Made by a program: the position numbers and the translations under genes. A DNA stretch of 64,000 nt from Bacillota bacterium (GTDB taxonomy: Bacteria; Bacillota; Dethiobacteria; DTU022; UBA8154): the NCBI GenBank assembly GCA_030656575.1, contig JAUSPO010000039.1, positions 8,724-72,723 of the forward strand. Direction: 5' to 3'. Positions 1-64,000 of this stretch are shown here, piece after piece. The notes below the pieces were generated by a model. The model had not been told where the DNA came from and did no database searches. It saw nothing but the letters and a program-made list of their open reading frames with translations. Within the stretch, counting starts at the first letter, position 1. Every line of letters starts with the position of its first letter.

Positions 1-1981
1 TGTCCATGAACAGCACGGTATCGGGCGGTATATGGGTATTCGCACGATGGATGTGGCAGGGATAACCAGGGATTACCTTTATATTAAATATGCCCGGGAA
101 GACAAACTCTATCTTCCTGTCGATCAGATAGATTATTTGCAAAAGTATGTGGGAGGGGAAGGTGGGGCTGCCAGAGTCTCTTCACTGGGAGGGCAGGAAT
201 GGACAAGAATTAAAAATCGTGTCAAAGCATCCGTACAGGAACTTGCGGCAGAACTTCTTTCCCTCTATGCGGCACGTGAAGCAACTCCTGGGCATGTTTT
301 CCCCGCCGATCAAATCTGGCAGGGTGAATTTGAAGATCGTTTTCCCTATGAAGAAACACCCGACCAGCTTCGGGCGGTGCAGGAAGTAAAGGATGACATG
401 GAAAAAAACAGGCCCATGGACCGGCTACTTTGTGGAGATGTGGGCTACGGGAAAACAGAGGTATCGTTGCGGGCGGCTTTTAAGGCTGTGATGGGAGGCA
501 AGCAGGTTGCTTTTCTAGTACCTACAACTATTTTGGCACAGCAGCATTATGAAAACTTTCTTGAACGTTTTAAAGGTTTTCCTGTGGAGATTGAACTGTT
601 AAGCCGTTTCCGCAGCCCTAAAGAGCAGCTAAAAGCGATCAGGGGTATTAAGGCCGGCACTGTGGATATTGTTATCGGAACTCACAGGCTTTTCTCCAAA
701 GACACAGATTTTAAAGATCTGGGGCTCTTAATTATTGACGAGGAACACCGTTTTGGTGTCCGCCATAAGGAAAAGCTGAAGATGCTTCGCAAGGATGTCG
801 ACGTATTGAGTATGACAGCCACCCCTATTCCCCGCACCCTGCATATGGCCATATCAGGGGCAAGGGATCTTAGTGTGATTGATACTCCGCCGGAGAACCG
901 CTACCCCGTTCAAACCTACGTTGTGGAATATTCTGATCACCTCGTCAGGGAAGCCATTCAAAGGGAGTTAAACCGCGGAGGTCAGGTCTATTTTATCTAT
1001 AACCGAATTCAGAGCATTGAAAAATGGGTATCTAAACTTCAGGAACTTGTTCCTGAGGCTAGAATTATTGCCGCACATGGTCAGATGCCTGAGCATAAAT
1101 TGGAAGAAGTTATGCACAAGTTCCTGCACAGAGAGTATGATGTCTTAATCAGCACAACGATAGTGGAGGCCGGACTTGATATTTCCAATGTAAATACGAT
1201 GGTGATCTATGATTCCGATTATTTTGGCCTGGCCCAGCTTTACCAGCTCAGGGGAAGGGTGGGACGTTCCAACCGACTTGCTTATTGTTACCTTACCTAT
1301 AGAAAGGATAAGGTAATTTCAGGAGATGCTGTGAAGAGGCTTCAGGCGATTAAAGAATTTACCGATTTGGGTTCCGGTTTTAAAATTGCCCTGCGGGATC
1401 TTGAAATCAGGGGAGCGGGTAATATCCTCGGTCCGGAACAACATGGCTCTATCATGGCTGTGGGTTACGATCTCTACTGCCGACTTCTTGAGCAGGCCAT
1501 AGAAACAATGAAAGGCAAAAAGGATTTGGCCCCCAGAAAAATTGAACCTAAAATCGATTTAAATGTAAATGCCTATCTTCCTTCCTCGTATATACAAAAT
1601 CAGCAGCAGAAGATTGAGCTATATCGCCGTATTGCCGTATTGGAGAATAAGGATGAACTGCTCGATATGGCAGGCGAATTAAAGGATCGTTATGGACGCC
1701 TGCAGTCACCTGTTGAAAACCTGCTGCTGGTCATGCGGCTCCGCCAACTCGCCCGAGAAAAAAATGTGGAAAGCATGGAACAGCAGAAGAACTTGACAAT
1801 CATCAAATTTCATAAGGAAAGGACCTTTGAGAGTGACCACCTCTGGCAGTTGGTAAGTCGAAACCGCCGTACTCTTTCACTCCATGCGGGAAAGGGAGTT
1901 TCCCTGAAAATCAAGAACCTGCAGGTCAAGGAAAAAGATTACCTCAAACATCTGATCGAAATTCTGGAACAAGTCATCTAG
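1..1981 (+). CDS. mfd: Transcription-repair coupling factor Mfd, C-terminal ~650 aa (5' end lies outside the window)
   Basis: ORF 32..1981 stays in frame back to the window edge. Superfamily-2 helicase motifs are present (GKTEV, DEEH, TAT, QLRGRVGR), followed by a TRCF-type C-terminal domain. Confidence 0.9.
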   Translation, partial: VHEQHGIGRYMGIRTMDVAGITRDYLYIKYAREDKLYLPVDQIDYLQKYVGGEGGAARVSSLGGQEWTRIKNRVKASVQELAAELLSLYAAREATPGHVFPADQIWQGEFEDRFPYEETPDQLRAVQEVKDDMEKNRPMDRLLCGDVGYGKTEVSLRAAFKAVMGGKQVAFLVPTTILAQQHYENFLERFKGFPVEIELLSRFRSPKEQLKAIRGIKAGTVDIVIGTHRLFSKDTDFKDLGLLIIDEEHRFGVRHKEKLKMLRKDVDVLSMTATPIPRTLHMAISGARDLSVIDTPPENRYPVQTYVVEYSDHLVREAIQRELNRGGQVYFIYNRIQSIEKWVSKLQELVPEARIIAAHGQMPEHKLEEVMHKFLHREYDVLISTTIVEAGLDISNVNTMVIYDSDYFGLAQLYQLRGRVGRSNRLAYCYLTYRKDKVISGDAVKRLQAIKEFTDLGSGFKIALRDLEIRGAGNILGPEQHGSIMAVGYDLYCRLLEQAIETMKGKKDLAPRKIEPKIDLNVNAYLPSSYIQNQQQKIELYRRIAVLENKDELLDMAGELKDRYGRLQSPVENLLLVMRLRQLAREKNVESMEQQKNLTIIKFHKERTFESDHLWQLVSRNRRTLSLHAGKGVSLKIKNLQVKEKDYLKHLIEILEQVI

Positions 1982-2001
1982 GACAGGAAGGATGATCAAA
2001 T

Positions 2002-2148
2002 ATGCAGGGCTATGCCTGCCCAAGGTGCGGCAAAAAAACAAGCGGAGATTTTTTATCCTGGAAAGGTGGCATAAACCGGGCAATATGTAACGCCTGTGAG
2101 CAGGAAGAAAAAAAGAAGGAGCAGGAAAGGGAAAAGAACGCTGATTGA
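2002..2148 (+). CDS. Small zinc-ribbon protein (48 aa, CPRC...CNAC), not in the ORF track
   Basis: ATG at 2002 with GGAAGGA about 9 nt upstream. Two CxxC pairs and a Lys/Glu-rich tail. Lies just downstream of mfd. Confidence 0.35.
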   Translation: MQGYACPRCGKKTSGDFLSWKGGINRAICNACEQEEKKKEQEREKNAD

Positions 2149-2186
2149 GCTATTGACTGAGCGCGAACCCTAAGCCTGGTTGGAGA

Positions 2187-2384
2187 GAGAACTTGTCTTC
2201 GCGAAACCGGAAACCAACTATAGTCTTCTACATCCTTTTTTTGCTGATACTACGGCCCTCGACCCTTTGCACGGGACGTCAAGGAAATGCGCCAGGCGAA
2301 ACGTCCCCCCTTGGCTCACCCGTCCCCTTGGCTCACCCGTTCCCTGGCTCAGAATGGCGTCGGAGAACTTGTCTCCGAAACCGT
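2187..2384. repeat. ~200-bp structured intergenic element bounded by direct repeats GAGAACTTGTCTYCG(C)GAAACCG, containing a cluster of GGGACG/CGTCCCC and TTGGCTCACCCGTYCCC motifs
   Basis: Direct repeats at 2187-2210 and 2364-2384. Internal tandem TTGGCTCACCCGT(C/T)CCC x2 and CGAAACGTCCCCCC related to the dispersed repeat family. Only spurious overlapping ORFs. Confidence 0.5.
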
Positions 2385-2459
2385 CCCTGCCACGTCCCTG
2401 CCTCTGGGTTAACAAATCAGTGGTAATTGTCATAGTATACAGCATGAGGGGATGGTTTT

Positions 2460-2729
2460 ATGATCGATTTAGAATTTGTTGGTGGCATTTCTGCTGTAGC
2501 AATTATTATGGGACTTGTGCAGTTATCGAGGAAGTTTGGAGTAACTGAGAAATATACTCCACTTGTTGCAATTTTTTTGGGACTGTTAGCGTCTCTCGGT
2601 TATAATTATTTTGGTGACCAGAAATGGTTTGAAGCTTTAATAATCGGTCTTGCCCTTGGCTTGAGCTCTATTGGCCTTGAATCTACTACAAGGATTGCAT
2701 TACAGGTATATCGGGAACAGAGGAAATGA
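2460..2729 (+). CDS. Small membrane protein, 89 aa, 2-3 TM helices (possibly holin-like)
   Basis: RBS GAGGGGA 8 nt upstream of ATG. Hydrophobic segments. Followed by a rho-independent terminator. Confidence 0.45.
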   Translation: MIDLEFVGGISAVAIIMGLVQLSRKFGVTEKYTPLVAIFLGLLASLGYNYFGDQKWFEALIIGLALGLSSIGLESTTRIALQVYREQRK

Positions 2730-2746
2730 ACTCGTTAGCTGAAGCA

Positions 2747-2766
2747 TTGGGAATTAGGTGGAGAGC
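2747..2766. repeat. Palindromic hairpin GGTGGAGAGCCTACTCCACC (copy 1 of 2)
   Basis: Perfect 7-bp stem with 6-nt loop. The same motif recurs at 52324-52353. Both copies follow the 3' end of a + strand gene and are followed by GAT(T)GAAAAA. Confidence 0.5.
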
Positions 2767-2828
2767 CTACTCCACCACGATAAAAAAATCTCAATTGTGC
2801 TATACTTAGAAAAATCAGGGGTACCGCT

Positions 2829-2855
2829 CTCCCGGCGTTAACGCCGGGTTTTTTA
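2829..2855 (+). terminator. Rho-independent terminator CCCGGCGTTAACGCCGGG + T6
   Basis: GC-rich 7-bp stem followed by TTTTTT, downstream of the 2460..2729 ORF. Confidence 0.7.
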
Positions 2856-2911
2856 ATGTCGCGTGCCCAGCTAAGCGCGCATTATCTTGCCGGCGCAAGT
2901 CCGGTTTTGAT

Positions 2912-2941
2912 GAGCCAGGGGGACGTTTCGCTTGGCCCAAG
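2912..2941. repeat. Dispersed repeat GAGCCAGGGGGACGTTTCGCTTGGCCCAAG (family copy)
   Basis: Near-identical 26-30 nt copies at 12228-12258 (same orientation) and 15108-15133 (reverse complement). Degenerate relatives at 2296-2351 and 12171-12204. Confidence 0.7.
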
Positions 2942-3042
2942 ACATCACTGCCCTGTTTGGTTTCCTGTTTTTGGCTGCTTATGTTATACTGAAAAAAGGG
3001 GGGTTACAGGAAATGGGTTCAAAGGAAATATAAAGCGGACTG

Positions 3043-5213
3043 GTGTCACTTGATGAAATGCTAAGCGGTTTTCGCCAGGGCGATAATGTAGTCTGGCAGG
3101 TAGACAGTCTGGATGAATATACATTCTTCGCAGAGCCTTTTGTGAAAGAGGCTCTACTGGATAACGAAGACTGTGTTTACCTGAGATTTGCCCCTCACCC
3201 CCCCCATTGTCAGTCCCCGAAAAGGCCTGATCATGAAGAAAGTGGACCCGGGACGCGGCTTTACATATTTTGTAACCGAAATACACAGGATTATCAGGGA
3301 ACAGGTAGAGGCCAAGACAAAATTTTTTATCTTCGACAATTTATCGGCCCTCGTGGATGAGTGGGCTACAGATGAATTGCTTGCAAATTTCTTCCAGGTG
3401 ACATGTCCTTTTCTAGGCGAACTGGATACAGTGGCTTATTTTGCATTAACGCGTGGCAGGCATGCGAATAGTGCCGTTGCCCGCATACGGGATACTACCC
3501 AAGGTGCTGATAGATGTTTATCGTATCAAAGAAGTGATCTATGTTCATCCTTTAAAAGTTTGGGATCGATATTCGCCCCAGATGTTTTTACCCCATATCG
3601 TTACCGGAAAAACACTTTGGCCTGTTTTCCAAAGCGGTGAGGCCGCCGAGGTCTCTTCTGTGGCCAGGAAAAATTCCCATAGTGAAAAAACCTCTATTGC
3701 CCCATGGGATAGTGTCTACAAAAAGATTTTTCAATACAAAGATTCTGGTGAAAAGTCAGCGACAGTGGCCACAGAACTGCAGGCCCTGAAACAGGAATTG
3801 GCCAGAATGTTGATAGGTAGTCACGCCGAGTTTAACAAGCTGTCTGAAGCTTTTTTTACTTTGGGGGATTTATTGGGAATCAGGGACAGGATGATCGGTT
3901 CTGGAAGAATTGGGGGCAAGGCAGCAGGAATGCTGCTCGCCAGGAGGATCTTATTGGATCTGCCGGGTGAGATTGAACAGGACTTTTTAGCCGGTTCATT
4001 CCCGCCGGATATCTACGAACAATTTCGGAGCATGCTGGATTATTTCGGACAGGCACCGATCATTATCCGTTCGAGCAGCCTTTTGGAAGACAGCTTTGGT
4101 AACGCTTTTGCCGGTAAATATCTAAGCATTTTCTGCGCCAACCAGGGGGGGCCTGAGGAAAGGCTTAATGCTTTTTCACGTGCTGTAAAACTTGTCTATG
4201 CAAGCGCGCTGAGCCCTGAAGTCCTTTCCTACAGGCTCAGGCGTGGTCTTGGGGAATCTGATGAACAGATGGCTATCCTCGTACAGCGTGTCTCAGGAAT
4301 GCGCTACAGGCATTATTTCTTTCCGAACCTTCCGAACAGCCAGCTGCTATTTTCCTTTATGAAAGACGGATATTTGTTTGATCCTCCGTATTTAGACATG
4401 GAGACGGGTTCAGCAGGTAAACCGGTCTTAACATTTAACAGGCTGATCAGCAGAACTCCTTTTGTAAAAGTTATGGGTGAAATGGTAGGAAAATTGGAAA
4501 GAGCTTACGGACATCCGGTAGATACAGAATTTACAGCATTTGTGAATTCACGGGGCAGTTTGAATGTTAATTTACTCCAGTGTCGCCCCTTACGGCTGCC
4601 GGGCTTGTCAGGGCCGCTGAAGTTTCCTGAGCATATTCAATCACATCAGATTCTTTTTAAATCTATGAAGGTTATTAATGGTGGACTGATCAGTCAGATA
4701 AAATATATTATATATATAGACCCCAGACGTTATGCTGTCATAAGCTCAGTTTCCTTGAAAAGGTCTGTTGGCAGAATCGTCGGTGCCCAGAATAAACACC
4801 CGCTTCTTGTGGATGGTCAATTTCTGATGATGGGTCCGGGCAGGTGGGGGAGCAGTAATATTGACCTTGGGGTAAATGTAAGCTATGCGGATATTGATAA
4901 CACTGCTGTTCTTGTTGAGATTGCCCGTGAAGCATCCGGGCATGTGCCGGAGGTATCTTACGGCACGCATTTTTTCCAGGATCTTGTAGAAGGGCAGATC
5001 ATTTACCTGCCTGTTTATCCGGAACTTCTGGAAACTGCTTTTAATAATAGTTTCTTTGAAGATTCGCCTAACTCTCTGGAAGAACTCCTGCCGGGAAATG
5101 AACAGTTAAAGAGTGTGGTACACGTGATCAATATTCCTGCTGTAACTAACGGTAAATATGCCAAAGTCGTGGCCGACCCACAGACACAAAAGGCTGTTTG
5201 CTTCCTTGAGTAA
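3043..5213 (+). pseudogene. PEP-utilizing enzyme (pyruvate,water dikinase-like PEP/pyruvate-binding domain) with N-terminal KaiC/RecA-like domain lacking a P-loop; disrupted by two +1 frameshifts
   Basis: Three consecutive ORFs in frames 1, 2, 3 (3043..3360, 3188..3640, 3453..5213) read as one protein. The first shift coincides with a C8 homopolymer at 3198-3205. PPDK_N-like region (IIRSSSLLEDSFGNAFAGKY, DEQMAILVQRVSG) is in the last ORF. Confidence 0.6.
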
Positions 5214-5236
5214 CTATATAGTGAAGGGGAAATAAG

Positions 5237-5515
5237 ATGGAAAGCTATTATATTGTTACATTCGAAACTACCCATCATGCCCTGAAATTTGAGAAGACTC
5301 TCAAGGGGGAAGGAATATCTTTGACCCTTTTGCCGGTGCCACGGCGCCTCAGTTCCAGCTGCGGCATTGCCGCCAGGTTTCTCCCTGACGTTCTGCACAC
5401 GGTTAAGGAACTGATCGGTTGTCATGATCTGCAGTTGGATAAACTTTATCTTTTTGAGAATGAAAAGAATAATGTGAAATTTTACTCTGTAGAACTTCAG
5501 GCAGAGGAGGAATAA
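5237..5515 (+). CDS. DUF3343-family small protein (putative Se/S carrier-like)
   Basis: 92 aa; motif YYIVTFETTHHALKFEKTLK...LLPVPRRLSSSCGIAARF typical of DUF3343. Confidence 0.6.
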   Translation: MESYYIVTFETTHHALKFEKTLKGEGISLTLLPVPRRLSSSCGIAARFLPDVLHTVKELIGCHDLQLDKLYLFENEKNNVKFYSVELQAEEE

Positions 5516-5517
5516 TC

Positions 5518-7230
5518 TTGCCCCCGACATTTGATGAGCGTGTACATCTTTCCAGGGTAGCCCAGGGATTGGAAAAAGCTGATCTTCTCATCCGGGATGG
5601 AAAAGTGATCAATGTTTATTCCAAAGAGATCCTTTCTGCAAACATTGCTATTGCTCATGGCAGAATTGCCTATGTCAGGCCGGATGACCTTCCCGTCGGC
5701 CCTGCGGATGAGAACATATCTGCCCGGGGTAATTTTCTTTCTCCCGGATATATTGAGCCCCATGCTCATCCGTGGGTTATTTATAATCCTGAAAGCCTGA
5801 GTAAGGCTGTACTCCCCCTTGGGACAACCACCCTTGTGATGGAGAACCTTGTCTTTTATCAGCACGGAGGGCCGCCAGCCTTTATAAAACTTGTTAAAGC
5901 CATGGAGTCATGCAGTTCCCGTTTTTACTGGCTGACAAGGGCTGTCCCCCAATCCCCCCTCCGTGACGAAGAAGATCTCTTTTCTGCCCATAACATTGAA
6001 ACGGTGCTCGGCCTGCCTCAGGTAGTGGGCATTGCCGAAATTACAAGATGGGCTGAACTCTTGGATGAAAAGCCTTCCCTCTTTCGTAAGCTTGTTTCGG
6101 CAATGGAGCAGCAGAAGAGAATAGACGGACATACATCAGGATGTAAAAACGGAGCCCTCAATGCCTTAGCCGGATTGGGGATTAACTCCTGTCATGAACC
6201 CATCAACAGCAAAGAAGTGTTGGAACGACTGAGGCTCGGTATGTGGGTCATGCTGCGGCAGAGTTCCCTCCGCCCCGACTTCCATGCCATATTACCCGGT
6301 TTGCTGCGTGAAAACATTTCTCTCGATCGGGTCATGATGACAACGGATGCTGCCGAACCAACTTTTGTCTTTAAGAATGGCTTTGTAGACGGTCTGATCA
6401 AAGCTGCTCTTGAGCATAATCTGGACCCTGTAACGGCTATCAAGATGGCCACTCTCAACCCGGCAGCATATTATGGCCTTGATGAGGACATAGGGGGAAT
6501 TGCCCCGGGAAGATATGCAGATATTTTATTCCTGAAAGACCTGCAGAACCCTACTCCTGAAAAGGTCCTCATTGGTGGGAAAGCACCGGATAGTGCTCCG
6601 GGAACAAATACCTTAGATTGGGGACAGCTTGGTTTTGCATCAAATTTTATTAAGCCTTCCTGGCTGGATGAATATTCTGTTTTGGCTCCGGATAGGGGAA
6701 AGGTTCCGGTAATTAGAGTGGTGAGCAGTGGTATTACCAAGCTTGATTATATAGAGTGGAGTGGTGATTCTTTGCCGGAAGAAGTTTATTTCTGCGCTCT
6801 TCTGGGACGCCGGGGAGAATTCTTAATTACCTGCTTCGTCAGTGGTTTTGCAGAGGATCTTCCGGCCTTAGCTTCTTCCTTTACTACATCCATGGGAGTC
6901 CTGGTTATGGGCAAATCTTTGGAAACTATGAGCCGTGCCGCTGCAAGGTTGTATGATCTGGGGGGCGGGATAGTTCTTTGGGGAGAAAGTGAGGCATTGT
7001 TCGAAATGCCTCTTCAGATAGCTGGAATGATGACTCCTTTATGTTTAGACGAGACGGCCGAACAGCTGGGAATATTATTCGAATTAATGGGGGAAAGAGG
7101 TTTCCGTCACAACGACCTGCTTCTTTCACTCCTTTTTCTTTCTTGTGATTTCCTGCCGGATGTGAAGATAACACCCATGGGAGTCCTTGACGTTAAAAAA
7201 AGAAAAATCATTTATCCTCCCAAGTTTTAA
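5518..7230 (+). CDS. ade: Adenine deaminase (amidohydrolase superfamily)
   Basis: 570 aa; TTG start with GGAGGA 8 nt upstream; metal-binding HxH motif (IEPHAHP); adenine-deaminase-length C-terminal domain. Confidence 0.75.
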   Translation: MPPTFDERVHLSRVAQGLEKADLLIRDGKVINVYSKEILSANIAIAHGRIAYVRPDDLPVGPADENISARGNFLSPGYIEPHAHPWVIYNPESLSKAVLPLGTTTLVMENLVFYQHGGPPAFIKLVKAMESCSSRFYWLTRAVPQSPLRDEEDLFSAHNIETVLGLPQVVGIAEITRWAELLDEKPSLFRKLVSAMEQQKRIDGHTSGCKNGALNALAGLGINSCHEPINSKEVLERLRLGMWVMLRQSSLRPDFHAILPGLLRENISLDRVMMTTDAAEPTFVFKNGFVDGLIKAALEHNLDPVTAIKMATLNPAAYYGLDEDIGGIAPGRYADILFLKDLQNPTPEKVLIGGKAPDSAPGTNTLDWGQLGFASNFIKPSWLDEYSVLAPDRGKVPVIRVVSSGITKLDYIEWSGDSLPEEVYFCALLGRRGEFLITCFVSGFAEDLPALASSFTTSMGVLVMGKSLETMSRAAARLYDLGGGIVLWGESEALFEMPLQIAGMMTPLCLDETAEQLGILFELMGERGFRHNDLLLSLLFLSCDFLPDVKITPMGVLDVKKRKIIYPPKF

Positions 7231-7291
7231 ATAAACCCGGTACATACTGAGGCTTCTTTCGTAATTACCTTTTAATTTACTGAACGAGGGG

Positions 7292-7771
7292 GTGTTGTCC
7301 ATGATGCCATCAAGAGATGAACTCTACTCCTTATATGACAGTTTTAACTCAATATATTTTCAAGATAAATTGCCATCCTCAAAAGAAGTAATGATCGAAT
7401 TCTCAGGCAGACTAACAGCCTCAGCGGGAATATGTTTTCCCAGAAAAAAGATTATCAGGTTGTCCACACACTATCATGAGAAGTTTCCTGATGATTGCGC
7501 TGCAACTCTGTTACATGAAATGATTCACCTGGCTGTTCCCGGGCATGGGGAAGAATTCAAGGCATGGATTCGGGTAATACGCAGCAAAGGAGGCAGCGTG
7601 GAGCGGCGTCCCAGGGAAAGGGCAACACAGGCAGTATTTAGATGGAAATATATCTGCGTGAAGTGCATGAAGGAGTACTTTAGAAAAAGGAGATTAAAGA
7701 ACGGTGGCAGAAATTTCCTTTGCAGTCTCTGTAAGAGTAAGTTAAACGAGCTTAAGCTGCCAAAAACTTAG
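7292..7771 (+). CDS. SprT-like zinc metallopeptidase-domain protein with C-terminal zinc ribbon
   Basis: HEMIH motif and C-terminal CxxC...CxxC. Confidence 0.6.
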   Translation: MLSMMPSRDELYSLYDSFNSIYFQDKLPSSKEVMIEFSGRLTASAGICFPRKKIIRLSTHYHEKFPDDCAATLLHEMIHLAVPGHGEEFKAWIRVIRSKGGSVERRPRERATQAVFRWKYICVKCMKEYFRKRRLKNGGRNFLCSLCKSKLNELKLPKT

Positions 7772-8032
7772 ACACGGTTCTTTTGTCCGACCGGCTTCCA
7801 CGCAAGATATAATGCCTGATTTAACGTGAACATTCACCTTGGACCGAGTCTTCCGGCCTTTATTACGCCAAACGTCCTTGATGTGCTGGTAAAAACATTT
7901 GACATCAAGCCCATATCTACTCCAGAAAAGGACCTGGCTGCAATCTTAGATACGAAGTAAGCAATCGGGGATAAAGGGAGGGACATTTTTTATCGGAACT
8001 GTAAAACGTAACCTCGGCTAGTTTAAGGTAAG

Positions 8033-8126
8033 GGGACACACCTCTTTTTTGCTAAGGTAAGGGGACACACCTCTTTCAGAGGAATGTCCCCAATGGATTG
8101 TCCCCGATCGTCCCTGGTTATGCGTT
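8033..8126. repeat. Tandem repeat TAAGGTAAGGGGACACACCTCTTT x2, followed by an inverted GGGGACA...TGTCCCC and a GTCCCC cluster
   Basis: Two direct 24-nt copies at 8035-8058 and 8063-8086. GGGGAC/GTCCCC motifs relate to the other dispersed repeats. Lies in the 5' leader of the 8186..8941 gene. Confidence 0.55.
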
Positions 8127-8185
8127 ACAGTACTGGTAAAAGGAGATGTCCCCCTTTCCCTACCTCGTCCAAAAGCAAGGAGGCG

Positions 8186-8941
8186 ATGAAGATTAAACTT
8201 GAGGGGAATTGTCAAACAACGGCTATGGGTATTATGCCTCACACTGATATGGAAAGGGCTCTTGAGCTTTCTCTTTCTCTGGATATACCGTTCTGGCCTC
8301 AACTGCCAAAAACGAGTTTTTTTGAGGATATGTATGTGCAGGTGTCCGAACATTTTCCGGGGATATCTCTGGATCTTGAAAATCGAATGATTAGATTTTC
8401 CATTGATAAGTTTTATGCTGACCTTGATGAATATGTGGCACAAATGGATAATCTGGATTACTTTCGTCTCTCTCCGCAGTATTCTGCTGTTTTCCATCGT
8501 TTTTTAGATGAGGATCTCTCTTCATACCAATACATAAGGGGCCAGAGTATAGGACCGGTAAGCTACGGTTTAAAGATTCTCGATGAGAATAATAAGCCCA
8601 TGATATACTATGACGAGGTAAGGGAGATAATTTTTGATTTTACAGCAAAAAAGTTGCAGGCTCAATACATCGAAATGAGAAGCAAAAGCGAAGGGGCCTT
8701 TGTTTGGGTGGATGAACCCGGCCTGGAGATGATTTTTAAGGCTTTTACAGGATATACGGGAGGAAAAGCTCTGGATGATTATCGCGTCTTCCTTGAAAAG
8801 TTTCCCGGGCCCAAAGGTGTTCATCTCTGCGGCAATCCGGACTGGTCTTTCCTGCTGCAGTTGGAGCTTGATATTCTTTCTATCGATGCTGACAGTGGAG
8901 AATTCGTATCGGTTATTAAAGGATGTTGCAGCACATTATAA
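8186..8941 (+). CDS. Hypothetical protein (~251 aa); possibly URO-D/MtaA-like fold, not confidently assignable
   Basis: Long ORF with protein-like composition. Start chosen at MKIKLEG after AAGGAGG. The ORF-track N-terminal extension (from 8084) runs across the repeat and looks non-coding. Confidence 0.4.
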   Translation: MKIKLEGNCQTTAMGIMPHTDMERALELSLSLDIPFWPQLPKTSFFEDMYVQVSEHFPGISLDLENRMIRFSIDKFYADLDEYVAQMDNLDYFRLSPQYSAVFHRFLDEDLSSYQYIRGQSIGPVSYGLKILDENNKPMIYYDEVREIIFDFTAKKLQAQYIEMRSKSEGAFVWVDEPGLEMIFKAFTGYTGGKALDDYRVFLEKFPGPKGVHLCGNPDWSFLLQLELDILSIDADSGEFVSVIKGCCSTL

Positions 8942-8988
8942 AGAGGAAATAGGTTAAGCTTTAAATAAACGAAATGGAGGGAAAAAGA

Positions 8989-9327
8989 ATGGAAGATAAT
9001 AAAAAACCGCAGGTTGAGGGCAGAGCTATTAACCTGATTGATTTTATTGCATACCAGGACAGCTCGGTGGTCAGCAGAGAAGTTTTGAAAAAAGAAACAG
9101 GCACTGTTACCTTATTTGCTTTTGATAAAGGACAGGGCCTCAGTGAACACACAGCTCCTTTTGATGCCCTGGTTTATGTAATGGATGGAGCAGTGGAGAT
9201 TGTAATCTCAGGGGAGCCCCATAATCTTGTGGCGGGTGAAATGATTATCATGCCGGCCAATAAACCCCATGCCCTAAAAGCAGTAGAAAAGTTTAAAATG
9301 ATGTTGGTTATGATTAAGTCTTCATAA
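8989..9327 (+). CDS. Cupin-domain protein
   Basis: Cupin motifs G(X)5HxH...E and PANKPHAL; GGAGGG 7 nt upstream of the second ATG. Confidence 0.6.
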   Translation: MEDNKKPQVEGRAINLIDFIAYQDSSVVSREVLKKETGTVTLFAFDKGQGLSEHTAPFDALVYVMDGAVEIVISGEPHNLVAGEMIIMPANKPHALKAVEKFKMMLVMIKSS

Positions 9328-9426
9328 AAAACACACAAAATAAACACAAAAAGGATATAAAAACCTAATGCCAATTTATCTGCCGTATGTTATACTAAGT
9401 CTATCTTTTATTTTAGGGGTGAATAA

Positions 9427-10356
9427 ATGACCGAGTACAACGAAAAGGCAGTGGCCCGGAAGCGGCCGGTAAATATTGTTGCAATTGGGGCTATCTTAGT
9501 TATTTTGGCGTTGGGGACGGTTCTCCTGATTAATTTTCTTCCAGGTCAGAGTGAGGGCAAGAGTGGGGCAGCAGCTACTGTAAATGGTGAAGTAATCACA
9601 ATGGATGAACTTTATGAGGTTATGCTGAAAGAAGGCGGCAGGGATTTTTTAGACCGTCTTATTGCTAATCGCCTCATTCTCCAGGAAGGTGAAAAGTTAG
9701 GCATCACAGTTAGTGACGAGGAAATTGATGCGGAGATACAAAGTGTAATCAATGAGAATTTTTATGGTAATGTAGAAATTTTTCGTCAGGCAATAGAGCA
9801 GTACGGAACAACAGAAGAAGCTATCCGGGATGATTTATCAATAGAAATGGTTCTCCGTAAGATTGCCAAAAGCCAGATTGAAGTTACAGATGAGGTTGCC
9901 AGGGAGTATTTTTTGAGTAACCAGGGATTATATAACATCTCTGAACAGGTTGAGGCACGCCATATCCTGCTTGAAACTAAGGAGCAGGCTGAAGAGTTAA
10001 TACAGCTTTTAGATAGCGGCAGCGATTTTGCCGAATTGGCCAGGGAAAATTCTATAGACACTGTTTCCAGGGCGGATGGTGGTAAATTAGGATTTTTCGG
10101 AAGAGGAGAGATGGTCCCTGAATTTGAGAATATTGCTTTCAACCTTGCATTAAATCAACACAGTGATGCGGTAGAATCACAGTTTGGGTTCCATATTATT
10201 GAAGTTCTTGATCGCAACGCTGCTCGGGAAGTAAGCTATGAAGAGGTTCAGGATAAAGTTAAGGGAGACCTGTCCGAAAGGTTAGTGTCTGAGAAAATGT
10301 CGGAAATAATAAATTTGCTCTGGGAAACGGCAGATATTGACTACAAGTTATCGTAA
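9427..10356 (+). CDS. prsA: Parvulin-type peptidyl-prolyl isomerase / foldase (PrsA/SurA-like) with N-terminal membrane anchor
   Basis: N-terminal TM segment, then SurA-N-like region, then PpiC domain (HILL...FGFHIIEV). Confidence 0.75.
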   Translation: MTEYNEKAVARKRPVNIVAIGAILVILALGTVLLINFLPGQSEGKSGAAATVNGEVITMDELYEVMLKEGGRDFLDRLIANRLILQEGEKLGITVSDEEIDAEIQSVINENFYGNVEIFRQAIEQYGTTEEAIRDDLSIEMVLRKIAKSQIEVTDEVAREYFLSNQGLYNISEQVEARHILLETKEQAEELIQLLDSGSDFAELARENSIDTVSRADGGKLGFFGRGEMVPEFENIAFNLALNQHSDAVESQFGFHIIEVLDRNAAREVSYEEVQDKVKGDLSERLVSEKMSEIINLLWETADIDYKLS

Positions 10357-10394
10357 CAGCCCATATAGAATATTGAACCTGAAATAAAGAGAAA

Positions 10395-10420
10395 AAGGGC
10401 ATCCCTGCCCTTTTTCTTTA
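10395..10420 (+). terminator. Rho-independent terminator (AGGGCA-TCC-TGCCCT + T-run) after prsA
   Basis: Hairpin followed by TTTTTCTTTATTT. Confidence 0.55.
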
Positions 10421-10472
10421 TTTGAAGGGGGCGAATGACGCCGTAGGTAACCCGGGCAAGCCCGGGCATGTG

Positions 10473-10667
10473 TTACCGTCCTCGTACTGTGGGCCTGAAC
10501 ATATCCAGAGAACCTAAAACGATGTGCGCCAGGCCAAAGCCGGTAACGGTGTTTCCTATCTTGCCGCCAATCATTTTACCTAGTCCGGTAACGAGAACAC
10601 CTAAACCGAGAGTTGCTCTACTGGTAGTCACGGCTTTTCGCTTTTTTCTAAAAAACACGGCATTCAC
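10473..10667 (-). CDS. Small Gly-rich membrane protein (possibly GlsB/YeaQ/YmgE-like glycine-zipper family)
   Basis: 64-aa ORF with GxxxG-rich hydrophobic core. Start and RBS are ambiguous (GTG next to AGGGGG). Confidence 0.25.
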   Translation of the reverse strand: MNAVFFRKKRKAVTTSRATLGLGVLVTGLGKMIGGKIGNTVTGFGLAHIVLGSLDMFRPTVRGR

Positions 10668-10746
10668 CCCCTAATTATTTTCTCTTTAACTTGGAAAAAA
10701 TAACACAAGCAAAAGCTGGAATAAAAGCAAAAGAGGAGGGAATTTT

Positions 10747-12093
10747 ATGAAAAAAAAGGTAGTCGTTATTGGTGGAAATGCGGCCGGGATGAGTGCAGCC
10801 AGCCAGGTAAAGAGGCTAAAACCGGAATGGGAAGCAGTAGTGCTTGAAAAAAGTGAATATTTTTCTTATGCATCCTGTGGAATGCCTTATTATCTTGAAG
10901 GGATTGTACCTGAGATTTCTAATCTAATGGAATTTAGTTCTATTGATGCGATTAGAGAAAGAAATATAGATCTGAGACGTAACTGTGAGGTAACAGAGGT
11001 TAAACCTGAAGAAAAAATGATTATGATAAAAACACCGGGATGACCGGAAAGTGAAACCTTTGATTTTTTACTTATAGCATCAGGCACCCTCCCTCTGACA
11101 GCAGGCATAAATATTCCTAGAGAAGCAGAGAGAATTTTTACATTGAAGAACATTGATGATATGAAAAGAATCAATTATTTCATAGAAAAATTAAAACCCC
11201 GGAGATGCGCAGTAATAGGTGGGGGTTACATTGCTTTAGAAATGCTGGAGGCTTTTAAAACGAGGGATATAGAAACTCACCTTATCCACCGCAGAAATGA
11301 TCTTGCCCAGACCTTTGAAAAAGAAACCTCCAATATTATTAAAGAAAAAATGCTTGCAGAAGGAATAATCTTAAAACTGGAAACGGCTGTTAATGCCCTG
11401 GAAGAGAAAAACGGCCATGTAATAGTCAAGACAGACAAGGAGGAACTGCAATACGACTTTGTCCTGGTTGCAACAGGCGTAGTGCCCAATACGGATTTTC
11501 TTAAAGGGTCTGCAATTGAGCTGGGGATAAAAGATTCTGTTAAGGTTAACAGGTATCTGCAGACAAACTACGATTATATCTATTCTGCAGGTGACTGTGC
11601 GGAGACAGTAAATATGATTACAGGTTAAATTGCCTATGTCCCACTTGCCCCAAAGGCAAATAAGGAAGGATTTCTTGCCGGTGTAAATATCTGCGGGGGC
11701 AAAGAAGAGTTTCCAGGTATACTGGGGACCGCGATTACGAAGTTTTATGATCTCGGTATCGGACGGACAGGATTAACATTGGATGAAGCAGAAAAAAACG
11801 GTTTTAATCCCGTCAAATACCAACTTTCTTCATTGAACAGGGCAAAGTACTACCCTGGCTCAGAACAGATGAATTCAATCATTATCGCCAGCAAAGACAA
11901 CGGACGTATTTTGGGAGCCCAAATAACCGGGCCTCTTGACAGCGTAAAGAGAATAGATGTTTACTCTACGATGATTTACAATAAAATGACGGTTAAAGAT
12001 GCCTTTAACCTGGACCTGGCCTATGCGCCTCCATTTTCCCCTGTCTACGACCCTGTTCTCCTGGCCGCCCGAGTCGGGAGAAAACACGTTTAA
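10747..12093 (+). pseudogene. FAD-dependent pyridine nucleotide-disulfide oxidoreductase (NADH oxidase / CoA-disulfide reductase family) with two in-frame stop codons
   Basis: ORFs 10747..11043, 11143..11628 and 11779..12093 are all in the same frame. They are separated only by TGA (11041-11043) and TAA (11626-11628). The sequence between them also reads as Nox/CoADR: GG(N)AAG FAD motif, active-site SCGMPYY, GGGYIALE NAD motif. Confidence 0.7.
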
Positions 12094-12132
12094 TATGCTT
12101 AACATCTGAGATATGTTTAACATGTGTAAGAT

Positions 12133-12163
12133 AAAAAAACTGCTCTTATAAGCAGTTTTTTTC
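12133..12163 (+). terminator. Rho-independent terminator AAAAAAACTGCTCTTATAAGCAGTTTTTTT (probably bidirectional)
   Basis: Perfect hairpin flanked by A-run and T-run. A near-identical hairpin recurs at 15081-15106, adjacent to another copy of the dispersed repeat. Confidence 0.65.
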
Positions 12164-12227
12164 TGCCCATCCAGGGAGCCATGGGGGACGCAAACGTTTG
12201 GCCCTGCCCAAAAAGACTTAAGAGAAA

Positions 12228-12258
12228 GAGCCAGGGGGACGTTTCGCTTGGCTCAGCG
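12228..12258. repeat. Dispersed repeat GAGCCAGGGGGACGTTTCGCTTGGCTCAGCG (family copy)
   Basis: See 2912-2941 and 15108-15133. Flanked by the degenerate copies CCAGGGAGCCATGGGGGACGCAAACGTTTGGCCC (12171-12204) and CCCCTGGCCAGTCCCCCTGGTCAG (12295-12322). Confidence 0.7.
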
Positions 12259-12436
12259 TGATGACCTTTCCTGACAAAAAGAACTGACCCCTGGCCAGTC
12301 CCCCTGGTCAGCCCTCAACTTTAATCTGGCCAAGCAACAATCGCAGGTAAATTTTGAATATTTACAAAGGAATGAGAAGATGTTATATTAAGATAAAACT
12401 ATAAGTTTTCACCCGCTGTCGGGGGAAGGAGGAGCA

Positions 12437-12610
12437 ATGAATACATATACTTTTATCTTAAGAAATCAAGACGGTGAGCAATGCTGCCATATTCCCAAGG
12501 CGATTATAGAAAGGAATTATGGGCTTCTGGAAGAAGATACATATATCTTCCATACTCCCCCCCAGAGGCCAAAATCAAGTCATTTATCTGAGCGACCATC
12601 CCAGATTTAA
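12437..12610 (+). CDS. Small protein, 57 aa (below the ORF-track cutoff), strong RBS
   Basis: GGAGG 5 nt upstream of ATG. Cys-rich (CCH) N-terminal half. Contains a C7 homopolymer. Confidence 0.3.
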   Translation: MNTYTFILRNQDGEQCCHIPKAIIERNYGLLEEDTYIFHTPPQRPKSSHLSERPSQI

Positions 12611-12611
12611 G

Positions 12612-12642
12612 GAAAAAAAAGATAGCCTGTGAAGGCTATCTG
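12612..12642 (-). terminator. Rho-independent terminator for acs (minus strand)
   Basis: AGATAGCCTTCACAGGCTATCT hairpin followed by T8 on the minus strand. Confidence 0.6.
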
Positions 12643-12701
12643 AAACAATAAGGAGTAGTCAGATATTTTTCAGCTTGTTAAGCTGACATAAGCTTTTGCT
12701 G

Positions 12702-14651
12702 TTAACTGGCTTTGGCCGCATATTTGTCTTTTATTGAATTAATAATATCCGGATCCATTAAGGTGGTAGTGTCACCGATCACTTTTCCTTCAGCTATATC
12801 ACGGAGGAGCCGTCGTATGATTTTTCCACTGCGGGTTTTAGGAAGTTCAGCTGTAAAGTAAATATCCTCCGGGCGTGCCAACGCCCCGATTTTACTGACA
12901 ACCAATTTTTTCAGTTCTGCGACGAGTTCATCCGATCCGTTATGACTTTCCTTAAGTGTAACAAAGGCAGAGACAGCCTGCCCCTTAAGTTCATGTTTCT
13001 TGCCAATTACAGCAGCCTCTGCTACTGCAGGGTGTTCCACCAGCGCGCTTTCTATTTCCGCAGTTCCAAGACGATGCCCCGAAACGTTGATAACATCATC
13101 TATTCTCCCAATACACCAGATTGAACCATCTTCGTCTTTCTTGGCTCCGTCACCGGCCAGGTATATCCCTTCGTACTGCTGCCAGTAAGTGCTGAGATAA
13201 CGTTCTGGATCTTTATAAAGGTTGCGAAGCATCGCCGGGTAGGGTGTATTAACTACCAGGTAACCCTGTTCACCAGGCTTTACAGGTTTCCCCTGTTCAT
13301 CAACAACATCCACGTCCACACCGGGAAATGCGCGAGAGGCTGAACCTGGTTTGAAGGAGGCGTCTCCCGGAAGAGGGGTGATCAATATCATCCCTGTCTC
13401 TGTCTGCCACCATGTATCCATAACCGGGCATTTTTCTCCACCAATATATTTGTAATACCACATCCAAACTTCGGGATTAATAGGTTCTCCCACTGAACCG
13501 AGGATGCGAAGACTGCTGAGATCATGTCCTGCCAGCCACTCTTCACCCCAGCGCATGAACATACGGATTGCCGTGGGGGCAGTATAAAAAATGCTTACTC
13601 CGTATTTTTCAATAATAGACCAAAAGCGGTTCTGGGCCGGGAAATCAGGAGTCCCCTCAAACAGCACGGTTGTAGCCCCATTGGCCAGCGGACCATAAAC
13701 AATGTAACTGTGACCTGTTATCCATCCGATATCCGCAGTGCACCAGTATACATCCTGCTCCTGGTAGTCGAAGATATGCTTGAATGTAGTGTGAACGCCC
13801 ACCATATAACCTCCGGTGGTATGAAGAATGCCTTTGGGTTTTCCGGTCGTTCCGCTGCTATAGAGGATAAAGAGGGGGTCTTCGGCATCCATGACTTCCG
13901 GCTCGCAATATAACGCTGCATCATTGATCAGATCTGAGTACCATAGATCCCTGTCCTGTTCCATGTGAATATCCTGCCCGGTCCTATTAACAACTACCAC
14001 GTTTTTAATGCTTTGGCAGTTGCTGCCCTCCAGTGCTTTATCCACATTGTCTTTAAGAGGGACAACTTTGCCCTTCCTGTATCCTCCGTCGGCAGTAATC
14101 AAAACCTTGGAATTGGAATCCTCGATCCGGTCTTTCAGGGCGCCGGGACTAAAACCTCCAAAAACTACGCTGTGGGGCGCGCCAATCCGTGCGCATGCCA
14201 GCATGGCTATGACAGCCTCAGGGAGCATTGGCATATAAATTGTAACCACATCGCCTCGTTTTGTTCCCAGTTTCTTAAGGACGTCAGCAAATTGGTTAAC
14301 CTCGCGGTAAAGGTCCTGGTAAGTTAAGACACGCCTGTCGCCCCGGTCGCCTTCAAATATAATAGCTGCTTTATTTTTTCGCCAGCCGGAGATGTGACGG
14401 TCAACGCAGTTGAAGGATGCATTTAACTTGCCATCGTTGAACCATCTGTAAAAGGGTGCCTTACTATCGTCAAGGATTGTATTCCACTCTTCAAACCATG
14501 AAATATTTTTACTCATTTCGGACCAGAAATCCAGTCGGCCATGTCGGGCCTTTTCCCGCAGCTGATTGGTATTTTGTTTTACCGTTTTATCTGTAATGGG
14601 ATTTGCTATTTCCTGGTAAGGGACCGGGGTGTTATTCTGTTTTTCTTTCAT
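12702..14651 (-). CDS. acs: Acetyl-CoA synthetase (AMP-forming acetate--CoA ligase)
   Basis: 649 aa; AMP-binding signature ([11 protein letters not shown]), length and C-terminal Lys motif typical of Acs. Confidence 0.9.
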
Positions 14652-15080
14652 TAAATCTGCCCTCCTAAAAATGAATTATTTAAACTTGGGAAGGATTTAT
14701 CATTGATAAAAAGCATCGTATGCGGTTGACGAAAACTCTTAACAGTATCCAATATACCTCCCTTCGAAGTAAGTAAGCTATTTTTTTGCCCCGTTCCATG
14801 ATACAAACATTTATTGAGTTCTGACCTATATTTCTACAACGCTATCCATAAACCCTTTATATTTTTGTATTAAATATCGCGTTTTTCCCTACAAATTATT
14901 GTTATTTCTGGTTTATCTCTACTAAATAAAGACCTTACCCTATGTTTAATTATCATTAAAAGCCGTACTGTCGAGGTTTGGGTGGATGTTTTCTTTTCGT
15001 TTATGTGGTAGGGTTTTTCCAAGCTATAAAAATAATAAATATATTCATAAACCATTTAATAGATAAAAGAATAAGCATTA

Positions 15081-15106
15081 AAAAAACTGCTCTTTTTAGC
15101 AGTTTT
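15081..15106. terminator. Hairpin AAAAAACTGCTCTTTTTAGCAGTTTT (terminator-like, paired with dispersed repeat)
   Basis: Same hairpin as 12133-12163 with one loop change. Lies immediately 5' of the repeat at 15108. Confidence 0.5.
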
Positions 15107-15107
15107 C

Positions 15108-15177
15108 TGAGCCAAGCGAAACGTCCCCCTGGCATTTATTTACGTCCCCCTGGCATTTAATGGCCGGGGGGACGTGG
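15108..15177. repeat. Dispersed repeat (reverse-complement copy) CTGAGCCAAGCGAAACGTCCCCCTGG, followed by two further CGTCCCCCTGGCATTTA units and GGGGGGACG
   Basis: Reverse complement matches CCAGGGGGACGTTTCGCTTGGCTCAG (12231-12256). Overlaps the 3' junk tail of the glnA fragment. Confidence 0.7.
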
Positions 15178-15580
15178 GTTTTAGTATGCGGCTAAGTAGT
15201 TTTTTAGTTCCCAGTTCTTTTAATTCCCCCAATACCTTCTTTAGGACAACTCTGGAACAACCTGGAAAAGGGAGCCCATCCGCACCATAAACGTCGCAGA
15301 TCATTCTTGCCGTTTTACCTCTTCCAATATTTCGCCAGGGGAAAATGGCAAAGGTTGAAGGATCCGGGGCAAGACACATATCTGACTCATCAACCCTGAC
15401 AAAACCTTTTACTGATGAACCGTCGAACATTACCTGGTTATTTAATGCCTCATCGAGCTGTTTAGGAGAGATGGCCACATTTTTCAGCTTACCAAAGATA
15501 TCCGTAAACTGCAGTCTTATAAAATTAACATTCTCCTTTTCAACCAGATTTCTGACATTATCACCACAATATTCGTCCAA
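15140..15580 (-). pseudogene. glnA: Glutamine synthetase type I, N-terminal ~125 aa fragment (truncated)
   Basis: N-terminal GS beta-grasp domain (FIRLQFTDIFGKLKNV...MFDGSS...DPSTFAIFPW...LKKVLGELKELG). Similarity stops abruptly; the ORF then reads through the dispersed repeat into a stop. The remaining ~320 aa are absent. Confidence 0.7.
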
Positions 15581-15752
15581 AACAAAAATCAGTTCCTATT
15601 ATTTTTTTTTTGTAAAAAGTAAAAAACACTGGCTAAAACCAGTGTCAATCCTAGAATACCATATATTGATATTTACCTCAAACGGCTTGTTCGGAGTAAA
15701 ATGCATAGTAATAGGTTACTATCAGTCAGAGGGCGACAGGTCTCTTATCTTT

Positions 15753-15912
15753 AATATTCGTAACTACTCAGCCATTAGGTTACTTAGTCGCTCGGGACGC
15801 AAAGCATGGGGAGGGTTCCATCGTCTTCTCTTCGGACCTTCGCTACGCTACGGTGACGCTCGAACCGTCCCCATGCTTCACTTGTCTTTTATCTGAGTAG
15901 TAACTAATATTC
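15753..15912. repeat. Nested palindromic element X1 (~160 bp). 19-bp terminal inverted repeats AATATTCGTAACTACTCAG / CTGAGTAGTAACTAATATT enclose an inner hairpin CATGGGGAGGGTTC...GAACCGTCCCCATG
   Basis: TIR identity 17/19. Internal long hairpin. A second copy lies at 23968-24134. No ORF inside. MITE/PATE-like. Confidence 0.6.
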
Positions 15913-15955
15913 TTTCATATAGGTCCGAAGAATAGCCGATACCTGTGGTTTGGTC

Positions 15956-16312
15956 TTAAATTCGTGAAGGTAAAAAAAGCCTGCCTATTTTAGAACTGTT
16001 TTCCTGGATGGAAGCAAGACTTTCTTCGGAAAAGTAGAGCCTGTTATCTTCAGTAACTTTAACAACCTGAACGTTTAGCAGGAAGTCTAGAGCCTGAGGT
16101 TTGTAGTCGCGCCTTTTGAACATGGGGCCGATCAATTTTTTGGGAAGGATTCCAAGTTCTTTGCTGGTTTTAGCATTATTGACTTCTAAAGCGTTATTCT
16201 TCCGAAATATTTTTACGACCGCAATAATAGCACTCCTTTGAAGATAAATAGAGAGTCCAAAAAAAATAATTACCATCATCATTAAGAGAAAAAGCACTTT
16301 GATTATTTCCAT
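15956..16312 (-). CDS. Hypothetical membrane-anchored protein
   Basis: 118 aa with N-terminal TM helix. Confidence 0.4.
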   Translation of the reverse strand: MEIIKVLFLLMMMVIIFFGLSIYLQRSAIIAVVKIFRKNNALEVNNAKTSKELGILPKKLIGPMFKRRDYKPQALDFLLNVQVVKVTEDNRLYFSEESLASIQENSSKIGRLFLPSRI

Positions 16313-16454
16313 ATCATTATCACCCTAACATACAGAAATTTGTACCTTTATCTTAAGCCAATTTAAAAAAAATGTCAAAAGACAAGTTGTAAAATTGTGA
16401 TATAATGATTTCAGACAGATTACTTTTGCTGAATTTTTTGGTGGTGATAGACAG

Positions 16455-17651
16455 ATGGAGAAAGATCCTTTTTCTGAATTTAGGGTATCCGTTGAATTGG
16501 ATGGAGAAAAACGCATCTCCGGGAATAATCTTTTTGACCTTTTGGAGAAGATTACGAGATATGGCTCCATCAGCAGAGCTGCTTCCGAAATGGGTATTTC
16601 TTACCGTTATTCCTGGGGGTTAATTCAGGCTGCCGAAAAAGCTTTAGGGCTGGCCCTTGTGAATAAGCAGATTGGCGGATATGAAGGTGGGGGAACATCT
16701 CTCACCCGGGAAGGTAAGGAACTTCTGGGCCAGTACAAGGAGTTTAAAGGTGAAGTAGACACCCAGCTAAACCGCTTTGTAAAAAAAGCAAAGCAGGCAA
16801 AGAATGCCGCCCATCCAACAAAGGATGGTTCTGGCCAAGGGGACGGTTCTTCCGGCCAGATTTTCCAACGGCACCTGCTGCTGGCCAGCACCATGGAGCC
16901 TGTGGAAACAGGATTGCTGGATGTTCTGGAAGGGGCTTTTTATCAGTCCTCCGGTGTACTGGTCAGGCACATCGCCCTTGGAAGCGGGCGTGCCCTGCAG
17001 ATTGCCAAAAGTGGACGAGTGGATATGGCCCTTACCCATGCCCCGGAACTTGAAGAGGAATTTATGGAGGAAGGGTGGGGGGAGTCCAGATTTCCCGTCA
17101 TGGCCAATGATTTTGTCCTTGTGGGCCCCGTTTCCGACCCTGCAGAAATTGCTAAAATTGACCCTTCTGGCGGCACAAAAGAAGCCTTTCGTAAGGTCGC
17201 CCTTTCACGTTCGCCTTTTATCAGCCGCGGTGATCATTCGGGAACTCACTTGAGGGAATTGAAAATATGGGAGTCTGCCGGTATTTCTCCTGAAGGAGAA
17301 TGGTATTTAAAATCTTCCGGTGTGGTCGGCAATTTGGGAATTCTGCGCCTTGCTCTGGAGAAAAAAGCCTATACCCTTGTTGACAGGGCTACCTTTCTTT
17401 TATCCCGCAGCTTTGAAAAAATGATCAGGATCTTTACCGGCACTGAAGAAGGTAATGCCCTGACCGGCGAATTGGAAAACATTTTTTCTTTAACCCTTGT
17501 GAACCCGGAGCGCATACCGACGGTTAATTCTGAAGACGCCCTGCTCTTTGCCGGGTGGATACAAGGGAAAGAAGCACAGCAGGTAATTGCCGGTTTTGGA
17601 CAGGAAAGCTTTGGGAGGCCGCTTTTTTCAATAGTGAACCCGTTCAGCTAA
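16455..17651 (+). CDS. TunR-like tungstate/molybdate-responsive regulator: ModE-type N-terminal HTH fused to a TupA-like periplasmic-binding-protein-fold domain
   Basis: N-terminus (LFDLLEKITRYGSISRAASEMGISYRYSWGLI) matches the ModE HTH. The C-terminal ~250 aa align colinearly with the TupA encoded at 20785..21630 (DAxLTHxP, FVLVGP, RGDxSGTH, AYTLxDRATxL). Confidence 0.7.
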   Translation: MEKDPFSEFRVSVELDGEKRISGNNLFDLLEKITRYGSISRAASEMGISYRYSWGLIQAAEKALGLALVNKQIGGYEGGGTSLTREGKELLGQYKEFKGEVDTQLNRFVKKAKQAKNAAHPTKDGSGQGDGSSGQIFQRHLLLASTMEPVETGLLDVLEGAFYQSSGVLVRHIALGSGRALQIAKSGRVDMALTHAPELEEEFMEEGWGESRFPVMANDFVLVGPVSDPAEIAKIDPSGGTKEAFRKVALSRSPFISRGDHSGTHLRELKIWESAGISPEGEWYLKSSGVVGNLGILRLALEKKAYTLVDRATFLLSRSFEKMIRIFTGTEEGNALTGELENIFSLTLVNPERIPTVNSEDALLFAGWIQGKEAQQVIAGFGQESFGRPLFSIVNPFS

Positions 17652-17697
17652 TGCTGAACATCGGCAAATCATTATAATCGAGGGAGAAAATTCCTAC

Positions 17698-17721
17698 CGT
17701 TATATATAGATAAGTATAACG
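17698..17721. promoter_or_regulatory. ModE-type operator palindrome CGTTATATATAGATAAGTATAACG upstream of modA
   Basis: Inverted repeat CGTTATA-N10-TATAACG matches the ModE box architecture (CGnTATATA...TAYATAnCG). Located between a TATAAT (17673-17678) and the modA RBS. Confidence 0.6.
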
Positions 17722-17751
17722 CAAAGTTTAACTTCATAGGGGATGATAAAA

Positions 17752-18642
17752 ATGGTTGGAATAAAAATCAAAGCATTTACTTTATGCCTTTCGCTATTAC
17801 TTCTTTTAACTATTATGGGATGCGGAAAGCTGGGTGTGGGAGATGTCAGCAAAAATCCGGAGCCAAGTTTACTGGTTTTTGCGGGGGCGGCCAGTAAGCC
17901 TTCAACAGAACTGGCTGCTAAAGCTTTTGGAGAAAAAACAGGTGTTAATGTGGAGCTAATTTTTGGCGGATCGGGATACGTGCTCTCACAGATGGAGCTA
18001 GGCAAAGCAGGAGACGTATACTTTCCCGGCTCTTCCGATTTTATGGAGATTGCAAAGGAAAAAGGACTGGTCTTTCCGGAAACAGAAGAATACATTGTAT
18101 ATCTTGTAAACGCTATCAACGTTAAGCGCGGTAATCCGCTAAACATCCAAAGCTTGGATGATCTAACCAGGCCGGGATTAAAAGTGGCCATTGCTAACCC
18201 AGAGGGTGTCTGCGTGGGCCTTTATGCCGTTGAAATCATTGAGAAAAGTTTTACTCCCGAAGAAAAGGAGATCTTCAAGGCTAATATTGTAAATTACCCT
18301 GAAAGCTGTGAAAAAACAGCCACTTCGATCTCAATGGGAACCGTTGATGCTGTGATTGGCTGGAGGGTTTTTGAACACTGGGATCCGGAGCGCATTGAAA
18401 CTATTCCCCTGAAGCCTGATGAAATTATTCGGGTAGGGTATATCCCCGCTGCCGTTTCCACCTTTACCCATAATAAAGAACTGGCTTTGCAATTCGTCGA
18501 GTATTTAGTCTCGTCAGAGGGTCAGCAGTTTTATAAAGAATTTCAATACTTTACCACTCCTGAAGAAGCTTTTGCTTATATCGAGGAAGTGCGCCCTGTA
18601 GGCGGCAGCTACAAGCTGCCTGAAAGCTGGGTGATAAAATGA
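17752..18642 (+). CDS. modA: Molybdate/tungstate ABC transporter substrate-binding lipoprotein (ModA/WtpA-like)
   Basis: Lipoprotein signal (LTIMGC). PBP type II fold similar to ModA/WtpA. First gene of the A-B-C operon. Confidence 0.7.
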   Translation: MVGIKIKAFTLCLSLLLLLTIMGCGKLGVGDVSKNPEPSLLVFAGAASKPSTELAAKAFGEKTGVNVELIFGGSGYVLSQMELGKAGDVYFPGSSDFMEIAKEKGLVFPETEEYIVYLVNAINVKRGNPLNIQSLDDLTRPGLKVAIANPEGVCVGLYAVEIIEKSFTPEEKEIFKANIVNYPESCEKTATSISMGTVDAVIGWRVFEHWDPERIETIPLKPDEIIRVGYIPAAVSTFTHNKELALQFVEYLVSSEGQQFYKEFQYFTTPEEAFAYIEEVRPVGGSYKLPESWVIK

Positions 18643-19421
18643 CATTTAAACGGGTCACTATTCTTTTTGCGATCAGCATTGTTCTTATCTATGGGGGACT
18701 TATTCTTTCTTTATACTCCTTTTTTTCCACAGAGCACTTGTTAAATATGATCCGTTCACCCAGAATCCTTTATTCTATTCGCCTCAGCATTGCTGCAGCG
18801 TCCATAACCGTGTTTTTTTCCATGATCCTGGCTGTCCCGGCTGCCTTTGCCCTTTCCCGTTATAACTTTGCGGGAAAGAGGATCGTTGATACTTTGCTTG
18901 AATTGCCTTTATTCGTCTCCCCTGCAGCCCTGGGAGCAATGATCCTTATTTTTTTCAATACTCCTGCGGGTGTTTGGGTTCAGGGTAATATTCAGCAGTT
19001 TGTTTTTACGGTTTACGGGATAGTTCTGGCGCAAATTATTGCTGTTTTGGGGATTTCAGTCCGGCTGGTAAAAGCGGTTTTTGATGAGATACCATTACGT
19101 TACGAAGCAGTGGCGAGGACGCTGGGTGCGTCTCCTTTCCGGGCATTTTCCACCGTTACACTTCCTAATGCCTACAAGGGTCTGTTTGCTGCCACGGTTC
19201 TCACATGGGCCAAAGCAGTGGGAGAGTTTGGCGCCACCGTTACCGTGGCAGGGACGATTGCCATGCGGACGGAAACTCTTCCCGTTTCCATTTACATGAG
19301 GCTGGCAAGCGCTGATATCGAAGGAGCTGTGGGATCCATTATAGTGCTTATCACTATAAGTCTTCTTGTTTTGTATTTTTCCAGGCTTTTGTTCTCAGGA
19401 GGCGGCTATGTTAGAAGTTAA
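18639..19421 (+). CDS. modB: Molybdate/tungstate ABC transporter permease (ModB/WtpB-like)
   Basis: Six TM helices, EAA-like loop (ARTLGASPFRAF). Overlaps modA stop (ATGA). Confidence 0.75.
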   Translation: MTFKRVTILFAISIVLIYGGLILSLYSFFSTEHLLNMIRSPRILYSIRLSIAAASITVFFSMILAVPAAFALSRYNFAGKRIVDTLLELPLFVSPAALGAMILIFFNTPAGVWVQGNIQQFVFTVYGIVLAQIIAVLGISVRLVKAVFDEIPLRYEAVARTLGASPFRAFSTVTLPNAYKGLFAATVLTWAKAVGEFGATVTVAGTIAMRTETLPVSIYMRLASADIEGAVGSIIVLITISLLVLYFSRLLFSGGGYVRS

Positions 19422-20493
19422 AAACCTTACTATTCGAGCTGGGGATTTTCAGGTAAGAGATATTAGTTTTTCCGTTCAAACAGGGAGCTGCCATGTTTTT
19501 TTAGGTCCCACGGGAAGCGGAAAAACTCTAATCCTGGAAACCGTTGCGGGTCTGCGCCTTCCGGAGAGTGGCACGATTTACCTGTCCGGAGAGGAAATTA
19601 CCAGCACCTTACCTGAAAAACGTAAAATAGCTTACCTGCCGCAGGACCTGGCCCTTTTTCCCAACATGACGGTAAAGGATAATATTTCCTACAGCATGCG
19701 AATAAACGGCCTTGACAAAAAAGAGAGCTACAAAAGAATTAAATCTTTGGCCCAAACGCTGGAAATTGAAGGTATCCTGGACAGGAGTATACACTATTTG
19801 AGCGGCGGCGAAAAACAGAGAGCAGCTCTGGCAAGGGCTTTGGCATCCGGCAGCAAAATGATGCTCTTGGATGAACCTCTTTCCTCTTTGAATACCAGAT
19901 TACGAAGGGATATTTGGTATTTATTAAAAAAGATTCAGTCAGAGCACGGGTTGACTTACTTAGTAGTCACTCATGATTTGGACGAAGCGTCTTTTTTAGG
20001 CGATACGATCAGCATTATTTTCGAGGGGGACCAGCTCCAGACGGGCGGCAAAAACTCGGTCTTTAACCATCCCACTTCCATTGAAGCCGCAGGGATCGTG
20101 GGAGTGGAAAATTATTTTAAAGGTGTAGTGGAAAAGATAGAGGAGAACTTTATAGTAATCTATTCTGAGGAAATAGGTACCGCATTTAAAGTAGAAAAAG
20201 ATAACTCGGCTTTTCCATTAAAAGAAGGTGCTCACATTACCATGGGGATTAGAGCAAACAATCTGTTCTTGGCAGAGCCGGATAATAAATCTATGGATAC
20301 AAATGCTGCTGAATTCGTTGTTGAAGCGGTATATGAAAAAGGTTCAACATACACTGTGCTGTTAAAGCATTTATACTGTAAGGATAGTAAAGCCCTGGCG
20401 GAAGTATTTAAGCATAACAATAAATTATCATTTAACATAGGGCAAACTGTGAAAGTCTTATTCCCGGGCGAATATATCATGATTTTGAGCTGA
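19408..20493 (+). CDS. modC: Molybdate/tungstate ABC transporter ATP-binding protein with C-terminal TOBE domain (ModC/WtpC-like)
   Basis: Walker A GPTGSGKT, LSGGEKQR signature, Walker B LLDEP, C-terminal TOBE-like domain. Start moved to MLEVKNL with GGAGG upstream. Confidence 0.75.
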   Translation: MLEVKNLTIRAGDFQVRDISFSVQTGSCHVFLGPTGSGKTLILETVAGLRLPESGTIYLSGEEITSTLPEKRKIAYLPQDLALFPNMTVKDNISYSMRINGLDKKESYKRIKSLAQTLEIEGILDRSIHYLSGGEKQRAALARALASGSKMMLLDEPLSSLNTRLRRDIWYLLKKIQSEHGLTYLVVTHDLDEASFLGDTISIIFEGDQLQTGGKNSVFNHPTSIEAAGIVGVENYFKGVVEKIEENFIVIYSEEIGTAFKVEKDNSAFPLKEGAHITMGIRANNLFLAEPDNKSMDTNAAEFVVEAVYEKGSTYTVLLKHLYCKDSKALAEVFKHNNKLSFNIGQTVKVLFPGEYIMILS

Positions 20494-20570
20494 ATAACGG
20501 TGCCTGGCACTTAACTTATTAACTTATTGTCACCATTGCGGATTCCTGACCCACTCTATAAAAGTTTTCG

Positions 20571-20600
20571 TTGACACCTTTTCTTTTTATTGTTTATAAT
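20571..20600 (+). promoter_or_regulatory. Consensus sigma-A promoter TTGACA-N18-TATAAT for the tupABC operon
   Basis: Exact -35 and -10 hexamers. About 185-nt structured leader follows before tupA. Confidence 0.55.
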
Positions 20601-20784
20601 AGCTATAAGGTAGATTAATTTACTATAAAATATGTTCTCGTTCAAGTAAGGGTTGTTTTTTTGAAAAGGCCGCTGTCGAAGTTTGGCAGAGGGTGATTTT
20701 TTTTGCCCCCAATATGCACGGCTGTGCATATTGGGAAAAGATAATTGAATTTGAAGCACCAAATACGAAAAGGGGTTGTTAAAA

Positions 20785-21630
20785 ATGCGTGTATTCTTTA
20801 AATTATTATGCCTTACGCTTGCGATTATACTTATAGGCGGCTGCAGTAATGCACCTGTAGACAAAGGGGAAGTGGATAAGGTAGATGAATTTATTATTCT
20901 CGCCACCACAACCAGCACATACGATTCGGGGCTTCTGGACGTACTGCTTCCCGTTTTCAGCCAAAAATACGGTACTAAAGTCCGGGTGATTTCCCAGGGG
21001 ACGGGCCAGGCCCTGGAAACCGGCAAGAGGGGAGACGCAGATCTGCTTCTCGTCCACGACCGTGCTTCAGAACTGCAGCTGGTTGAGGAGGGGCACTTTA
21101 CGGACCGGCAGGATGTAATGTTCAATGACTTTATTGTTGTGGGCCCGTCCGCAGACCCGGCAGGGCTGAAAGGAATTGAGAAGGTGACGGATGCTTTTAC
21201 TGCCATTGCTTTCGGGGGTCATACGTTTGTTTCCCGTGGAGACGATTCAGGAACAAACCGGAAGGAGCTTTCTCTCTGGGAAAAAGCGGGTATTGGCGAT
21301 TTTAAAGATTGGTACCTTTCGGTAGGACAGGGTATGGGCGACACCCTGCGCATGGCAGGAGAGAAACAGGCTTACACCCTGACAGACCGGGCTACCTATC
21401 TTTCTTTAAAGAATTCCCTGGATCTGGAGATTGTGCTGGAAGGTGACTCCCTTCTCTTTAATCAGTACGGAATTATGGCCGTGAATCCTGCAAATCATTC
21501 TCATGTTAAGTATGAGAGTGCTGTGAAGTTCATTGACTTCTTGATGTCTTCGGAGGGACAGGAGTTGATCGCTTTTTTCCAAATCGGGGGGGAAGGTCTT
21601 TTCTTCCCGGGTAAAGGCGTGGATGATTGA
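20785..21630 (+). CDS. tupA: Tungstate ABC transporter substrate-binding lipoprotein TupA
   Basis: Lipobox LIGGC. TupA-family motifs (TTTSTYDSGLLD, RGDDSGT, AYTLTDRATYL). Confidence 0.8.
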   Translation: MRVFFKLLCLTLAIILIGGCSNAPVDKGEVDKVDEFIILATTTSTYDSGLLDVLLPVFSQKYGTKVRVISQGTGQALETGKRGDADLLLVHDRASELQLVEEGHFTDRQDVMFNDFIVVGPSADPAGLKGIEKVTDAFTAIAFGGHTFVSRGDDSGTNRKELSLWEKAGIGDFKDWYLSVGQGMGDTLRMAGEKQAYTLTDRATYLSLKNSLDLEIVLEGDSLLFNQYGIMAVNPANHSHVKYESAVKFIDFLMSSEGQELIAFFQIGGEGLFFPGKGVDD

Positions 21631-21692
21631 GTATAACATACCAGACGACATTAACGAGCTAAAAAGCTGATGAAAGTATGAGGATTGATTAA

Positions 21693-22391
21693 ATGTCCCT
21701 TTTAAAAGGAATCGCCGAAGCCTTTTCATTAATATTAACTCTTGATCCTTACCTGACACAGATTGTGCTGCTTTCCCTGCAGGTTTCAGGTTTGGCTGTG
21801 TTCTTTGCCGCCTTGGCAGGAGTTCCCCTGGGGACTTACCTGGGCCTTAAGCCCCAGGAGCGGACCCGTTTTGCCGGCAAGCTGCTCTATACACTAATGG
21901 GGATGCCGCCCGTGGTGGCCGGACTTCTCTTTTATCTCCTTTTTTCCCGCATGGGTCCTTTTGGTGTTTTGGGTCTTCTTTACACTCCCACAGCCATGAT
22001 CCTGGCCCAGTTTGTCCTGGCCGTTCCCATTATTGCTGCATTAACCATGATCGGTATCCGCAGCAGGGGAAAAGATGTGCAGGAAACTGCCCGCACCCTG
22101 GGCGCAGGAAGGCTTCTAACCGCCTGGACAGTGGTTCGTGAATCCCGCTTTGCCATCTCTGGAGCTATCGTTACCGGACTGGGGAGAGTAATTGCCGAGG
22201 TGGGTGCCGTAATGATCGTTGGAGGAAACATCGAGGGGCATACCCGGGTCATGACCACGGCTATTGTCCTGGAAACCGGCAAGGGAAATTTTGAGCTGGC
22301 TGTGGGGCTGGGGCTGGTCCTTTTAATCATTTCCTTTGTTATTAACTCCCTTCTCTATAGTTTCCAGGGAGGAGGTAAGGAAATTGCCTGA
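21693..22391 (+). CDS. tupB: Tungstate ABC transporter permease TupB
   Basis: Five to six TM helices, ABC permease fold, operon position. Confidence 0.75.
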   Translation: MSLLKGIAEAFSLILTLDPYLTQIVLLSLQVSGLAVFFAALAGVPLGTYLGLKPQERTRFAGKLLYTLMGMPPVVAGLLFYLLFSRMGPFGVLGLLYTPTAMILAQFVLAVPIIAALTMIGIRSRGKDVQETARTLGAGRLLTAWTVVRESRFAISGAIVTGLGRVIAEVGAVMIVGGNIEGHTRVMTTAIVLETGKGNFELAVGLGLVLLIISFVINSLLYSFQGGGKEIA

Positions 22392-23124
22392 TAAGGATAT
22401 TATTCTTGAAGTAAAAAATCTCTCCAAGGTTTTTGATAAAGAGGTTCTTAATATTAAGAAACTGTCTTTTCGCAGGGGTAAAGTGTATGGAATTATTGGG
22501 CCCAGCGGTTCCGGGAAGAGCACTTTTTTGCGCCTTGTTAATCTGTTGGAGCTGCCCACAAAGGGTAAGATTTACTTTAAGGGTGAGGATATCTCAATGA
22601 ACGGCCGGACAGATATCCCGGCACGGCGGGAGATGACCTTGGTGTTCCAGAAACCTCTTCTTTTCAGGACCAGCGTGGAAGAAAACATTGCTTATGGCCT
22701 TAAGGCCCGCCGCTTCACAAAAGAAGAGATCAAGGCACGGGTTGAAACCCTCCTGGAAAAAGTGGGCCTCAGGGATTTTGCCGGCAGGCACGCCGGAACC
22801 CTCTCCGGGGGCGAGGCCCAGCGAGTGGCCCTGGCCAGGGCGGTGGCCTTCGAGCCAGCCCTTCTGCTCATGGACGAGCCTACGGCTAATCTGGATCCTT
22901 CAAACGTGGAACTTATTGAGCGGCTGATCATGGATCTAAACCGAAATACAGATATGACTATTGTTATGGTCACGCACAACATCTTCCAGGCCAGGCGGGT
23001 TGCCCAGGATGTTATTTTTCTGCATGAAGGGCGTATTGTGGAGATGGGGGCCACGGAAAAAATGTTTACATCCCCCCAAGATCCCCGTACCAGGGCCTTT
23101 GTGGATGGACGGATGATCTTCTAA
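22384..23124 (+). CDS. tupC: Tungstate ABC transporter ATP-binding protein TupC
   Basis: Walker A GPSGSGKST, LSGGEAQR, LLMDEP. TTG start overlapping tupB stop, with GGGAGGAGG 8 nt upstream. Confidence 0.75.
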   Translation: MPDKDIILEVKNLSKVFDKEVLNIKKLSFRRGKVYGIIGPSGSGKSTFLRLVNLLELPTKGKIYFKGEDISMNGRTDIPARREMTLVFQKPLLFRTSVEENIAYGLKARRFTKEEIKARVETLLEKVGLRDFAGRHAGTLSGGEAQRVALARAVAFEPALLLMDEPTANLDPSNVELIERLIMDLNRNTDMTIVMVTHNIFQARRVAQDVIFLHEGRIVEMGATEKMFTSPQDPRTRAFVDGRMIF

Positions 23125-23264
23125 GGATGCGCTTTTGTAACTCATGCCGGTTAGAAATGTAAAATTGCTTTCCAACATTATTTAGGATAGCCCCGTGGAG
23201 AATAACTCTTCATGGGGTTATTTTTGCGCATTTCGATTTGCTGAGTAATAAATTATTAGGTAAA

Positions 23265-23807
23265 CTAATGTATACCATATCCTCCAGTAATCGAATCTTC
23301 AAAAAGTGGCAGATTAGGTGGTAGGAACGTAAAGAACAAGAAGGATAGAAAGATAAGTACCAAAAAAACTACAGCGGTTATATGTAAAGATTTTGGTAAA
23401 CGCGGTAATATTAATAATTTGTAACTGGCAAGCTGTGCAGCTGCAACGGCTATTGCAAAGATCAATATGTCAAGAAACAAGAGGTGGCGGCCTAGAACTG
23501 CGGTGTATGAGTAAAAGAGAACAATAATTATAATCGGTGCCAGGTAAAGGGCAGCAGTTTTTGCGACAATAAAATTCCTTGTTATTTTCTTTAAATATTT
23601 ATATTCCACAGTATAATGCAAAACCCCCGGCCAAAATGCCAGTTTCAAATGCTCCCAAACGCTTTCATTTACTGCTGCTATTAGGGCAATGGGCTTCCAC
23701 TGCCCTAACCAGTCGAAAACGAAATGCAAAAGGGAACCTGCAGTGAAGATAAAGATAACCCCCGCTATTTCCCAGGTTAAAACGGTATTTTTTTTTATGG
23801 TTTGCAC
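23265..23807 (-). CDS. Hypothetical integral membrane protein (5 TM)
   Basis: 180 aa, hydrophobic helices, no recognisable catalytic motif. Confidence 0.45.
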   Translation of the reverse strand: MQTIKKNTVLTWEIAGVIFIFTAGSLLHFVFDWLGQWKPIALIAAVNESVWEHLKLAFWPGVLHYTVEYKYLKKITRNFIVAKTAALYLAPIIIIVLFYSYTAVLGRHLLFLDILIFAIAVAAAQLASYKLLILPRLPKSLHITAVVFLVLIFLSFLFFTFLPPNLPLFEDSITGGYGIH

Positions 23808-23967
23808 CTACCTTTTCCACTATAAGTCTTGAATAATATTCAGGAAGGCCTAATCACATCATCATAAGATATGGAAGCATCAAAGCCACGAGTCTCCTAT
23901 ATAAGTATGTTTATGATGATTGCATTAGTTGTTGAAAAGTAAAATAATCGACTTGATGTTTACACAC

Positions 23968-24134
23968 GAGACATGGGGACGGTTCGAAAGCGCCGGGATA
24001 AACCGGCATACATGGGGACGGTTCGAGCGTCCCCGTAGCGCAGCGAAGGGCCGAAGGGAAGACGATGGAACCGTCCCCATGTCTCCGGTCCCCATGTCTC
24101 ACTTATGCCTACCTGAGTAGTAACTATTATTCTA
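23968..24134. repeat. Nested palindromic element X2: second copy of X1 with duplicated CATGGGGACGGTTCGA arm and hairpin core inverted relative to X1
   Basis: Right flank GAACCGTCCCCATG...TCACTTATGCCTACCTGAGTAGTAACTATTATTCT is colinear with the X1 right end. The ~43-nt core is the reverse complement of the X1 core (about 4 mismatches). Confidence 0.6.
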
Positions 24135-24403
24135 CATAAACTGCAGCGGTTATATGTAAGGGTTCCTGCTTTGTTTGGCGTTCTATCTTGAAAGGGAAAG
24201 AAGGAAAAAGAATATTGTAGACTTTTGCAGGAATGAAGAAGTTTATGGAGAATCTAACAAATATTTCTGACAGTGAAGGCATTTATATAAATTTTGGAGA
24301 AGCGTGATGCGTATTCCCGATATATATAACCTTTGAGTTATTTTATTAAAAAATGTATTGCATTTATAACCTTTGGGTAATATAATGATAGTGAGGGTAG
24401 TTA

Positions 24404-24577
24404 ATGCCAATAATAGGAAAAATATATTACCCTTTTATTTGTTTTAAAGGAGAAAAGTATGCTATTTTGCTTCATGGTTTCGAAGAGAAAGATAACAAAA
24501 AGCAGAGCAAATATAGTTATGATAAAGCTATTACAGTTGCGCAAAAGCGTTTTGAGGAGGTAGTTAAGGATGATTGA
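24404..24577 (+). pseudogene. HigB/Gp49-like (RelE/ParE superfamily) toxin, C-terminal ~55 aa remnant only
   Basis: Translation ...IYYPFICFKGEKYAILLHGFEEKDNKKQSKYSYDKAITVAQKRFEEV matches the C-terminal half of Gp49-like HigB toxins (conserved LLHGF.KK core). The N-terminal half is absent. Overlaps the downstream antitoxin start by 8 nt. Confidence 0.5.
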
Positions 24578-24941
24578 TTTAAATCATTTGCCTGACGCCT
24601 GGAGAATTATTTATAAGTTGGATGGGGAAGAAGGCAACGAAAAAGATGGGTTATATGAAATCTATTATCAGATTTCTACTGCTATTTTTAAGTATAGACT
24701 TAAACATAATCTTTCCCAAAAAAAACTTGCAGAAAAGCTTGGTGTTACTCAAGCAATGGTTTCAAAACTTGAGAGTGGTGATTATAATTATACAATTGGG
24801 CAGCTTTGGAAAGTATCGCAAAAACTTGGATTTAAACTTAATATAGAACTCGAAGAAGAAACTGAAGATATTACAGAAGATTATATTCAAAAAGATAACC
24901 AGATAGATGTGATTCATTCGATAATGGTGGAGGGCTCATGA
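24570..24941 (+). CDS. XRE-family HTH antitoxin (HigA-like) with acidic C-terminal tail
   Basis: HTH LSQKKLAEKLGVTQAMVSKLESGD. Acidic C-terminal extension (ELEEETEDITEDY...). 4-nt overlap (ATGA) with the downstream chaperone gene. Confidence 0.65.
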   Translation: MIDLNHLPDAWRIIYKLDGEEGNEKDGLYEIYYQISTAIFKYRLKHNLSQKKLAEKLGVTQAMVSKLESGDYNYTIGQLWKVSQKLGFKLNIELEEETEDITEDYIQKDNQIDVIHSIMVEGS

Positions 24942-25378
24942 AAGCAGAGGAGATTCTTGCTGAATTCCAATTTCTTGGAAATAGAGTAAGCAGCTTAAAT
25001 TTTGATGCCAGAGTAATCGAGGCAAAAGCACAGCGCGCTGAGCTTTCATTTGAATTTGACTACAATGTGAAAGCGGTAGAAGAGCACGAGAATAAGTTAA
25101 TTGGAATAATTGAGTTTATTGTTAAGGCCAAAGCAACTAGCAAAAAGAAAATATTTTTCGAAATTGACTTGGTCATGGAAGGTGCTTTTGCTTATGATGC
25201 AAAGACTGATACTGAAGGTAAGTTTCAAGACATGTTAGAAATAAATGGCATAGTAACGTTATCGCAGATATCCAGAGCATATATCTTGAGTGTAACGTCT
25301 CAATCCGGCATTCCGCCTGTAAAAATGCCAATGATTAATGTTATAAAATTAAGAGAGAGGAAGAAAAAAGAGGACTAA
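24938..25378 (+). CDS. SecB-like chaperone
   Basis: 146 aa. Colinear with E. coli SecB: FQIQRIYTKDISFE ~ FQFLGNRVSSLNFD; GTFPQLNLAPVNF ~ GIPPVKMPMINVI. Same operon as the HTH antitoxin, typical of TAC systems. Confidence 0.6.
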   Translation: MKAEEILAEFQFLGNRVSSLNFDARVIEAKAQRAELSFEFDYNVKAVEEHENKLIGIIEFIVKAKATSKKKIFFEIDLVMEGAFAYDAKTDTEGKFQDMLEINGIVTLSQISRAYILSVTSQSGIPPVKMPMINVIKLRERKKKED

Positions 25379-25632
25379 TTACATGGGAGTGTAACTCCCA
25401 TGTATAAAATCATATTTTAAAATATCAGGTTCCACGGGGAGTCACAAGCATCTGTTTCATTATAGGATAACAAGCCGACGAAGAGCCGATACGGCTTTTT
25501 TTGCTATACGACAGAGTTGTCATCATTTGCGACAACCAGTATATTCCCCTGATTATGCTGATATGGCCTCTGGGTCTATAAGTTTAAATGTAGGATTAGA
25601 AAGAAAATGCCGGAGAACAAGGAGCATTACCA

Positions 25633-27015
25633 TTGAGCTCAAAGCAGCGCACTACTACCTTATCTTTATCCCCGGCAAGGCAGACCCTTTTCGCCCTGGG
25701 AAGCGGGGCTTTTACCCTGCTGGAACGGCTGGTAATAATATACGTGCCTTTTTACTTCCTTCCCCCTGCTGAGTACCGGGTGCACAACCTGGTGCCCGAC
25801 CGGACTTTTTTGGGGTTTGTTACGGTAATGGGAGCAGCCCTGGTAGCCGGGCGGGTTTTTGACGGTATTGCCGACCCGGTTATCGCTGCCATGAGCGATA
25901 ATAACCGCTCCAGGGTCGGGCGCCGCAAGCTTTTTTTGCTGCTAAGTGCTCTGCCTCTGGCTATCTTTACCATACTGGTTTTTTCCCCACCCCATTTGGG
26001 TCAGGAAAGCCTGCTTAACGGGGTCTGGCTGGGTGTGATGATCTGCCTTTTCTACATCGCTTTTACCGCCTACGTTAATCCCTATCTGGTTCTTATCTCG
26101 GAACTGGGCCATTCCGATGCCATGCGTATAAACCTGTCGACCAGGATTGCTTTCTTTGGACTCTTGGGTATGGTAGCCGTAACCGTATTATTTCCGGAAA
26201 TAGTCAGCCGCCTCCAGGAGGCGGGGATGGAAATAAGGGCCTCTTACAGGGCGGCAGTGATGGGCTTCGCCGCTATCTCCGCGATTCTACTGTATTCCGC
26301 CACTTTCAGCTTTGACGAAAGGCTTCACTGCACACCGCATCAACCCATGCGTATTGGAATGTGGTATTCCCTAAAAAAAACCTTTGCTTTCAGGTCTTTT
26401 CGAATCTTTATTGCCGGGGAAATGTTCCTGCAGTTCGCTATGAACATCTTCACCATGGGGATGATGTATTATGCCGTGGTTATCTTCCTGCGGGGCCAGA
26501 GCTTCATGACGGTAATAGCCGGGATCATGATCGGTTCGGCCCTGCTTACATTTCCCGCCGTAAACTTAGCGGCAAAGAGGTGGGGTAAAAAAAGGGTGAT
26601 CCTTATGGGGATGGTTATCTTAACCATTTGCAGTCTCTCCCTTTTCCTGCTCAGCTTTAAGATGACCGGGCCTTATTTCTACCTGGGGTTAATCGTTCTG
26701 GCCCTGGCAGGTTTGCCCCTGGCAGTGCTGACCATCCTCATCAACCCAACCATCGCGGAGATGGCCCGGGCCGAGGCCACGCGCACCGGAGAAGCCCGGG
26801 AGGCCATGTTTTTCGGGGCACGGGCCGTTCCTTTGAAGGCCACCATCGCCCTGGCCGGGGCTTTTTTCATCTTCCTCATTTCCTCCTTTGGCAAAGATGC
26901 AGCTGAACCCCTGGGGGTCCAGCTTAGCTTCCTCACGGTATCCATAGCCGGCCTGGGCGCCCTTCTATGTTTCCTCCGCTACCCCGAAGAAGAAGTACAG
27001 AAACACCTCCATTGA
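25633..27015 (+). CDS. MFS transporter, glycoside-pentoside-hexuronide (GPH/MFS_2) family
   Basis: 460 aa, 12 TM. D-x-x-x-D-P-x-I motif in helix 1-2 (GRVFDGIADPVIAAMSD), which is GPH-like. TTG start. Confidence 0.65.
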   Translation: MSSKQRTTTLSLSPARQTLFALGSGAFTLLERLVIIYVPFYFLPPAEYRVHNLVPDRTFLGFVTVMGAALVAGRVFDGIADPVIAAMSDNNRSRVGRRKLFLLLSALPLAIFTILVFSPPHLGQESLLNGVWLGVMICLFYIAFTAYVNPYLVLISELGHSDAMRINLSTRIAFFGLLGMVAVTVLFPEIVSRLQEAGMEIRASYRAAVMGFAAISAILLYSATFSFDERLHCTPHQPMRIGMWYSLKKTFAFRSFRIFIAGEMFLQFAMNIFTMGMMYYAVVIFLRGQSFMTVIAGIMIGSALLTFPAVNLAAKRWGKKRVILMGMVILTICSLSLFLLSFKMTGPYFYLGLIVLALAGLPLAVLTILINPTIAEMARAEATRTGEAREAMFFGARAVPLKATIALAGAFFIFLISSFGKDAAEPLGVQLSFLTVSIAGLGALLCFLRYPEEEVQKHLH

Positions 27016-27129
27016 AACGAAACCGCTACAACGAGGCAGGCGAATTTTAAATCTGAAAAAATACCCTTTCAGAAATAAATGCTTGTAAGATCTTTTTAAA
27101 TAGTGTATAATACCATAAAATTGAATAAT

Positions 27130-27255
27130 CAATACTAGGGGTGCTTCCGAGTGGAGGCTGAGAGGGGAACGCCATGAAGTTCCCAAACCCTTGAACCTGT
27201 TGTGCGGGCTGAATTATGGCTCGTCTGGATAATGCCAGCGAAGGAAAGGTAATTT
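27130..27255 (+). promoter_or_regulatory. TPP (thiamine pyrophosphate) riboswitch
   Basis: Conserved THI-box elements in order: CTAGGGGTGC...GCTGAGAGG...AACCCTTGAACCTG...CTGGATAATGCCAGCGAAGGAAAG. Followed by a terminator-like hairpin. Upstream of the thiamine salvage operon. Confidence 0.85.
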
Positions 27256-27275
27256 GAAGTGATGAACTTTAATTG

Positions 27276-27300
27276 CGGGCCCGCGTTGGGTCCGTTTTTT
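27276..27300 (+). terminator. Riboswitch expression-platform terminator (GCGGGCCCGCGTTGGGTCCG + T6)
   Basis: GC-rich hairpin followed by TTTTTT, just upstream of the first operon gene. Confidence 0.55.
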
Positions 27301-27331
27301 AATTTACAGGGAGAGGTGATGAACTTTTAAC

Positions 27332-28759
27332 ATGGCTAATCTTATTGTTTTGACAGTAACCGGCTTTACCTTTCTGGCAGTAATTTATGTTTACCTTACG
27401 CGGCAGCGTTATTCCACAATCGATGCTTTTCTTACCGCCAGGGGAACGATGGGGACCTGGCTTTCCACAGCCACGGTCTTTGCTTCCATTATGGGAGCGT
27501 GGATACTTTTTACCCCGGCAGAAGCGGGAACGTGGGGAGGAATTACAGCGATCACGGGATATGCGGTTGCACAGGCCGTGGCGATCATGATTTATGCCAA
27601 ACTGGGACCCCGCATGCGGCGTATTGCCCCTCATGGTTCTACCCTGGTGGAATTCGTTTACTACCGCTTTGGCCGGCCCATGTACGCCATAACCCTGGTG
27701 GTGGGGATTTTTTATATGGCTGTTTTTCTTTGCGCCGAGTTAACCGGCATTGCCCTGGCCATAAAAACGGTGGTGGGTTTTCCATTGTGGGTAACCGCCC
27801 TGCTGGTCGGCTCGGGAACGCTTATCTACACAGCTTACGGCGGAATCCGTGGCTCAATTTTTACCGATGCGGTTCAGGCAATTATTATCATACCGGCCCT
27901 GCTGCTTGTCTTTACGGTTGCAGTCTTAACGTCAGGTGGACTGGGAACCCTATTTTCGTCTCTGCGGGAGATTGACCCCTCATTGCTGAGCATGGGGCAC
28001 CGGGGCGGTTGGAATTTTGCCCTGACCCTTTTGATCGCGATTGTGTCCGCCAATTTATTTCATCAGGGCTTTTGGTCAAGAGTTTATGCCTGTAAAGATG
28101 TAAGTGTGGTCAGAAAATCATTTCTTTATGCCGGGGTAGTCATTGTTCCAGTTGTATTCCTGGCGGGGACGTTTGGCCTTATGGCAGTTAGCAGGGACTT
28201 ACTGGACACTCCCTCTGCAGCGCTTTTTGAAGTTGTTCTGTCCGTGACCCCATTATGGGTTCTTCTTGTGCTACTGGTATTGGCTCTGGCGTTGGTAATG
28301 AGCAGCACTGACACGCTGATCAATGCCATAGCCGCTGTCTTTACCGTGGATATTGCCCGGTTTTTCCCCGCTGTTTCCACCCACCTGCTGCGTACCTGGT
28401 CCCGTATCCTGACGGCAATTCTTTGCGTGGCGGTAATTGGCGCAGCCTCACAGGGTTACAGCGTCCTCTACCTGTTTTTGCTTGCCGACCTGGTCTGTGC
28501 CGCAGCTGTCTTTCCAACCTTTTATGGCCTTTATTCCCCGCGTTTAACCGGCCAGAGCGCTGCGCTGGCAGTACTAAGCGGCATTGCTGCAGGGGCCCTG
28601 ATCTTCCCTGATCCGGCATTCACCAGGGGGGATTTACTTTCTTCTTTTCTGGCAGCGCTGCTTGTACCGGTTATTCTATCCCTAATCCTGGCTCAATTCA
28701 GCAGATCAACTGTTGACTTGGGAAGCCTGGCTGAGAAGGCTTATGATATAAAAATGTAA
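27332..28759 (+). CDS. Sodium:solute symporter (SSS) family transporter, probable thiamine-precursor (HMP/thiamine) importer (ThiV-like)
   Basis: 475 aa, about 13 TM, SSS-family architecture. First gene after the TPP riboswitch. Confidence 0.55.
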   Translation: MANLIVLTVTGFTFLAVIYVYLTRQRYSTIDAFLTARGTMGTWLSTATVFASIMGAWILFTPAEAGTWGGITAITGYAVAQAVAIMIYAKLGPRMRRIAPHGSTLVEFVYYRFGRPMYAITLVVGIFYMAVFLCAELTGIALAIKTVVGFPLWVTALLVGSGTLIYTAYGGIRGSIFTDAVQAIIIIPALLLVFTVAVLTSGGLGTLFSSLREIDPSLLSMGHRGGWNFALTLLIAIVSANLFHQGFWSRVYACKDVSVVRKSFLYAGVVIVPVVFLAGTFGLMAVSRDLLDTPSAALFEVVLSVTPLWVLLVLLVLALALVMSSTDTLINAIAAVFTVDIARFFPAVSTHLLRTWSRILTAILCVAVIGAASQGYSVLYLFLLADLVCAAAVFPTFYGLYSPRLTGQSAALAVLSGIAAGALIFPDPAFTRGDLLSSFLAALLVPVILSLILAQFSRSTVDLGSLAEKAYDIKM

Positions 28760-28798
28760 AAGGGGTATAATTTGTAAAGAAAACAGGAGGAAGCAAAA

Positions 28799-29305
28799 AT
28801 GAAAAACTCACTGGTAAAAACATTTCCCCTGCGCAAAATTGTGGCGGTTGGTTTGCTGGTAGCCCTGGGCGTGGTGGCAGCACCTCTTTCCATCCCCGTG
28901 GGAGTGGCCAAGGTATATCCGATCCAGCATGCCATTAACGTACTGGCGGGGGCCATGCTCGGTCCGGGTCCGGCTGTCATGGCGGCTATACTTACCTCAA
29001 CCCTGCGAAACTTAATGGGAACAGGCACACCATTGGCCTTCCCGGGAAGTATTTTTGGAGCGCTGCTGGCCGGTCTGGCTTTTCGCTACCTGAAAAGGGA
29101 TTATTTCGCCGCAGCGGGGGAAATTGTGGGCACAGGCTTAATCGGCGGCTTGGTAGCCTTCCCCCTGGCTAAATGGATATTGGGATTTGCCGGGTTGGCG
29201 TACGCCTTTATCATCCCCTTCGCCTTGAGCAGCCTGGCCGGCTCTGTTATCGGAGTTATTATCCTGCGGCTCTGGACCAAAACAGTAAATCGGAACATCC
29301 ATTAA
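28799..29305 (+). CDS. thiW: ThiW-family thiazole (HET) transporter / ECF S-component-like
   Basis: 168 aa, 5 TM, Gly-rich helices. Position in the TPP-regulated operon between the transporter and thiD. Confidence 0.6.
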   Translation: MKNSLVKTFPLRKIVAVGLLVALGVVAAPLSIPVGVAKVYPIQHAINVLAGAMLGPGPAVMAAILTSTLRNLMGTGTPLAFPGSIFGALLAGLAFRYLKRDYFAAAGEIVGTGLIGGLVAFPLAKWILGFAGLAYAFIIPFALSSLAGSVIGVIILRLWTKTVNRNIH

Positions 29306-29360
29306 CAACGGTTTAAGGATAACCTCATAAATTAGAGTCGTAAGGGAGCTGGGAAACTTG

Positions 29361-30194
29361 ATGAAAAGAAATGCAAAAAAAATGCCCTGTGTTATGACTG
29401 TAGCCGGCTCTGATTCTGGTGCCGGTGCAGGCATACAGGCAGATCTTAAGTCTATGGCAGCCCAGGGCGTTTACGGGCTGACTGTAATTACTGCTGTAAC
29501 GGCGCAAAATACGCAGGGCGTGGATCAGTTCCAGGTAATGTCTCCCCAACTGGTGGAAGCACAGATGGATGCCGTGCTGCGGGACTTTCCCGTCATAGCT
29601 GTTAAGACCGGCATGCTGGGAAATGCTGATCTCGTTGCCGTGGTGGCCGCCAAACTTCAGCAATACTGCTTTCGTGGTATCGTAGTAGACCCGGTAATGG
29701 TGGCAAAAAGTGGTGATTCCCTCCTGGAAGAGGATACACAGGCAGCCATCCGGGATAAATTACTACCCCTGTCTCTTGTTATTACTCCCAATATCCCGGA
29801 GGCGGAAGTACTCTGCGGTTTTCCAATCACCGGTATAGATGACATGAAAAAAGCAGCCCGCTCACTGCATGCAAGAGGCCCTGCCTTTGTTCTTTTAAAA
29901 GGGGGGCACCTGCAGGGTGAGGATGAGCTCACCGATGTATTGTACGATGGGACAAGATTCTATTTTTACCGGGCTCAGCGTATAAACACCAGGCATACAC
30001 ATGGTACCGGCTGCACATATGCTTCGGCTATCGCGGCTCATCTTGCCCTGGGACGGTTTGTTCCCCAGGCTGTGTTGTCAGCACGCAGGTACCTTCAGGA
30101 GATCCTGCCCTGGCACCCGGCACTGGGAAAGGGCAGCGGTCCCATGGATCACTTTGCTGCCTGGCGGCAAAAGGTTGACGCTGGGCGCTTTTAG
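29361..30194 (+). CDS. thiD: Hydroxymethylpyrimidine/phosphomethylpyrimidine kinase ThiD
   Basis: VMTVAGSDSGAGAGIQADLK motif, ribokinase fold, length 278 aa. Confidence 0.85.
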   Translation: MKRNAKKMPCVMTVAGSDSGAGAGIQADLKSMAAQGVYGLTVITAVTAQNTQGVDQFQVMSPQLVEAQMDAVLRDFPVIAVKTGMLGNADLVAVVAAKLQQYCFRGIVVDPVMVAKSGDSLLEEDTQAAIRDKLLPLSLVITPNIPEAEVLCGFPITGIDDMKKAARSLHARGPAFVLLKGGHLQGEDELTDVLYDGTRFYFYRAQRINTRHTHGTGCTYASAIAAHLALGRFVPQAVLSARRYLQEILPWHPALGKGSGPMDHFAAWRQKVDAGRF

Positions 30195-30245
30195 CTGCCG
30201 GCATGCAGCTGGACCGTTCTGCCTTTAATTTGAGGGGGTGTAGGC

Positions 30246-31088
30246 ATGATCGATGGTAAGGCTATTGCTGCTATTATAGAACAGGTCCGCCTGGAAAGGC
30301 CCCTGGTCCACCACCTGACCAATTACGTGACCATGGGGGATTGTGCTGCCATAACTGCATGTGTGGGAGCACTGCCCGTAATGGCGCAGGCGGAGGAAGA
30401 GGTAGAGGAGATGGTAGCGTCAGCTCACGCGGCAGTGATTAATACGGGAACCCTTTCCCCATCCCGTGTCCGTGCCATGGGCCTGATGGGGATAAAAGCC
30501 CGGGAAAAGGGCATTCCCGTTGTTTTGGATCCGGTGGGTGCGGGGGCAACTTCCTATCGGACGGGGGAGATCCTGGCATTGATACGAAATATAATGCCCC
30601 CCATTATCAAGGGAAACAAGGCTGAGATCGGCTTTCTGGCAGGTGTTCACGGCGTGAAGATCAGGGGAATACAAACGATAAGTGAAACTGGAGATTCCCT
30701 TGAAACGGTACATCAATTCAGGGAAAATCTCCATTACCACGGGGTGGTTGCCATGACGGGCCCGGTGGATATTATTTATGATGGCAGGCGCCTGGCCCGT
30801 GTTTTTAACGGACATTCCCTGCTGCCTATGGTTGTGGGAAGCGGCTGTATGGCAGCCTCAGTCATTGCGGCTTTTGCAGCCGTGGAGGAAGACCACTTTA
30901 CTGCCACCACGGCAGCCCTGGCAGCCCTGGGCGTAGCCGCTGAAATAGCGGTGAAAACCGTGGACAACGGGGGGCGGATGGGACCTGCCGAGTTCAGGAA
31001 CCGGTGGTTGGATGCCCTTTTCCTTCTGACAGCAGAGCAGCTGGCCAAGGGTGTTCGGATAGAGGTGGATGCAGGCTGTCAGGATTGA
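30246..31088 (+). CDS. thiM: Hydroxyethylthiazole kinase ThiM
   Basis: LVHHLTNYVTMGDCAAIT and VINTGTL motifs typical of ThiM. Confidence 0.85.
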   Translation: MIDGKAIAAIIEQVRLERPLVHHLTNYVTMGDCAAITACVGALPVMAQAEEEVEEMVASAHAAVINTGTLSPSRVRAMGLMGIKAREKGIPVVLDPVGAGATSYRTGEILALIRNIMPPIIKGNKAEIGFLAGVHGVKIRGIQTISETGDSLETVHQFRENLHYHGVVAMTGPVDIIYDGRRLARVFNGHSLLPMVVGSGCMAASVIAAFAAVEEDHFTATTAALAALGVAAEIAVKTVDNGGRMGPAEFRNRWLDALFLLTAEQLAKGVRIEVDAGCQD

Positions 31089-31114
31089 TTTAATCTGTGA
31101 AGGAGGGGTTGGAC

Positions 31115-31765
31115 TTGTCTTTATTGAAACCCTTTGACCTGAGCGTGTATGTGATTACGGATACACGTCTGTCCAGGGGGCGTACAAATCAGGAAGTTAT
31201 ATTGAAAGCTATTGCGGGCGGAGCTACCTGTATCCAGCTGCGGGAAAAAGATCTTTCCACCCGGGAATATTTCCACATGGCACTGGCGTTAAGAGAACTC
31301 ACGCTGCAGCATGGTGTTACCTTTATTATTAACGACCGTTTGGATGTGGCCCTGGCCGTTGAGGCCGATGGCGTGCACCTTGGAGAGGATGACCTGCCTG
31401 CGGCGGCGGCGCGTCCTATTATGCCCCCGGAAATGATCCTCGGTGTGACTGCGAGAAATGTGCAGCAGGCGTTGCAGTTTCAGGAGGCCGGTGCTTCATA
31501 CCTGGGAGTTGGTTCTGTTTTTAGCACTGAAACGAAGGGAAATACGGGTAAACCCATCGGCTTGCAGGGTTTGGCGGATATTGCCCGCAGGGTGAAAATA
31601 CCGATTGTAGGTATCGGGGGTATTACCGCTCAACGAGCCGGGGAGGTAATAACAGCAGGCGCGAGCGGCGTGGCCGTAGTTTCGGCTGTGGTCTCTGCAC
31701 CGGATCTAACCGGAGCCACACGGGAATTTGCCCACGCTGTTAGCAAGGCACGTTCACAGGCTTAG
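31115..31765 (+). CDS. thiE: Thiamine-phosphate synthase ThiE
   Basis: LYVITD, IQLREK, FIINDR, GVHLG, GIGGI motifs. TTG start chosen 7 nt after GGAGG (ORF track starts at GTG 31097). Confidence 0.8.
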   Translation: MSLLKPFDLSVYVITDTRLSRGRTNQEVILKAIAGGATCIQLREKDLSTREYFHMALALRELTLQHGVTFIINDRLDVALAVEADGVHLGEDDLPAAAARPIMPPEMILGVTARNVQQALQFQEAGASYLGVGSVFSTETKGNTGKPIGLQGLADIARRVKIPIVGIGGITAQRAGEVITAGASGVAVVSAVVSAPDLTGATREFAHAVSKARSQA

Positions 31766-31779
31766 CAAAGGAGTAAAAA

Positions 31780-32793
31780 ATGGTGAAATTACAAGACTTG
31801 GGGGAATTTGCCCTCATCGGGCACCTCACAAAAAAGATGAGAGCGTACGGTGATTCGGTAATCCTGGGGATTGGGGACGATGCGGCTGTTTTTCGGGTTG
31901 ATGGTGGCAAATACACTTTAGTGACATGTGATATGCTTGTGGATGGACATCATTTTTGGCGGGATCGAATTACACCGGAGCAGCTTGGCCATAAAGCCCT
32001 GGCTGTCAGCCTCAGCGACATCGCCGCCATGGGTGGTGTGCCCCGCTATGCCCTTCTTGCAGTGGGATGGCCCTCAGATGTGGACGTTGACTATGCGGAA
32101 GGAATCTATCATGGGATCGAAAAACTGGCCGCTGCCCACGACGTTTTTATTATCGGCGGTGATACGGTTAGTGCGCCTCAGCTTATCCTGGACGTGACGG
32201 TTATTGGAGAGATGGAAGACAATCCTGTGACGCGGACAGGTGCCAAAACAGGCCATCTCTTTGCCGTGACGGGCTCCCTCGGGGCATCGGCTGCCGGCCT
32301 GACATTACTGCAGAACGTAACTTCCCGGGACGTTATCCTTTCTGCCGCCTCACGGCAGGCATTGCTCCGCTCCCACCTGCTGCCTCAACCGCGCGTAAAG
32401 GAAGGGGCAGTTATACTTAAGACCGGTTGCCCTTCTGCCATGATCGACATCAGTGATGGGCTGGCCAGTGAAATATACCATATCTGTGAAGGCAGCGGGG
32501 TGGGAGCAGAAATTGATATTACGTGCTTGCCTGTCCACGAAAGGACAAGACAGGCCGGGGAGTTACTGGGAAAAGATTATCTCAATTGGGCCCTTTATGG
32601 CGGCGAAGACTATGAACTGCTTGTAAGCCTTGCGGAAGAAAATGCCCTGACCGTACAAAAAGAATTGCGCGCAATGGATGTTGATTTTACGATTATCGGA
32701 AAAGTCATGGTAAAAGAAAAAGGTGTAAAACTTCTCTTGGGCGATGGTAAGGCAGTGGATATGGAGAAAAAGGGTTTTGATCACTTTTCCTGA
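31780..32793 (+). CDS. thiL: Thiamine-monophosphate kinase ThiL
   Basis: AIR-synthase-related fold, GDDAAV motif, 337 aa. Confidence 0.85.
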   Translation: MVKLQDLGEFALIGHLTKKMRAYGDSVILGIGDDAAVFRVDGGKYTLVTCDMLVDGHHFWRDRITPEQLGHKALAVSLSDIAAMGGVPRYALLAVGWPSDVDVDYAEGIYHGIEKLAAAHDVFIIGGDTVSAPQLILDVTVIGEMEDNPVTRTGAKTGHLFAVTGSLGASAAGLTLLQNVTSRDVILSAASRQALLRSHLLPQPRVKEGAVILKTGCPSAMIDISDGLASEIYHICEGSGVGAEIDITCLPVHERTRQAGELLGKDYLNWALYGGEDYELLVSLAEENALTVQKELRAMDVDFTIIGKVMVKEKGVKLLLGDGKAVDMEKKGFDHFS

Positions 32794-32945
32794 CAAATAA
32801 AGGACGGTAGCGAACATGACTTAGTATATAAGAAAAAACCGTTGGACAGACGGGGTTAGCTTGGTAAATCAGCGCTGGCTGGTACGTCCCAAGAAGCCCT
32901 CACCTCTAAGCGTTAGCGTAGGTGGTGGGAGCATGTCACGTAACT

Positions 32946-34190
32946 TTAGGGTTTATTGGCAATTCGGATCTTTTTGATGCGGTTATTCTCGACCTCATAC
33001 ACAGTAAATACCGCATTGGAATACTCCATGGTTTCATCTTTTGCCGGAACACGCCCGAACAGGTGAAAGATTAAACCTCCGATAGTGTCGTAGTCTTCCT
33101 TGGGCAGATTAAGCCCCAAAAGTTTATTAATCTCCTCTACGGCTACCCGAGGACTAACTGTAACTTCGCCCGGTCCAACCATCTTGATTAGGGGTTCAAA
33201 TTCGTCATATTCGTCCCTAATTTCGCCGATTATCGTTTCCATTAAATCTTCAAGAAAAGCCACTCCTGCTGTGCCCCCAAATTCATCCAGCACAATGGCA
33301 ATATGAATTCTTTCCCTCCTGAATTCTCTTAGGAGATCACTAATCAGTTTTGATCCGGGTACAAAGTAGGGTAGACGCATCACATTTCTTACGGTATTGT
33401 TTTCAAGTTGTTGGCAGTATTTCATCAAATCTTTAGCGTACAGAACACCGACTACATTATCCAAATTATTTTGATACACCGGCAACCGGGAGTGAGAAGA
33501 ATTTACGACAATTTCCCATGCTTTTATTAAATTAGTTTCAACAGGTAACGCTACCACATCAACCCGTGGCATCATAACTTCACGCACCAGGGTATCATTA
33601 AGCTCAAAAACATTGTCTATAATTTCCTGCTCTTGGTGTTCTATAGTGCCTTGGTCTTCTCCCAAATTTATTAGAGTTCTTATTTCTTTCTCCGTGATAA
33701 AAATCTGATCCGGATGCACTTTGCCACCCAGCAGCCTGATAAGAAAATTAGCAATGGCACCCAAAATCTTTATTATTGGATAAAATAAGACCTCTAACCA
33801 ACTAATAGGCCGTGAAACCTGTAAAGCAAGCTTTTCCCCATTAATTGCCGCATACGTTTTTGGGGTAACTTCACCAAAGATCAGCATCAGTACTGTCATT
33901 ACACCTACCGCTATTCCGACACCGGATTGGCCGAAAAGACGTAAAGCTACTGATGTAGCCAACGCGGAAGCACCAATGTTTACAATGTTATTTCCAACCA
34001 GAATTGTTGACAGTAATTTGTTGGGGCATTCCAATAACTTATATACTAACGTAGCACCAGGTATACCTAGTTCAACCAGGTGACGTGCCCGTAATCGGCT
34101 TAAAGACATAAGTGCCGTCTCAGATCCAGAAAAAAAAGCGGATATTAGTATTAGGATAAAAAGTAATCCCCATTCCCAGGCAGCAACCAT
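32946..34190 (-). CDS. CNNM/HlyC/CorC-family transporter (DUF21 + CBS pair + CorC_HlyC domains)
   Basis: N-terminal 4-TM DUF21, two CBS domains, C-terminal CorC-HlyC transporter-associated domain. Confidence 0.8.
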   Translation of the reverse strand: MVAAWEWGLLFILILISAFFSGSETALMSLSRLRARHLVELGIPGATLVYKLLECPNKLLSTILVGNNIVNIGASALATSVALRLFGQSGVGIAVGVMTVLMLIFGEVTPKTYAAINGEKLALQVSRPISWLEVLFYPIIKILGAIANFLIRLLGGKVHPDQIFITEKEIRTLINLGEDQGTIEHQEQEIIDNVFELNDTLVREVMMPRVDVVALPVETNLIKAWEIVVNSSHSRLPVYQNNLDNVVGVLYAKDLMKYCQQLENNTVRNVMRLPYFVPGSKLISDLLREFRRERIHIAIVLDEFGGTAGVAFLEDLMETIIGEIRDEYDEFEPLIKMVGPGEVTVSPRVAVEEINKLLGLNLPKEDYDTIGGLIFHLFGRVPAKDETMEYSNAVFTVYEVENNRIKKIRIANKP

Positions 34191-34377
34191 TGACTATCTC
34201 TCCTTTATCTGGCTAATCTCGGCCTAGATTATTGTCTCCACACTCGGAGTCTACTATTTATCTATTATCTATCCCTTGTGATTAGTTAGTTTTCATTTTT
34301 GTTTTTTATCAGTTTAATTGGCAGTCTATTGGGGAAACTAAAAAATATTGTAAATACAGGCATGGAACAGAAGACTT

Positions 34378-34740
34378 GTGAAAAAATTGCTGGCAAGGCT
34401 GTTTACTGGTAAACGTGATCGTACAACAAAACAGAAGGAATCACACGCCGATCAAGCTTTTAGCGGCGTATTAAGTAAGGATGAACAGCTGGTAAGGGAT
34501 GTTTTTGCCAACTGTGGTGATGTGATCTACAGGAACCTGAGCATACCCGCCCTGGAAAATCGTAAGACTCTTATAGTAATGGTGGGACACCTGGCCAACG
34601 GCGAAATCGTGAACCGGGATATTATTGCCAGGTTGGCGGCACCGGTGCCAGGAGGAGAAAAAACGGCAGAAACTCTTCTGGACTTTAAACACAAGATACT
34701 TCATACTTATCGGCAACGCAGCAAAAGAACAGGGTTCTGA
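34378..34740 (+). pseudogene. Spore germination protein GerA-family (A subunit), N-terminal ~120 aa fragment
   Basis: GerA-family N-terminal pattern (RNLSIPALENRKTLIVMVGHLANGEIVNRDIIARL). Full-length members are ~500 aa. The ORF stops and no continuation follows. Confidence 0.5.
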
Positions 34741-34899
34741 CGACGATTTTCCTTAAAAAAACTACAGTGCCTTGACACGATTGCCACAAATATATGATTT
34801 GACATCCGTTCCTTCAATGGCTTATGATTCTTATATTGGAAAAGTAAATTCCACAGTGGCAGAGTCTTTGTATTCCTAATATTGGGGGAAGGTGCACTA

Positions 34900-35361
34900 A
34901 TGAAAAGGAAGATTGGCCGAAATGGAAAATGTATCTGCGGAAGCGGCAGGAAATACAAGAAATGCTGTTTGGATAAAGAAGAGCCTTTCGCTTTACCTGC
35001 TGAGCTGATGCAGAAAAGCTTTGAACTGCAGGATTTAAACAATATGTTGAAGCTCGGATACGAGCTGGTTGAAGAGGGCAATGATATTGAGGCTTGCAAT
35101 GCATGGCTAAATTTTTGGGAGATTTTAAAAACCTATCATATACCAGCTATGAAGTCCATAGAAGACGCCCGGAAAATCACTGAATTCGAACAACCGCTCT
35201 CTGACTGGTGCCGGGATTTTATGACATGTTTGCAAAATTGCGTCCGTAATGACGGTAATTATCATGAAAAGCTAACTGATTACTGCAGGGAATTTTGTGA
35301 ACTGTTCCCGGAGACAGACAAAGATATTGTTGAAAACATGAAAGCATTAGTATCTGAATAA
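34900..35361 (+). CDS. SEC-C motif domain protein
   Basis: N-terminal CICGSGRKYKKCC metal-binding SEC-C motif. Confidence 0.6.
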   Translation: MKRKIGRNGKCICGSGRKYKKCCLDKEEPFALPAELMQKSFELQDLNNMLKLGYELVEEGNDIEACNAWLNFWEILKTYHIPAMKSIEDARKITEFEQPLSDWCRDFMTCLQNCVRNDGNYHEKLTDYCREFCELFPETDKDIVENMKALVSE

Positions 35362-35394
35362 CATCTTGGTCAGGAAGTACAAAAAAATTAGCTT

Positions 35395-36744
35395 TTAACA
35401 ACATTCTTCATCATGGTAAATATTTCTGCAGTTTGTTTCTTTTATAGTCAGAGTAAAAGCAAAGGCAATTATCAGGGTGATCAAGCATGCGCCAAGCAGG
35501 GACCGGTAAGCTGCCAGGGGGTAAATCTTTGCCCCCGCATTTAAAACGCCTTCCCAGCGCAGGTCCAGAATATAACCCAGGAGCGGTTGTAAGACAGCCA
35601 TACCGGCAAAGGGTCCGATATTTACCACGCTTAGTGCTATACCAGAGAAAGTGGGCTCATTTACCTCCTTGGCCAAAGGAAGGATAGTGGACGAACTGCC
35701 GCTGCCAAAACCAATTAAGAAAAAGATAGGATAGAGCGCATGAAGGGGTGGTTGCCCGTTGTTCCAGAAGAAAAGCAGTGCCCAAATTGCAATATAGATG
35801 CTTAAAAGAATCAACATAGGCAGTTTGCGCCGGCGGAGTTTGTCTGAAACAAATCCCATAAAGGGGTGGCCTACAATCATTCCCAGTGGAACTGCCATGA
35901 TCAGGCTTGCAGATGCGTTTCTTGTTAAACCGTATATCTGCATAAGGTAAGAAACGCTCCAGGTACCTGTAAAAGCGAATAATGTTCCATATATTCCGAA
36001 AGCATTGGCAAAAAGGGGCCATGTCCTGGGATTTTTAATTACGGCTTTTAAGGCTTTAATAAGTTCGCCAAAACTGGCTTTAGGGGCCTCTTCCTTTTGT
36101 TCTTCCTCTGGCCCGGAAAGCGGTTTTTTGTTTTTTCCAGCGATGACCTCTCCAGGGTTGTCACGGACTACCAACCAGCATAAAAGGGTAGCAAAAAAAG
36201 TCACTCCTCCGATAATCACAAAAGAGGTCCTCCAGCCGACGCTGTTTACCAGAAGGGCAAAGGGAGTGGTTCCCAGGGCCACACCAAGGTTACCGGCCAG
36301 AAAGGTCAGCCCCGTAATGGTAGCAAATTGTGAAGGTTTAAACCAGCTTATCTGAAATTTTAAGATAGAGACGAGGACTACCGAAACCCCTAAGCCAACC
36401 AGGCATCTTCCCACGAAAGCAAAAAATAAATTTGGCGCCAGGGCAAAGATGACGGACCCGGTGCAGGCAACAAGCATTCCTGCAGTTACCGTTTTGCGTG
36501 GCCCCCAGGAATCGGCCAGCAGGCCGGAGGGGATCTGCATAATCATGTATAAAAGGGCATAACTGGCCACCAGGGCCCCGGCCATGGCGGCATCATGAAT
36601 ATTCAGGTCAATGATCAGATAATCCAGGATAACAGCCAGGGAAAGGCGGTGAAAAAAGACAATAAGATAGGTAAATGCCAGTATCGCCCACATGGTCCAG
36701 GCCAGCCTCCGGACCTGCTTTTCCTCAAACAAACCTTCTCCCAT
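35395..36744 (-). CDS. MFS transporter
   Basis: 449 aa, 12 TM helices with central cytoplasmic loop. Confidence 0.7.
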   Translation of the reverse strand: MGEGLFEEKQVRRLAWTMWAILAFTYLIVFFHRLSLAVILDYLIIDLNIHDAAMAGALVASYALLYMIMQIPSGLLADSWGPRKTVTAGMLVACTGSVIFALAPNLFFAFVGRCLVGLGVSVVLVSILKFQISWFKPSQFATITGLTFLAGNLGVALGTTPFALLVNSVGWRTSFVIIGGVTFFATLLCWLVVRDNPGEVIAGKNKKPLSGPEEEQKEEAPKASFGELIKALKAVIKNPRTWPLFANAFGIYGTLFAFTGTWSVSYLMQIYGLTRNASASLIMAVPLGMIVGHPFMGFVSDKLRRRKLPMLILLSIYIAIWALLFFWNNGQPPLHALYPIFFLIGFGSGSSSTILPLAKEVNEPTFSGIALSVVNIGPFAGMAVLQPLLGYILDLRWEGVLNAGAKIYPLAAYRSLLGACLITLIIAFAFTLTIKETNCRNIYHDEECC

Positions 36745-36771
36745 TAAATATCTTCCTTCCCATTTCTTGGT

Positions 36772-37431
36772 TTATTTTGTGAGCACACACACGTTTTTCC
36801 GGTCAAAGGTTAATACTTTCAGCCCGAGCCGCTCGGCCAGGACAGTAAAGGTCCTGGGCCTGAAAAAGGAGATATGGGTGGAATCGCGCCTGTACCACCA
36901 ACTACTAAATGATGCTGCATCCCCGGGGTGGAACAAGGTCATGATCGCCAGGATTCCGCCACTATTTAAGTGTTTTTTAAGCAGCTTTGCTGTTTGCAAA
37001 GGGTCTTGCAGGTGTTCGAACACCTCAGTAGCCGTAATAAGGTCGTAGCACTTAGTTTCATAAGTTTTTTCCGGAGCAAAATATGGGTCATAGGTATCTA
37101 CCTGAAATCCTTTTTGCTGCAAGAGGGTGGCCAAAACCGGGCTGGGGCCGCAGCCAAAATCCAAGGCCGTTTTAATTCGCTCCGCATAAGGGTCAACAGC
37201 GACTTTCATAAATTCTTTAAACATGTTTACATAGCCTTCATTTTCCATGGAATTGTTGTGCTCCTTATAACGGGCAACCTCTTGCTCTGGCGGCACAATC
37301 GCCGCCTCGTCCATAAAGATGAATTCACAATCGCTGCAAAGATAATAATCGATCTGAAACTTTTTGTCCCTTATGATTACCGTTGCCCCGGAACAGATCT
37401 TGCAGTCATTTTTTTTCATTAGTAATATCAC
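36772..37431 (-). CDS. Class I SAM-dependent methyltransferase with N-terminal zinc ribbon
   Basis: CKICSG...CSDC at the N-terminus. Motif I LDFGCGPS. Confidence 0.65.
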   Translation of the reverse strand: MILLMKKNDCKICSGATVIIRDKKFQIDYYLCSDCEFIFMDEAAIVPPEQEVARYKEHNNSMENEGYVNMFKEFMKVAVDPYAERIKTALDFGCGPSPVLATLLQQKGFQVDTYDPYFAPEKTYETKCYDLITATEVFEHLQDPLQTAKLLKKHLNSGGILAIMTLFHPGDAASFSSWWYRRDSTHISFFRPRTFTVLAERLGLKVLTFDRKNVCVLTK

Positions 37432-37626
37432 CTTTTATATTTAAATAATCTTATTTTTTCTTGTTTGTTTATTTGCTATTATACCAGCAAATTACTTTCT
37501 TTGTGGAGAGTACAGGGCTATTTTTAATCTCAAAGGTCCGTATGTTCAAAATTCTTCTTCATTTTACAAGATACACCTGCTATGTTATAGTTTAATTTGT
37601 TTATGCACATAGAAAGGAACAAGCAG

Positions 37627-39216
37627 ATGACTTTGCAGCATGAAGAGCTAAAAAAACAGGTAAACAGCAGACGCACATTTGCCATCATTTCACACCCGGA
37701 TGCTGGAAAAACAACCATGACGGAGAAATTGCTGCTTTACGGCGGGGCAATCCGACTTGCCGGTTCCATTAAGGGGAGAAAGACAAAGAAGTATGCCGCC
37801 TCTGACTGGATGGAGATGGAAAGGGAGAGAGGTATTTCCATCACTTCCAGCGTTCTGCAGTTCTCTTATAATGGCTACCGCATAAATATCCTGGACACGC
37901 CGGGGCACCAGGACTTCAGTGAGGACACATACCGCACCCTGACCGCGGCGGACTGCGCACTGATGATGATCGACATGGCTAAAGGAGTGGAAGCGCAGAC
38001 GGAAAAACTCTTTAAAGTATGTCGTATGCAGGGTATCCCCATTTTTACCTTTATCAACAAACTGGATCGCCACGGCCGCGAGCCTCTGGAGCTGCTGGAT
38101 GAAATTGAGAATGTGCTGGGTATTGGCTCCTGTCCATTAAACTGGCCGGCTGGTCTGGCTTCCGGCAGTTACGGGCTTTACGACAGACGGCTGCAAAAAC
38201 TGGAGCTCTGCCAGGGTGGTCAGATTAGTGAAATTGTTCCCTCAAACGGACGGGGCCTTGAAGATGCAGCGATCCAAAATGCCCTGGAAGGTTCCTTTTA
38301 TGAGAAACTGAAGCAGGAAATGGAGCTGCTTGATGGTGCCGGGAATAAATTTGAGCTGGATAAAGTAAAAAAAGGACTCCTGACGCCGGTGTTTTTCGGC
38401 AGCGCGATCAGCGGTTTTGGCATAGAAACGTTTTTTCACGAATTTCTCAAAATGGCCCCGCCGCCGGCAGGGAAGAAGGCTGATGCCGGTCTTATAGAGC
38501 CCACGGCAAATAAATTTTCCGGATTTATCTTCAAGATCCAGGCCAATATGAACCCGGCCCACCGGGACCGCATTGCCTTTTTGAGGGTTTGCTCCGGTAA
38601 ATTTGAACGGGATAAGGTGGTTACCCTTGTGCGCACGGGCAAAAATATCAGGCTTTCGCAGCCGCAGCAATTCCTGGGTCAAAATCGAAATATCGTGGAA
38701 GAGGCCTATCCAGGAGATATTATCGGCTTATTTGACCCCGGCCTTTACCAGATTGGGGATACTTTATGTGAAGACGGGTCCTTCAAGTTTGAAAAACTGC
38801 CCCGTTTTTCGCCGGAACTGTTTGCCAAAGTAACGGCCCGAGATGCCACAAAATACAAACACTTTCATAAGGGACTTTCCCAATTGGCAGAGGAAGGCGC
38901 TGTCCAAATATTTAAGGTGCCAAGAACAGAGGAAATTATCCTGGGAGTTGTTGGAGAGCTGCAGTTCGAAGTATTTCAGCACAGGCTCCAATCAGAATAC
39001 GGCGCAGCAGTAAACCTGCAGCGCCTGCCATACCAATTGGCCCGCTGGGTCATGAATCCGGATCCGGAAACACTTTCCCGGTTGAGGAGCTTTGTAGTAA
39101 AAGACGAAAAGGACCAAACGGTTATCCTCTTTGAAAACGAATTCTCGTTAAATTATGCCAAAGATAAGAATCCGTCCGTAACCCTGTATTCCCTGGAGGA
39201 ATGTCCTATCGTTTAA
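37627..39216 (+). CDS. prfC: Peptide chain release factor 3
   Basis: GTPase motifs AIISHPDAGKTT, DTPGH, NKLD; RF3 length. Start at MTLQ with AAGGA 8 nt upstream. Confidence 0.9.
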   Translation: MTLQHEELKKQVNSRRTFAIISHPDAGKTTMTEKLLLYGGAIRLAGSIKGRKTKKYAASDWMEMERERGISITSSVLQFSYNGYRINILDTPGHQDFSEDTYRTLTAADCALMMIDMAKGVEAQTEKLFKVCRMQGIPIFTFINKLDRHGREPLELLDEIENVLGIGSCPLNWPAGLASGSYGLYDRRLQKLELCQGGQISEIVPSNGRGLEDAAIQNALEGSFYEKLKQEMELLDGAGNKFELDKVKKGLLTPVFFGSAISGFGIETFFHEFLKMAPPPAGKKADAGLIEPTANKFSGFIFKIQANMNPAHRDRIAFLRVCSGKFERDKVVTLVRTGKNIRLSQPQQFLGQNRNIVEEAYPGDIIGLFDPGLYQIGDTLCEDGSFKFEKLPRFSPELFAKVTARDATKYKHFHKGLSQLAEEGAVQIFKVPRTEEIILGVVGELQFEVFQHRLQSEYGAAVNLQRLPYQLARWVMNPDPETLSRLRSFVVKDEKDQTVILFENEFSLNYAKDKNPSVTLYSLEECPIV

Positions 39217-39425
39217 GAGATCTTGAAAAAACGCTGTTAAGAATCCGACATTGGTCTGATGGCAGCGGACGGGTGGCGGCGGTGGAAGTGCTGATCATCT
39301 TACGGGTGGACCTTTATCTCAGGGAAGGATGAGACAGCAGTCTGATTAAACGAAAATTATTTCCTGAACATAGGTGCACTTCAGTTGACTCTCCTTACTA
39401 TTTAATAATAATTTGCTAATTTGAA

Positions 39426-39743
39426 TTAAATAAGCTCTTTTATTTTAGCCAATACTTCCTCCAGACGAAAGGGTTTGTAAATGATGTCCTGATAGGTTCC
39501 TTCTGGCGGAAAATCAACATCATTCTTCTCTGAACCCGTAACAATGATTACGGGCAATTCGTATAATAAGGGGTTTTGCCGCAGCTTATGAATAACCATT
39601 TTCCCGCTTGTACCCGGCATCTTTAAATCTACCATTACCAGATCAGGTGGGGACTCACTGTTGAGCTTGATTAGCCCTTCATCGCCATCATATGCCGTAA
39701 GTATATGGTAACCTACATCGGACAGAAATTCTTCAAAAATCAT
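39426..39743 (-). CDS. Single-domain CheY-like receiver protein lacking the N-terminal beta1/acidic-pocket segment (possibly truncated)
   Basis: Phospho-acceptor Asp (VDLKMPG), Thr (IIVTG) and Lys (YKPF) equivalents are present. The protein starts within alpha1, with no upstream in-frame start before a stop. Confidence 0.45.
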   Translation of the reverse strand: MIFEEFLSDVGYHILTAYDGDEGLIKLNSESPPDLVMVDLKMPGTSGKMVIHKLRQNPLLYELPVIIVTGSEKNDVDFPPEGTYQDIIYKPFRLEEVLAKIKELI

Positions 39744-40073
39744 GACTAGGCTTTGTTGAATGTTGTAAGGTTTTGTTGATAACTTGCAGTTTTAGCTGGC
39801 AACTATTTTAACACTGGGCATTCAGACCCTGAACAAGGAGATAAAAATGTTGGAAGGTATGACTGAGTATGAAAAACCCCTGCCGGAAAGACCACCCGTT
39901 TCCACGAGGTACCTGGACGTAATGAGGATGTCTTCATATTCCGCACCATTTTATGGGGTTTGCAGGAGGCACAGGACCACCACTTGAGCCCTGTTCTTTG
40001 AGGTAGCACAAAAGGAAAGCCCTCATTTCACAATCTGGTTTCTGGAGTTCGTCATAAAGGAATTTAGATAGTA

Positions 40074-41933
40074 TTATGCTTTTATATATTTCCTGCGCTT
40101 AAAAAAGAAGAGCATGATTATCCCGGCAATTATGGCTGCTCCCGATACCAGCAATAAAGTTAAAGCAGCCTTGTCTATGGCTTGGGGCTGCCCGGTGCCC
40201 ATGCCAAAACGAGGGTTTCCGCCGGGGTCTCCTCCCGGCCATATACCGCGGGACATCCCACCGCCATCAGGAAAACCTGCCATCATTTCGGCTATATTCT
40301 CAGGAATTCCTAACTCTCCGGCTTTTTCCCGCAGTTCGTCATTGAGGCCTCCTGCCTGCAAAATCTCCTGCCTGAGGGTCTCCATTGCTGCTATGTCCAA
40401 TCCTTCAGGAATTACCATACCTCCTGGCTGCCGGCCGCCGCCATCCCAGGCAGGCCTTTCGGTATTTTCACCAGGGCGCTGCTGAGGGGGGATTCGACCT
40501 CCATCAATATTGCGCACTCCGCCTCCGCCCATTCCTCCCATGCCGCTGCCGTTGTTTCTGGAAGGCAGCTCACCGCTAAGCTGATTTTGTATTAATTCGG
40601 ACATTGCAGCGGCAAGCTCAAGAATCCCTGGAACATTGCCGCCAAAACCCTGCACTCCACCCATCCTGAAGCCCTGGTTTCCGGACACATTGTTTGCCTC
40701 CGGTATATTCGGCACAACTTCTGCCTGGTTTTCATCCCCCATGGCACCGCCCGCAATAGTACCGGAAATGCTTCTTTCAAACTGCTCGTAAGTATAAAAG
40801 GCCGTGGGATCTGTTCTGACGTATGGGGAAATCAGCTCAAAAAGCCGTGCTGTTTCATCTTCCAGGTAGCTGCTGCTTAAAAACTCTGTTGCAATCTCCT
40901 CAAGATAACCGTGATAGGTTTCGAGATATTCTTCATTTGCAAAGAGACTGGCGATAAGGGGTCTTTCGGCAAGCGCCCCCTGGGTCGGCTCATCAATATA
41001 CACACTTGTAGCATCACCACCAAAGCTAAAACCGCCAAAGGACATGTTTAAATCCCATGGGAGTATTGTAAAAACGCCGTTTTGCTCATAGAGGTAGTAA
41101 TTGTGCCCCATTCTGCCCTGGTAGCTGTCAAAATTGGCCAGGGCGGTGCTGACGGCGATGTACCTTAGCGCCGCGTCAACATCGAGATATTTTTCCAGAT
41201 CACCATCGTTATTTAAAGCGTCGAGCATCCTTATCAGCCTGGACCAGTCGGCATTCTTGCGGTCACTTTTAACTTCGAGGCCTGTATAGTCGGCCGGATT
41301 GGTGCCGTTATACCTAAGGGTATTGCCCACAGATTTGTACAGGTCTCCGGTAATGTTCCCAAAGTTCCTTTCCAGATAGGGTTCCAATATGCTCTCAACC
41401 GCGAGGTAGAGGCCGAAATAGTCCCCGTTTACATACACGGCGGCAAAGGCAAAGGCTGGAACGGCCACCCCCATCTCCTCGAAGATCTGATAGGAGAGAT
41501 ACTCACGCATATAGGATGGGTCGGAAAAGCCGTTGTTCAGATTCAGCTGGGTAAGCCCCGCCATGGTCTGGTTTTTAACTAAGCTATCGAAATTTATTTT
41601 GAAGCTGTAACGGTTGCTGTCACTGCGTGCGACCGACATGAGACTGGAATTCCCTTTAGTCCTTATCCTCACCGACGGGTAGATATCGCCGTTTACCGTT
41701 ACCGTCGCCGGGTGGAACTTCTCTGCCATGGGGTTTTCCATCATGTTTTCCCAATCAGCCTCGCTGATTCCAATGTTAACATCCATTACTTCATCTCTTT
41801 GAAAGTACCTGCTTACATATTCGTCGCCGTATACAGTAACTTTGCCGGTGCCGAAAGCCGTGTAAGCGAAAACAAATAAGGCCGTAAATATTACCATTAC
41901 TAATGATAGCAAGATAATCCTGTTATTTGTCAT
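40074..41933 (-). CDS. cotH: CotH-family (spore coat protein H-like kinase fold) protein with N-terminal TM anchor, Gly/Pro-rich low-complexity region and C-terminal TM
   Basis: CotH motifs (LNLNNGFSDPSYMREY, NYYLY, DLNMSFGG). Confidence 0.75.
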   Translation of the reverse strand: MTNNRIILLSLVMVIFTALFVFAYTAFGTGKVTVYGDEYVSRYFQRDEVMDVNIGISEADWENMMENPMAEKFHPATVTVNGDIYPSVRIRTKGNSSLMSVARSDSNRYSFKINFDSLVKNQTMAGLTQLNLNNGFSDPSYMREYLSYQIFEEMGVAVPAFAFAAVYVNGDYFGLYLAVESILEPYLERNFGNITGDLYKSVGNTLRYNGTNPADYTGLEVKSDRKNADWSRLIRMLDALNNDGDLEKYLDVDAALRYIAVSTALANFDSYQGRMGHNYYLYEQNGVFTILPWDLNMSFGGFSFGGDATSVYIDEPTQGALAERPLIASLFANEEYLETYHGYLEEIATEFLSSSYLEDETARLFELISPYVRTDPTAFYTYEQFERSISGTIAGGAMGDENQAEVVPNIPEANNVSGNQGFRMGGVQGFGGNVPGILELAAAMSELIQNQLSGELPSRNNGSGMGGMGGGGVRNIDGGRIPPQQRPGENTERPAWDGGGRQPGGMVIPEGLDIAAMETLRQEILQAGGLNDELREKAGELGIPENIAEMMAGFPDGGGMSRGIWPGGDPGGNPRFGMGTGQPQAIDKAALTLLLVSGAAIIAGIIMLFFFKRRKYIKA

Positions 41934-41950
41934 AAACCTGCACTCCCTTT

Positions 41951-42625
41951 TTAGGATGCATATTCCCCGCTGAAGCTCACCAGGGATGTATTAGTGACGC
42001 CCGGGATTGCTGTCAGTTCGTTTACAAACTGCGTTTCCCCGCCTTTTAAGCGTATCTCCAGAACAAGTTCAATGCCTTTTGATGCTGTAACGGTTTTGGA
42101 TTTCACACGATATTTGGAAAACTTCTTTTTCATCAGCCCTATGGTTTCACTCTCGGCACTTTCATCCGTGCAATTGATGATAACGATGTAAGGCATATCA
42201 ACCACATTTTTGCTGACAAAAGCGACAAGAGTAAGACCGATAATTACCGAACCCAGTACGGCGACAGGAATAAATCCGGCCCCAAGGATTATGCCGGTGC
42301 CTATTGCCCAGAAGAGAAAGACTAAATCCATGGGGTCTTTTATGGGAGTGCGGAATCGGACGATGGAAAGGGCGCCCACCATGCCGAGGGAAAGAACGAC
42401 GTTGGAAGTTACGGTAAGGATGACCACAGTGGTGAGCATTGTAAGCAGCAGAAGCGAAATGTTGAACGGCCGTGAATACATGACGCCTGAAAAAGTCTTT
42501 TTGTAGATAAGATAGATAAACATACCCACGAGGAAAGCGGCACCCAAGGCTATAACTGCATCAATGAAGGAAAAACCGGATACCTTTTCCAGAAAACTTG
42601 ATTTAAAAATATCATTAAATGTCAT
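41951..42625 (-). CDS. DUF4956-domain membrane protein
   Basis: N-terminal SFIDAVIALGAAFLVGMFIYLIY pattern and 4-5 TM helices. Conserved partner of VTC-domain and CotH proteins. Confidence 0.6.
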   Translation of the reverse strand: MTFNDIFKSSFLEKVSGFSFIDAVIALGAAFLVGMFIYLIYKKTFSGVMYSRPFNISLLLLTMLTTVVILTVTSNVVLSLGMVGALSIVRFRTPIKDPMDLVFLFWAIGTGIILGAGFIPVAVLGSVIIGLTLVAFVSKNVVDMPYIVIINCTDESAESETIGLMKKKFSKYRVKSKTVTASKGIELVLEIRLKGGETQFVNELTAIPGVTNTSLVSFSGEYAS

Positions 42626-42648
42626 ATTCTCTTACTCCTTTCAATTGT

Positions 42649-43341
42649 TCACATATATTGGCGGCAGGCCGCATATTTTGAAACCGGTGTTGATGTGCAT
42701 TTGTTCAACTGGACGATATCCTGGATAAACTCCGGCAAGAACCCGTCATATTTTACCTCGAGGATGCAGAGGCCTTTATCTATGGCTGACGCGGTTGGCA
42801 GGTCCTCATCAAAAAGGTCGGTGGAACTTATAGATGCTTTAATGTCAAAATCCATGGTGATCCGCACATTTCCCGCGGGGTGGAGATAAGCCTCCCGCAT
42901 ATAATCCACCACTGTTCTGGGAAGAAGTCTTTCTGTCTTGATCCTGAGGTAAAGCTCCCTCAGCAGTGCCTGGTCAGAGTCTCTGAGAAAGCCTATCTCA
43001 CCACTTAGGATACTTTGCACATCCTCTTTTGTTAACGTTGCTTTAAGCTTTGTGCCCTTGCCGAAATATTTAATTTTTTTCTCCAGGCGGATAAAGCTGT
43101 GGTTGTGATTGTAGAAACGGATGCGGAATTTTTCCTTGATTGGAAGTCCCTCTAACTTTTCATGGAGGGCCTTGTTCTCCGGCGTATCGAAATAGAGACT
43201 GCGGATATGGTATCTGCCGTCCGGCCCGGCGTTCTGGTCAGGGCGCAGCAGGCAGGACAGCCTGCTTCTGATCACCAGCGCATCCGCCTGAGTCACCACA
43301 TGCTTTAGTTCATTGCGGAACTTTAAGTTGTTCATAAACAT
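42649..43341 (-). CDS. VTC-domain (polyphosphate-polymerase/CYTH-like) protein
   Basis: ELKHVV...RSLYFDTPE...RIRFY motifs typical of the bacterial VTC domain. Confidence 0.65.
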   Translation of the reverse strand: MFMNNLKFRNELKHVVTQADALVIRSRLSCLLRPDQNAGPDGRYHIRSLYFDTPENKALHEKLEGLPIKEKFRIRFYNHNHSFIRLEKKIKYFGKGTKLKATLTKEDVQSILSGEIGFLRDSDQALLRELYLRIKTERLLPRTVVDYMREAYLHPAGNVRITMDFDIKASISSTDLFDEDLPTASAIDKGLCILEVKYDGFLPEFIQDIVQLNKCTSTPVSKYAACRQYM

Positions 43342-43719
43342 AAATAATCACCTCACTTTCCTTCCAGAAGGGTAAGCGTTCCGGAAAAGGTTTGACCATT
43401 CCGGTATAACTTAACGGGGATTTCATCGCCAACTTTGTGCAGCATCTGTCTGGATAAGAGTGTCAGCCACATTTTCAGCATTAACTTTGCGGTCAATATG
43501 CAATAAGCCTGACCTTCAATACGTTTCCTATTTTGCCGGACATAACCTCAAAACCCCTTTCATTTTATTCTTTATGCTTTATTCTAGCTTAGAACTTGTC
43601 TACAAATCACCGAAAAGAGACGGTAAAAATAACGCAAAGTTGCCGCAAAAAAAAGAACGGGGCAGCAAAAAAGCACTTCCGTTCTCTGTGATATTCTATT
43701 CTGATTGCGAGGTTTGTTT

Positions 43720-45144
43720 TTAAAAGGTAATAGTGAAGGCGGTTCCCTGAGCGGTGTTCTTAGCTTCAATTTTGCCGCTGTGCTGCTCGATTACCGATTT
43801 TACTATGGAAAGCCCTATGCCGTGTTTGCCCCCGTTGGCTTTATAAAAACGGTCAAAGATATGAGGAAGGTCTTCCTTCGATATACCTTCGCCATCATCG
43901 ACCACAGCAATGGTTATTCCACCGTATGGACGGTGGCAGGAAATGGTGATCTTGCTTTTTGCATATCTGATGGCGTTTGAGATAAGATTGGAAAAAGCCC
44001 GGGAGAGACGCTTTTCATCGCAGCGCATATTCACCGGCTGATCATCAAACTCGAAAATAAACTGTAACCCCCTCTCCGCCGCCAGAGTTCTCTGGCGTTC
44101 GGCACAGTTTGAAAGAAGCTCGCGCAGATCCCATTCCTCTAAGCTGCTGTTCGTAGTTATGCTGTCGATACGCGAGAGGTAAAGCAGATCTTCAACCATT
44201 TCACTGAGGCGGTCGGTTTCACTGATGATCACCCGGCTGGATTCTTGATCGTCCAGGATCCCGTGTTCGATACCCTCTGCATTACACCTGATGGCCTGCA
44301 GTGGAGTTCGGAGCTCATGGGATATGTTTTGAAAAAATGTCTTCTGCTCTTTATCATAGGCATCAAGCTGTGCAGCCGCTTTGTTCATGCTCTCGGCCAG
44401 TTCCGCAAGCTCAATATCCCCATAATTCAAGGTATTTTTTGAAAAATCCCCCCTGCCGATTCTCATGGCAAATCGTTTTAGTTCCCTGACAGGCTCAGCG
44501 ATTTTGCCCGACAAAAAGATAGCAATGGCAGCAGCTAAAATCCCTGCCATACCCATAACCACCAGAAGAACAGTGTTGATACGATCTGCAAAGGAAGTGA
44601 TCGCTGTCATATCTATATAGTAGATTAAATACGACCTGTGCATGAACACATATTCCGGTACCTGCACTGAAACATAATAGTACTCGCTGCCTGTTGCCTT
44701 AAGCCGCATGATTTCAGTGCTCTGCAGATCTGCCTGCTCAGTCTTAAGCTGCGATGCCAAAGCAATCATCTCCTCATAGTTGTGCATGAAGATCATGTTC
44801 AAATCAGGGAAGATGAGTTCGTAATTCTCTGTAATAATTAATGCCTCAGCTTTGCCTATCTGACTCCTCGGCAGCGTTCTGATATTGGGAATGTAATCGG
44901 GCCTTTGCCCCGGCGGAGGCAGTTCAACTGGTGGCATCAGCCTAGGCGGATTTTTCTCATCAAAGACGATCTGTACTGCGTCCTTAAGTTGTTCATTTAC
45001 GCTGTTCTTAATATATTCTCCCACAAGCAGGTTGAAAACAGCAAAAACCACCAGAAAAATGACGGCAATAAGAGCGAGCACTATAGCGAGTATCCTTGTG
45101 CGGATGCTGATCTTGCGGGTATTTATTTTAAGCATCGTCCGCAC
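43720..45144 (-). CDS. Sensor histidine kinase (2 TM, HAMP-like, HisKA, HATPase_c)
   Basis: H-box HELRTPL; N, G1 and G2 boxes (DDGEGI, GIGLSIV). Confidence 0.85.
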   Translation of the reverse strand: MRTMLKINTRKISIRTRILAIVLALIAVIFLVVFAVFNLLVGEYIKNSVNEQLKDAVQIVFDEKNPPRLMPPVELPPPGQRPDYIPNIRTLPRSQIGKAEALIITENYELIFPDLNMIFMHNYEEMIALASQLKTEQADLQSTEIMRLKATGSEYYYVSVQVPEYVFMHRSYLIYYIDMTAITSFADRINTVLLVVMGMAGILAAAIAIFLSGKIAEPVRELKRFAMRIGRGDFSKNTLNYGDIELAELAESMNKAAAQLDAYDKEQKTFFQNISHELRTPLQAIRCNAEGIEHGILDDQESSRVIISETDRLSEMVEDLLYLSRIDSITTNSSLEEWDLRELLSNCAERQRTLAAERGLQFIFEFDDQPVNMRCDEKRLSRAFSNLISNAIRYAKSKITISCHRPYGGITIAVVDDGEGISKEDLPHIFDRFYKANGGKHGIGLSIVKSVIEQHSGKIEAKNTAQGTAFTITF

Positions 45145-45838
45145 GCTCCTTCAGGCGAAAACCGAAACCCCATACCGTATCTATGACCGTCCTGCTGCAC
45201 GACAGCTTCTTGCGAAGCCTTCTTACTGTGTCATCGGCAGCCCGTGTCTCCACTTCGCTGTTATATCCCCATACTTTGTTGAGCAGTTCGTCCCTTGAGA
45301 TGGCCCGGTCTTTATTTTCAATGAGATAGGATAAGAGGTTGTATTCGTTTGGCGAAAGTTCTAAAGGCAGATCATCAAGCTTCACTGTTTTATTCTGCAG
45401 ATCTATTTGTATATCAGCATAGGTAAGAAGACGCGGCGAAGAATTTTCTTCACCCGCTTTATCAAATTCTATCCTGCGGAATATTGCTTTAACCCGCATG
45501 ACAAGGGAGATGGCGGAAAAGGGCTTGGTAAAATAGTCATCGCTGCCGAGGTTTATCCCTGTGGCGTAATCCAGGTCGCTGTCGCGCGCTGTGAGCATGA
45601 TGATGGGCACTGTGCTTAGCTTGCGCAGTTCTGAGCAAACGGTAAAGCCGCCGGAGCCAGGCATCATCACGTCGAGGATCACAAGGTCGCATGCTTTATC
45701 TTTAAAAGCAGCGAGCAGCTTATCGCCGTCCTCAAAAGCGGTGACGCCATACCCTTCACTCTCGAGAAAGGATTTGACTACATCCCGTATGTTTTGTTCG
45801 TCATCTGCAATATATATGGATTTACACATGCTTTCCAT
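45128..45838 (-). CDS. OmpR-family response regulator (REC + winged-helix)
   Basis: DD..D57 (LVILDVMMPG), T, K residues. C-terminal trans_reg_C (VWGY...RLRKKL). Confidence 0.85.
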   Translation of the reverse strand: MESMCKSIYIADDEQNIRDVVKSFLESEGYGVTAFEDGDKLLAAFKDKACDLVILDVMMPGSGGFTVCSELRKLSTVPIIMLTARDSDLDYATGINLGSDDYFTKPFSAISLVMRVKAIFRRIEFDKAGEENSSPRLLTYADIQIDLQNKTVKLDDLPLELSPNEYNLLSYLIENKDRAISRDELLNKVWGYNSEVETRAADDTVRRLRKKLSCSRTVIDTVWGFGFRLKERADDA

Positions 45839-46584
45839 GCCTCCAGTTTCTTCACCATCATTATAAGTTGACCGGCAGGTTAAATCTCCGTAGATTTGAT
45901 AGGAATTTGCCGCAAAACTACCGCAGTTCCCCAGTGATAGGATATTTCGATATTACCAAATAAAATACCTTTGGGCATTTTTTCATTTTTTTGCCTTAGA
46001 AAGCTACACAGCATATACTGGAGGCTTCTCCAAGGGAACGGAAAAGGATGGAATCTATACTGGAGGAAGCTACAATGGTGGGATCGAACTTGTTGTCATT
46101 AAGTCCGGAACAGGATTCCAGCAGAACATGATGTCCGGACGGGGTGAACAAAATCCAGGATGCCCCCTGGAACAAAGGAAGAGTACCTGATGCAAGATGA
46201 TTGGGTAACTCGACTCTCAAAGATTAAATCTTATCTGCCTTAATGGGCGGAGGGGGGAAAGGTGGTCAATAAGAATAAAAAAATGGGGCAAAATATTACT
46301 GTTGTAATTAAAAATATAAAAGGATATAGGGAGACAGAAGTGACAAACATTCAACTTCCACATGATATTTTAATTACCTCTCTGAAAGAGAATTAACCCT
46401 CTATAAATCTGAAGAAATTATTTAATGATTCCACTGCAAAAAGTCGATTTCTTGATTTGATAAAGATTTATTCCCCACTTATCAGAGGAAAAAGCGCTAT
46501 ATTTGATACCAGAACACCATAATTGCACCATTATTAAGGCTTTTCCCCCACTTTGGATATGCAATGAAGAAAAAAGAGCATTTA

Positions 46585-46735
46585 TGCAGTGGAATCATTT
46601 AATTCAACCCATAAAAGACACTTACACGCTACTCTTGCCCTGGAAAACGGCGCAGACTTAAAGACAGTATCTGCAAACCCTGGACATTCGGTATTACCGG
46701 AGTACTTACGCGCATGTTACTGAGAAAATGAAAGA
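46585..46735 (+). pseudogene. Tyrosine recombinase/phage integrase C-terminal remnant
   Basis: Reads FNSTHKRHLHATLALENGADLKTVSANPGHS (integrase box II: HxxRH...LGH), then a frameshift/stop. Lies immediately next to the tRNA 3' end. Confidence 0.5.
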
Positions 46736-46930
46736 TAACATAGCTGAGAAAGTTGGAGGCATTGGCTCCCTGTCTAAAAAAATAAGCCCCCATAAAAAAG
46801 AGCTTAACCATCAGTATTCTTCAATAGCCGGGAGTTGCCACTCCCGGTTTTATCTTGCTCTTATACTGCATTAAATTCTACCTACTGCAGTACTGTTGCC
46901 AGTACTGTCCGTTATTTAGCTTATATTATG

Positions 46931-46960
46931 AAAACGGCACTCTTTACGAGTGCCGTTTTC
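46931..46960 (-). terminator. Rho-independent terminator downstream of tRNA-Val
   Basis: AAAACGGCACTC-TTTA-CGAGTGCCGTTTT perfect 12-bp hairpin with flanking T-run. Confidence 0.7.
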
Positions 46961-46961
46961 C

Positions 46962-47036
46962 TGGTGGGGCTGCAGGGATTTGAACCCTGGACCTCTTGAA
47001 TGTGAGTCAAGCGCTCTCCCCCTGAGCTACAGCCCC
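46962..47036 (-). tRNA. tRNA-Val (anticodon CAC)
   Basis: 75-nt cloverleaf GGGGCUG/CAGCCCC acceptor, D-arm GCUC-AGGGGGAG-GAGC, anticodon stem CUUGA/UCAAG with loop CUCACAU, T-arm CAGGG-UUCAAAU-CCCUG, encoded CCA. Confidence 0.85.
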
Positions 47037-47160
47037 ATGTAAGAATAATTATAAACCCTCGGGAAGGGTATGTCAAGGACAACGAAACAGCCCAAACAAC
47101 CCCTTATGTAAAAATTGTTTAACCAAAAAAACAGAAGAGCTTTTCGTATCAAATTTTGAA

Positions 47161-47676
47161 TTAGATAACTTTTGCACCAAGAGTTCTTTCCAGTTCTTTT
47201 AAAGCAAATTCATGAGCTTCCTCATCAAAAGAGGCTACACAATTTTTTCTTACTATTACATCATAATGCCTCATGCGTGCATCGGCAGCCGTATAAAGAA
47301 CACAAATCTGAGTGCAAACACCCACCAGTTCCAGTTCCGTAACACCCAGTTCCCTGAGGGTCAAATCCAGATCCGTACCGAAAAAAGCGCTGTAACGCCG
47401 CTTGTATATTATAAAATCTCCTTCACAGGGCGCAAGCTCATCGACCACTTCAGATCCCCATTCCCCCGTCAGGCAGTGAGGAGAAAACATTTTGAACTCG
47501 GCATCATGGGGCAGGTGTTTGTCCATGATATAAATGACCGGGTTTTTCTGTAAGCGCCATTCCTTCAACCTGGATGATACGTTTTGAATTATCTCTTTCG
47601 AGTCTCCTATACAAAGAGCGCCGTTTGTTTCCAGAAAGTCTCGAAGCATATCAATAATTAAAAGAGCTTTCCTCAT
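47161..47676 (-). CDS. Isochorismatase-family cysteine hydrolase (nicotinamidase/pyrazinamidase-like)
   Basis: Catalytic triad context (LLIIDM..DF, K, GVCTQICV). Confidence 0.7.
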   Translation of the reverse strand: MRKALLIIDMLRDFLETNGALCIGDSKEIIQNVSSRLKEWRLQKNPVIYIMDKHLPHDAEFKMFSPHCLTGEWGSEVVDELAPCEGDFIIYKRRYSAFFGTDLDLTLRELGVTELELVGVCTQICVLYTAADARMRHYDVIVRKNCVASFDEEAHEFALKELERTLGAKVI

Positions 47677-47742
47677 AAAATCCCTCTTTTACAAGTTCAT
47701 ACTGGTGTGGGAACGTTGTTTTTTGCTTCATGCTTATGCTGC

Positions 47743-47940
47743 TTATGCGCTGTTTTCTTTTTTTTCTTCTTTTGTATGGGTCCATACGGGGCATCCCTGT
47801 ATTTTTTCGCCAGGATATTTCTTAGAAACCCGCTTGCAAAAATGGAAATGGGTAGAAAACCTAAAAATTAATACTACTGCAATAAAAATAGCTACTACGG
47901 CCAGCATAGGATAAATCATTAATTTCACCACCTTTTTCAT
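47743..47940 (-). CDS. Small hypothetical membrane protein (65 aa)
   Basis: Single TM helix; weak support. Confidence 0.25.
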   Translation of the reverse strand: MKKVVKLMIYPMLAVVAIFIAVVLIFRFSTHFHFCKRVSKKYPGEKIQGCPVWTHTKEEKKENSA

Positions 47941-48046
47941 TTTTGCGATTATTATAATTATATCATAAAATTAAAACTTATCTACTATCATTTTATGTGG
48001 CAGCGAGTGGCTCAGGAATCCGCAATGGTGATAATAAGTAAATAAG

Positions 48047-49591
48047 TTAGGTGACAGGCACCGTAAGCTGTTCTTGAAGTATCTTTACTCCTGCATCCAT
48101 TCCCTGAGCCCCTAGAAGAATAAGAGCACTTCCTGGCGCTGCGACCTCAAGTGCCTGTGCCAGGGCATCCTTCAGCTCAGGATAATGACATGGGTATAAG
48201 CCTGAAGAGATAACTCCACTAAAAAAAGCATCTTCCTCTTCGGGAAGGACCTGGTTTCGCTCATCGACATGGCTTATACTCGAGGTGGAAAAAAAGTATT
48301 TAATCTGCAGGTCTTTTACCCATTTGCCCAGGGCTTTACCATTGTCTTCGTTCACTTTTACTCCGCGCCTACCGCGGATTGCGTAAACTAAGACCAATTT
48401 GTTAGGGGAAAGACTCCTGATTGCATTAAAAACAGCATCGATGCTTCCAGAATTCATGGCAGTATCATCAATGACCTGCAGGCCAGCCAGATTATGTATC
48501 TGCATCCTCCGTTCCACTCCCCGGAAGGAAGCCAGGCCATCGGCAACGCTTTCTTTTCTTAGACCTGAAAGCAATGCCCCTGCCGCTGCTGCAGCAGCAT
48601 TTGAAACATTGTGCATACCGGGGAGAGGAATACGCAGTGGGTATGTTTCTTCCAGAGTGAGACTTTCCATTAATTCTCTATTTCTAACTTTTAATAGAAA
48701 AGAGCTTCCCTGTTCTCCCAAAATTGTGTCTTGGATCATGAAATCGCAGGAAGGAAGGGTGCCAAAATAGAAACACTTGCTCTTTGTTGAAAAACTTAGT
48801 TTCTGTAAATACCCGTCATCTTTATTGATCAGCAAAAACCCCTCAGGTTTCACCAGGGATGCAAGTCTTCCTTTTGTGGCGGCATAGTCTTCAATATTCT
48901 TGTGGAAATCAAGATGATTTGGAGAAATGTTTGTAAATATTGCTCCCTGAAAAGTAATGCCATCAACCCTCTTAAGGGCAAGTCCGTGAGAAGATACCTC
49001 CATTGCAGCATGGCTCACTCCGCTTTCAACCATAAGGTGCAGATACCTCTGAAGTTCAAGAGAATCTGGAGTGGTAAGGCGCGACAGCCAGGTTTGACGG
49101 GCACAATGGACTTCTACAGTTCCGATCATACCGGAGATTAGTCCGGCTGTTTCATATATTTCTCTTAACATACTGGTAGTAGTCGTCTTGCCGCATGTTC
49201 CTGTCACGCCGATAAGACTGAAATGCTGAGAGGGTTGGCCGTAAAAATTAGCTGCCATCAGTGAAAGGGCCAGCCTCGAATCAGGGACATGGATCCATAT
49301 GGCAGGAGAAGGTAAATAAGGCTTTTCTTCGGCAACGATGACTGTCGCTCCTCTACCCAGAGCCTCGGGTATGAACCTGTGCCCATCGTGTTTCAGCCCT
49401 TTTACGGCAACGAAAACGTTGCCGGGTTTTATCTGGCCAGAGTTGTAACCGATTCCGCTAACAGAGATATTTTTCCAGTGGTAGAGGGAACTGTATTTAA
49501 GGCCCGCTGTAATGTCTTGCAACTCTAAGGAATGCATCAAGCCACCTCTTTTTCTAAACGCTTTTAGTTTCTCAAAAAAGAGATAGATCAT
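48047..49591 (-). CDS. Mur ligase family protein (MurE-like UDP-MurNAc-tripeptide synthetase fold)
   Basis: N-terminal MurE-type domain (IKPGNVFVAVKGLKHDGHRFIPEA), P-loop GVTGTCGKTTTT, Mur ligase C domain. Confidence 0.65.
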   Translation of the reverse strand: MIYLFFEKLKAFRKRGGLMHSLELQDITAGLKYSSLYHWKNISVSGIGYNSGQIKPGNVFVAVKGLKHDGHRFIPEALGRGATVIVAEEKPYLPSPAIWIHVPDSRLALSLMAANFYGQPSQHFSLIGVTGTCGKTTTTSMLREIYETAGLISGMIGTVEVHCARQTWLSRLTTPDSLELQRYLHLMVESGVSHAAMEVSSHGLALKRVDGITFQGAIFTNISPNHLDFHKNIEDYAATKGRLASLVKPEGFLLINKDDGYLQKLSFSTKSKCFYFGTLPSCDFMIQDTILGEQGSSFLLKVRNRELMESLTLEETYPLRIPLPGMHNVSNAAAAAAGALLSGLRKESVADGLASFRGVERRMQIHNLAGLQVIDDTAMNSGSIDAVFNAIRSLSPNKLVLVYAIRGRRGVKVNEDNGKALGKWVKDLQIKYFFSTSSISHVDERNQVLPEEEDAFFSGVISSGLYPCHYPELKDALAQALEVAAPGSALILLGAQGMDAGVKILQEQLTVPVT

Positions 49592-49874
49592 GAATTGAAA
49601 AATTTACCGCAGACAAAACGGGAAAGCTAATACTACAGCGGGAAACGTCGTTAGACTTGACAAGAAGGTCTAAAGGTGGTTTCATAAGGTTACTTAGAGG
49701 TTAATTTTTCCCTGGAAATACCAGAAGAGGGGGAGACAATTTTGAACAAAAAAATTATAGTAATTTTAGGGATTTTAATACTTGCCGGAGCTATATTTAT
49801 TTATACTGCCGGGTGTTGAATTGCCTATTAAATATTCACCGTAGGTGAAATCGTCTTATAAGCCAGGAGTTGAA

Positions 49875-50672
49875 ATGATGAGAACTGAGGAAATAACCAT
49901 TACAGTGGAAGGTATCGTTTTGAGAGGGAGGGTATATTGGCCCGATCCGAAAACGATCTCTGAGGAAGATAAGGGAAAACCTCTCCTGATCCTCTGTCAC
50001 GGTATCCCCAGAGGGAACCAACCTTCGGGAGAAAGTGAAGAGCATACTTATCAGGAAGACGGGGGTTATCCTGCTCTTGCCGGGCAAAGCTGCGAGGCAG
50101 GACTGCCGTGTTTTCATTTCAATTTTAGGGGAACAGGGGATAGTGAAGGGAACTTTGATCTGCTGGGGTGGACGCGAGATCTTATTGGGGTCCTCGACTA
50201 CTGGGAAAAGCGCGGCTTTGGGAAAAATGGCTTTTATCTTTGGGGATTCAGTGCCGGAGCGGCTGTTTCCTGTCATGTGGCCTCTTCTGACCCTCAGATA
50301 AAAGCAGTTTTATTGGCAGCCTCTCCAGCAGAATTTAAAAGCATTTTTCTTCCCCGGAATCTGGAACAGATCATTTTACGCCTCAGGGGTGCGGGTATTA
50401 TCAGGGATAGTTACTTTCCTGCCGACCCTCACAGGTGGCTTGAAGATATTCATTCTGTCAGCCCCATAAGTATTATTCATAAAATATCACCCAGGCCCCT
50501 GTTGGTGATTCATGGTGATGCTGACGAACTTATTCCCTTTGAACATGCTCATAGACTTTACGAGCAGGCAGGGGATCCTAAACAGCTTTACATAATACCC
50601 GGGGCGGAACATCAACTGCGCAAAAATAAAGAAGCTGTTTTCAAATGCCTCGATTGGCTGAAAAATCTTTAG
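49875..50672 (+). CDS. Alpha/beta hydrolase (dienelactone hydrolase/peptidase S9-like)
   Basis: GFSAG nucleophile elbow. Asp and His late in the sequence (HGDADELIP, EHQL). Confidence 0.65.
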   Translation: MMRTEEITITVEGIVLRGRVYWPDPKTISEEDKGKPLLILCHGIPRGNQPSGESEEHTYQEDGGYPALAGQSCEAGLPCFHFNFRGTGDSEGNFDLLGWTRDLIGVLDYWEKRGFGKNGFYLWGFSAGAAVSCHVASSDPQIKAVLLAASPAEFKSIFLPRNLEQIILRLRGAGIIRDSYFPADPHRWLEDIHSVSPISIIHKISPRPLLVIHGDADELIPFEHAHRLYEQAGDPKQLYIIPGAEHQLRKNKEAVFKCLDWLKNL

Positions 50673-50825
50673 TGTAGCATATACTTTTAAACAGTGTATT
50701 TAACTTATGAATAACATAGAGCAAGAAACATGTTTACATGGTCTTCTAAATTTGCAGTATAGTTTAAGATTTTTTTCGTACTTAAAAGATAGGGAAAAAC
50801 AGTTGTTACAAGGAGGTGGAGGCAG

Positions 50826-51065
50826 ATGAAAATAAAGATTTTAGGCTCGGGGTGCAGAAACTGCGAAAAACTGGAAAAGGAAACCATCAATGCCCTGGCC
50901 GAACTGGATGTGGTTGCTGAGGTTGAGAAAGTATCAGATATGGAGAAGATAATGGAGCATGATATCATGATGACTCCGGCACTAGTGGTAAACGAAAAAG
51001 TTAAAGTATTTGGCCGTGTGCCCAGAAAAGAAGAGATTAAAAAGTGGATCAAGGAAGAATTATAG
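50826..51065 (+). CDS. Thioredoxin-family redox-active disulfide protein (Thioredoxin_3-like)
   Basis: 79 aa, CRNC active-site motif. Paired with the DUF318 permease. Confidence 0.65.
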   Translation: MKIKILGSGCRNCEKLEKETINALAELDVVAEVEKVSDMEKIMEHDIMMTPALVVNEKVKVFGRVPRKEEIKKWIKEEL

Positions 51066-51084
51066 TTATCAGGAGATGGGGAAA

Positions 51085-52260
51085 ATGAAGGAATGGCATA
51101 AGTTAACACTGATTGTGGCTGTCTTTCTATCAGCCTATTTTGTTCCATTTAACAACCCGGTAGTGCAGGTTTCCATTTTGGAAGCTTTTCACATGCTGCA
51201 GGAATATGCCAGAGAGCATGTCCTATACTGCCTGATACCAGCCTTTTTTATCGCGGGAGCCATAGCAAACTTTGTTTCACAGGGTGCGGTGCTGAAGTAT
51301 TTCGGGGGTGGGGCTCCCAAATATCTGGCTTATACGGTAGCCTCTGTTTCCGGGAGCATTTTGGCGGTCTGCTCCTGCACAGTGCTGCCCCTTTTTGCCG
51401 GAATATGGAAAAAGGGCGCAGGCATCGGCCCTGCCACCGCTTTCCTGTATTCCGGTCCAGCCATTAATATTCTGGCCATAATCCTCACTGCGCGGGTTTT
51501 GGGCTGGCAGCTGGGTCTGGCAAGGGCCATCGGGGCTGTGCTATTTGCCATCGTGATCGGGCTGATCATGGCTTTTATCTACCGGCGGGAGGATGAAGAA
51601 AAGGTTAAAGCCTCAATGGGACAGATGGTTGACCAGGAAGAAAGGCGCAGCCCGACACAAAACCTGATATATTTCGTAGTATTGGTTCTGATCCTCGTTT
51701 TTGCGGCTTGGGGAAGGCCGCAGGAGGCGACTGGTTTCTGGAATTTTGTCTTCGGAATAAAGTGGTACGTGGTTATTATCCTGCTGGGGATACTGGCTTT
51801 TATGCTGGCACGCTGGTTTGAAAGCTATGAACGCACTTCCTGGGTGGAATCGACCTGGAATTTTGCTCAGCAGATCCTGCCCCTCCTTTTTGGCGGAGTC
51901 CTGGTGGCCGGTTTGCTCATGGGGCGTCCCGGAGTTGATGCAGGTCTTATTCCATCTCACATTATTGAGACAGCAGTGGGGGGTAACTCCCTGCAGGCCA
52001 ATCTTTTGGCCTCAGTTGTAGGCGCATTCATGTACTTTGCCACCCTCACCGAAATTCCCATCATGCAGGGGCTTCTCGGCCTTGGAATGGGGCAGGGGCC
52101 AGCCCTGGCACTGCTTTTAGCAGGTCCGGCTTTAAGCCTGCCCAACATGCTGGTTATCCGCAGTATACTGGGAACTCAAAAGACACTGGTTTTTGTTGTT
52201 CTGGTTGTGATCATGGCTACCTTATCGGGAATGCTTTACGGCGCATTATTCCCGGGATAG
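51085..52260 (+). CDS. DUF318/ArsP-like permease
   Basis: About 390 aa multi-TM protein with conserved CSC motif (AVCSCTVLP). Canonical partner of the small thioredoxin-like protein. Confidence 0.65.
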   Translation: MKEWHKLTLIVAVFLSAYFVPFNNPVVQVSILEAFHMLQEYAREHVLYCLIPAFFIAGAIANFVSQGAVLKYFGGGAPKYLAYTVASVSGSILAVCSCTVLPLFAGIWKKGAGIGPATAFLYSGPAINILAIILTARVLGWQLGLARAIGAVLFAIVIGLIMAFIYRREDEEKVKASMGQMVDQEERRSPTQNLIYFVVLVLILVFAAWGRPQEATGFWNFVFGIKWYVVIILLGILAFMLARWFESYERTSWVESTWNFAQQILPLLFGGVLVAGLLMGRPGVDAGLIPSHIIETAVGGNSLQANLLASVVGAFMYFATLTEIPIMQGLLGLGMGQGPALALLLAGPALSLPNMLVIRSILGTQKTLVFVVLVVIMATLSGMLYGALFPG

Positions 52261-52323
52261 AATAAATAAGAATAAAATAAACAGTCTGCAGTGAACTCGC
52301 TTCAACAGGCTGAAACATCGGGG

Positions 52324-52353
52324 AATCAGGTGGAGAGTCTACTCCACCTGATT
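52324..52353. repeat. Palindromic hairpin AATCAGGTGGAGAGTCTACTCCACCTGATT (copy 2 of the GGTGGAGAGYCTACTCCACC motif)
   Basis: 12-bp perfect stem with 6-nt loop. Same core as 2747-2766. Lies after the permease gene end. Confidence 0.5.
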
Positions 52354-52521
52354 GAAAAATCCACATACGCTACGCTTAGAGGTGGGTCTTAACCAAAAAA
52401 ATCAGGATAAAACTCAAGCCAGCTATGAAATAAGCTCCATAGGCTGGCTTTTTAGTTTAAAGAAATTGGTTTTGGCAGTTATACTCAAACAACGGTAGAC
52501 TGCCTTGTTTCTCCATGCTGT

Positions 52522-52989
52522 TTACTGAGGATTGTACATGCCGCTGTTTTTCATATAGTTAAAGATCTCTTCTCCATGCTGCTGTTCTTCCTTCTGGATA
52601 TGATTTAGTACCTGGCGAACGTTGGCATCCTGGCTTTCAAAGATGGCCGTATCGTAGGTTCCTGAGACGTATTTTTCCGTCATAAGCATATCATTCAGGA
52701 GTCCTGCATCATGGGAGTTATTAGAGCCCTGCAGAGCCGACGACATCGTCTGCTGTCCCTGCTGTGCCTGCCCTTGGAGTTGGGGAACCTGCCCTGACAG
52801 GAGTTGGTTAATACTGTTCAAGTGCTGCTGTTCTTTTTGTGAAAGACTGTTAAAGAGTTGTTTCAGCTGTGGATCCTGGGCTGATTGAGCATAACTTTTG
52901 TATTTTTGAACACAGACCTCTTCGTGTTTTTTTTGGTCTTGAAAAAGCATTTTTTCCTTTTGAGTTGGGCTAAAGTTCATAAAAAGCAT
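52522..52989 (-). CDS. cotF: Spore coat protein F-like (Coat_F domain)
   Basis: Gln-rich 155-aa protein with Coat_F-like helical repeats. Confidence 0.5.
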   Translation of the reverse strand: MLFMNFSPTQKEKMLFQDQKKHEEVCVQKYKSYAQSAQDPQLKQLFNSLSQKEQQHLNSINQLLSGQVPQLQGQAQQGQQTMSSALQGSNNSHDAGLLNDMLMTEKYVSGTYDTAIFESQDANVRQVLNHIQKEEQQHGEEIFNYMKNSGMYNPQ

Positions 52990-53168
52990 CCCTTCCTTTG
53001 TTATAGTCTTTTTTTATTTTATCTAATAGGAATGTTTTTATGCACTGTAGGGAAAAAGAGATAGAATGTCGGAGATAACAAAAGGGCAAAAAAACGGAGG
53101 GATGTTCATCACTCCAGTTATTTGCTGGTCTTACCAATGGAACATGAAAAGCCTTTTTTGGTGTTTAG

Positions 53169-53615
53169 TTATTTTAATCTTTTTAAAATCAATTCATCAT
53201 GCTTGGCTACTTCAACTTCTATGCGGTCTAGTTTCTGTGAAGTTTGTATGTACCCGTCAAAAAGAGCAGCTAATTTCTGCCCGTGTTGATTTTCGATTTT
53301 GATAACAATATCTTTAATAAACTTAACGTCCGTTTTAACATCCGACAATTCAGTTTTAACGCTGGCTACTTCCGTTTTAACACCTGATAATTCAGTTTTA
53401 ACGCTGGCTACTTCCGTTTTAACACCTGATAATTCAGTTTTAACGTTAGCTACTTCCGTTTTAACACCTGATAATTCAGTTTTCATGCTAGCTACTTCCG
53501 TTTTAACACCTGACAATTCAGTTTTAATATCTGCAAATTCAATTTTTGTGACCATGTTGGTTTCCATACCAGCGATTTTTTGCAGTATCGTTTCTAATAG
53601 TTCCCTATCTTTCAT
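53169..53615 (-). CDS. Coiled-coil repeat protein with five tandem 14-aa repeats (TELSGVKTEVASVK)
   Basis: Encoded by 42-bp tandem DNA repeats at 53331-53540 with near-identical central copies. Confidence 0.55.
   Translation of the reverse strand: MKDRELLETILQKIAGMETNMVTKIEFADIKTELSGVKTEVASMKTELSGVKTEVANVKTELSGVKTEVASVKTELSGVKTEVASVKTELSDVKTDVKFIKDIVIKIENQHGQKLAALFDGYIQTSQKLDRIEVEVAKHDELILKRLK
53331..53540. repeat. 42-bp tandem repeat x5 (CGTTTTAACACCTGATAATTCAGTTTTAACGCTGGCTACTTC) inside the 53169..53615 CDS
   Basis: Copies 2 and 3 differ by 1-2 nt. Confidence 0.8.
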
Positions 53616-53869
53616 CTTAGTTACTCCCTTTTGGTATTATGTTGGTTTCTCCGGGTTAGTAATTAAGCAAGTTCAGTTTGTTAAAATTTAACTATACATC
53701 TTTCCTTTTCAACCATATTAAGCATATTTTAACATATCCTGAGAAATAGTAATAGTATATAAAAAATTAAAATAATTAAGGCATATCTATACTCCGTCCA
53801 TAACAGCCTGGTCTTTGATGAAGATTGCTGTCAGAAATGGGGAGCCGAAAAAAATAGTGATGATTGGAA

Positions 53870-55048
53870 CTATATATACTTCCTGAGGACATCCAAATGG
53901 GACAATTCTTGTTCCACCGGAATGCGTATTATCTGGCGGGGGTGGGGGGCAGCTGATATTTCTGTTCCGTTTTCATCGTACAGCCGGTTTACCTGGAAAC
54001 TATAAGGGCCCTTTTTCGGACCAAAGACTTCCAGCATATCTCCTTTAAAAAAACGATTGCGCTGTTCAACGATCGCCATTCCCGTTTCTTTTTCAAAGCC
54101 CAGAACAAGCCCGGTCATGACGCAATCCCCCAGGTAACTGCGTTTATCATCCGGGTCAACCTGCTCAGGCCGGCCAAAATAGAAACCAGTATGGTAAGAA
54201 CGGTGGCTGACTTTTCGCAGCTCGGCTTCCCAGGACGGGTCAAATTCATACCCTTTAGGATCTGAAATATAGCGGTCTAACGCTTCACGGTAAACCCGTG
54301 TCACAGTAGCCACATAGTGAATACTTTTCATCCGGCCTTCAATCTTAAGGCCATTAACACCGGACTGAATCATCTCGGGAATGTGACGGATCATACAGAG
54401 GTCCCGTGAGCTTAGAATAAAACTGCCTTCCTTTCCCTCTGACAAAACAAGGGGGTCATGAGGACGGTTTTCTTCGAACAGTTCATAACTCCACCGGCAT
54501 GGCTGGGTACATTCTCCACGGTTTGCTCCACGGCCCGTAAAATAAGCACTAAGGAGGCACCTTCCTGAATAGGCCACACACATGGCTCCATGAATAAATA
54601 CTTCCAGCTCTATGTCAACTTTGTCCCGTATTTCCCGGACTTCTTCCAGGGACAATTCCCGGGAGAGGTTAACTCTTTTTACACCTAAGTCAAACCAAAA
54701 TTTAGCGCTGCGCCAGTTTGTCACTGCAGCCTGCGTGCTCAGGTGAACAGGGATGTGGGGCACAGTTCGTTTGGCAAGCTCCCATAATCCCGCATCGGCT
54801 ATGATTAGAGCATCCGGCCCTAACTTTTCAATATCTTTAAATTTTATGCCGGCATCTTCGAGATGGCGGTTATGAGCGATAATGTTTAATGTTAAATATA
54901 CTTTTACCCCGGAATCATGGGCCAGCTCGATTCCTTTACTTAGCTCTTCGGCAGAAAATCCGGGGGCATAAGCTCTCAGGTCGAGTCCCGCTCCCCCCAT
55001 GTAAACAGCATCGGCACCATATTTAACAGCTGCCCTTAAACGTTCCAA
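53870..55048 (-). CDS. Peptidase U32 family protein (YhbU/RlhA/UbiU-like); 5' end uncertain (TTG start or upstream frameshift)
   Basis: U32 core (GADAVYMGG, E..C). The conserved N-terminal PELVVPAGDLE is encoded upstream of the annotated TTG with no in-frame ATG/GTG. An ATG in the +1 frame (55099-55101) gives MIYQEDKP. Confidence 0.65.
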   Translation of the reverse strand: MERLRAAVKYGADAVYMGGAGLDLRAYAPGFSAEELSKGIELAHDSGVKVYLTLNIIAHNRHLEDAGIKFKDIEKLGPDALIIADAGLWELAKRTVPHIPVHLSTQAAVTNWRSAKFWFDLGVKRVNLSRELSLEEVREIRDKVDIELEVFIHGAMCVAYSGRCLLSAYFTGRGANRGECTQPCRWSYELFEENRPHDPLVLSEGKEGSFILSSRDLCMIRHIPEMIQSGVNGLKIEGRMKSIHYVATVTRVYREALDRYISDPKGYEFDPSWEAELRKVSHRSYHTGFYFGRPEQVDPDDKRSYLGDCVMTGLVLGFEKETGMAIVEQRNRFFKGDMLEVFGPKKGPYSFQVNRLYDENGTEISAAPHPRQIIRIPVEQELSHLDVLRKYI

Positions 55049-55288
55049 ATCACCTGCCGGGACAACCAGTTCCGGGATGGTTTGTCTTCTTGATAGATCA
55101 TCTCTGTTTATTATGTAATTTACCCCGTTCCTATAGATTATGACTCTATTTAAAAAGAAATTATATCACAGCCAGGGTGGAATAACAAAAAACAAATTGG
55201 AAAATATTATAATCAAAAATAAGTTTGAAATAAGTTTGAAATAAAAATTATATTGATTTTATTGGTTCTTTGCTTTATTATTATTTAG

Positions 55289-55678
55289 ATGAACAATAAA
55301 AAAGCAAAAGAACTTAGGGGATACGAAGTGCCTTATTCCAGGGGACAAATGGAAGATGAAGTAACCAAGGCAATGATTCAGTGGGAAAAGGAATATATGG
55401 GACGGGGGCCTATTGAAGCGAGAACGGATATTGTACGCAATATGATTATTGTTACCTTAAAAGGGATCCTTTCTCAGGCAGAAAAGCATCTGGCTAACAA
55501 CAGCGAAGGAATGATTCTGATCAAAAGATTGCGGGAGCAATTAGTTGAGCAGAGGCGTTCTGAACTGGAAGAAATAATCTTCAGGGTAACTTCAACAAAG
55601 GTGATCAGCTTGCATACAGATTTAAGTACCCGGACGGGGGAAAGAATTTTTGTTTTTGTGACTGAAAAAGAAATTTAA
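55289..55678 (+). CDS. DUF2294-family protein
   Basis: EVTKAMIQWEKEYMGRGP...ISLHTDLSTRTGERIFVF, the typical DUF2294 signature. Confidence 0.55.
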   Translation: MNNKKAKELRGYEVPYSRGQMEDEVTKAMIQWEKEYMGRGPIEARTDIVRNMIIVTLKGILSQAEKHLANNSEGMILIKRLREQLVEQRRSELEEIIFRVTSTKVISLHTDLSTRTGERIFVFVTEKEI

Positions 55679-55730
55679 GAGTCGTAAGGTTGGAAGTCAA
55701 TTAAAGGGTAAATTGATCAGTTAATCTGAA

Positions 55731-55780
55731 ATCCAACACCAAATGATGTAAAGCATCATCGGTGTTGGATTTTTTTTTTG
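55731..55780 (+). terminator. Strong rho-independent terminator (16-bp stem + T10)
   Basis: ATCCAACACCAAATGATG...CATCATCGGTGTTGGAT followed by TTTTTTTTTT. Confidence 0.8.
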
Positions 55781-55811
55781 GAGATAAAGAATAAAGGAGG
55801 AAGCAACGTAT

Positions 55812-56339
55812 ATGGTGGATTATGAACTAAAAAACCGCATTATAATGAAAGAAATCTTCTCATCTTTCAGGGGAACAGAGAACGAGCTTATTCCAATTTT
55901 ACAACATGTGCAGGAGCATTTCGGGTACCTGCCGGAGAGCGCTATGCTTGAAGTCGCCAGGTTTATATCCGTGTCCGAGAGCAAAGTTTATGCTACAGCC
56001 TCGTTTTACAGTCAGTTCAGATTTAAAGCCACAGGTAAAAAACATATTACCGTGTGTCAGGGGACAGCATGTCATGTCCGGGGAGCCGGGAAAATCCAGG
56101 ACACCCTTGAACGGCAGCTGGGCATAAAAGAGGGTGAAACAACCGCCGACCAGGAATACAGCCTGGAAGCTGTTGCCTGTATTGGATGTTGTGCCCTTGC
56201 ACCCTGTATAGCCGTTAACAATGAAACTATCTATGGCCGGCTGACTCCACAAAAAGTGAAAGTTGTTCATGAACCGATTAGAGGGGAGAGAAAAAATGGC
56301 CAAAAGAACCATTCTGGTCAGCCAGGGAACATGCTGTAA
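55812..56339 (+). CDS. NuoE-like [2Fe-2S] subunit of NAD(P)-dependent formate dehydrogenase (FdsG/HndA-like)
   Basis: Thioredoxin-like [2Fe-2S] motif (CxxxxC...CxxxC: CQGTACHVRG...CIGCCALAPC). Confidence 0.75.
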   Translation: MVDYELKNRIIMKEIFSSFRGTENELIPILQHVQEHFGYLPESAMLEVARFISVSESKVYATASFYSQFRFKATGKKHITVCQGTACHVRGAGKIQDTLERQLGIKEGETTADQEYSLEAVACIGCCALAPCIAVNNETIYGRLTPQKVKVVHEPIRGERKNGQKNHSGQPGNML

Positions 56340-58089
56340 ATCAGCAGGGGCGGAGCAGGTATATACTGCCCTGAAAAAAGAAGCAGTTAAGTGGGGCCTG
56401 GAAGATGAAGTAGAGTTTAAACAACCGGGCTGCCATGGCTTTAGTCAAATAGATCCGGCAGTGATTATTGAGCCGGATGGTCTTTTGTTCGCTGGTGTTA
56501 AAGAAGAAAATGCATCGGAAATTATGCAATCCCTTTTACCAGGGAGAAGGCCGCCGGAACACCTTTTTTACACGGAACCTCACAGCAGTAATACAATTCC
56601 TTATAAACAGAAAATCCCTTTTTTCAGCAGGCAGCAGAGATTTATACTTCACAATTGCGGCACTATCGATCCCGGCAGCATTGAGGATTACGTAAAAGGC
56701 GGAGGTTATGAGGCCTTACACAAGGCAGTGTATGAGATGACCCCTCTTCAGGTAATTGCCGAAATAGAGGATTCCGGCTTAAGAGGCCTCGGAGGTGGCG
56801 GGTTCCTTGCAGGAAATAAATGGAGATTATGTTACCAGTCCCCAGGTGATCAAAAGTATCTTATTTGTAACGCGGATGAGGGAGATCCGGGTTCATTTCA
56901 GGACCGTTCCCTTTTGGAGGGAGATCCTCATGCGGTTTTAGAAGGAATGCTGATTGCAGGTTATGCAGTTGGGGCCACAAAAGGATATATCTATGTACGT
57001 GCAGAATACCCCCTGGCTATAAAAAGGCTGCAGATCGCTTTACAACAGGCCAGGGAACAGGAATTGGTGGGAAAGAACATCCTGGGGAGTGATTTTTCGT
57101 TTGAAATGGAAATCTTTCAAGGCGCCGGTGCTTTTGTTTGCGGTGAAGAGACTGCCCTCCTGCAGTCCCTTGGAGGAAAAAGGGGTATGCCTTATCCCCG
57201 GCCTCCCTACCCGGTTGTTTCAGGACTTCACGGCCAACCAACTCTTATTAATAATGTAAAAACTCTGGCCAGTATACGCTGGATTATTAATAATGGTGCA
57301 GGCTGGTTTAGGGCAAAAGGAACGGAAAAGAGTAAAGGTACTGTTGTTTTTTCCTTATCGGGCAAGGTAGTTAACTGCGGCCTCGTGGAAGTGCCTATGG
57401 GTATTTCCCTGCGGGAGATCATCTTTGGTATTGGCGGTGGAATTCCGGGTGAAAAGGCTTTTAAGGCAGTGCAAACCGGGGGGCCTTCGGGCGGCTGTTT
57501 ACCGGCAGATCTGCTGGATACCGCTGTTGATTTTGATACGCTCAGGGATGCCGGTTCTATCATGGGCTCCGGGGGTATGGTGGTTATGGATGAAGATACC
57601 TGCATGGTTGACACTGCCCGCTTTTTTCTTGCATTTAGTTTAAAGGAGTTATGCGGCCAGTGTACTACCTGCCGGTTAGGGACAAGGCAGATGCTTGAGA
57701 TATTAAACAGGATTACCAGGGGAGAGGGCAGGCCTTCTGATCTTGATCTGCTTATACAGTTGGGTGAGGTGGTCGCACAGGGATCTCTTTGTGGGCTGGG
57801 CAGGACTGTCCCCAATCCGGTTCTTACGACTTTGCGCTATTTCAGGGATGAGTACGAAGCGCATATTAACGAAAAACGATGCCCTGCCCGTGTCTGTAAA
57901 GATTTAATAACCTACCGTATTGATCACGAAAAATGTAAAGCCTGTTCCCTATGTCTTAAGGCCTGCCCCACCGCAGCCATTAAAGGCAACAAAAAACAGG
58001 CATATTTAATAGAACAGGACAGGTGTGTGAGGTGTGGAACATGCCTGGACCTTTGTGCAGATCGTTTTGGAGCCATAGAATGTATTTAA
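56296..58089 (+). CDS. NuoF-like NAD(P)H-binding FMN/[4Fe-4S] subunit (FdsB/HndC-like) with N-terminal [2Fe-2S] thioredoxin-like module and C-terminal 2x[4Fe-4S] ferredoxin
   Basis: SQGTCC motif, NuoF glycine-rich NADH/FMN motifs (GLRGLGGGGF, GAGAFVCGEETAL), C-terminal CxxCxxCxxxCP x2. Confidence 0.8.
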   Translation: MAKRTILVSQGTCCKSAGAEQVYTALKKEAVKWGLEDEVEFKQPGCHGFSQIDPAVIIEPDGLLFAGVKEENASEIMQSLLPGRRPPEHLFYTEPHSSNTIPYKQKIPFFSRQQRFILHNCGTIDPGSIEDYVKGGGYEALHKAVYEMTPLQVIAEIEDSGLRGLGGGGFLAGNKWRLCYQSPGDQKYLICNADEGDPGSFQDRSLLEGDPHAVLEGMLIAGYAVGATKGYIYVRAEYPLAIKRLQIALQQAREQELVGKNILGSDFSFEMEIFQGAGAFVCGEETALLQSLGGKRGMPYPRPPYPVVSGLHGQPTLINNVKTLASIRWIINNGAGWFRAKGTEKSKGTVVFSLSGKVVNCGLVEVPMGISLREIIFGIGGGIPGEKAFKAVQTGGPSGGCLPADLLDTAVDFDTLRDAGSIMGSGGMVVMDEDTCMVDTARFFLAFSLKELCGQCTTCRLGTRQMLEILNRITRGEGRPSDLDLLIQLGEVVAQGSLCGLGRTVPNPVLTTLRYFRDEYEAHINEKRCPARVCKDLITYRIDHEKCKACSLCLKACPTAAIKGNKKQAYLIEQDRCVRCGTCLDLCADRFGAIECI

Positions 58090-58116
58090 CCAAGGACCAA
58101 AGGAGGCTTTGCAGCA

Positions 58117-60876
58117 ATGCAGGAAGTTAAACTCGTTATTGATAATCTGGAAATCACTGTTCAGGAAGGGACAACTGTTTTGGAGGCTGCCCTGCAAAAC
58201 GGTATTTATATCCCACACCTTTGTCATCATCCTGATTTAAAACCGGCTGGAATTTGCCGCCTGTGTATGGTGGATGCAGACGGGCAGATGCTGGTTTCCT
58301 GCCGAGCTGCTGCTGCAGAGGGAATGGTCGTTAAAACAGGAACCCCGGCAGTGGAAAAAGTCCGCCGGTTAGCTGTGGAACTTCTTATTGCCGAACATGA
58401 TGCAGAATGTCTTACCTGTGGGAAAAACTTTAACTGCAAGCTGCAGGAAGTAACCCGCTTTGTGCAAATTGACAGAGAACGGCTCCAAGAACTGAAGGCT
58501 TCCGAGCGAAAGCCTGTGGATAATTCCCACCCGTTTATTACCAGGGACTATAATAAATGTGTGTTGTGCGGTATTTGTGTACGCACATGCGATGAAATCC
58601 AGGGTGCAGGTGCCATTGATTTTGCTTTAAGAGGTTATGCCACAAAAATAAGCACCTTTGGAGATAATCCATTGCGGGAGTCTGCATGTGAATCCTGTGG
58701 GGAATGTGTGGAACGCTGTCCTGTGGGAGCGCTATTACCTGTGGGTTTTCAACAGCCGTCCCGGGAGGTGGAAACTGTATGTCCATTCTGCGGTACTGGC
58801 TGCGGTCTTTTTTTGGGTGTCAGAGGAGATAAACTGGTCAGTGCCCGGGGGAATCCAAGACATACGACAAATAAAGGACGACTATGTGTTAAAGGACGTT
58901 TTGGCTGGAGCTTTGTTAATAGTCCGGAAAGGTTACAGGCTCCCCTGATTAAAAAAGACGGCCGTTTTGTGGAGGCGGGCTGGGATGAAGCACTTGATCT
59001 GGTTGCCGGCAAACTGTCGCAATACAGGGGGGAAGAGGCAGGTGTTTTTGCCAGCGCTAAAACCAGCAATGAAGAGATTTATATGGCTTCAAAGTTTGCC
59101 CGCGTGGTTTTGGGCACCAACAATATTGCCAATGTTGCTCACCTGTGTCATGCAAATACCGTCCGCGGGCTTCTTCCGGTTACCGGTAGTGCCGGTATGA
59201 CTGTTCCTGCCTGGCAGATCAGGGAATCTGCTTGCTTTTTTGTTGCCGGATGTAACCCTACTGAAGCACACCCCGTTATTGGATTGGAGATACGAAAGGC
59301 TGTCAGGGAAGGGGCCAGGTTAATTATTGCTAACCCTAAAGAAATTTCCCTATGCCGTTTACCCCATCTTCGCCTTCCTCTCAGGCCGGGAACTGATGCT
59401 GCCCTGATCATGGGAATGGCTAAGGTTATCCTCGACGAAGGACTATTGGATGAAAAATTTATCGCGGAGAGAACTATCAATTTTGAAGCTTTTAAAAAGT
59501 CCCTGGAGATCTTCAGCCTAAATGAGGCCGAAGAGGTTACAGGTGTATCAAAAGACCTGATCCGGGAGGCGGCACGGGTATATGCTTCCAGTAAACCGGC
59601 TCTTATTTTCTGGGCCATGGGCATTACACAGCATTCACACGGTCATAACAACGTATGGGCCCTGGCCCACCTGGCAATGATGACAGGGAATTACGGGAAG
59701 CCCGGCGCAGGTGTTGCTCCGCTGCGGGGACATAACAATGTGCAGGGGGCTACTGATATGGGTGCCACTCCCGCCTGGTATCCCGGTTATCAGCTTTGCC
59801 CCGGTTATGAGCTGTACCCGCGTTTTAATAAGTTTTCATCCAGCCAGGAGAAGTTTGAAAAGGCATGGGGTTACAAATTGCCGGATTCTCCCGGACTATC
59901 AACGGTAAAACAATTTAATGTTAAGGCAAAGGGTTGGGGTGGGGCCGCCATGCGGGATTTGCAGCAGAAAATTAAGGCCTGGTATATTATTGGGGCTGAT
60001 CTTGTTAACGGAGTGGCTGAATCGGGACATGTGAGGCGAAGCCTGGAAGAGGCTGAATTTGTTGTTGTTCAGGATATCTTTTTAACTGAAACAGCCAAAA
60101 TGGCGGATGTTGTACTGCCTGCTGCCTGTTTTGCCGAAAAAGACGGAACTTTTACTTCCACAGATCGCAGGGTGCAAAGAATTCACAAGGTCTTGGAGCC
60201 ACCCGGCAAAGCTAAAGCGGATTGGTGGATTACCTCTGAGATTGCCCGCCGGATGGAATACAGTGGGTTTGATTTTCAAAATCCGGGGCAAATTATGGAT
60301 GAAATAGCTTCGCTTGTTCCCATCTATGGTGGTATCAGTTATGAACGCCTGAAAGAAGAGGAACTTCGCTGGCCATGTATTGATAAAAACCATCCGGGGA
60401 CGCCTGTTTTGCATGTTGACCAGTTTATAAAGATTGAGAAGGCCGAATTCTGGCCCCTTGAATATATACCGTCTCCTGAACTGCCGGACGAGGACTTCCC
60501 GTTGATCATGACTACAGGTCGTACCCTTCCCCATTTTCATTATAATATGACCAGGAAAGTTGAAGGATTAAATAAGCTGTGCCCGGAAGACTTTGTGGAA
60601 ATTAATGAGATAGATGCGGCTGACCTTCATATTCAAAGCGGTGATAATATAAAGGTTATCTCCCGCCGTGGCAGTGTTGTGAGTAAAGCAATGGTCAGCA
60701 ACAGAATTATTCCCGGGGTTGTTTTTAAAACGATTCATTTTATTGAAAGCCCTACAAATATGCTGACTTCTTCGGAATTTATTGACCCGATGGGAACCAC
60801 TCCCAATACCAAGGTTTGCCCGGTCAGAATAGAAAAAGTTGCAATCAGGAAATTAGAAGGTTTGGGTGAAAAGTAA
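58117..60876 (+). CDS. fdhA: Formate dehydrogenase catalytic subunit (FdhA/FdsA-type molybdopterin/tungstopterin oxidoreductase), Cys-type
   Basis: N-terminal [2Fe-2S] + [4Fe-4S] clusters, then CPFCGTGC, then Mo/W-bisPGD domain. The active-site residue is Cys (VAHLCHANTV) where Sec-type enzymes have U. No in-frame TGA. Confidence 0.85.
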   Translation: MQEVKLVIDNLEITVQEGTTVLEAALQNGIYIPHLCHHPDLKPAGICRLCMVDADGQMLVSCRAAAAEGMVVKTGTPAVEKVRRLAVELLIAEHDAECLTCGKNFNCKLQEVTRFVQIDRERLQELKASERKPVDNSHPFITRDYNKCVLCGICVRTCDEIQGAGAIDFALRGYATKISTFGDNPLRESACESCGECVERCPVGALLPVGFQQPSREVETVCPFCGTGCGLFLGVRGDKLVSARGNPRHTTNKGRLCVKGRFGWSFVNSPERLQAPLIKKDGRFVEAGWDEALDLVAGKLSQYRGEEAGVFASAKTSNEEIYMASKFARVVLGTNNIANVAHLCHANTVRGLLPVTGSAGMTVPAWQIRESACFFVAGCNPTEAHPVIGLEIRKAVREGARLIIANPKEISLCRLPHLRLPLRPGTDAALIMGMAKVILDEGLLDEKFIAERTINFEAFKKSLEIFSLNEAEEVTGVSKDLIREAARVYASSKPALIFWAMGITQHSHGHNNVWALAHLAMMTGNYGKPGAGVAPLRGHNNVQGATDMGATPAWYPGYQLCPGYELYPRFNKFSSSQEKFEKAWGYKLPDSPGLSTVKQFNVKAKGWGGAAMRDLQQKIKAWYIIGADLVNGVAESGHVRRSLEEAEFVVVQDIFLTETAKMADVVLPAACFAEKDGTFTSTDRRVQRIHKVLEPPGKAKADWWITSEIARRMEYSGFDFQNPGQIMDEIASLVPIYGGISYERLKEEELRWPCIDKNHPGTPVLHVDQFIKIEKAEFWPLEYIPSPELPDEDFPLIMTTGRTLPHFHYNMTRKVEGLNKLCPEDFVEINEIDAADLHIQSGDNIKVISRRGSVVSKAMVSNRIIPGVVFKTIHFIESPTNMLTSSEFIDPMGTTPNTKVCPVRIEKVAIRKLEGLGEK

Positions 60877-60948
60877 TAAATATGTTATAGTATTAAGCAA
60901 GGATACAGGAAAAAAATAGCAAAGAATATAAAATAGGAGGCAGGATAA

Positions 60949-61977
60949 ATGGGCAGCGTTAAGGACTTAAAAATTTTAGAGGCACCCACAAAAGAACAAC
61001 ATGGAAGGGGCAGATTTGTTTTCTCCGACCGTTACTCTGTTTTTGACTGGGGAGAGATGCCAGACCGGATTGAACACAAGGGGGCGGCCATCGCTCTATT
61101 GGGGGCCTTTTTCTTCGAAAAGCTGGAGGAGATGGGAATTCCCACGCACTACCTTGGGCTGGTGGAAGATGACCGGGCAAATATAATATCCCATATCAAA
61201 AATCCTGTGGACTCCATGGAGGTAAAAATGCTTCAGGTCATCAAGCCGGAAGTGAAGGGCGACCGATATGATTACTCCAAATATGGTGGGGAAAAGGGAG
61301 GCTTTTTGATTCCTCTGGAAGTGATTTACAGGAACTCTCTGCCCCCAGGGTCCAGCGTCTTTAAGCGCCTGGAAGCCGGAGAGGCTAAACCAGAGGACCT
61401 GGGACTTCAGGAAATGCCTGTCCCGAACCAGAAGCTGGATTCACCCATGCTGGATGTTTCCACAAAATTAGAGGTTACGGACCGCTACATCACCTGGGAT
61501 GAGGCACGGGTTATATCCGGCTTAAGCCAGGAGGAAATCAGTGACCTGAAACAACTCGTTATTACAATAAACGAATTCATTACCCGGGAATTTTCCCAAA
61601 TAGGATTAATTAATGAAGATGGAAAAATAGAGGTGGGGTTTGACCACCAGCGCCGCCTGATGCTGGTGGATGTTTTGGGTACCCTGGATGAGTGCCGTTT
61701 CACTTATGAAGGAATTCCGGTTAGCAAGGAGATTCTGCGGATTTTCTACCGGAATACTCCGTGGCACCTTGCAACAGAAGAGGCCAAAGCCAAGGACAGG
61801 CAGCGCTGGAAGGAAATATGTCGGGAGGCCCCGGAACCGCTGCCCCCCAGGCTGAAGCAGTTGGTTTCTCAGATTTACTGTGCCTGTACCAATGAAATCA
61901 CCAAAAAAGAGTGGTTTAAGAATACGCCTCCCATTAAAGAGGTTATGGCAGAGATTAAAGGATATTTAAAGGATTAA
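60949..61977 (+). CDS. purC: SAICAR synthetase-family protein (PurC-like), long form
   Basis: SAICAR_synt-like N-terminal pattern (DRYSVFDWGEMPD), ATP-grasp-like. 342 aa, longer than typical bacterial PurC. Confidence 0.5.
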   Translation: MGSVKDLKILEAPTKEQHGRGRFVFSDRYSVFDWGEMPDRIEHKGAAIALLGAFFFEKLEEMGIPTHYLGLVEDDRANIISHIKNPVDSMEVKMLQVIKPEVKGDRYDYSKYGGEKGGFLIPLEVIYRNSLPPGSSVFKRLEAGEAKPEDLGLQEMPVPNQKLDSPMLDVSTKLEVTDRYITWDEARVISGLSQEEISDLKQLVITINEFITREFSQIGLINEDGKIEVGFDHQRRLMLVDVLGTLDECRFTYEGIPVSKEILRIFYRNTPWHLATEEAKAKDRQRWKEICREAPEPLPPRLKQLVSQIYCACTNEITKKEWFKNTPPIKEVMAEIKGYLKD

Positions 61978-62096
61978 AAGTAATGGTTAGACAATGATAT
62001 TAATAAGACAATCAAAAAAGGGGACTATCCCGCTTTGGGATGCCCCTTTTTGATGTTTAAGTAAGGATTCTCTTTTGCGATCCGTATGATGGCTCC

Positions 62097-63896
62097 CTAT
62101 CTTGCCTTCAATACAGCAGTAAAGGCTTCCTGGGGAATTTCCACTCTGCCTATCTGCTTCATCTTTTTTTTGCCTTCCTTCTGCTTCTCCAATAGCTTCC
62201 TTTTCCGGGTTATGTCGCCGCCGTAGAGTTTCTCTGTGACATTCTTGCGCAAAGCCTTGATCGTTTCCCGGGAAATAACCTTGTTTTCAATAGCCGCCTG
62301 TATGGGTACGTCAAACATTTGTCTGGGAATGATTTTTCTAAGTTTCTCCACCAATTCCTTGCCGCGCTGATAGGCCTTATCCCTGTGAATTATAAAAGAG
62401 AGAGCATCCACTTTTTCAGCGTTCACTAAGATGTCCACCAGAACAAGGTTGGACGCTGCAAAGCCGTGCAGAGTGTAATCAAGGGACGCATAGCCCCGTG
62501 TGCGGGACTTGAGAAGGTCAAAAAAATCATAAATAATTTCCGCCAGGGGAAGAAGGTAGGATAGTTTTACCCTCCCTGATTCCAGATACTCTATATTTTT
62601 GTAATCTCCTCTTTTTTCCTGGCAGAGTTCCATGACAGCCCCAACATAATCCCCGGGTAAAAAGATTGATGCTTCCACATAAGGCTCTTCAATTAATAAT
62701 CTTTCTTCTACCGGGGGTAACAGAGCCGGATTGTCCAGCTCCACCACATCCCCATTCCTTTTATGAACTTTATAGATTACACTGGGTGCCGAAGTAATCA
62801 GTTCTAAACCGTATTCTCTCTCAAGCCTTTCCCTTACAATATCCATATGCAATAACCCCAGAAATCCGCAGCGAAATCCAAGGCCTAAGGCCGTGGATTT
62901 TTCAGGTTCGTAGGTGAGTGATGAATCGTTAAGCTTTAGCCTCTCAATGGCCTCCCGCAGGGCCACAAAATCATTGTTGTCTTGTGGGAAAAGACCGCAG
63001 AAGACCATAGGTACTACCCGGCGATAACCGGGCAGGGCTTTTGCTGACGGGTTATCCGCTGAAGTGACCGTATCGCCTACCTGGGCATCCCCTACATTCC
63101 TTATGGAAGCGATCAGATATCCCACTTCCCCGGCAGTTAGGATATCAGTTGGCTCCATACCCGGCCGGAAGACACCTGTCTCCATCACTTCAAAAACCTT
63201 GCCGGTATTCATTAGTTTTATCTTTTCGCCCTTTTGAATACGGCCTTCCATAACTCGGATATAAGCGATCACACCACGGTAGGTATCATAATGGGAATCG
63301 AAAATCAAGGCCTTCAAGGGCGCATCGCTAGTACCCACTTCAGGTGGCGGCACCTTTTTAACGATGGCCTCCAGGACCTCTTCGATCCCAGTACCTTTTT
63401 TTGCCGAAACCAGGAGGGTATCTCTGGCGTCTATGCCGAGGATTTCTTCTAATTCTTTTTTTATTCTCTCCGGGTCAGCGTTCTCCATATCAATCTTGTT
63501 GATGACAGGGATAATTTCCAGATTCTGTTCCAGGGCCAGGTAGATATTGGCCAGAGTTTGAGCCTCAACTCCCTGAACAGCGTCAACGACCAGGATGGCG
63601 CCCTCACAGGCGGCCAGGCTTCTGGACACTTCATAGGTAAAGTCCACATGCCCCGGAGTGTCTATCAGGTTTAAAATATATTCCTCCCCGTCCCGGGCAT
63701 GGTATGCCAGCCGCACGGCCTGCAGCTTTATGGTAATACCCCGTTCCCTTTCCAGTTCCATCTGATCGAGGACCTGCTCTTTCATTTGCCTGCCGGAAAG
63801 GGTTCCTGTCAATTCCAAAAGACGATCAGCCAGAGTAGACTTTCCATGGTCAATATGTGCAATAATACAGAAATTCCTGATCTTTTCCGCTTTCAC
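62097..63896 (-). CDS. lepA: Elongation factor 4 (LepA)
   Basis: [35 protein letters not shown] GTPase motifs. 599 aa with LepA C-terminal domain. Confidence 0.95.
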
Positions 63897-64000
63897 CTTC
63901 TAAGCCTCCACATAATCGACTCAAAAATCTTTGTAAAATAAAATTATATCACCCGAAATGAATAATGGCAACAACGTTGAAACTCGCGAAACTCGCAGCG

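Follow-up and report, generated by a model that had tools for sequence, protein, structure and literature searches.

The question raised by this locus is what kind of element a 26-nt motif, CCAGGGGGACGTTTCGCTTGGCYCAG, represents when it recurs in the spacers of a Bacillota genome of which 64 kb and a further 3.8 kb were read, the 64-kb stretch being referred to here as the window. The motif is probably a lineage-specific and partly degenerate variant of a REP-type family (repetitive extragenic palindrome) of anaerobic Bacillota, spread by a RAYT-like transposase acting in trans. Allowing up to three mismatches, it has exactly three matches in the window, at 2915–2940 (+ strand, one mismatch), 12231–12256 (+, none) and 15107–15132 (−, none), and no match in any of 100 dinucleotide-preserving shuffles of the window. 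The three near-identical copies reported in an earlier note on this DNA are therefore real and extend to 27 nt (2914–2940, +; 12230–12256, +; 15107–15133, −), with zero expected by chance. Each copy of this variant A (GCCAGGGGGACGTTTCGCTTGGCCCAA) scores 29.3 bits (E 4.8e-7 for 2914–2940) against R1, a covariance model built from metagenome units only, and the copies at 12230–12256 and 15107–15133 are complementary at 27 of 27 positions, lying in inverted orientation. The likeness among the copies ends sharply at 25–27 nt with no flanks in common, and the flanking target-site duplications proposed as a check in the earlier note were sought at the 26-mer copies and none was found. A MITE was rejected on these two grounds, and further on the 27-nt pair around acs, which lacks a target-site duplication and is in direct orientation in a relative.

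The setting of each copy differs. The first lies ~60 nt past the terminator of an 89-aa ORF, and the 100 nt around it have no homology to the related contig L013; the second is within a segment without synteny to L009, a contig from a relative of ~84% nucleotide identity; and the third, whose ortholog is L009 1457–1483, has the native glnA stop on one side and a terminator hairpin on the other. All variant-A copies seen fall in the first 16 kb of the window. Written as a hairpin, variant A is GCCAGGGGGA-CGT-TTCGCTTGGC, with one internal mismatch and nine of ten pairs kept, and it folds weakly as DNA (−3.4 kcal/mol, z −0.9). The top R1 match in the window is a canonical unit of another form, variant B (GCCAAGGGGACGGTTCTTCCGGC), at 16834–16856 (+; 34.6 bits, E 7e-9). 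The degenerate copies, like the three full ones, occupy intergenic DNA. This canonical unit lies in frame in a LysR-HTH/PBP gene, within the variable linker between domains (GQGDGSSGQ), and also occurs in L009 and L042. Among homologs the linker is hypervariable and unconserved, yet the window protein does not have a longer one.

The degenerate relatives described previously also exist, at 2287–2351, 12178–12204, 12297–12308 and 15143–15174. The first begins with a unit at 2287–2313 (−; AAGGGGGGACGTTTCGCCTGGCGCA), matched by R1 at 2291–2315 (−; 16.0 bits, E 0.017), and adjoined by two 17-nt partial tandem copies of the 5′ arm, a stutter reaching 2351. The second (+; GCCATGGGGGACGCAAACGTTTGGCC) stands in tandem with the 12230 copy and is only weakly recognised by R1 (8.9 bits, E 4.6), and the third is a core-only copy at 12290–12315 (−; ACCAGGGGGACTGGCC) with its core at 12297–12308. 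The fourth belongs to an inverted pair of 12-nt cores at 15138–15179 (CGTCCCCCTGGC and GGCCGGGGGGACG), made up of a partial tandem copy at 15143–15154 (−) and an inverted core at 15163–15174 (+); together they form a G+C-rich hairpin directly after the native glnA stop (fold z −5.8, present in the terminator-scan list) that is kept at L009 1437–1468. The short string GGGGGACG occurs seven times against 1.78 expected.

A terminator-like hairpin, TAAAAAAACTGCTCTTATAAGCAGTTTT, does recur beside the repeat as claimed, at 12132–12159 and 15079–15106 with 26 of 28 positions identical. The former is a bidirectional, A/T-flanked structure following a fragmented Pyr_redox pseudogene, for which a homolog search returned only the fragment itself and hence no relatives for tracing the hairpin; the latter is the glnA terminator, conserved at L009 1482–1510. 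The proposal that repeat and hairpin make up a composite unit was not borne out: the spacing is 0 nt at one site and 70 nt at the other, the relative orientation differs, and by folding the two hairpins are structures separate from the repeat units. An intrinsic terminator was likewise rejected for the repeat itself, as a T-run follows none of the window copies and only 11 of 147 family units.

The association with a truncated glnA has a different origin from the one suggested. The remnant ORF stops at 15140, inside the repeat cluster, owing to an internal deletion that shifts the frame and lets the reading run on beyond the native stop; upstream of the repeat, in a different frame, the original C-terminus (NWELKNYLAAY*) is still encoded. 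The truncation is this internal deletion, which differs between the window and L009, and the repeat lies beyond the native stop, with the order native stop, repeat, terminator found in both genomes. A composite transposon or insertion sequence carrying acs between the inverted 27-nt repeats at 12230 and 15107 was considered and rejected, as neither a target-site duplication nor a transposase is present; the pair has direct orientation in L009 and inverted orientation around acs in the window. The two 649-aa ORFs of the region, mfd and acs, are unrelated.

Contrary to the earlier claim, the repeat is not confined to one genome, since it is present at the orthologous glnA 3′ site in L009 and belongs to a family found on 72 metagenome contigs. 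These contigs, retrieved with the degenerate pattern GCCAGGGGGACGKTTCKYYYGGY, carry the same 23-nt hairpin with the consensus GCCAGGGGGACGGTTCTCYTGGC, which can be written GCCAGGGGGA-CGG-TTCTCYTGGC and consists of a 10-bp stem and a 3-nt loop. It should be noted that the pattern was derived from window and L009 sequences, so the 5′ half of R1 is partly circular; R1, made from metagenome units alone, nevertheless scores the window copies at 29.3–34.6 bits, and they are members of this family. The hairpin top, GGGACGGTTCT, is invariant, while the outer stem covaries (for example GCCAGG/CCTGGC, ACCAGG/TCTGGT, CACATG/CATGTG and AGACAG/CTGTCT), with changes on both sides in six of the ten pairs. 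Pairing occurs in 91.6% of cells compared with 86.3% in shuffles, and the covariation score of 0.246 (0.144 shuffled) was reached in none of 500 shuffles. The conserved G-T pairs 7–17 and 9–15 are mismatches on the opposite strand, which fits a strand-specific substrate, whether single-stranded DNA or RNA. The family is found in MAGs of Desulfitibacter and Clostridiales as well as on contigs from termite gut and digesters, and the 11-nt core is invariant across genomes of 33–60% G+C.

Within these genomes the units are numerous and clustered, with several per contig and up to 10 in 1 kb. One contig (L067) has a doublet in each of three successive intergenic spacers of a same-strand gene row and seven strong units in 6.2 kb. 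Inverted doublets occur at nine loci, beyond what chance produces, with perfect examples in L039, L040, L043, L057, L063 and L079; among neighbours within 120 nt the '+ −' arrangement was found 20 times and the '− +' arrangement never; direct tandem neighbours are as common as inverted ones (35 and 20). The single '+ −' arrangement, and the balanced orientation of single units towards the adjacent gene (20 sense, 22 antisense), speak for behaviour at the DNA level. About 74% of the metagenome units lie beyond the bounds of crude ORF calls, for the most part close to 3′ ends, and about a quarter inside. A conserved flanking tag, GTAG-type or other, was not found when the eight positions on either side of 125 non-redundant units were compared (columns −8 to −1 and +1 to +8). 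Searches elsewhere were negative: the pattern GCCAGGGGGACGKTTCKYYYGGY gave no match in IMG/VR, the canonical inverted doublet in its L043 form gave none in plasmid and phage collections, and the exact window variant gave none in JGI metagenomes or IMG/VR. In a set of species-representative genomes that, like the JGI metagenomes, does not include the window MAG, GGGGGACGTTTCGCYTGGC returned only seven single chance matches in unrelated taxa, and a literature search by sequence strings returned primers and other irrelevant matches only. One R1 match, in L011 (16.3 bits), was set aside as an ordinary terminator hairpin.

The REP-like character proposed in the earlier note is upheld by the genes beside which members of the family are found. 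A Pfam scan of unit-flanked ORFs detected RAYT-like genes adjoining units at L035 3583–4413 (−), L038 342–1205 and L048 2141–2950; units bracket the gene in L035 and L048 and lie only downstream of it in the short contig L038. The three proteins contain the Pfam Y1_Tnp domain (E 1e-14 to 1e-16) and match NCBIfam NF047646, "REP-associated tyrosine transposase", at 76–79 bits, just under the equivalog cutoff of 80; for the relative's protein this is the top NCBIfam match. The L048 protein, the one queried against the PDB, has E. coli TnpA-REP (4ER8) as its sole match, and IMG labels one member of the RAYT cluster RayT. The motifs NHVHL (HUH) and RYIHxNPVKAG (tyrosine) are invariant, though the proteins are only 37–48% identical to each other, and the transposase has an extra C-terminal HTH region of ~120 aa. 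A phmmer search of the loci with IS608 and IS200 TnpA sequences returned nothing. The same locus as that of L048 is present in L088, where the gene (2348–3160) is bracketed by units at 2279–2301 (+) and 3164–3186 (−) of 39 bits each; L088, L009 and L013 come from one assembly, ERZ27300247, that of the closest known relative of the window organism. At 90% identity, the cluster that contains the relative's RAYT includes no NCBI sequence.

Neither Pfam nor tblastn identified a RAYT gene in the 64-kb window, and at the syntenic site in the window's own MAG (L087) the REP-RAYT-REP block of L048 2045–3014 is replaced by 36 nt. Since the block is missing from this site, the few, weakly folding window copies probably represent an orphaned or low-activity population, and we infer that this status would extend to the genome as a whole. 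Close relatives also differ elsewhere in which repeat clusters they have. The interval 2152–2406 of the window (~255 nt), with the degenerate unit at 2287–2351, is missing from L012 and L013, and synteny with L009 stops exactly at the 12170–12320 cluster after acs, where the copy in L009 is oppositely oriented. Both the polymorphism and the end of synteny agree with the view in the earlier note that the elements are mobile or recombinogenic rather than passive terminators. In L009 both variants are adjacent, at 4286–4308 and 4317–4339. Window copies read CGCTTGG (or CGCCTGG) whereas both variant-A copies in L009 read CGTTTGG, though the copies at the glnA site are orthologous, and this within-genome likeness points to concerted evolution.

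The GGGGAC core said to be common to the repeat and two other elements was confirmed in the cluster at 8024–8160 and in the X elements (15794–15875 and 24011–24092), and weak R1 matches together with conservation across genomes support a relationship. The X element at 15760–15905 is a 146-bp MITE by the test of terminal inverted repeats (GTAACTACTCAG and CTGAGTAGTAAC) and a target duplication, 7 bp of AATATTC at 15753–15759 and 15906–15912, and the arms of its central hairpin contain CATGGGGACGGTTC. It is precisely absent in L009, and the Logan contig L001 terminates there. A second X-related copy at 23968–24133 is without the left terminal repeat and has an extra half-unit, GACATGGGGACGGTTCGA (R1 24061–24083, −; 16.3 bits, E 0.013). 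The 8024–8160 cluster represents a second GGGGAC-footed hairpin family (AAGGGGACACACCTC...GAGGAATGTCCCC; −11.4 kcal/mol, z −4.8) that includes a 29-nt tandem partial copy and is identical at 30 of 33 positions to L050 5707–5738, a site ~20 nt from a unit of the first family.

Several observations could also be read as the signature of an RNA element, a hairpin of 3′-UTRs and intercistronic regions whose top is bound by a host RNA-binding protein or RNase and which spread through its usefulness for mRNA stability or as an aid to termination. As RNA, the invariant top would pair through G-U at 7–17 and 9–15 on the sense strand only, most single units lie no more than 400 nt from a gene 3′ end, a T-run comes after 11 units on the sense side compared with 2 on the antisense side, units in convergent spacers face the nearer gene in 17 cases versus 4, and the order of hairpin, unit and terminator after glnA is the same in the window and L009. 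Such a role is nonetheless unlikely as the primary explanation: single units beside one 3′ end are balanced in orientation (20 sense, 22 antisense), outer-stem G-U and A-C cells are about equally frequent in units outside the pattern selection (46 and 38), the window variant is weakly folded, a transposase gene is flanked by units at three loci, and neither the window nor eight metagenome loci matched an Rfam family. The match to a known cis-regulatory RNA family raised in the earlier note was not found in Rfam 15, where the whole window at the gathering threshold gave one tRNA only, positions 1900–3100 and 12050–16000 gave nothing at E up to 1, and the eight metagenome loci gave only sub-threshold microRNA-precursor look-alikes and two weak sRNA matches.

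Two further explanations dispense with an RNA. All window copies lie in the 2.3–16.9 kb region, which contains pseudogenes (the fragmented Pyr_redox and the glnA remnant), has indels relative to close relatives, and has acs enclosed by a perfect inverted repeat of 27 nt, its two copies 2.85 kb from each other, as well as a near-identical hairpin in two places; the copies could thus be what local segmental duplication, inversion and gene conversion left behind in a decaying region, formed by no dedicated machinery and only incidentally resembling metagenome sequences. This is quite improbable when the sharp 25–27 nt edge and unlike flanks are set beside a model from unrelated contigs that scores the copies at E about 5e-7, stems that covary in many genomes, and a relative that has both variants adjacent and a RAYT bracketed by the canonical one. 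Binding sites in double-stranded DNA for a nucleoid-associated protein, gyrase or a regulator, kept for chromosome organisation or regulation, would agree with an invariant 11-nt core across 33–60% G+C and with clusters and arrays of units at 17–50 nt spacing, and the REP/BIME elements of E. coli do bind IHF and gyrase. A duplex site, however, would not need the pairing that outer-stem covariation preserves, positions relative to promoters are inconsistent, with copies downstream of convergent genes and after terminators, and association with a Y1 transposase is the simpler account of the conservation, making this explanation very improbable.

The REP-type reading is best judged against the systems it resembles. 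As in REP and REPIN-RAYT systems, the unit is a 23-nt imperfect palindrome that forms a hairpin and is mostly extragenic, inverted doublets are frequent with one arrangement preferred in the family (the window has only the core-level pair at 15138–15179), a cognate RAYT is flanked by repeats in family-carrying genomes, and relatives show turnover; the hairpin foot, in contrast, has no GTAG-type tetranucleotide. The E. coli REP/BIME elements and TnpA-REP provide a close parallel in short, multi-copy units that occur singly, in inverted pairs and in clusters forming a mosaic with other motifs, that lie at gene 3′ ends and in the spacers of convergent genes, with a Y1/HUH transposase gene bracketed by repeats. 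Unlike E. coli, the conserved sequence is at the hairpin top rather than in a flanking GTAG-type tag, the transposase has a C-terminal HTH, and the host is an anaerobic Bacillota. REPs are species-specific as a rule, whereas here one unit sequence is shared across very different G+C contents despite the divergence of the transposases. The REPINs of Pseudomonas (Bertels and Rainey; PMC5581495) likewise comprise inverted doublets forming long hairpins in one dominant orientation and a single repeat-flanked RAYT locus that is present or absent between relatives, though the window is without a full-unit doublet and in the family direct tandems are as common as inverted neighbours. Group 1 RAYTs have been reported in Clostridia (PMC5581495).

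Resemblance to IS200/IS605 elements extends to the Y1_Tnp domain with HUH and Tyr motifs, the lack of target-site duplications around units, and a hairpin with conserved non-Watson-Crick positions that would fit strand-specific recognition of single-stranded DNA; it does not extend to the NCBIfam IS200 model (20.9 bits, against 79 for the REP transposase model), to the 23-nt units being far more numerous than the gene, or to TnpB, which is absent. With the CGTC-tagged REPs, Neisseria dRS3/NIME and Rickettsia RPEs (PMC3733652) the family shares GACG/CGTC in its units, a predominance of head-to-head dimers, clusters interleaved with other repeat families and occasional in-frame genic copies, such as that at 16834–16856. 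The CGTC REPs, for which no Firmicutes were reported in the survey, have a terminal unpaired CGTC tag, an 8–9 bp stem starting from A/T pairs, a 4–5 nt loop and a CCA tail (Di Nocera et al. 2013, PMC3733652); the present family instead has GACG at the hairpin top, a 10-bp stem with G-T pairs that starts G-C/C-G, a 3-nt loop and no CCA tail. Sigma-54 promoters, a resemblance to the tmRNA 5′ end (GGGGACGTT), a CsrA-sponge-like set of GGA hairpins, CRISPR remnants, and attC or dif sites were each dropped on sequence inspection or for misfitting positions or orientations.

Under the REP-type reading, the units would be non-autonomous, copied or moved in trans by an HUH/Y1 RAYT-like enzyme that would recognise the hairpin in single-stranded DNA and whose own gene is bracketed by two inverted units; we infer both the mobilisation and its single-stranded mechanism. 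Units may collect where insertion is tolerated, at gene 3′ ends, in convergent spacers, in the loops of terminator hairpins and occasionally in protein linkers. Once inserted, they could give rise through local slippage to partial 5′-arm stutters and tandem copies, and could serve as breakpoints for indels and rearrangements, while gene conversion or recent copying would keep the window copies alike. Effects at the RNA level, through extra 3′-UTR hairpins beside terminators, would be secondary.

The kind of system is already known, and no new kind is revealed here. REP and RAYT are well studied in Proteobacteria and barely described in Bacillota, for which a REP family is now available with a unit sequence, a structure model and a candidate transposase. 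The persistence of a 23-nt hairpin over 33–60% G+C, despite divergence of the transposase to 37–48% identity, is a further point of importance. For annotation, the repeat explains why the assembly of the MAG breaks at several points, why some intergenic segments vary, and why a "truncation" seemed to be present. More tentatively, this may be an undescribed and unusually sequence-conserved REP family of anaerobic Bacillota, with a RAYT-HTH fusion as its transposase and a preference for terminator-hairpin loops, as for the REP-RAYT-REP block in the relative, in which case the window organism and its relative would form a natural pair with and without RAYT. Relatives differing by a whole REP-RAYT-REP block offer a test of REP decay after transposase loss and, should the pair prove true, the decay and homogenisation of REPs and the rearrangements associated with them would be observable after that loss.

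Sequence comparison indicates that the repeat of the window is a REP-type repeat (repetitive extragenic palindrome) with a RAYT-like partner (REP-associated tyrosine transposase) in its lineage. At up to 3 mismatches the 26-mer has three matches in the window, at 2915-2940 (+), 12231-12256 (+) and 15107-15132 (-), and none in shuffled window controls; the near-identical copies that the earlier note had placed at 2912, 12228 and 15108 are real. Taken one base longer, the 12230 and 15107 copies are complementary over 27/27 positions. The degenerate relatives described beside the main copies are also present, in full, core-only and partial forms: degenerate copies at 2287-2313 (-), preceded by two 17-nt partial copies reaching 2351, and at 12178-12204 (+), a core copy at 12297-12308 (-), a partial tandem copy at 15143-15154 (-) and an inverted core at 15163-15174 (+). 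In local alignments of the repeat-bearing intergenic segments, similarity ends at 25-27 nt and no longer common element was found.

The window is ordinary chromosome, from a 79-kb MAG contig (locus-tag prefix Q7J85). The repeats lie among mfd (32-1981), an 89-aa membrane ORF (2460-2729), a PPDK_N-like gene (3453-5213), adenine deaminase (5518-7230), sprT-like (7292-7771) and prsA-like (9427-10356) genes and a Pyr_redox gene in three ORFs (10747-12093), all on the plus strand, and acs (12702-14651) and a glnA remnant (15140-15580) on the minus strand. No transposase turned up in Pfam scans covering most larger ORFs of the window, and Rfam returned a single tRNA across the window and no match around the repeats at E up to 1. 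The three ORFs of the split pyridine nucleotide-disulphide oxidoreductase gene are of 98, 161 and 104 aa; a 5.8-billion-protein search with the 161-aa piece matched only the piece itself, and the segment lacks synteny to the relative. Directly 3' of mfd, at 2003-2148, a small ORF that encodes two CxxC motifs (MQGYACPRCGKKTSGDF...) is conserved; it is a called gene of 46 aa in L013, a contig of a close relative. A 148-aa coiled-coil-like ORF at 53169-53615 (minus strand) contains at least nine tandem 21-nt (7-codon) repeats at 53284-53546.

Contigs of close relatives, all short, were reached via homologs of acs and the 89-aa ORF (L009, L013 and L014 from ENA ERZ27300247 and ERZ27300252; L012 from SRR27370453), and their aligned blocks are ~78-91% identical to the window at the nucleotide level. 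Synteny with L009 runs from window position 17080 to 12336, and L009 has an orthologous repeat 3' of glnA, in the order stop, CGTCCCCCTGGCC, atcaaat, GCCAGGGGGACGTTTCGTTTGGTTCA and the same terminator hairpin as in the window. The repeat, which had been proposed to be genome-specific, therefore predates the divergence of the two lineages. In L009 the region downstream of acs contains two units, oriented opposite to the window copy, and homology stops right at these units. The segment 2152-2406, upstream of the 89-aa ORF and containing the 2287-2351 cluster, is represented by ~26 nt in L013, and L012 lacks window segment 2092-2418. Around 2912 there is no homology between the window and L013 over 66-100 nt, and the L013 region contains fragments of other small repeats; L013 also lacks the PPDK_N-like gene (window 2997-5210; ORF 3453-5213), its 89-aa ORF being followed after 233 nt by a Se_S_carrier-like ORF (window 5237-5515). 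Every window copy has ...TTTCGCTTGG (or CGCCTGG), the two variant-A (window-form) copies of L009 have ...TTTCGTTTGG, and two window copies are identical across 27 nt while the orthologous pair at the glnA site has 3 differences. Because window copies match each other and the orthologous pair differs, recent copying or gene conversion within each genome is suggested, on the basis of one diagnostic position.

Two other small repeats were observed. A 60-nt repeat (ACGGTGCCTGGCACTTAACTTATTAACTTATTGTCACC...) occurs at 20497-20556 and 48005-48064 in inverted orientation with 92% identity, and a 30-nt fragment of it lies at L013 5040-5069, the place that the 2914 unit occupies in the window. A small dispersed repeat (CCACMTACGCTACGCTTAGAGGTGGG...) is found at window 52361-52411 and 32897-32925 and at L013 5155-5211, sites that are non-orthologous between window and relative.

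The earlier note had linked one copy to a truncation of glnA and had proposed a composite with a shared hairpin. Three-frame translation of the remnant shows that the N-terminal part of GlnA is kept, with a frameshift at about 15216-15225, and that the native end, NWELKNYLAAY*, is still in the window in a different frame; it is the frameshift alone that carries the remnant ORF on into the repeat cluster. A different piece, the last ~60 codons of glnA, remains in L009, and the truncation is therefore a lineage-specific internal deletion and does not lie at the repeat. The A/T-flanked hairpin at 12132-12159 does recur at 15079-15106 with 26/28 identity, which is notable, yet the identity consists largely of A/T runs and a 5-bp stem. 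The 12132 hairpin stands 70 nt before its unit in the same orientation, whereas the 15079 hairpin abuts an inverted unit, and these differences in spacing and orientation exclude two copies of a single block. Each hairpin is an ordinary terminator lying between convergent genes.

A second variant among the L009 copies, GCCAGGGGGACGGTTCTTTCGGC, prompted a scan of the metagenome collection with the pattern GCCAGGGGGACGKTTCKYYYGGY, which matched 72 contigs; the same pattern had 0 matches in IMG/VR, and the inverted doublet of the canonical unit had 0 in plasmid or phage records. The commonest form in the family is GCCAGGGGGACGGTTCTC(T/C)TGGC. Unit-bearing contigs range from 27% to 73% G+C (~33-60% for clear intergenic cases), two being placed taxonomically (L030, Clostridiales bacterium; L024, Desulfitibacter sp. 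BRH_c19), and units are repeated within contigs. One convergent spacer (metagenome contig L081) holds nine units in ~500 nt, four '+' then five '-', with a terminator in the centre, and another contig (L067) repeats a '+ -' doublet in three successive intergenic spacers, one per spacer, along a row of same-strand genes.

The unit folds into a 10-bp stem with a 3-nt loop. Among 64 distinct units, 91.6% of cells are paired (86.3% when shuffled), both-sided changes occur at 6/10 stem pairs, and none of 500 shuffles attains the observed covariation score, 0.246, which also exceeds all slid controls. Covariation involves the outer six pairs (GCCAGG/CCTGGC, ACCAGG/TCTGGT, CACATG/CATGTG, AGACAG/CTGTCT, GTCAAG/CTTGAC), and positions 7-17 (GGGACGGTTCT) are nearly invariant, the search anchor itself having fixed positions 7-16. 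Flanks lengthen the stem by at least 3 bp in 29/147 units and contain no conserved tag. Partial 5'-arm copies often precede units and share the unit's own lineage-specific stem, which points to local slippage; the same stutter is seen in the window as well (2314-2351 and 15143-15154).

A covariance model, R1, was trained on metagenome units only; its 5' half is partly circular, the search pattern having been derived from window and L009 sequences, and its 3' half and stem logic are independent. R1 matched all four L009 units and, in the window, the variant-A copies at 2914-2936 (+), 12230-12252 (+) and 15111-15133 (-), each with 29.3 bits (E 4.8e-7), the degenerate copy at 2291-2315 (-; 16.0 bits, E 0.017), an X-element arm at 24061-24083 (-; 16.3 bits, E 0.013) and, weakly, 8138-8158 (-; 13.4 bits, E 0.13). 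By this model the window copies are members of the metagenome unit family. A further match, at 16834-16856 (+; 34.6 bits, E 7e-9), is a canonical unit inside a LysR/PBP gene, in frame in the variable linker (GQGDGSSGQ) that joins the HTH domain to the PBP domain of a LysR-type protein of 398 aa, and is present in the relative also. The linkers of homologs are similar in length but unrelated; an in-frame insertion of the unit into the linker is plausible but unproven.

A Pfam scan restricted to ORFs bracketed by units yielded a transposase candidate, a Y1_Tnp protein at 3583-4413 (-) of metagenome contig L035, which groups in all-against-all BLAST with ORFs of contigs L038 and L048. The three proteins match Y1_Tnp at E 1e-14 to 1e-16 and NCBIfam NF047646 "REP-associated tyrosine transposase" at 76-79 bits, under the cutoff of 80, while the IS200 model has a single match (L035, just 20.9 bits). 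They have in common invariant NHVHL and RYIHxNPVKAG motifs and a C-terminal HTH-like extension; RayT is the IMG name of one protein-cluster member, and the L048 protein, the sole one queried against PDB, matched only E. coli TnpA-REP (4ER8). The RAYT-like gene of L048 and L088 (the same locus) has inverted units on both sides, 39 bits each, with 3 nt from its stop codon to the start of the second unit. The L088 assembly, ERZ27300247, is also a source of L009 and L013. With family membership by R1 and units bracketing a RAYT-like gene in a relative, the original description as REP-like is borne out.

L048 has, 2 kb from its RAYT, a gene with at least 90% identity to NCBI protein Q7J85_11625 of the window's MAG, and an exact match to Q7J85_11625 is encoded on Logan contig L087, from the same run that yielded the window region. 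The two contigs are 87% identical on either side of L048 2045-3014 (L088 2252-3221; unit, RAYT, unit, stutter), in place of which L087 has 36 nt (3259-3294). This empty site is an intact plain terminator, GAAACTGGCC-ttcagc-GGCCAGTTTC-T7, and the relative's block is flanked by two arms of an L087-type terminator hairpin. By this alignment, the REP-RAYT-REP block is absent at the syntenic site in the window's organism, by insertion in the relative or deletion here.

A strand-specific RNA signal is the alternative to a repeat acting at the DNA level. Single units beside one gene's 3' end are balanced (20 sense, 22 antisense), inverted neighbours are '+ -' in 20 cases and '- +' in 0 (direct neighbours, 35), a T-run follows only 11/147 units, and outer-stem cells of units outside the pattern selection have similar counts of G-T (46) and A-C (38). 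For these reasons a REP-type DNA-level repeat is the better fit. The G-T pairs conserved at the top of the hairpin are compatible with recognition of one DNA strand.

The X element at 15760-15905 is 146 bp with 12-nt TIRs GTAACTACTCAG and CTGAGTAGTAAC, flanked by a 7-bp direct duplication AATATTC (span 15753-15912) and precisely absent from L009, features that identify it as a true MITE; its arms bear CATGGGGACGGTTC. The Logan assembly of the window's organism breaks at this element (contig L001 ends at 15789). A second X-related copy, 23968-24133, has the right TIR CTGAGTAGTAAC at 24113-24124, no left TIR and an additional upstream half-unit GACATGGGGACGGTTCGAAAGCGCC. The 8024-8160 cluster holds a second hairpin family, GGGGACACACCTC...GAGGAATGTCCCC; in the form AAGGGGACACACCTC-loop-GAGGAATGTCCCC this family shows a 2x2 internal mismatch, which is conserved, and a tandem partial copy of 29 nt. 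Its identity to termite-gut metagenome contig L050 5707-5738 is 30/33, and a unit of the present family (family 1) lies ~20 nt away on that contig. Given the X-element arms and this second family, the region is a BIME-like mosaic of GGGGAC-footed hairpins. The repeat itself belongs to an already known kind, REP/RAYT, and is a new member of it.

Follow-up and report, generated by a model that had tools for sequence, protein, structure and literature searches.

We find that X1 (15752-15912) and X2 (23968-24124), the two nested-palindrome elements of the window (the whole 64-kb stretch of DNA analyzed here), are best explained as non-autonomous nested repeats in which a REPIN-like doublet would lie within a DDE-type MITE shell, X2 probably being an old, flipped, compound copy. 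We place the probability of this reading at about 0.72. It files both elements under the REP/REPIN-like repeats tied to RAYT/TIRYT tyrosine transposases. The finding is real yet looks largely ordinary, reflecting occasional rearrangement and not a genetic switch, and it does not alter the accepted view of how such systems work.

Both elements are present where the preliminary description had placed them, and in each a 43-nt core is enclosed by the hairpin CATGGGGACGGTTC / GAACCGTCCCCATG. Alignment of the X1 core with the reverse complement of the X2 core yields a score of 66 (z = 22.7) that 0 of 500 shuffles reach; same-strand comparison of X1 with X2 yields no alignment (score 8, z = -0.9). 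A repeat search likewise pairs 15794-15875 with 24011-24092 (82 nt, 88% complementary). The two cores are confirmed to be reverse complements of each other, as originally described. Allowing up to two mismatches, GAACCGTCCCCATG occurs at 11 sites in the window versus 0.33 expected, and the outer repeat occurs at three versus 0.02 expected. Folding, suggested earlier as a check, gives single-stranded DNA structures that beat shuffles for X1 (z = -3.75) and more so for X2 (z = -8.27).

X1 is an intact 145-bp MITE, because it carries a 12-bp TIR and a perfect 8-bp target-site duplication. Its first copy of the duplication, TAATATTC (15752-15759, no strand assigned), abuts the left TIR GTAACTACTCAG (15760-15771), which is followed on the plus strand by a long left arm (15772-15804), where an additional GGGAC unit precedes the main arm by 14 nt. 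This long arm aligns with the left arm of locus L178 at 22/31 positions. The left hairpin arm CATGGGGAGGGTTC (15805-15818) contains the 11-nt motif GGGGACGGTTC, hereafter B, with one mismatch. The core (15819-15861) then runs in the plus-strand orientation CATCGTCTTC...GACGCTC, forms an inner stem with a TTCTCTTCGG bulge, and shows covariation at alignment pairs 40-60, 42-58, 45-55 and 48-52. On its far side, motif search identifies the right hairpin arm GAACCGTCCCCATG (B′, 15862-15875, plus strand), succeeded on the same strand by a short right arm CTTCACTTGTCTTTTAT (15876-15892), which resembles the right arms of L178, L232 and L142, and by the right TIR CTGAGTAGTAAC (15893-15904). The second TAATATTC (15905-15912, again without strand) is identical to the first, so that the same 8-mer stands directly outside both TIRs. 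The two TIRs pair with each other and are complementary at 11 of 12 positions; they and the duplication replace the 19-bp terminal repeat (17/19) first proposed. A terminator-like hairpin downstream of X1 (15625-15646, minus strand) puts the element between the ORF at 15956-16312 (minus strand) and the likely terminator of that ORF.

X2, by comparison, is a degraded, compound copy. From its left end, on the plus strand, it contains an extra outer arm CATGGGGACGGTTC (23972-23985), a 25-nt insert with a small CCGG/CCGG hairpin (23986-24010, from sequence and fold) and the inner left arm CATGGGGACGGTTC (24011-24024). The core (24025-24067) lies on the minus strand and is identical to the reverse complement of the X1 core at 39 of 43 positions. 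To its right, on the plus strand, are the hairpin arm GAACCGTCCCCATG (24068-24081; both inner arms were located by motif search), a 15-nt tandem duplication recognized by reading, GTCCCCATGTCTCCG / GTCCCCATGTCTCAC (24073-24102, units 24073-24087 and 24088-24102), and the remainder of the TIR-side arm (TTATGCCTAC) with a single TIR, CTGAGTAGTAAC (24103-24124), assigned by TIR and arm comparison. In the predicted fold the extra left arm pairs with 24086-24099, within the right-side duplication. The duplicated left arm of the preliminary description is accordingly present, with the tandem duplication on the right as an addition to it. Neither a partner TIR nor a target duplication was found for X2.

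The window comes from a MAG, and the Logan unitigs of SRR13727525 are interrupted within X2 (one stops at 23997, the following one begins at 24055), as might be seen if hairpin-induced chimeric reads had created the inverted core during library preparation or short-read assembly. We regard such an artefact as barely credible. An independent Logan contig of SRR13727525 begins at window position 24055, is identical through the junction ...AGGGAAGACGATG-GAACCGTCCCC-arm-TIR (core end GAAGACGATG, B′, arm, TIR), and backs core positions 24055-24067 and everything rightward, the 15-nt duplication included. The orientation-specific right junction thus exists outside the MAG assembly as well. Moreover, with 4 of 43 core positions different, X2 is no copy of the X1 sequence, and a second flip, described below, occurs in unrelated assemblies.

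X1 and X2 belong to a wide repeat family. In one metagenome scan the core pattern was present at more than 120 of the loci listed, many of them contig ends, which gave 127 distinct instances. Among the matches listed, palindromic units of this kind also occupy more than 118 loci in genomes. GGGGACG itself occurs at 19 sites in the window versus about 5 in shuffles, and exact B at 608 sites in 1.74 Mb of fetched DNA, a figure that is not an unbiased density, as the loci were picked for the motif. Within the window, one exact B is solitary (9513-9523, plus strand) and another falls inside an ORF (16839-16849, plus strand). The genome also carries a second GGGGACG-type repeat, GCCAGGGGGACGTTTCGCTTGGCTCAG (12230-12256, plus strand), with further copies at 2288-2309, 2914-2939 and 15107-15133. 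B is unchanged across many Bacillota genera and is also found in MAGs assigned to other phyla; carriers outside Bacillota include Propionibacteriales, Prevotella, Omnitrophota and Halomicronema.

Copies of the family fall into two MITE shells, one with 8-bp and one with 4-bp duplications, together with bare copies that lack TIR and duplication. TIR pairs like those of X1 lie 141-157 bp apart at 11 loci and never enclose a gene, and at least 10 copies of this first type, X1 among them, have perfect 8-bp duplications. The second shell type (TACTACAGCGAAA) has the 4-bp duplications. The elements are small, non-coding and multi-copy, and only mechanical ORFs overlap them, in agreement with the earlier statement that no ORF lies within either copy and with a designation as non-coding miniature transposable elements. 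A search for a parent IS with X1 TIRs found no TIR pair 0.4-6 kb apart in the 1.7 Mb of fetched DNA, and BLAST of X1 against plasmids returned no match. The occurrence of the doublet in at least two MITE shells and in bare form suggests that one selfish element hitchhikes on another.

To what, then, does the inner doublet belong? Searching for B...B′ pairs 0.4-4 kb apart revealed a link to transposases. At eight Bacillota loci, GGGGACGGTTC adjoins REP-associated tyrosine transposase genes in inverted orientation, with a flanking unit of B or GGGACGGTTC on both sides; a ninth locus, L124, has the variant motif GGGGACGGGGTT. The ORF at 4676-5452 of L021 has tandem B on one side (at least four exact copies plus near-copies) and four B′ on the other, and that at 3626-4429 of L088 has a single B on one side and a single B′ on the other. 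Five homologues chosen by name, from a Desulfitobacteriaceae MAG, Desulfosporosinus fructosivorans, Sporomusa malonica, Geosporobacter and Petroclostridium, all have B some 65 nt before the gene and B′ some 6 nt past the stop codon, as does an Acetoanaerobium homologue. The 18-mer GAACCGTCCCCATGTCTC found 3′ of the Desulfosporosinus gene is identical to the X-family arm.

The transposase proteins match Pfam Y1_Tnp and the NCBIfam model NF047646 for REP-associated tyrosine transposases (86.5 and 88.2 bits; cut-off 80). They are about 260 residues long, with Y1_Tnp at residues 11-123, and the C-terminal part of the L088 protein has weak matches to HTH_19 and HTH_7 at 225-264, under the Pfam cut-offs. 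Distant homologues in plasmid records of Collinsella and Legionella are not flanked by B, and the link between B and the transposase is one established for Bacillota. No transposase gene of this kind was detected by tblastn in the 64-kb window. Judged from this sequence context, B is probably the repeat cognate to HTH-bearing Y1/HUH transposases that form a Bacillota clade; by its described traits this clade appears to match the TIRYT, subclass 2.1 or RAYT group 1 type. Because the arm motif GGGGACGGTTC flanks REP-associated tyrosine transposase genes, the inner core would be a REPIN-like doublet belonging with the RAYT/TIRYT systems, an element of a kind already described.

A link to the IS200/IS605 superfamily, as offered in the preliminary description, is therefore supported for the arms, since these carry the motif that flanks Y1 (HUH) transposase genes, and needs correcting for the shell. 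The IS200/IS605 family makes no target duplication, and the outer TIR with 8 bp duplicated beside it suggests a DDE-type MITE shell rather than an IS200/IS605 end; the Y1-linked portion is the inner doublet, not the outer shell. Because 8-bp target duplications are not made by Y1 transposases, two different mobilizing enzymes must be assumed; no DDE partner turned up in the fetched DNA or among plasmids.

In the reading that we favor, the inner part would consist of two REP units, (GAGAC)AT-GGGGACGGTTC-(CATC)GTC, inverted to each other on either side of an asymmetric spacer some 29 nt long, and predicted to fold as an imperfect hairpin of about 85 nt. A tyrosine transposase encoded elsewhere in the genome would bind and cut the single-stranded hairpin and so maintain or spread the doublet. 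In X1 the doublet would ride in the 145-bp shell with its 12-bp TIR and 8-bp target duplication, a shell presumably put in by a DDE transposase acting in trans. X2 would be an old compound copy that kept one TIR, acquired an extra B arm and a small hairpin on one side and the 15-nt duplication on the other, and now carries its doublet in an orientation opposite to that of the retained arm. Selection would keep the hairpin, and any effects on neighboring genes, such as 3′-UTR stabilization, would be secondary.

The hairpin is indeed kept by selection: 83% of cells in the alignment pair, the covariation score is 0.102 versus 0.055 in shuffles (0 of 500 reach it), and alignment pair 40-60 is seen as AU 21, CG 13 and UA 9 times. 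Such compensatory changes, together with the placement of X1 between a gene and its terminator and the conservation of the core across different shells, raise the prospect that the hairpin is primarily a functional RNA (for example a 3′-UTR stabilizer, a processing site or a small RNA) whose spread on mobile shells is incidental. Copies between tandem genes also have an orientation bias of 22 versus 7, which could reflect a role at the RNA level. We nonetheless judge this reading improbable. Compensatory change is equally expected in a single-stranded DNA transposition substrate, the 22 versus 7 bias could also come from lagging-strand-specific Y1 transposition in genomes with strong gene-strand bias, and the arm motif also flanks transposase genes. 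Genes adjoining family copies are unrelated to each other; all-against-all BLAST of the ORFs at 118 loci yielded, as recurrent neighbors, only housekeeping families such as ABC ATPases and two-component systems.

Nor did a known structured RNA, the alternative identity named in the preliminary description, emerge from Rfam: at the gathering threshold the window contains only a tRNA-Val, and both elements produce only chance-level matches at E values up to 10. Several other candidates were considered and rejected. A tRNA or tmRNA origin was discarded because ARAGORN gives only tRNA-Val and the T-loop-like GGTTCGAG of X2 is out of register, other families lacking the GA. Group II intron domain V (GAGCCGT...ACGGTTC), 5S rRNA words (CCCCATG, CGTAGCGC), ECF-sigma or sigma-54 promoter motifs and the Bacteroides Mpi site ARACGTWCGT were rejected on arm order, spacing or absence of an Rfam match, and CGTC-tagged REPs (PMC3733652) on stem and loop sizes and taxa that do not fit.

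We turn to the inversion itself. Across the family, 134 of 138 informative flanks (about 97%) show one and the same core orientation relative to the arms, their best matches being to same-side flanks. The sole cross-matching pair, L159 and L193, provides one clean example that the center of the doublet can flip: these are collinear orthologous loci with 95% identity on both sides and inverted cores. In the flipped allele, L159, one arm has turned into the perfect complement of the other (GCGACAC...GTGTCGC), a signature of copying from the opposite arm. Across the family, the picture is essentially the one that the preliminary description gave as its refutation, a single shared core orientation with X2 as a lone rearranged copy, with this locus pair as one further independent flip.

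That the X2 core is flipped relative to its own arms is likely but not certain. The hairpin-adjacent flanks of X1 and X2 are themselves nearly palindromic, and the earlier claim of a common right flank in the same orientation accordingly depends solely on the arm beyond about 10 nt. Over that arm X2 and the right arm of L232 agree at 14 of 14 nt (z = 9.3), and X2 scores 25 against the X1 right arm on the same strand versus 19 against the reverse complement of the X1 left arm. Classifying arms by semi-global alignment gave an ambiguous result, left and right arms being related to each other. Calling it a right arm is likely and not certain, its basis being a short, partly palindromic sequence.

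X2 also has traits found in left arms, namely an extra GGGGAC unit and ATGCC adjoining the TIR. It might therefore be an ordinary copy inserted opposite to X1 that has lost its far end, its retained arm being a left arm that looks right-like because the shell is nearly palindromic. Read in reverse, X2 presents a TIR, a 19-nt spacer, B and a forward core, which matches the abundant type-1a copies (19-nt left spacer starting GCAT, ATGCC by the TIR). Extra GGGGAC units, 15 nt from B in X2, are mostly a left-arm feature (14 of 111 left arms versus 3 of 88 right arms) and, like the tandem B arrays of L021, L080 and L016, extra B units are a trait of the family. The far side of X2 has AGTAAAATAA, which by eye resembles the end of right arms nearest the TIR, as with AGTAAAACAA in L178. 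Against this, its closest relatives X1, L178 and L232 have the ATGTCTCACTTATG...TTTTACT-CTGAGTAG arm after a forward core, whereas X2 has it after a reversed core. The TIR of X2 is nearer to the right TIR of X1 (one difference) than to the left (three), and the left arms of X1 and L178, at 31-36 nt, are unlike the X2 arm. On balance we consider an unflipped X2 unlikely and retain a flipped compound copy as the preferred reading.

How would such a flip arise? We propose a rare, unprogrammed inversion between the 14-22-bp inverted arms, by replication template switching or cruciform processing; alternatively, the tyrosine transposase may excise and re-insert the doublet. Hairpin-mediated template switching, among the explanations first advanced, remains a good candidate. 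As in hairpin-loop inversion and quasi-palindrome template switching (the Ripley model; flips in chloroplast non-coding DNA), a short loop between inverted repeats is found either way round in close relatives, and the L159 arm is a perfect complement of its opposite; the X family differs in that a transposase-mediated route is also possible. In a more speculative version, to which we give slim odds, the HUH transposase would itself flip the doublet by cutting identical B on opposite strands of the hairpin or cruciform and rejoining crosswise, and would thereby generate both inversions and B arrays; its C-terminal HTH would read the 11-bp B motif, invariant in many genera and possibly several phyla. 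As B overlaps the -35 box of the promoter from which the transposase is expressed, the enzyme could also regulate itself.

The site-specific invertible segment of the preliminary description fares poorly. Like invertons and phase-variable promoters, the core is an asymmetric segment between inverted repeats and is seen in both orientations, within one genome and at one orthologous locus in two metagenomes, and a recombinase acting at the 14-bp repeats could in principle switch expression or the RNA of the locus. In contrast to invertons, orientation is fixed in nearly all informative flanks. At just 43 bp, the segment leaves known invertases very little length for synapsis. No recombinase gene adjoins X1 or X2, no promoter-like site lies within either, and flipped copies bear other rearrangements. 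A programmed switch is thus very improbable. Since orientation is constant apart from the L159/L193 pair and probably X2, flips look sporadic, arising from inverted-repeat-mediated rearrangement or re-insertion.

Comparison with known systems locates the family more precisely. REP and REPIN-RAYT systems, reportedly described by Nunvar in 2010, Bertels and Rainey in 2011 and Ton-Hoang in 2012, share with the X family short extragenic palindromic units arranged as inverted doublets that form a hairpin, multiple copies in clusters and tandem arrays, units that flank a Y1/HUH transposase gene in inverted orientation (here at Bacillota loci), and stems preserved by compensatory change. The X-family motif is, however, the 11-mer rather than a GTAG tetranucleotide; the absence of a GTAG head 5′ of the palindrome points to a TIRYT-type branch and away from classical GTAG REPs. 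The motif lies in the loop of a small unit hairpin in the gene-flanking units, is identical in many genera whereas classical REPs are species-specific, and goes with a transposase that has a C-terminal HTH. Many of the doublets, in addition, ride in MITE shells with TIRs and target duplications. Bacterial MITEs such as Correia/NEMIS, RUP, Nezha and Bcr1 resemble X1 in its size (145 bp), TIRs, duplication, lack of an ORF, multiple copies, location between genes and long hairpin, but the center of the X family is a structured, conserved, transposase-linked doublet found in shells with differing TIRs and duplication lengths, and no parent IS was found.

The 43-nt core family with its MITE shells was not found in searchable papers; literature searches with the motif or parts of it as strings recovered nothing but unrelated primer and sgRNA matches, and no paper citing the motif was found. 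The REPIN concept itself is established (PMC3337134). RAYT-like genes flanked by inverted repeats with a common GGGGWSAS are known as TIRtrons or TIRYTs, and families of such repeats exist (PMC3733652); this consensus agrees with GGGGACGG at 7 of 8 positions. TIRtrons/TIRYTs correspond to RAYT group 1 and to subclass 2.1, whose proteins carry HTH or DnaA_C-like domains at the C terminus (PMC6006769; Bertels 2017, PMC5581495). They appear to resemble the X-family system in their RAYT-like genes with GGGG-led inverted repeats at fixed distance (at the loci studied here about 65 nt upstream and about 6 nt downstream), in these C-terminal domains, in their presence in Clostridia among other groups, and in flanking repeats some of which form dispersed dimer and cluster families. 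They differ in the exact motif and in that the X family is large and dispersed. No REP-like families were found near subclass 2.1 genes in an earlier survey (Quentin 2018, PMC6006769). For the HTH-bearing transposase branch, earlier work either describes dispersed repeat families as no more than "moderately abundant" or did not find them, in contrast to the large family seen here.

Both nested-palindrome elements of the preliminary description lie where it placed them, X1 at 15752-15912 and X2 at 23968-24124. The arm GAACCGTCCCCATG, allowing at most two mismatches, occurs at 11 sites in the window against 0.33 expected, and the outer repeat at 3 sites against 0.02 expected. A repeat search of the window pairs 15794-15875 with 24011-24092 (82 nt, 88% complementary), and, as had been claimed, one 43-nt core aligns with the other only after reverse complementing (score 66, z = 22.7, versus a same-strand score of 8). 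The observation of X1 and X2 with inverted cores is real. Folding as single-stranded DNA gives -24.5 kcal/mol for X1 (z = -3.75) and -47 kcal/mol for X2 (z = -8.27); neither element matches any Rfam family. The window derives from a MAG, and two Logan unitigs of run SRR13727525 match it identically, one up to 23997 and the other from 24055 onward. Because the second spans the X2 junction, containing the core end (GAAGACGATG), right arm and TIR, this orientation-specific junction was independently assembled.

X1 is an intact miniature transposon that shows the hallmarks of a MITE. The 19-bp TIR described initially resolves into a 12-bp TIR (GTAACTACTCAG at 15760-15771 and CTGAGTAGTAAC at 15893-15904) and the 8-mer TAATATTC, perfectly duplicated in direct orientation at 15752-15759 and at 15905-15912. 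Read on the minus strand, X1 separates the ORF 15956-16312 from a terminator-like hairpin (15646-15625). X2, flipped or not, is a compound, decayed copy, with a single TIR and without a target duplication. It carries the duplicated left arm noted before, an extra arm with the 11-nt hairpin-arm motif B, next to an inserted hairpin of 25 nt (together 23972-24010). On the other side, 15 nt are duplicated in tandem (24073-24102), and this duplication pairs with the extra B arm.

In a metagenome scan the core pattern matched more than 120 loci, often at the ends of contigs; they comprise 127 distinct core instances, of which about 4 are chance matches in coding DNA. The family takes three forms: type 1, which has the X1 TIRs and measures 141-157 bp, at least 10 of its copies showing a perfect 8-bp duplication; type 2, with TIRs TACTACAGCGAAA / TTTCGCTGTAGTA and 4-bp duplications of the YTAR kind; and bare units, (GT)GAGACAT-B-core-B'-ATGTCTC(AC), without a TIR, B' being the inverted counterpart of B. 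The core is also present in Desulfoscipio geothermicus and in Desulfocucumis, Pelotomaculum and Syntrophomonadaceae MAGs, and extra B units, seen in 14 of 111 left arms, are a trait of the family. Across 60 distinct aligned copies, compensatory change preserves the stems: 83% of cells are paired, covariation scores 0.102 versus 0.055 in shuffles (0 of 500 reach the observed value), and alignment pair 40-60 occurs as AU 21, CG 13 and UA 9 times. These data demonstrate that the hairpin architecture is under selection.

Core orientation was examined across the family by comparing left flanks with reverse-complemented right flanks. The best match fell on the same side for 134 flanks and on the opposite side for 4, all from the pair L159/L193, while 17 flanks, those of X1 and X2 included, were too weak to call; orientation is near-constant and exceptions are rare. 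L159 and L193 are one locus sampled from two metagenomes (left side 251/265 identical, right side 656/690, same strand) with oppositely oriented cores, and the proximal left arm of L159 has turned into the exact complement of its right arm, GCGACAC...GTGTCGC.

For X2 we favor a true flip of the core, with a probability of about 0.75; near-palindromic arms, and the relatedness of left arms to right ones, make this call less clean. The TIR-side arm of X2 has ATGTCTCACTTATG in common with the right arm of locus L232 (14/14, z = 9.3) and is similar to those of L178 and X1, in all three of which the right arm follows a forward core; its TIR has 1 mismatch to the right TIR of X1 versus 3 to the left. 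Three features speak against a flip, being more typical of left arms: the 19-nt spacing, ATGCC beside the TIR, and an extra GGGGAC unit. That X2 is a plain copy in opposite orientation is the less likely reading. Flips such as that favored for X2 would arise sporadically, either through template switching or cruciform processing between the 14-22-bp inverted arms, a route that the L159 arm conversion fits, or through excision and re-insertion of the doublet (B-core-B'). The site-specific invertible segment suggested earlier is unsupported. A programmed switch is unlikely because orientation is constant, the segment spans only 43 bp, and searches found neither a recombinase near X1 or X2 nor a promoter inside them.

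Beyond the X family, the pattern GGGGANGGTTC-N30-60-GAACCNTCCCC matched more than 118 genomic loci, where tens would be expected by chance according to our own rough, not tool-computed, estimate. Among the matches listed, many carriers are Bacillota, alongside MAGs assigned to Actinomycetota, Bacteroidota, Omnitrophota, Elusimicrobiota, Spirochaetota, Atribacterota and one cyanobacterium; the interiors are palindromic yet unrelated, and tandem motif arrays are common. Neighboring genes are housekeeping genes unrelated to each other. A literature search for the 11-mer B found no citing paper. Head-to-tail arrays with periods of 21, 23 and 34 nt occur in L021 (4440-4563 and 5700-5790), L080 (4831-4981) and L016 (74-186), with B runs preceding B' runs; in L016 and L080 the inter-unit spacers are direct, not inverted, repeats, and only the 11-mer switches strand.

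Motif B is linked to tyrosine transposase genes. Searching for motif pairs 0.4-4 kb apart revealed two genes bracketed by B in inverted orientation (L021 4676-5452 and L088 3626-4429) and one bracketed by the variant GGGGACGGGGTT (L124 94-852). The products, of about 260 aa, match Pfam Y1_Tnp; scores against NCBIfam NF047646 (REP-associated tyrosine transposase, RAYT; cut-off 80 bits) are 86.5 and 88.2 bits, and 69.8 bits for the L021 protein, and the C-terminal part of the L088 protein has weak HTH matches. A protein search yielded 5551 relatives at E <= 1e-10, and those with an organism name among the matches listed are all Bacillota. All five relatives fetched by name carry the motif, exact or 1-2 bases off, at two fixed sites, ~65 nt upstream of the start and ~6 nt past the stop. 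Placement is the same in Acetoanaerobium, and distant homologues in Collinsella and Legionella lack this arrangement. Downstream of the Desulfosporosinus fructosivorans transposase gene, the 18-mer GAACCGTCCCCATGTCTC is identical to the X-family arm.

In the fetched relatives, the 3' stem of the upstream unit overlaps a TTGAC -35 box, an overlap through which the transposase could bind the repeat and repress its own promoter. Judged by eye, the three loci L243, L244 and L245 display this stem (…TTTTGTCTTGAC…) over the box ~65 nt upstream of the start, with a -10-like hexamer ~17 nt beyond it. Separately, the L124 gene, on a soda-lake contig also holding a type-1 X element, is flanked by the variant repeat GGGGACGGGGTT(A/G)YTGACAC (30-45 and 877-930). 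The 5' context GTGCCA-N-GGGGACGG occurs both in this repeat and in the X element from that metagenome (seen in L124 and the L159/L193 flanks), which hints that arms co-evolve with the local transposase. Relative to tandem neighboring genes, core orientation is biased 22 versus 7; this is compatible with strand-specific Y1 transposition where genomes have a gene-strand bias, and also with an RNA-level role.

The window holds further repeats. An exact GGGGACGGTTC unit (ggccaaGGGGACGGTTCttccggcc, 16839-16849) lies in frame in ORF 16455-17651 (+) and encodes a Gly/Ser-rich linker at ~residue 128 (KDGSGQGDGSSGQ) joining HTH_1 (27-87) and PBP_like_2 (132-317); it looks like an intragenic repeat insertion now acting as a domain linker. 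GGGGACG sites number 19 in the window versus ~5 in shuffles. Within 12130-15180, the acetate-CoA ligase gene (12702-14651, minus) has two repeat pairs around it: GCCAGGGGGACGTTTCGCTTGGCTCAG (12230-12256 and 15107-15133), a perfect inverted repeat of 27 nt that belongs to a second, GGGGACG-type repeat, and near-identical terminator hairpins (12132-12159 and 15079-15106). Right next to it, ORF 15140-15580 (minus) encodes the glutamine synthetase N-terminal domain only and is a truncated gene ending in a repeat cluster. Further copies of the second repeat lie at 2288-2345 and 2914-2939, including a tandem run of CCGTCCCCTTGGCTCAC x3. The copies of a 60-nt inverted repeat unrelated to the X family (20497-20556 and 48005-48064, 92% complementary) lie 27 kb apart, and nine in-register, TTTTAAC-rich copies of 21-nt period (53284-53546) probably form a repeat inside a coding sequence. 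Downstream of X2, a small operon (24570-25378) encodes an HTH_3 (XRE-type) protein and a weakly SecB-like protein, a pairing reminiscent of toxin-antitoxin-chaperone modules.

At the center of X1 and X2 lies a REPIN-like doublet formed by the repeat of the B-linked transposase clade. Y1 transposases are not known to generate an outer TIR with an 8-bp duplication, and the doublet therefore seems to travel within a MITE shell of the DDE type. It occurs in two different shells; a search of the fetched DNA and of plasmid records found no parent IS. The initial idea of a MITE of IS200/IS605 ancestry was thus half right, the shell being MITE-like and the center linked to a Y1 transposase. We propose that a tyrosine transposase encoded elsewhere would recognize B in single-stranded hairpins and maintain or spread doublets and arrays, and that a DDE transposase would move the shells. 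Of some specialist interest are the large repeat family of the HTH-bearing transposase branch with its constant motif, the nesting of one selfish element within another, and the occasional flipping of the doublet center.

The elements are of a kind already described, REPIN-like repeats probably of the TIRtron/TIRYT type, and add another case to it. TIRtrons/TIRYTs are RAYT-like genes with flanking inverted repeats sharing GGGGWSAS, part of which form dispersed families (PMC3733652). Quentin et al. assigned them to TnpA-Y1 subclass 2.1, whose proteins bear HTH or DnaA_C-like domains at the C-terminus (PMC6006769); this subclass equals RAYT group 1, found in Clostridia too (PMC6006769; PMC5581495). 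The motif GGGGACGG found here agrees with the TIRtron consensus GGGGWSAS at 7 of 8 positions.

Follow-up and report, generated by a model that had tools for sequence, protein, structure and literature searches.

A ModE-type regulator with a TupA-like sensor domain and two ModE-type boxes beside tandem Mo/W importer operons in a Bacillota bacterium

We analyzed a window of 64,000 nucleotides of a Bacillota genome (contig JAUSPO010000039.1), in which a regulator gene and two sets of importer genes lie one after the other on the forward strand. The regulator gene (16455..17651; an ORF with profile and structure matches) encodes a protein of 398 aa in which a low-complexity linker joins a ModE-type winged HTH to a TupA-like PBP sensor domain. 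Next come genes for a ModA-like lipoprotein substrate-binding protein (17752..18642; lipobox IMGC, SBP_bac_11 E 4e-43), a ModB-like permease (18639..19421; profile searches) and a ModC/WtpC-like ATPase (19408..20493). The second set encodes a TupA lipoprotein whose TTTS motif is intact (20785..21630; PBP_like_2 E 2e-42, NF041772 E 2e-61), a TupB permease (21693..22391; NF038017 234 bits, above cut-off, and TupB E 4e-46) and a TupC ATPase (22384..23124; profiles), whose likely TTG start at 22384, after GGAGGAGG, was chosen by eye. An earlier reading of the locus, in a preliminary description of the same stretch, as a unit controlling Mo/W uptake is supported. The ModA-like protein reaches 53.7 bits with the modA model TIGR01256 (cut-off 62.5) and has molybdate-binding proteins as its best PDB matches, and the ATPase scores best among NCBIfam models with WtpC (E 5e-77, below cut-off). 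Since the three proteins remain under every NCBIfam equivalog cut-off and the ATPase is closest to WtpC, we regard the first importer as a candidate for Mo or W.

In profile searches, residues 23-112 of the regulator matched HTH_1/ModE_repress and residues 132-391 matched PBP_like_2/TupA, in agreement with the proposed fusion of a ModE-type HTH to a TupA-like sensor. The DNA-binding domain (aa 23-112, 16521..16790), which contains GSISRAASEMGISYRYSW, was recognized by TIGR00637 (E 1.1e-20, 73.5 bits, under the curated 98.5) and by PF00126 (29.7 bits, over the cut-off), and its PDB matches are the ModE N-domains 2ijl, 1b9m and 1o7l. It is homologous to the winged HTH of E. coli ModE, with 40% identity over 68 aa (ModE aa 22-89) and the common pattern GSIS..A...GISY[KR]..W.

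The sensor domain (aa 139-391, 16869..17627) matches NF041772 (TupA; E 4.5e-44) and PF12849 (E 2.7e-24) and aligns end to end with the TupA structures 3lr1 (E 1e-44) and 5my5 (E 7e-37). It was also said to be colinear with the TupA encoded downstream, and indeed the two share 40% identity over 242 aa (E 3e-49). When compared with the ligand residues of TupA (PMC5517513), the domain retains H195, R258, T264 and D310, and these His, Arg, Thr and Asp columns are invariant across the family. TupA itself is a periplasmic tungstate-binding protein; the sensor lacks an export signal, its N-terminus being the HTH domain, with neither signal peptide nor lipobox, whereas the TupA and ModA of the window carry lipoboxes. 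It also differs from TupA at S145-T146-M147-E148 (nt 16887-16898), which stands where TupA has TTTS, and Glu occupies the position of the TTTS serine in 108/111 regulator homologues. As this serine faces the binding site in TupA, the ligand or its coordination may differ in the regulator. Transport TupAs are monophyletic (43/43) and the regulator sensors form a separate lineage; a sensor is no more similar to the TupA of its own locus than to any other TupA (35% identity).

The regulator is not of a new kind but part of a common family, whose members number several hundred or more; these carry generic database names only, and the family appears uncharacterised. An identical protein, P0001 from a Bacillota MAG, is called only 'substrate-binding domain-containing protein'. 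Homologues also bear the name LysR-type regulator; we rejected this assignment, as the LysR_substrate co-inducer domain (PF03466) reached only E 0.023 and 14.5 bits in the regulator, below the cut-off of 28. PF12727 (PBP_like) gave no match in the regulator; this family is present in a neighbouring gene of the related locus L010.

Box A (17698..17721), a ModE-type operator of the form CGTTATATA-TAGATA-AGTATAACG, lies between the regulator and modA-like genes, and was identified by repeat search, by its likeness to the E. coli operator and with a position weight matrix (PWM) of the box family. Its sequence, CGTTATATATAGATAAGTATAACG, holds the 7+7 inverted repeat CGTTATA-N10-TATAACG, for which, with up to one mismatch, it is the sole match in the window (0 in 100 shuffles). 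It begins 46 nt past the regulator stop and ends 30 nt ahead of the modA ATG, abutting the modA RBS. Compared with the E. coli modA operator CGTTATATTGTCGCCTACATAACG, 13/14 outer positions are equal, as is the spacing, so that the claim of a genuine ModE-type operator at this place stands. Box A also fits the ModE operator CGNTATATA-N6-TATATANCG found near Mo transport genes, the consensus being that given in PMC545781, and reaches 27.7 bits in the family PWM. The related loci L010, L011 and L030 have boxes nearly identical to it ahead of modA, and the distance from box end to modA start codon is 22-33 nt in L011 and L030, as it is in E. coli and in the window. The palindrome had been placed between a -10 element and the RBS; the palindrome is confirmed, but the supposed -10 is a lone TATAAT hexamer (17673..17678, forward strand, read from the sequence) 19 nt upstream of the box. 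It was missed by the promoter scan, which found no convincing modA promoter, and we do not call it a promoter because it has no acceptable -35.

For the tup operon, a consensus promoter with a ~185-nt leader and no ModE box had been described. The promoter P1 (TTGACA-N18-TATAAT, 20571..20600, forward strand) is indeed a 12/12 match in the promoter scan, with a slightly shorter leader of about 177 nt. The absence of a box does not hold. A perfect 12+12 inverted repeat spans 20708-20735, with the core CAATATGCAC-GGCT-GTGCATATTG, and its central 24 nt form box B (20710..20733; CAATATGCA-CGGCTG-TGCATATTG), a variant operator with ModE-box geometry, recognized by repeat search and by alignment with relatives. 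An alignment with 16 related loci matches it column by column to their tupA boxes, to which it is homologous. With a leave-one-out PWM built from the relatives only, box B outscores every other site in the 64 kb: it reaches 24-26 bits, the best unrelated site 9.3, and with the T-run included the two values become 42.6 and 8.3 bits. Both conserved CG dinucleotides, which are at least 90% conserved in the relatives, are missing from box B, which gets no more than 1.3 bits from the whole-family PWM; it is thus probably a weaker site.

The position of box B is also unusual for a repressor, as it sits far downstream of the only strong tup promoter, 109 nt beyond the -10 of P1 and 51 nt ahead of the tupA ATG. 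In 8 further loci, too, the box is preceded by the same perfect N18 promoter, at a distance of 75-160 nt. A T8 run (20697..20704, forward strand), preceded by a G-run (20691-20693), ends 5 nt before box B and is a conserved flank in the clade: columns T31-T34 of the alignment are invariant in 17 loci. This run may lengthen the operator, or it may supply the -35/UP region of a promoter embedded here, TTGCCC-N18-CATATT. A Moco riboswitch had been suggested for the leader, but the RF01055 scan gave no match at the gathering score in the window, and no Moco family matched at E<=10 in 20480-20830.

Boxes of this kind are not confined to the window. The family consensus is CGNTATRYA-N6-TRYATANCG, and it is ~40-fold enriched over 66 related loci. 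PWM matches of at least 12 bits number 57 in 799 kb of related loci (22 of them training sites, 35 not), as compared to 1.3 in shuffles. Nearly all boxes adjoin a regulator gene, ahead of tupABC, modABC, MFS_MOT1 or Peripla_BP_2 transporter genes; tupABC is the gene set most commonly found beside a box in the relatives. In ~15 loci the box begins 0-27 nt past a sigma-70 -10 element. The layout of the window is repeated independently in L010, with box A, modABC, the regulator gene and a divergently oriented tupABC whose box B carries the T-run. The FDH-like cluster of the window has no box, and the window holds no aor gene. L010 and L030 encode additional ModE-type or PBP-type regulators, and such regulators elsewhere in the genome may compete for the same boxes.

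The regulator shares with E. coli ModE the 24-bp operator geometry, the operator position just upstream of the modA start and an oxyanion ABC importer as target; ModE, however, senses molybdate by two C-terminal Mop/TOBE domains, in place of which the regulator, where TOBE/Mop was not found even at E<=1, carries the TupA-like PBP domain. The EMSA-validated motif of Methanosarcina acetivorans ModE, RTTATGT-N8-RCATAAY (PMC12327845), corresponds to the TATG-type boxes and half-sites of the regulator family (CGTTATGY-N8-RCATAACG). That protein is archaeal, has a single Mop sensor and no PBP domain, and regulates alternative nitrogenases. In Campylobacter jejuni the ModE-like Cj1507c represses the separate mod and tup importers, with differing responses at the two operons (Taveirne et al. 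2009, cited in PMC3417520); it has no domain for binding metal, so that a partner is presumably required, whereas here the sensor is fused.

The architecture had been called TunR-like, which does not agree with the domains found. As reportedly described by Kazakov and colleagues in 2013, TunR of sulfate-reducing Deltaproteobacteria joins an XerC/XerD-integrase-like DNA-binding domain to ModE-like Mop sensor domains, and we take this name to apply to the 'integrase + MOP' chimeras of Desulfovibrio. The motif of these chimeras is CGGTCACG-N14-CGTGACCG (PMC545781). The likeness lies in a tungstate-responsive regulator encoded within mod clusters. Neither the integrase domain (PF00589) nor TOBE/Mop was matched in the regulator at E<=1, and the 30-bp motif has 0 matches in the window even when 3 mismatches are allowed; the architecture is not that of TunR. 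The nearest described design is instead TaoR (Rajeev et al. 2019, cited in PMC11980592 and PMC12327845), a Desulfovibrio alaskensis protein that combines an HTH_17 with a cytoplasmic PBP-like domain (TupA-related, IPR024370) and controls tungsten-related genes, among them aor and those for Mo/W transport. The two differ in the head, which is an HTH_17 (excisionase/MerR-type) in TaoR (PMC11980592) and solely a ModE-type HTH_1 in the regulator, with its PF12849/TupA sensor; hence their operators differ. DNA binding by TaoR in vitro was reportedly unaffected by tungstate (PMC12327845), so that ligand-gated binding cannot be assumed for the window regulator.

Taken together, the domain composition, the two boxes, their homology to validated ModE operators and the conservation and position of such boxes in relatives are probably best explained by a one-component Mo/W switch, an oxyanion-loaded repressor of both importers acting at operators of unequal strength. 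What we infer here is the ligand, repression as the direction of control and which of the two boxes binds more tightly. A cytoplasmic TupA paralogue, whose cleft would bind tungstate and possibly also molybdate, here replaces the Mop/TOBE sensor of ModE. Having retained the DNA-binding head of ModE, the regulator would also use a ModE operator, and the loaded dimer would stop transcription of the uptake genes from the 24-bp boxes, giving negative feedback. Box A would serve as the full-consensus site between the regulator and modA-like genes, and box B as a symmetric, CG-less variant in the tupA leader, below the consensus promoter and possibly overlapping a weak second promoter. With boxes at both importers, ModABC-like and TupABC would both belong to the regulon, the former probably being shut tighter, or at lower metal, than the latter. 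The differential control put forward in the preliminary description may still hold through operator strength and position, but not through presence versus absence of a box.

It could be argued that only the modABC-like operon is controlled, through box A, with tupABC constitutive or governed by its leader and the leader palindrome not a binding site: box B lacks both CG dinucleotides with its 1.3 bits in the whole-family PWM, lies 109 nt below the -10, and M. acetivorans ModE binds less well to sites with single substitutions (PMC12327845). We consider this unlikely, since 16 loci have CG-containing tupA boxes that align with box B, equally placed and within the same T-run module, and since box B is the top window match for a model that excludes it and has a perfect 12+12 palindrome of the sort hardly expected to survive in a decayed site; in the relatives, moreover, it is tupABC that most often stands next to a box. 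The module of purine run, U8 and palindrome might also act as RNA (hairpin, attenuator or stability element), instead of or besides a DNA operator. It is transcribed from a conserved upstream promoter in at least 9 loci, the palindrome reaches 10-12 bp in the clade, the column pair 42-63 is a strand-specific G.U in 11/17 loci, and a U-run follows the palindrome in several loci. An embedded -10 (CATAAT/CATATT) explains the G.U bias equally well, however, and two-sided changes in pairs could equally come from symmetric half-sites. Covariation is weak, with the G-run/C-run helix paired in 63%; Rfam models gave no match, even at E<=10; the fold of the leader only marginally beats shuffles (z -1.97, equalled by 8/200). 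The stretch from promoter to module varies from 33 to 160 nt without sequence conservation, hairpins upstream are inconsistent, and the conserved bases are exactly those of a ModE operator, which makes an RNA role very doubtful. The combined proposal, that the purine run, T7-8 run and extended palindrome of the clade's tupA leaders, transcribed from the perfect upstream promoter, form a dual-level element (a ModE-type operator doubling as leader RNA hairpin/attenuator or embedded second promoter), and that the TupA paralogue with its invariant Glu is a tungstate-selective cytoplasmic sensor with non-TupA coordination chemistry, is distinctly unlikely.

Two further readings concern the protein itself. 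It might work in reverse, activating the transport genes, or binding DNA in the apo form with release by metal; TunR reportedly activates modABC, with tungstate lessening the activation, as described in 2013 by Kazakov and colleagues. Boxes 75-160 nt below strong promoters are not classical repressor sites either, and the weak embedded promoter TTGNCC-N18-CATAAT might require help. Against this, the box in ~15 relatives is directly adjacent to, or overlaps, a good promoter's -10/TSS, and box A abuts the modA RBS, placements typical of steric repression, and metal-induced high-affinity importers would amount to positive feedback. The analogy with ModE at modA likewise favours repression (PMC4139814, PMC3417520), and we give reverse action little credence. 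It is also conceivable that the TupA-like domain has lost its response to tungstate and molybdate, now binding another anion, or nothing and serving only as a dimerisation scaffold: STME replaces TTTS, with the Glu in 108/111 family members, and a carboxylate is unfavourable in an oxyanion pocket unless it acts as a ligand. In archaeal WtpA/ModA-type proteins, carboxylates directly ligate W/Mo, so the Glu need not abolish binding. With the TupA-site His, Arg, Thr and Asp invariant and the regulon made of Mo/W transporter genes, loss of sensing seems highly improbable.

The switch we favour would act on the two importers; at the promoter-like site of the regulator gene itself, no ModE-type box was found. 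This site (16379..16406, forward strand) reads AAGACA-N16-TATAAT with a TG preceding the -10, and agrees with the consensus at only 10/12 positions. At the other end of the gene, the inverted-repeat search revealed a 7-bp hairpin, GTTCAGC/GCTGAAC (17642..17659, forward strand), which, with no T-run after it, spans the regulator stop codon.

The sequence observation made in the preliminary description of this locus was largely confirmed, far beyond chance, while its interpretation needs two corrections, one to the family name of the regulator and one to the claim that tupABC is free of a ModE box. The regulator is a 398-aa protein (16455-17651, + strand) in which residues 23-112 form a ModE-type winged HTH (Pfam PF00126 above cut-off; NCBIfam TIGR00637, E 1e-20) and residues 132-391 a TupA-like periplasmic-binding-protein domain (PF12849, E 3e-24; NF041772 TupA, E 4.5e-44). 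Among solved structures, the N-terminal part matched the ModE N-domains 2ijl, 1b9m and 1o7l, and the C-terminal part the TupA proteins 3lr1 (E 1e-44) and 5my5 (E 7e-37). The N-terminal domain shares 40% identity with residues 22-89 of E. coli ModE, including the helix-turn-helix stretch GSIS..A...GISY[KR]..W, and the C-terminal domain does resemble the TupA encoded 3 kb downstream (40% identity over 242 residues, E 3e-49). No TOBE/Mop, integrase or genuine LysR_substrate domain was detected in the regulator even with the threshold relaxed to E<=1; in ModE, the Mop domains bind both metals, tungstate and molybdate. A lipoprotein signal sequence is present in both ModA and TupA and absent from the regulator.

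In the structure of D. alaskensis TupA, the binding site is made up of the TTTS residues, His59, Arg118, Thr124 and Asp170 (PMC5517513). The aligned regulator positions are His195, Arg258, Thr264 and Asp310, which are invariant across an 18-member regulator alignment (43-86% identity), and TTTS is replaced by S-T-M-E. Of 111 homologues, 108 have Glu where TTTS has its serine; the transport TupAs of the same loci retain TTTS. Since the ligand residues are invariant but the TTTS serine has become Glu, the regulator is likely to sense an oxyanion, with a chemistry that may differ from that of TupA. An origin of the sensor in a recent local duplication of tupA was ruled out, since its identity to the TupA of the same locus (mean 35%) equals that to any other TupA, and the transport TupAs form a single clade (43/43).

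The preliminary description had called the protein TunR-like, a label that does not hold. TunR is reportedly the name given by Kazakov (2013) to chimeric proteins of Desulfovibrio, together with a XerC/D description, and TunR and TaoR have each been studied in one Desulfovibrio species. These chimeras combine a phage integrase domain with MOP and are associated with the motif CGGTCACG-N14-CGTGACCG (PMC545781), whereas the protein studied here has neither integrase-like nor Mop domains and the window does not contain the motif. The closest design is that of TaoR, in which an HTH_17 head, different from the DNA-binding head found here, is joined to a PBP-like sensor; its regulatory targets are a tungsten enzyme and Mo/W transport (PMC11980592; PMC12327845). 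In function, the closest precedent comes from C. jejuni, where one ModE-like protein represses both operons, mod when Mo or W is present and tup with W alone (PMC3417520). The C. jejuni protein lacks any sensor domain. Judged from its sequence, the window protein thus couples a DNA-binding module of the ModE family to a TaoR-style sensor. A search of the accessible literature found no described regulator with a ModE-HTH and a TupA-like domain, which is weak evidence of absence.

The regulator gene is followed on the + strand by modA-like (17752-18642), modB (18639-19421), modC (19408-20493), tupA (20785-21630), tupB (21693-22391) and tupC (22384-23124). The first transporter is ModABC-like, yet falls under every NCBIfam equivalog cut-off, with an ATPase closest to WtpC, and its nearest structural relatives are molybdate-binding proteins, so that it may prefer either molybdate or tungstate.

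The ModE-type palindrome reported ahead of modA, box A (CGTTATATATAGATAAGTATAACG, 17698-17721), forms a perfect inverted repeat (7+7) around a 10-nt spacer, and is the sole match with <=1 mismatch in 64 kb, with none in 100 shuffles. Between its end and the modA ATG lie 30 nt, against 22 nt for the modA operator of E. coli K-12 (CGTTATATTGTCGCCTACATAACG, taken from NC_000913.3), with which it shares 13 of 14 outer positions and the 24-bp geometry. Box A also agrees with the published consensus ATCGNTATATA-N6-TATATANCGAT (PMC545781). The -10 element described before it is present as a TATAAT hexamer (17673-17678), but has no usable -35 and was not called by the promoter scan, which found no convincing sigma-70 promoter for modA. 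In view of this lone hexamer, modABC may be transcribed largely from the promoter-like site of the regulator (16379-16406), and box A would then impede transcription from the regulator gene into modA.

Among 8000 candidates scored, more than 800 were homologues of the regulator; the best 120 have the same length, and most carry both Pfam domains in pre-computed annotation. Their database names are limited to 'LysR family transcriptional regulator', 'substrate-binding domain-containing protein' or 'tungstate transport system substrate-binding protein'. In anaerobic Bacillota the family numbers at least several hundred proteins, many of the sampled ones from soda-lake, serpentinising or deep-subsurface metagenomes. 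A locus scan with one genome per species yielded 66 loci, mostly from Dethiobacteria or Syntrophomonadaceae MAGs, along with Dethiobacter, Desulfitispora, Anoxynatronum, Gudongella, Tindallia and Alkalibacter. Across these loci the regulator gene usually adjoins tupABC, and only in the window is a modABC-like operon inserted between them.

A whole-family position weight matrix (PWM) built from 22 palindromes, with the consensus CGTTATGCA-N6-TGCATAACG, found 57 sites of >=12 bits in 799 kb, versus 1.3 in dinucleotide shuffles, and 35 of >=20 bits, versus 0; 35 of the 57 lay outside the training set. The TATG-type half-site seen in the family is identical to that of the EMSA-validated Methanosarcina acetivorans ModE motif RTTATGT-N8-RCATAAY (PMC12327845). 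Nearly all sites are intergenic and adjoin the regulator gene. In the related loci the box precedes tupA, and it is also found before modA (loci L010, L011, L030), an MFS_MOT1 molybdate transporter (L038, L039, L043), a Peripla_BP_2-type ABC system (L017), or the regulator gene itself (Gudongella, Tindallia). In about 15 loci it starts 0-27 nt past the -10 of a good sigma-70 promoter (0 nt in L047, L052 and L054), the placement expected of a steric repressor. High-scoring boxes also occur 5' of genes for proteins that are very large (1232-1854 aa) and appear to be secreted (L007 8451/8523, L034 8172, L044 8159/8342). Locus L030 has a stand-alone gene for a 109-aa ModE N-domain (7947-8276, - strand), which diverges from modA across a 29.7-bit box, so some genomes have extra ModE-type proteins that could share boxes.

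The tup operon does have the consensus promoter attributed to it (TTGACA-N18-TATAAT, 20571-20600, 12/12 match). It had also been described as lacking a ModE box, and here the description fails: the tupA leader holds a perfect 12+12 inverted repeat (20708-20735), whose 24-nt core, box B (CAATATGCA-CGGCTG-TGCATATTG, 20710-20733), has ModE-box geometry and carries the family half-site core TATGCA/TGCATA, unique within the window. When 16 related loci were aligned with it without gaps at their tupA-proximal boxes, three elements matched column for column, namely the box, a T7-8 run lying 5-6 nt 5' of it and a G-run further upstream. The loss of both CG dinucleotides hides box B from the whole-family PWM (1.3 bits), and a clade-specific leave-one-out model was needed. 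With a PWM from the 16 relatives alone, box B ranks first over both strands of the 64-kb window (24-26 bits), ahead of box A (11.8 bits) and the best unrelated site (9.3 bits); when the T-run was included, the leave-one-out values were 42.6 versus 8.3. Its sole departure from the relatives is a G-to-A change in the outer CG of both arms, at a position >=90% conserved among them, and tupA boxes of this clade are generally weaker matches than modA-type boxes (9-17 versus 26-29 bits). The arrangement recurs in L010, an independent replicate with box A, modABC, the regulator gene and, in divergent orientation, a tupABC whose box B has the T-run. The data support two predicted operators of unequal quality, box A and box B, and with a conserved box B in the leader, different control of the two importers can no longer be argued from the absence of a box at tupABC.

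The T-run and G-run flank (20691-20704 in the window) is conserved at about 20 Dethiobacteria/Syntrophomonadaceae loci (the window, L001, L005-L018, L021, L023, L024, L036), also at some boxes outside tup. It may extend the operator, or serve as the -35/UP region if a promoter, TTGNCC-N18-CATAAT, is embedded here. As for the leader acting as an RNA, a check for a Moco riboswitch had been suggested, but no Rfam family, this one included, gave a match, either in the window scanned at gathering score or in the leader scanned at E<=10. The 184-nt leader folds barely better than shuffles (z -1.97). In nine loci (the window, L005, L009, L012, L013, L017, L021, L023, L024) a perfect TTGACA-N18-TATAAT, always with an 18-nt spacer, lies 75-160 nt 5' of the box, mostly ahead of tupA and, in L017, of the Peripla_BP_2 system; the leaders of these loci are of very unequal lengths and have no common sequence. 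The second outer pair of the box is a strand-specific G.U in 11 of the 17 aligned loci, which an RNA hairpin would explain. It would equally be explained by the embedded promoter, with TTGNCC taken from the T-run end and CATAAT/CATATT from the right half-site, 18 nt apart, the same spacer as in the consensus promoters of the clade. Pair counts in the alignment showed no clear covariation and are uninformative, and hairpins 5' of the T-run are inconsistent, with no consistent terminator hairpin there. On these grounds the RNA-structure reading was rejected.

Negative feedback is the most probable mechanism: a single metal-loaded ModE-type repressor would act on both oxyanion importers, using a strong operator at modA and, in the tupA leader, a weakened and conserved one. 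We regard this whole chain, as deduced from genomic sequence, as moderately probable; DNA recognition at box A merits greater confidence, and lower confidence attaches to which ligand is bound and to how the two operators compare in strength. The window locus is otherwise ordinary negative-feedback uptake control. How gene regulation discriminates tungstate from molybdate in cells is poorly understood. TupA is, to our knowledge, the most tungstate-selective binding protein, and a family that joins a TupA paralogue to a well-understood DNA-binding head and operator offers a compact, readily testable candidate for a tungstate-specific transcription factor and a possible chassis for W/Mo biosensors. 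Awareness of this family and of its box would yield better annotation and Mo/W regulon prediction for the anaerobic Bacillota that carry it.

In the window, a cluster at 55289-60876 encodes NuoE/NuoF-like proteins and a 919-aa molybdopterin oxidoreductase, and resembles an NAD-linked formate dehydrogenase, a Mo/W enzyme. No further box was found in the window, this cluster included (best other PWM score 5.2 bits). An 11-nt tandem repeat (AAATAAGTTTG x2.5, 55217-55244) lies just 5' of the cluster, and a 42-nt unit is repeated 4.7 times (93% matches) within overlapping ORFs at 53329-53546. A perfect 7-bp hairpin (GTTCAGC/GCTGAAC, 17642-17659) spans the regulator stop codon, with no T-run behind it. 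Two ORFs of equal length (649 aa) flank the region (32-1981, + strand; 12702-14651, - strand), the latter acetyl-CoA synthetase-like as judged by eye. A 146-aa ORF (15140-15580, - strand) corresponds by eye only to the N-terminal part of glutamine synthetase, and may be a gene fragment or pseudogene. In L010, a second PBP-type regulator (2912-4051; HTH_3 and PBP_like, PF12727) is encoded directly 5' of box A, modABC and the regulator gene, which places two different HTH-PBP regulators at one Mo/W locus.
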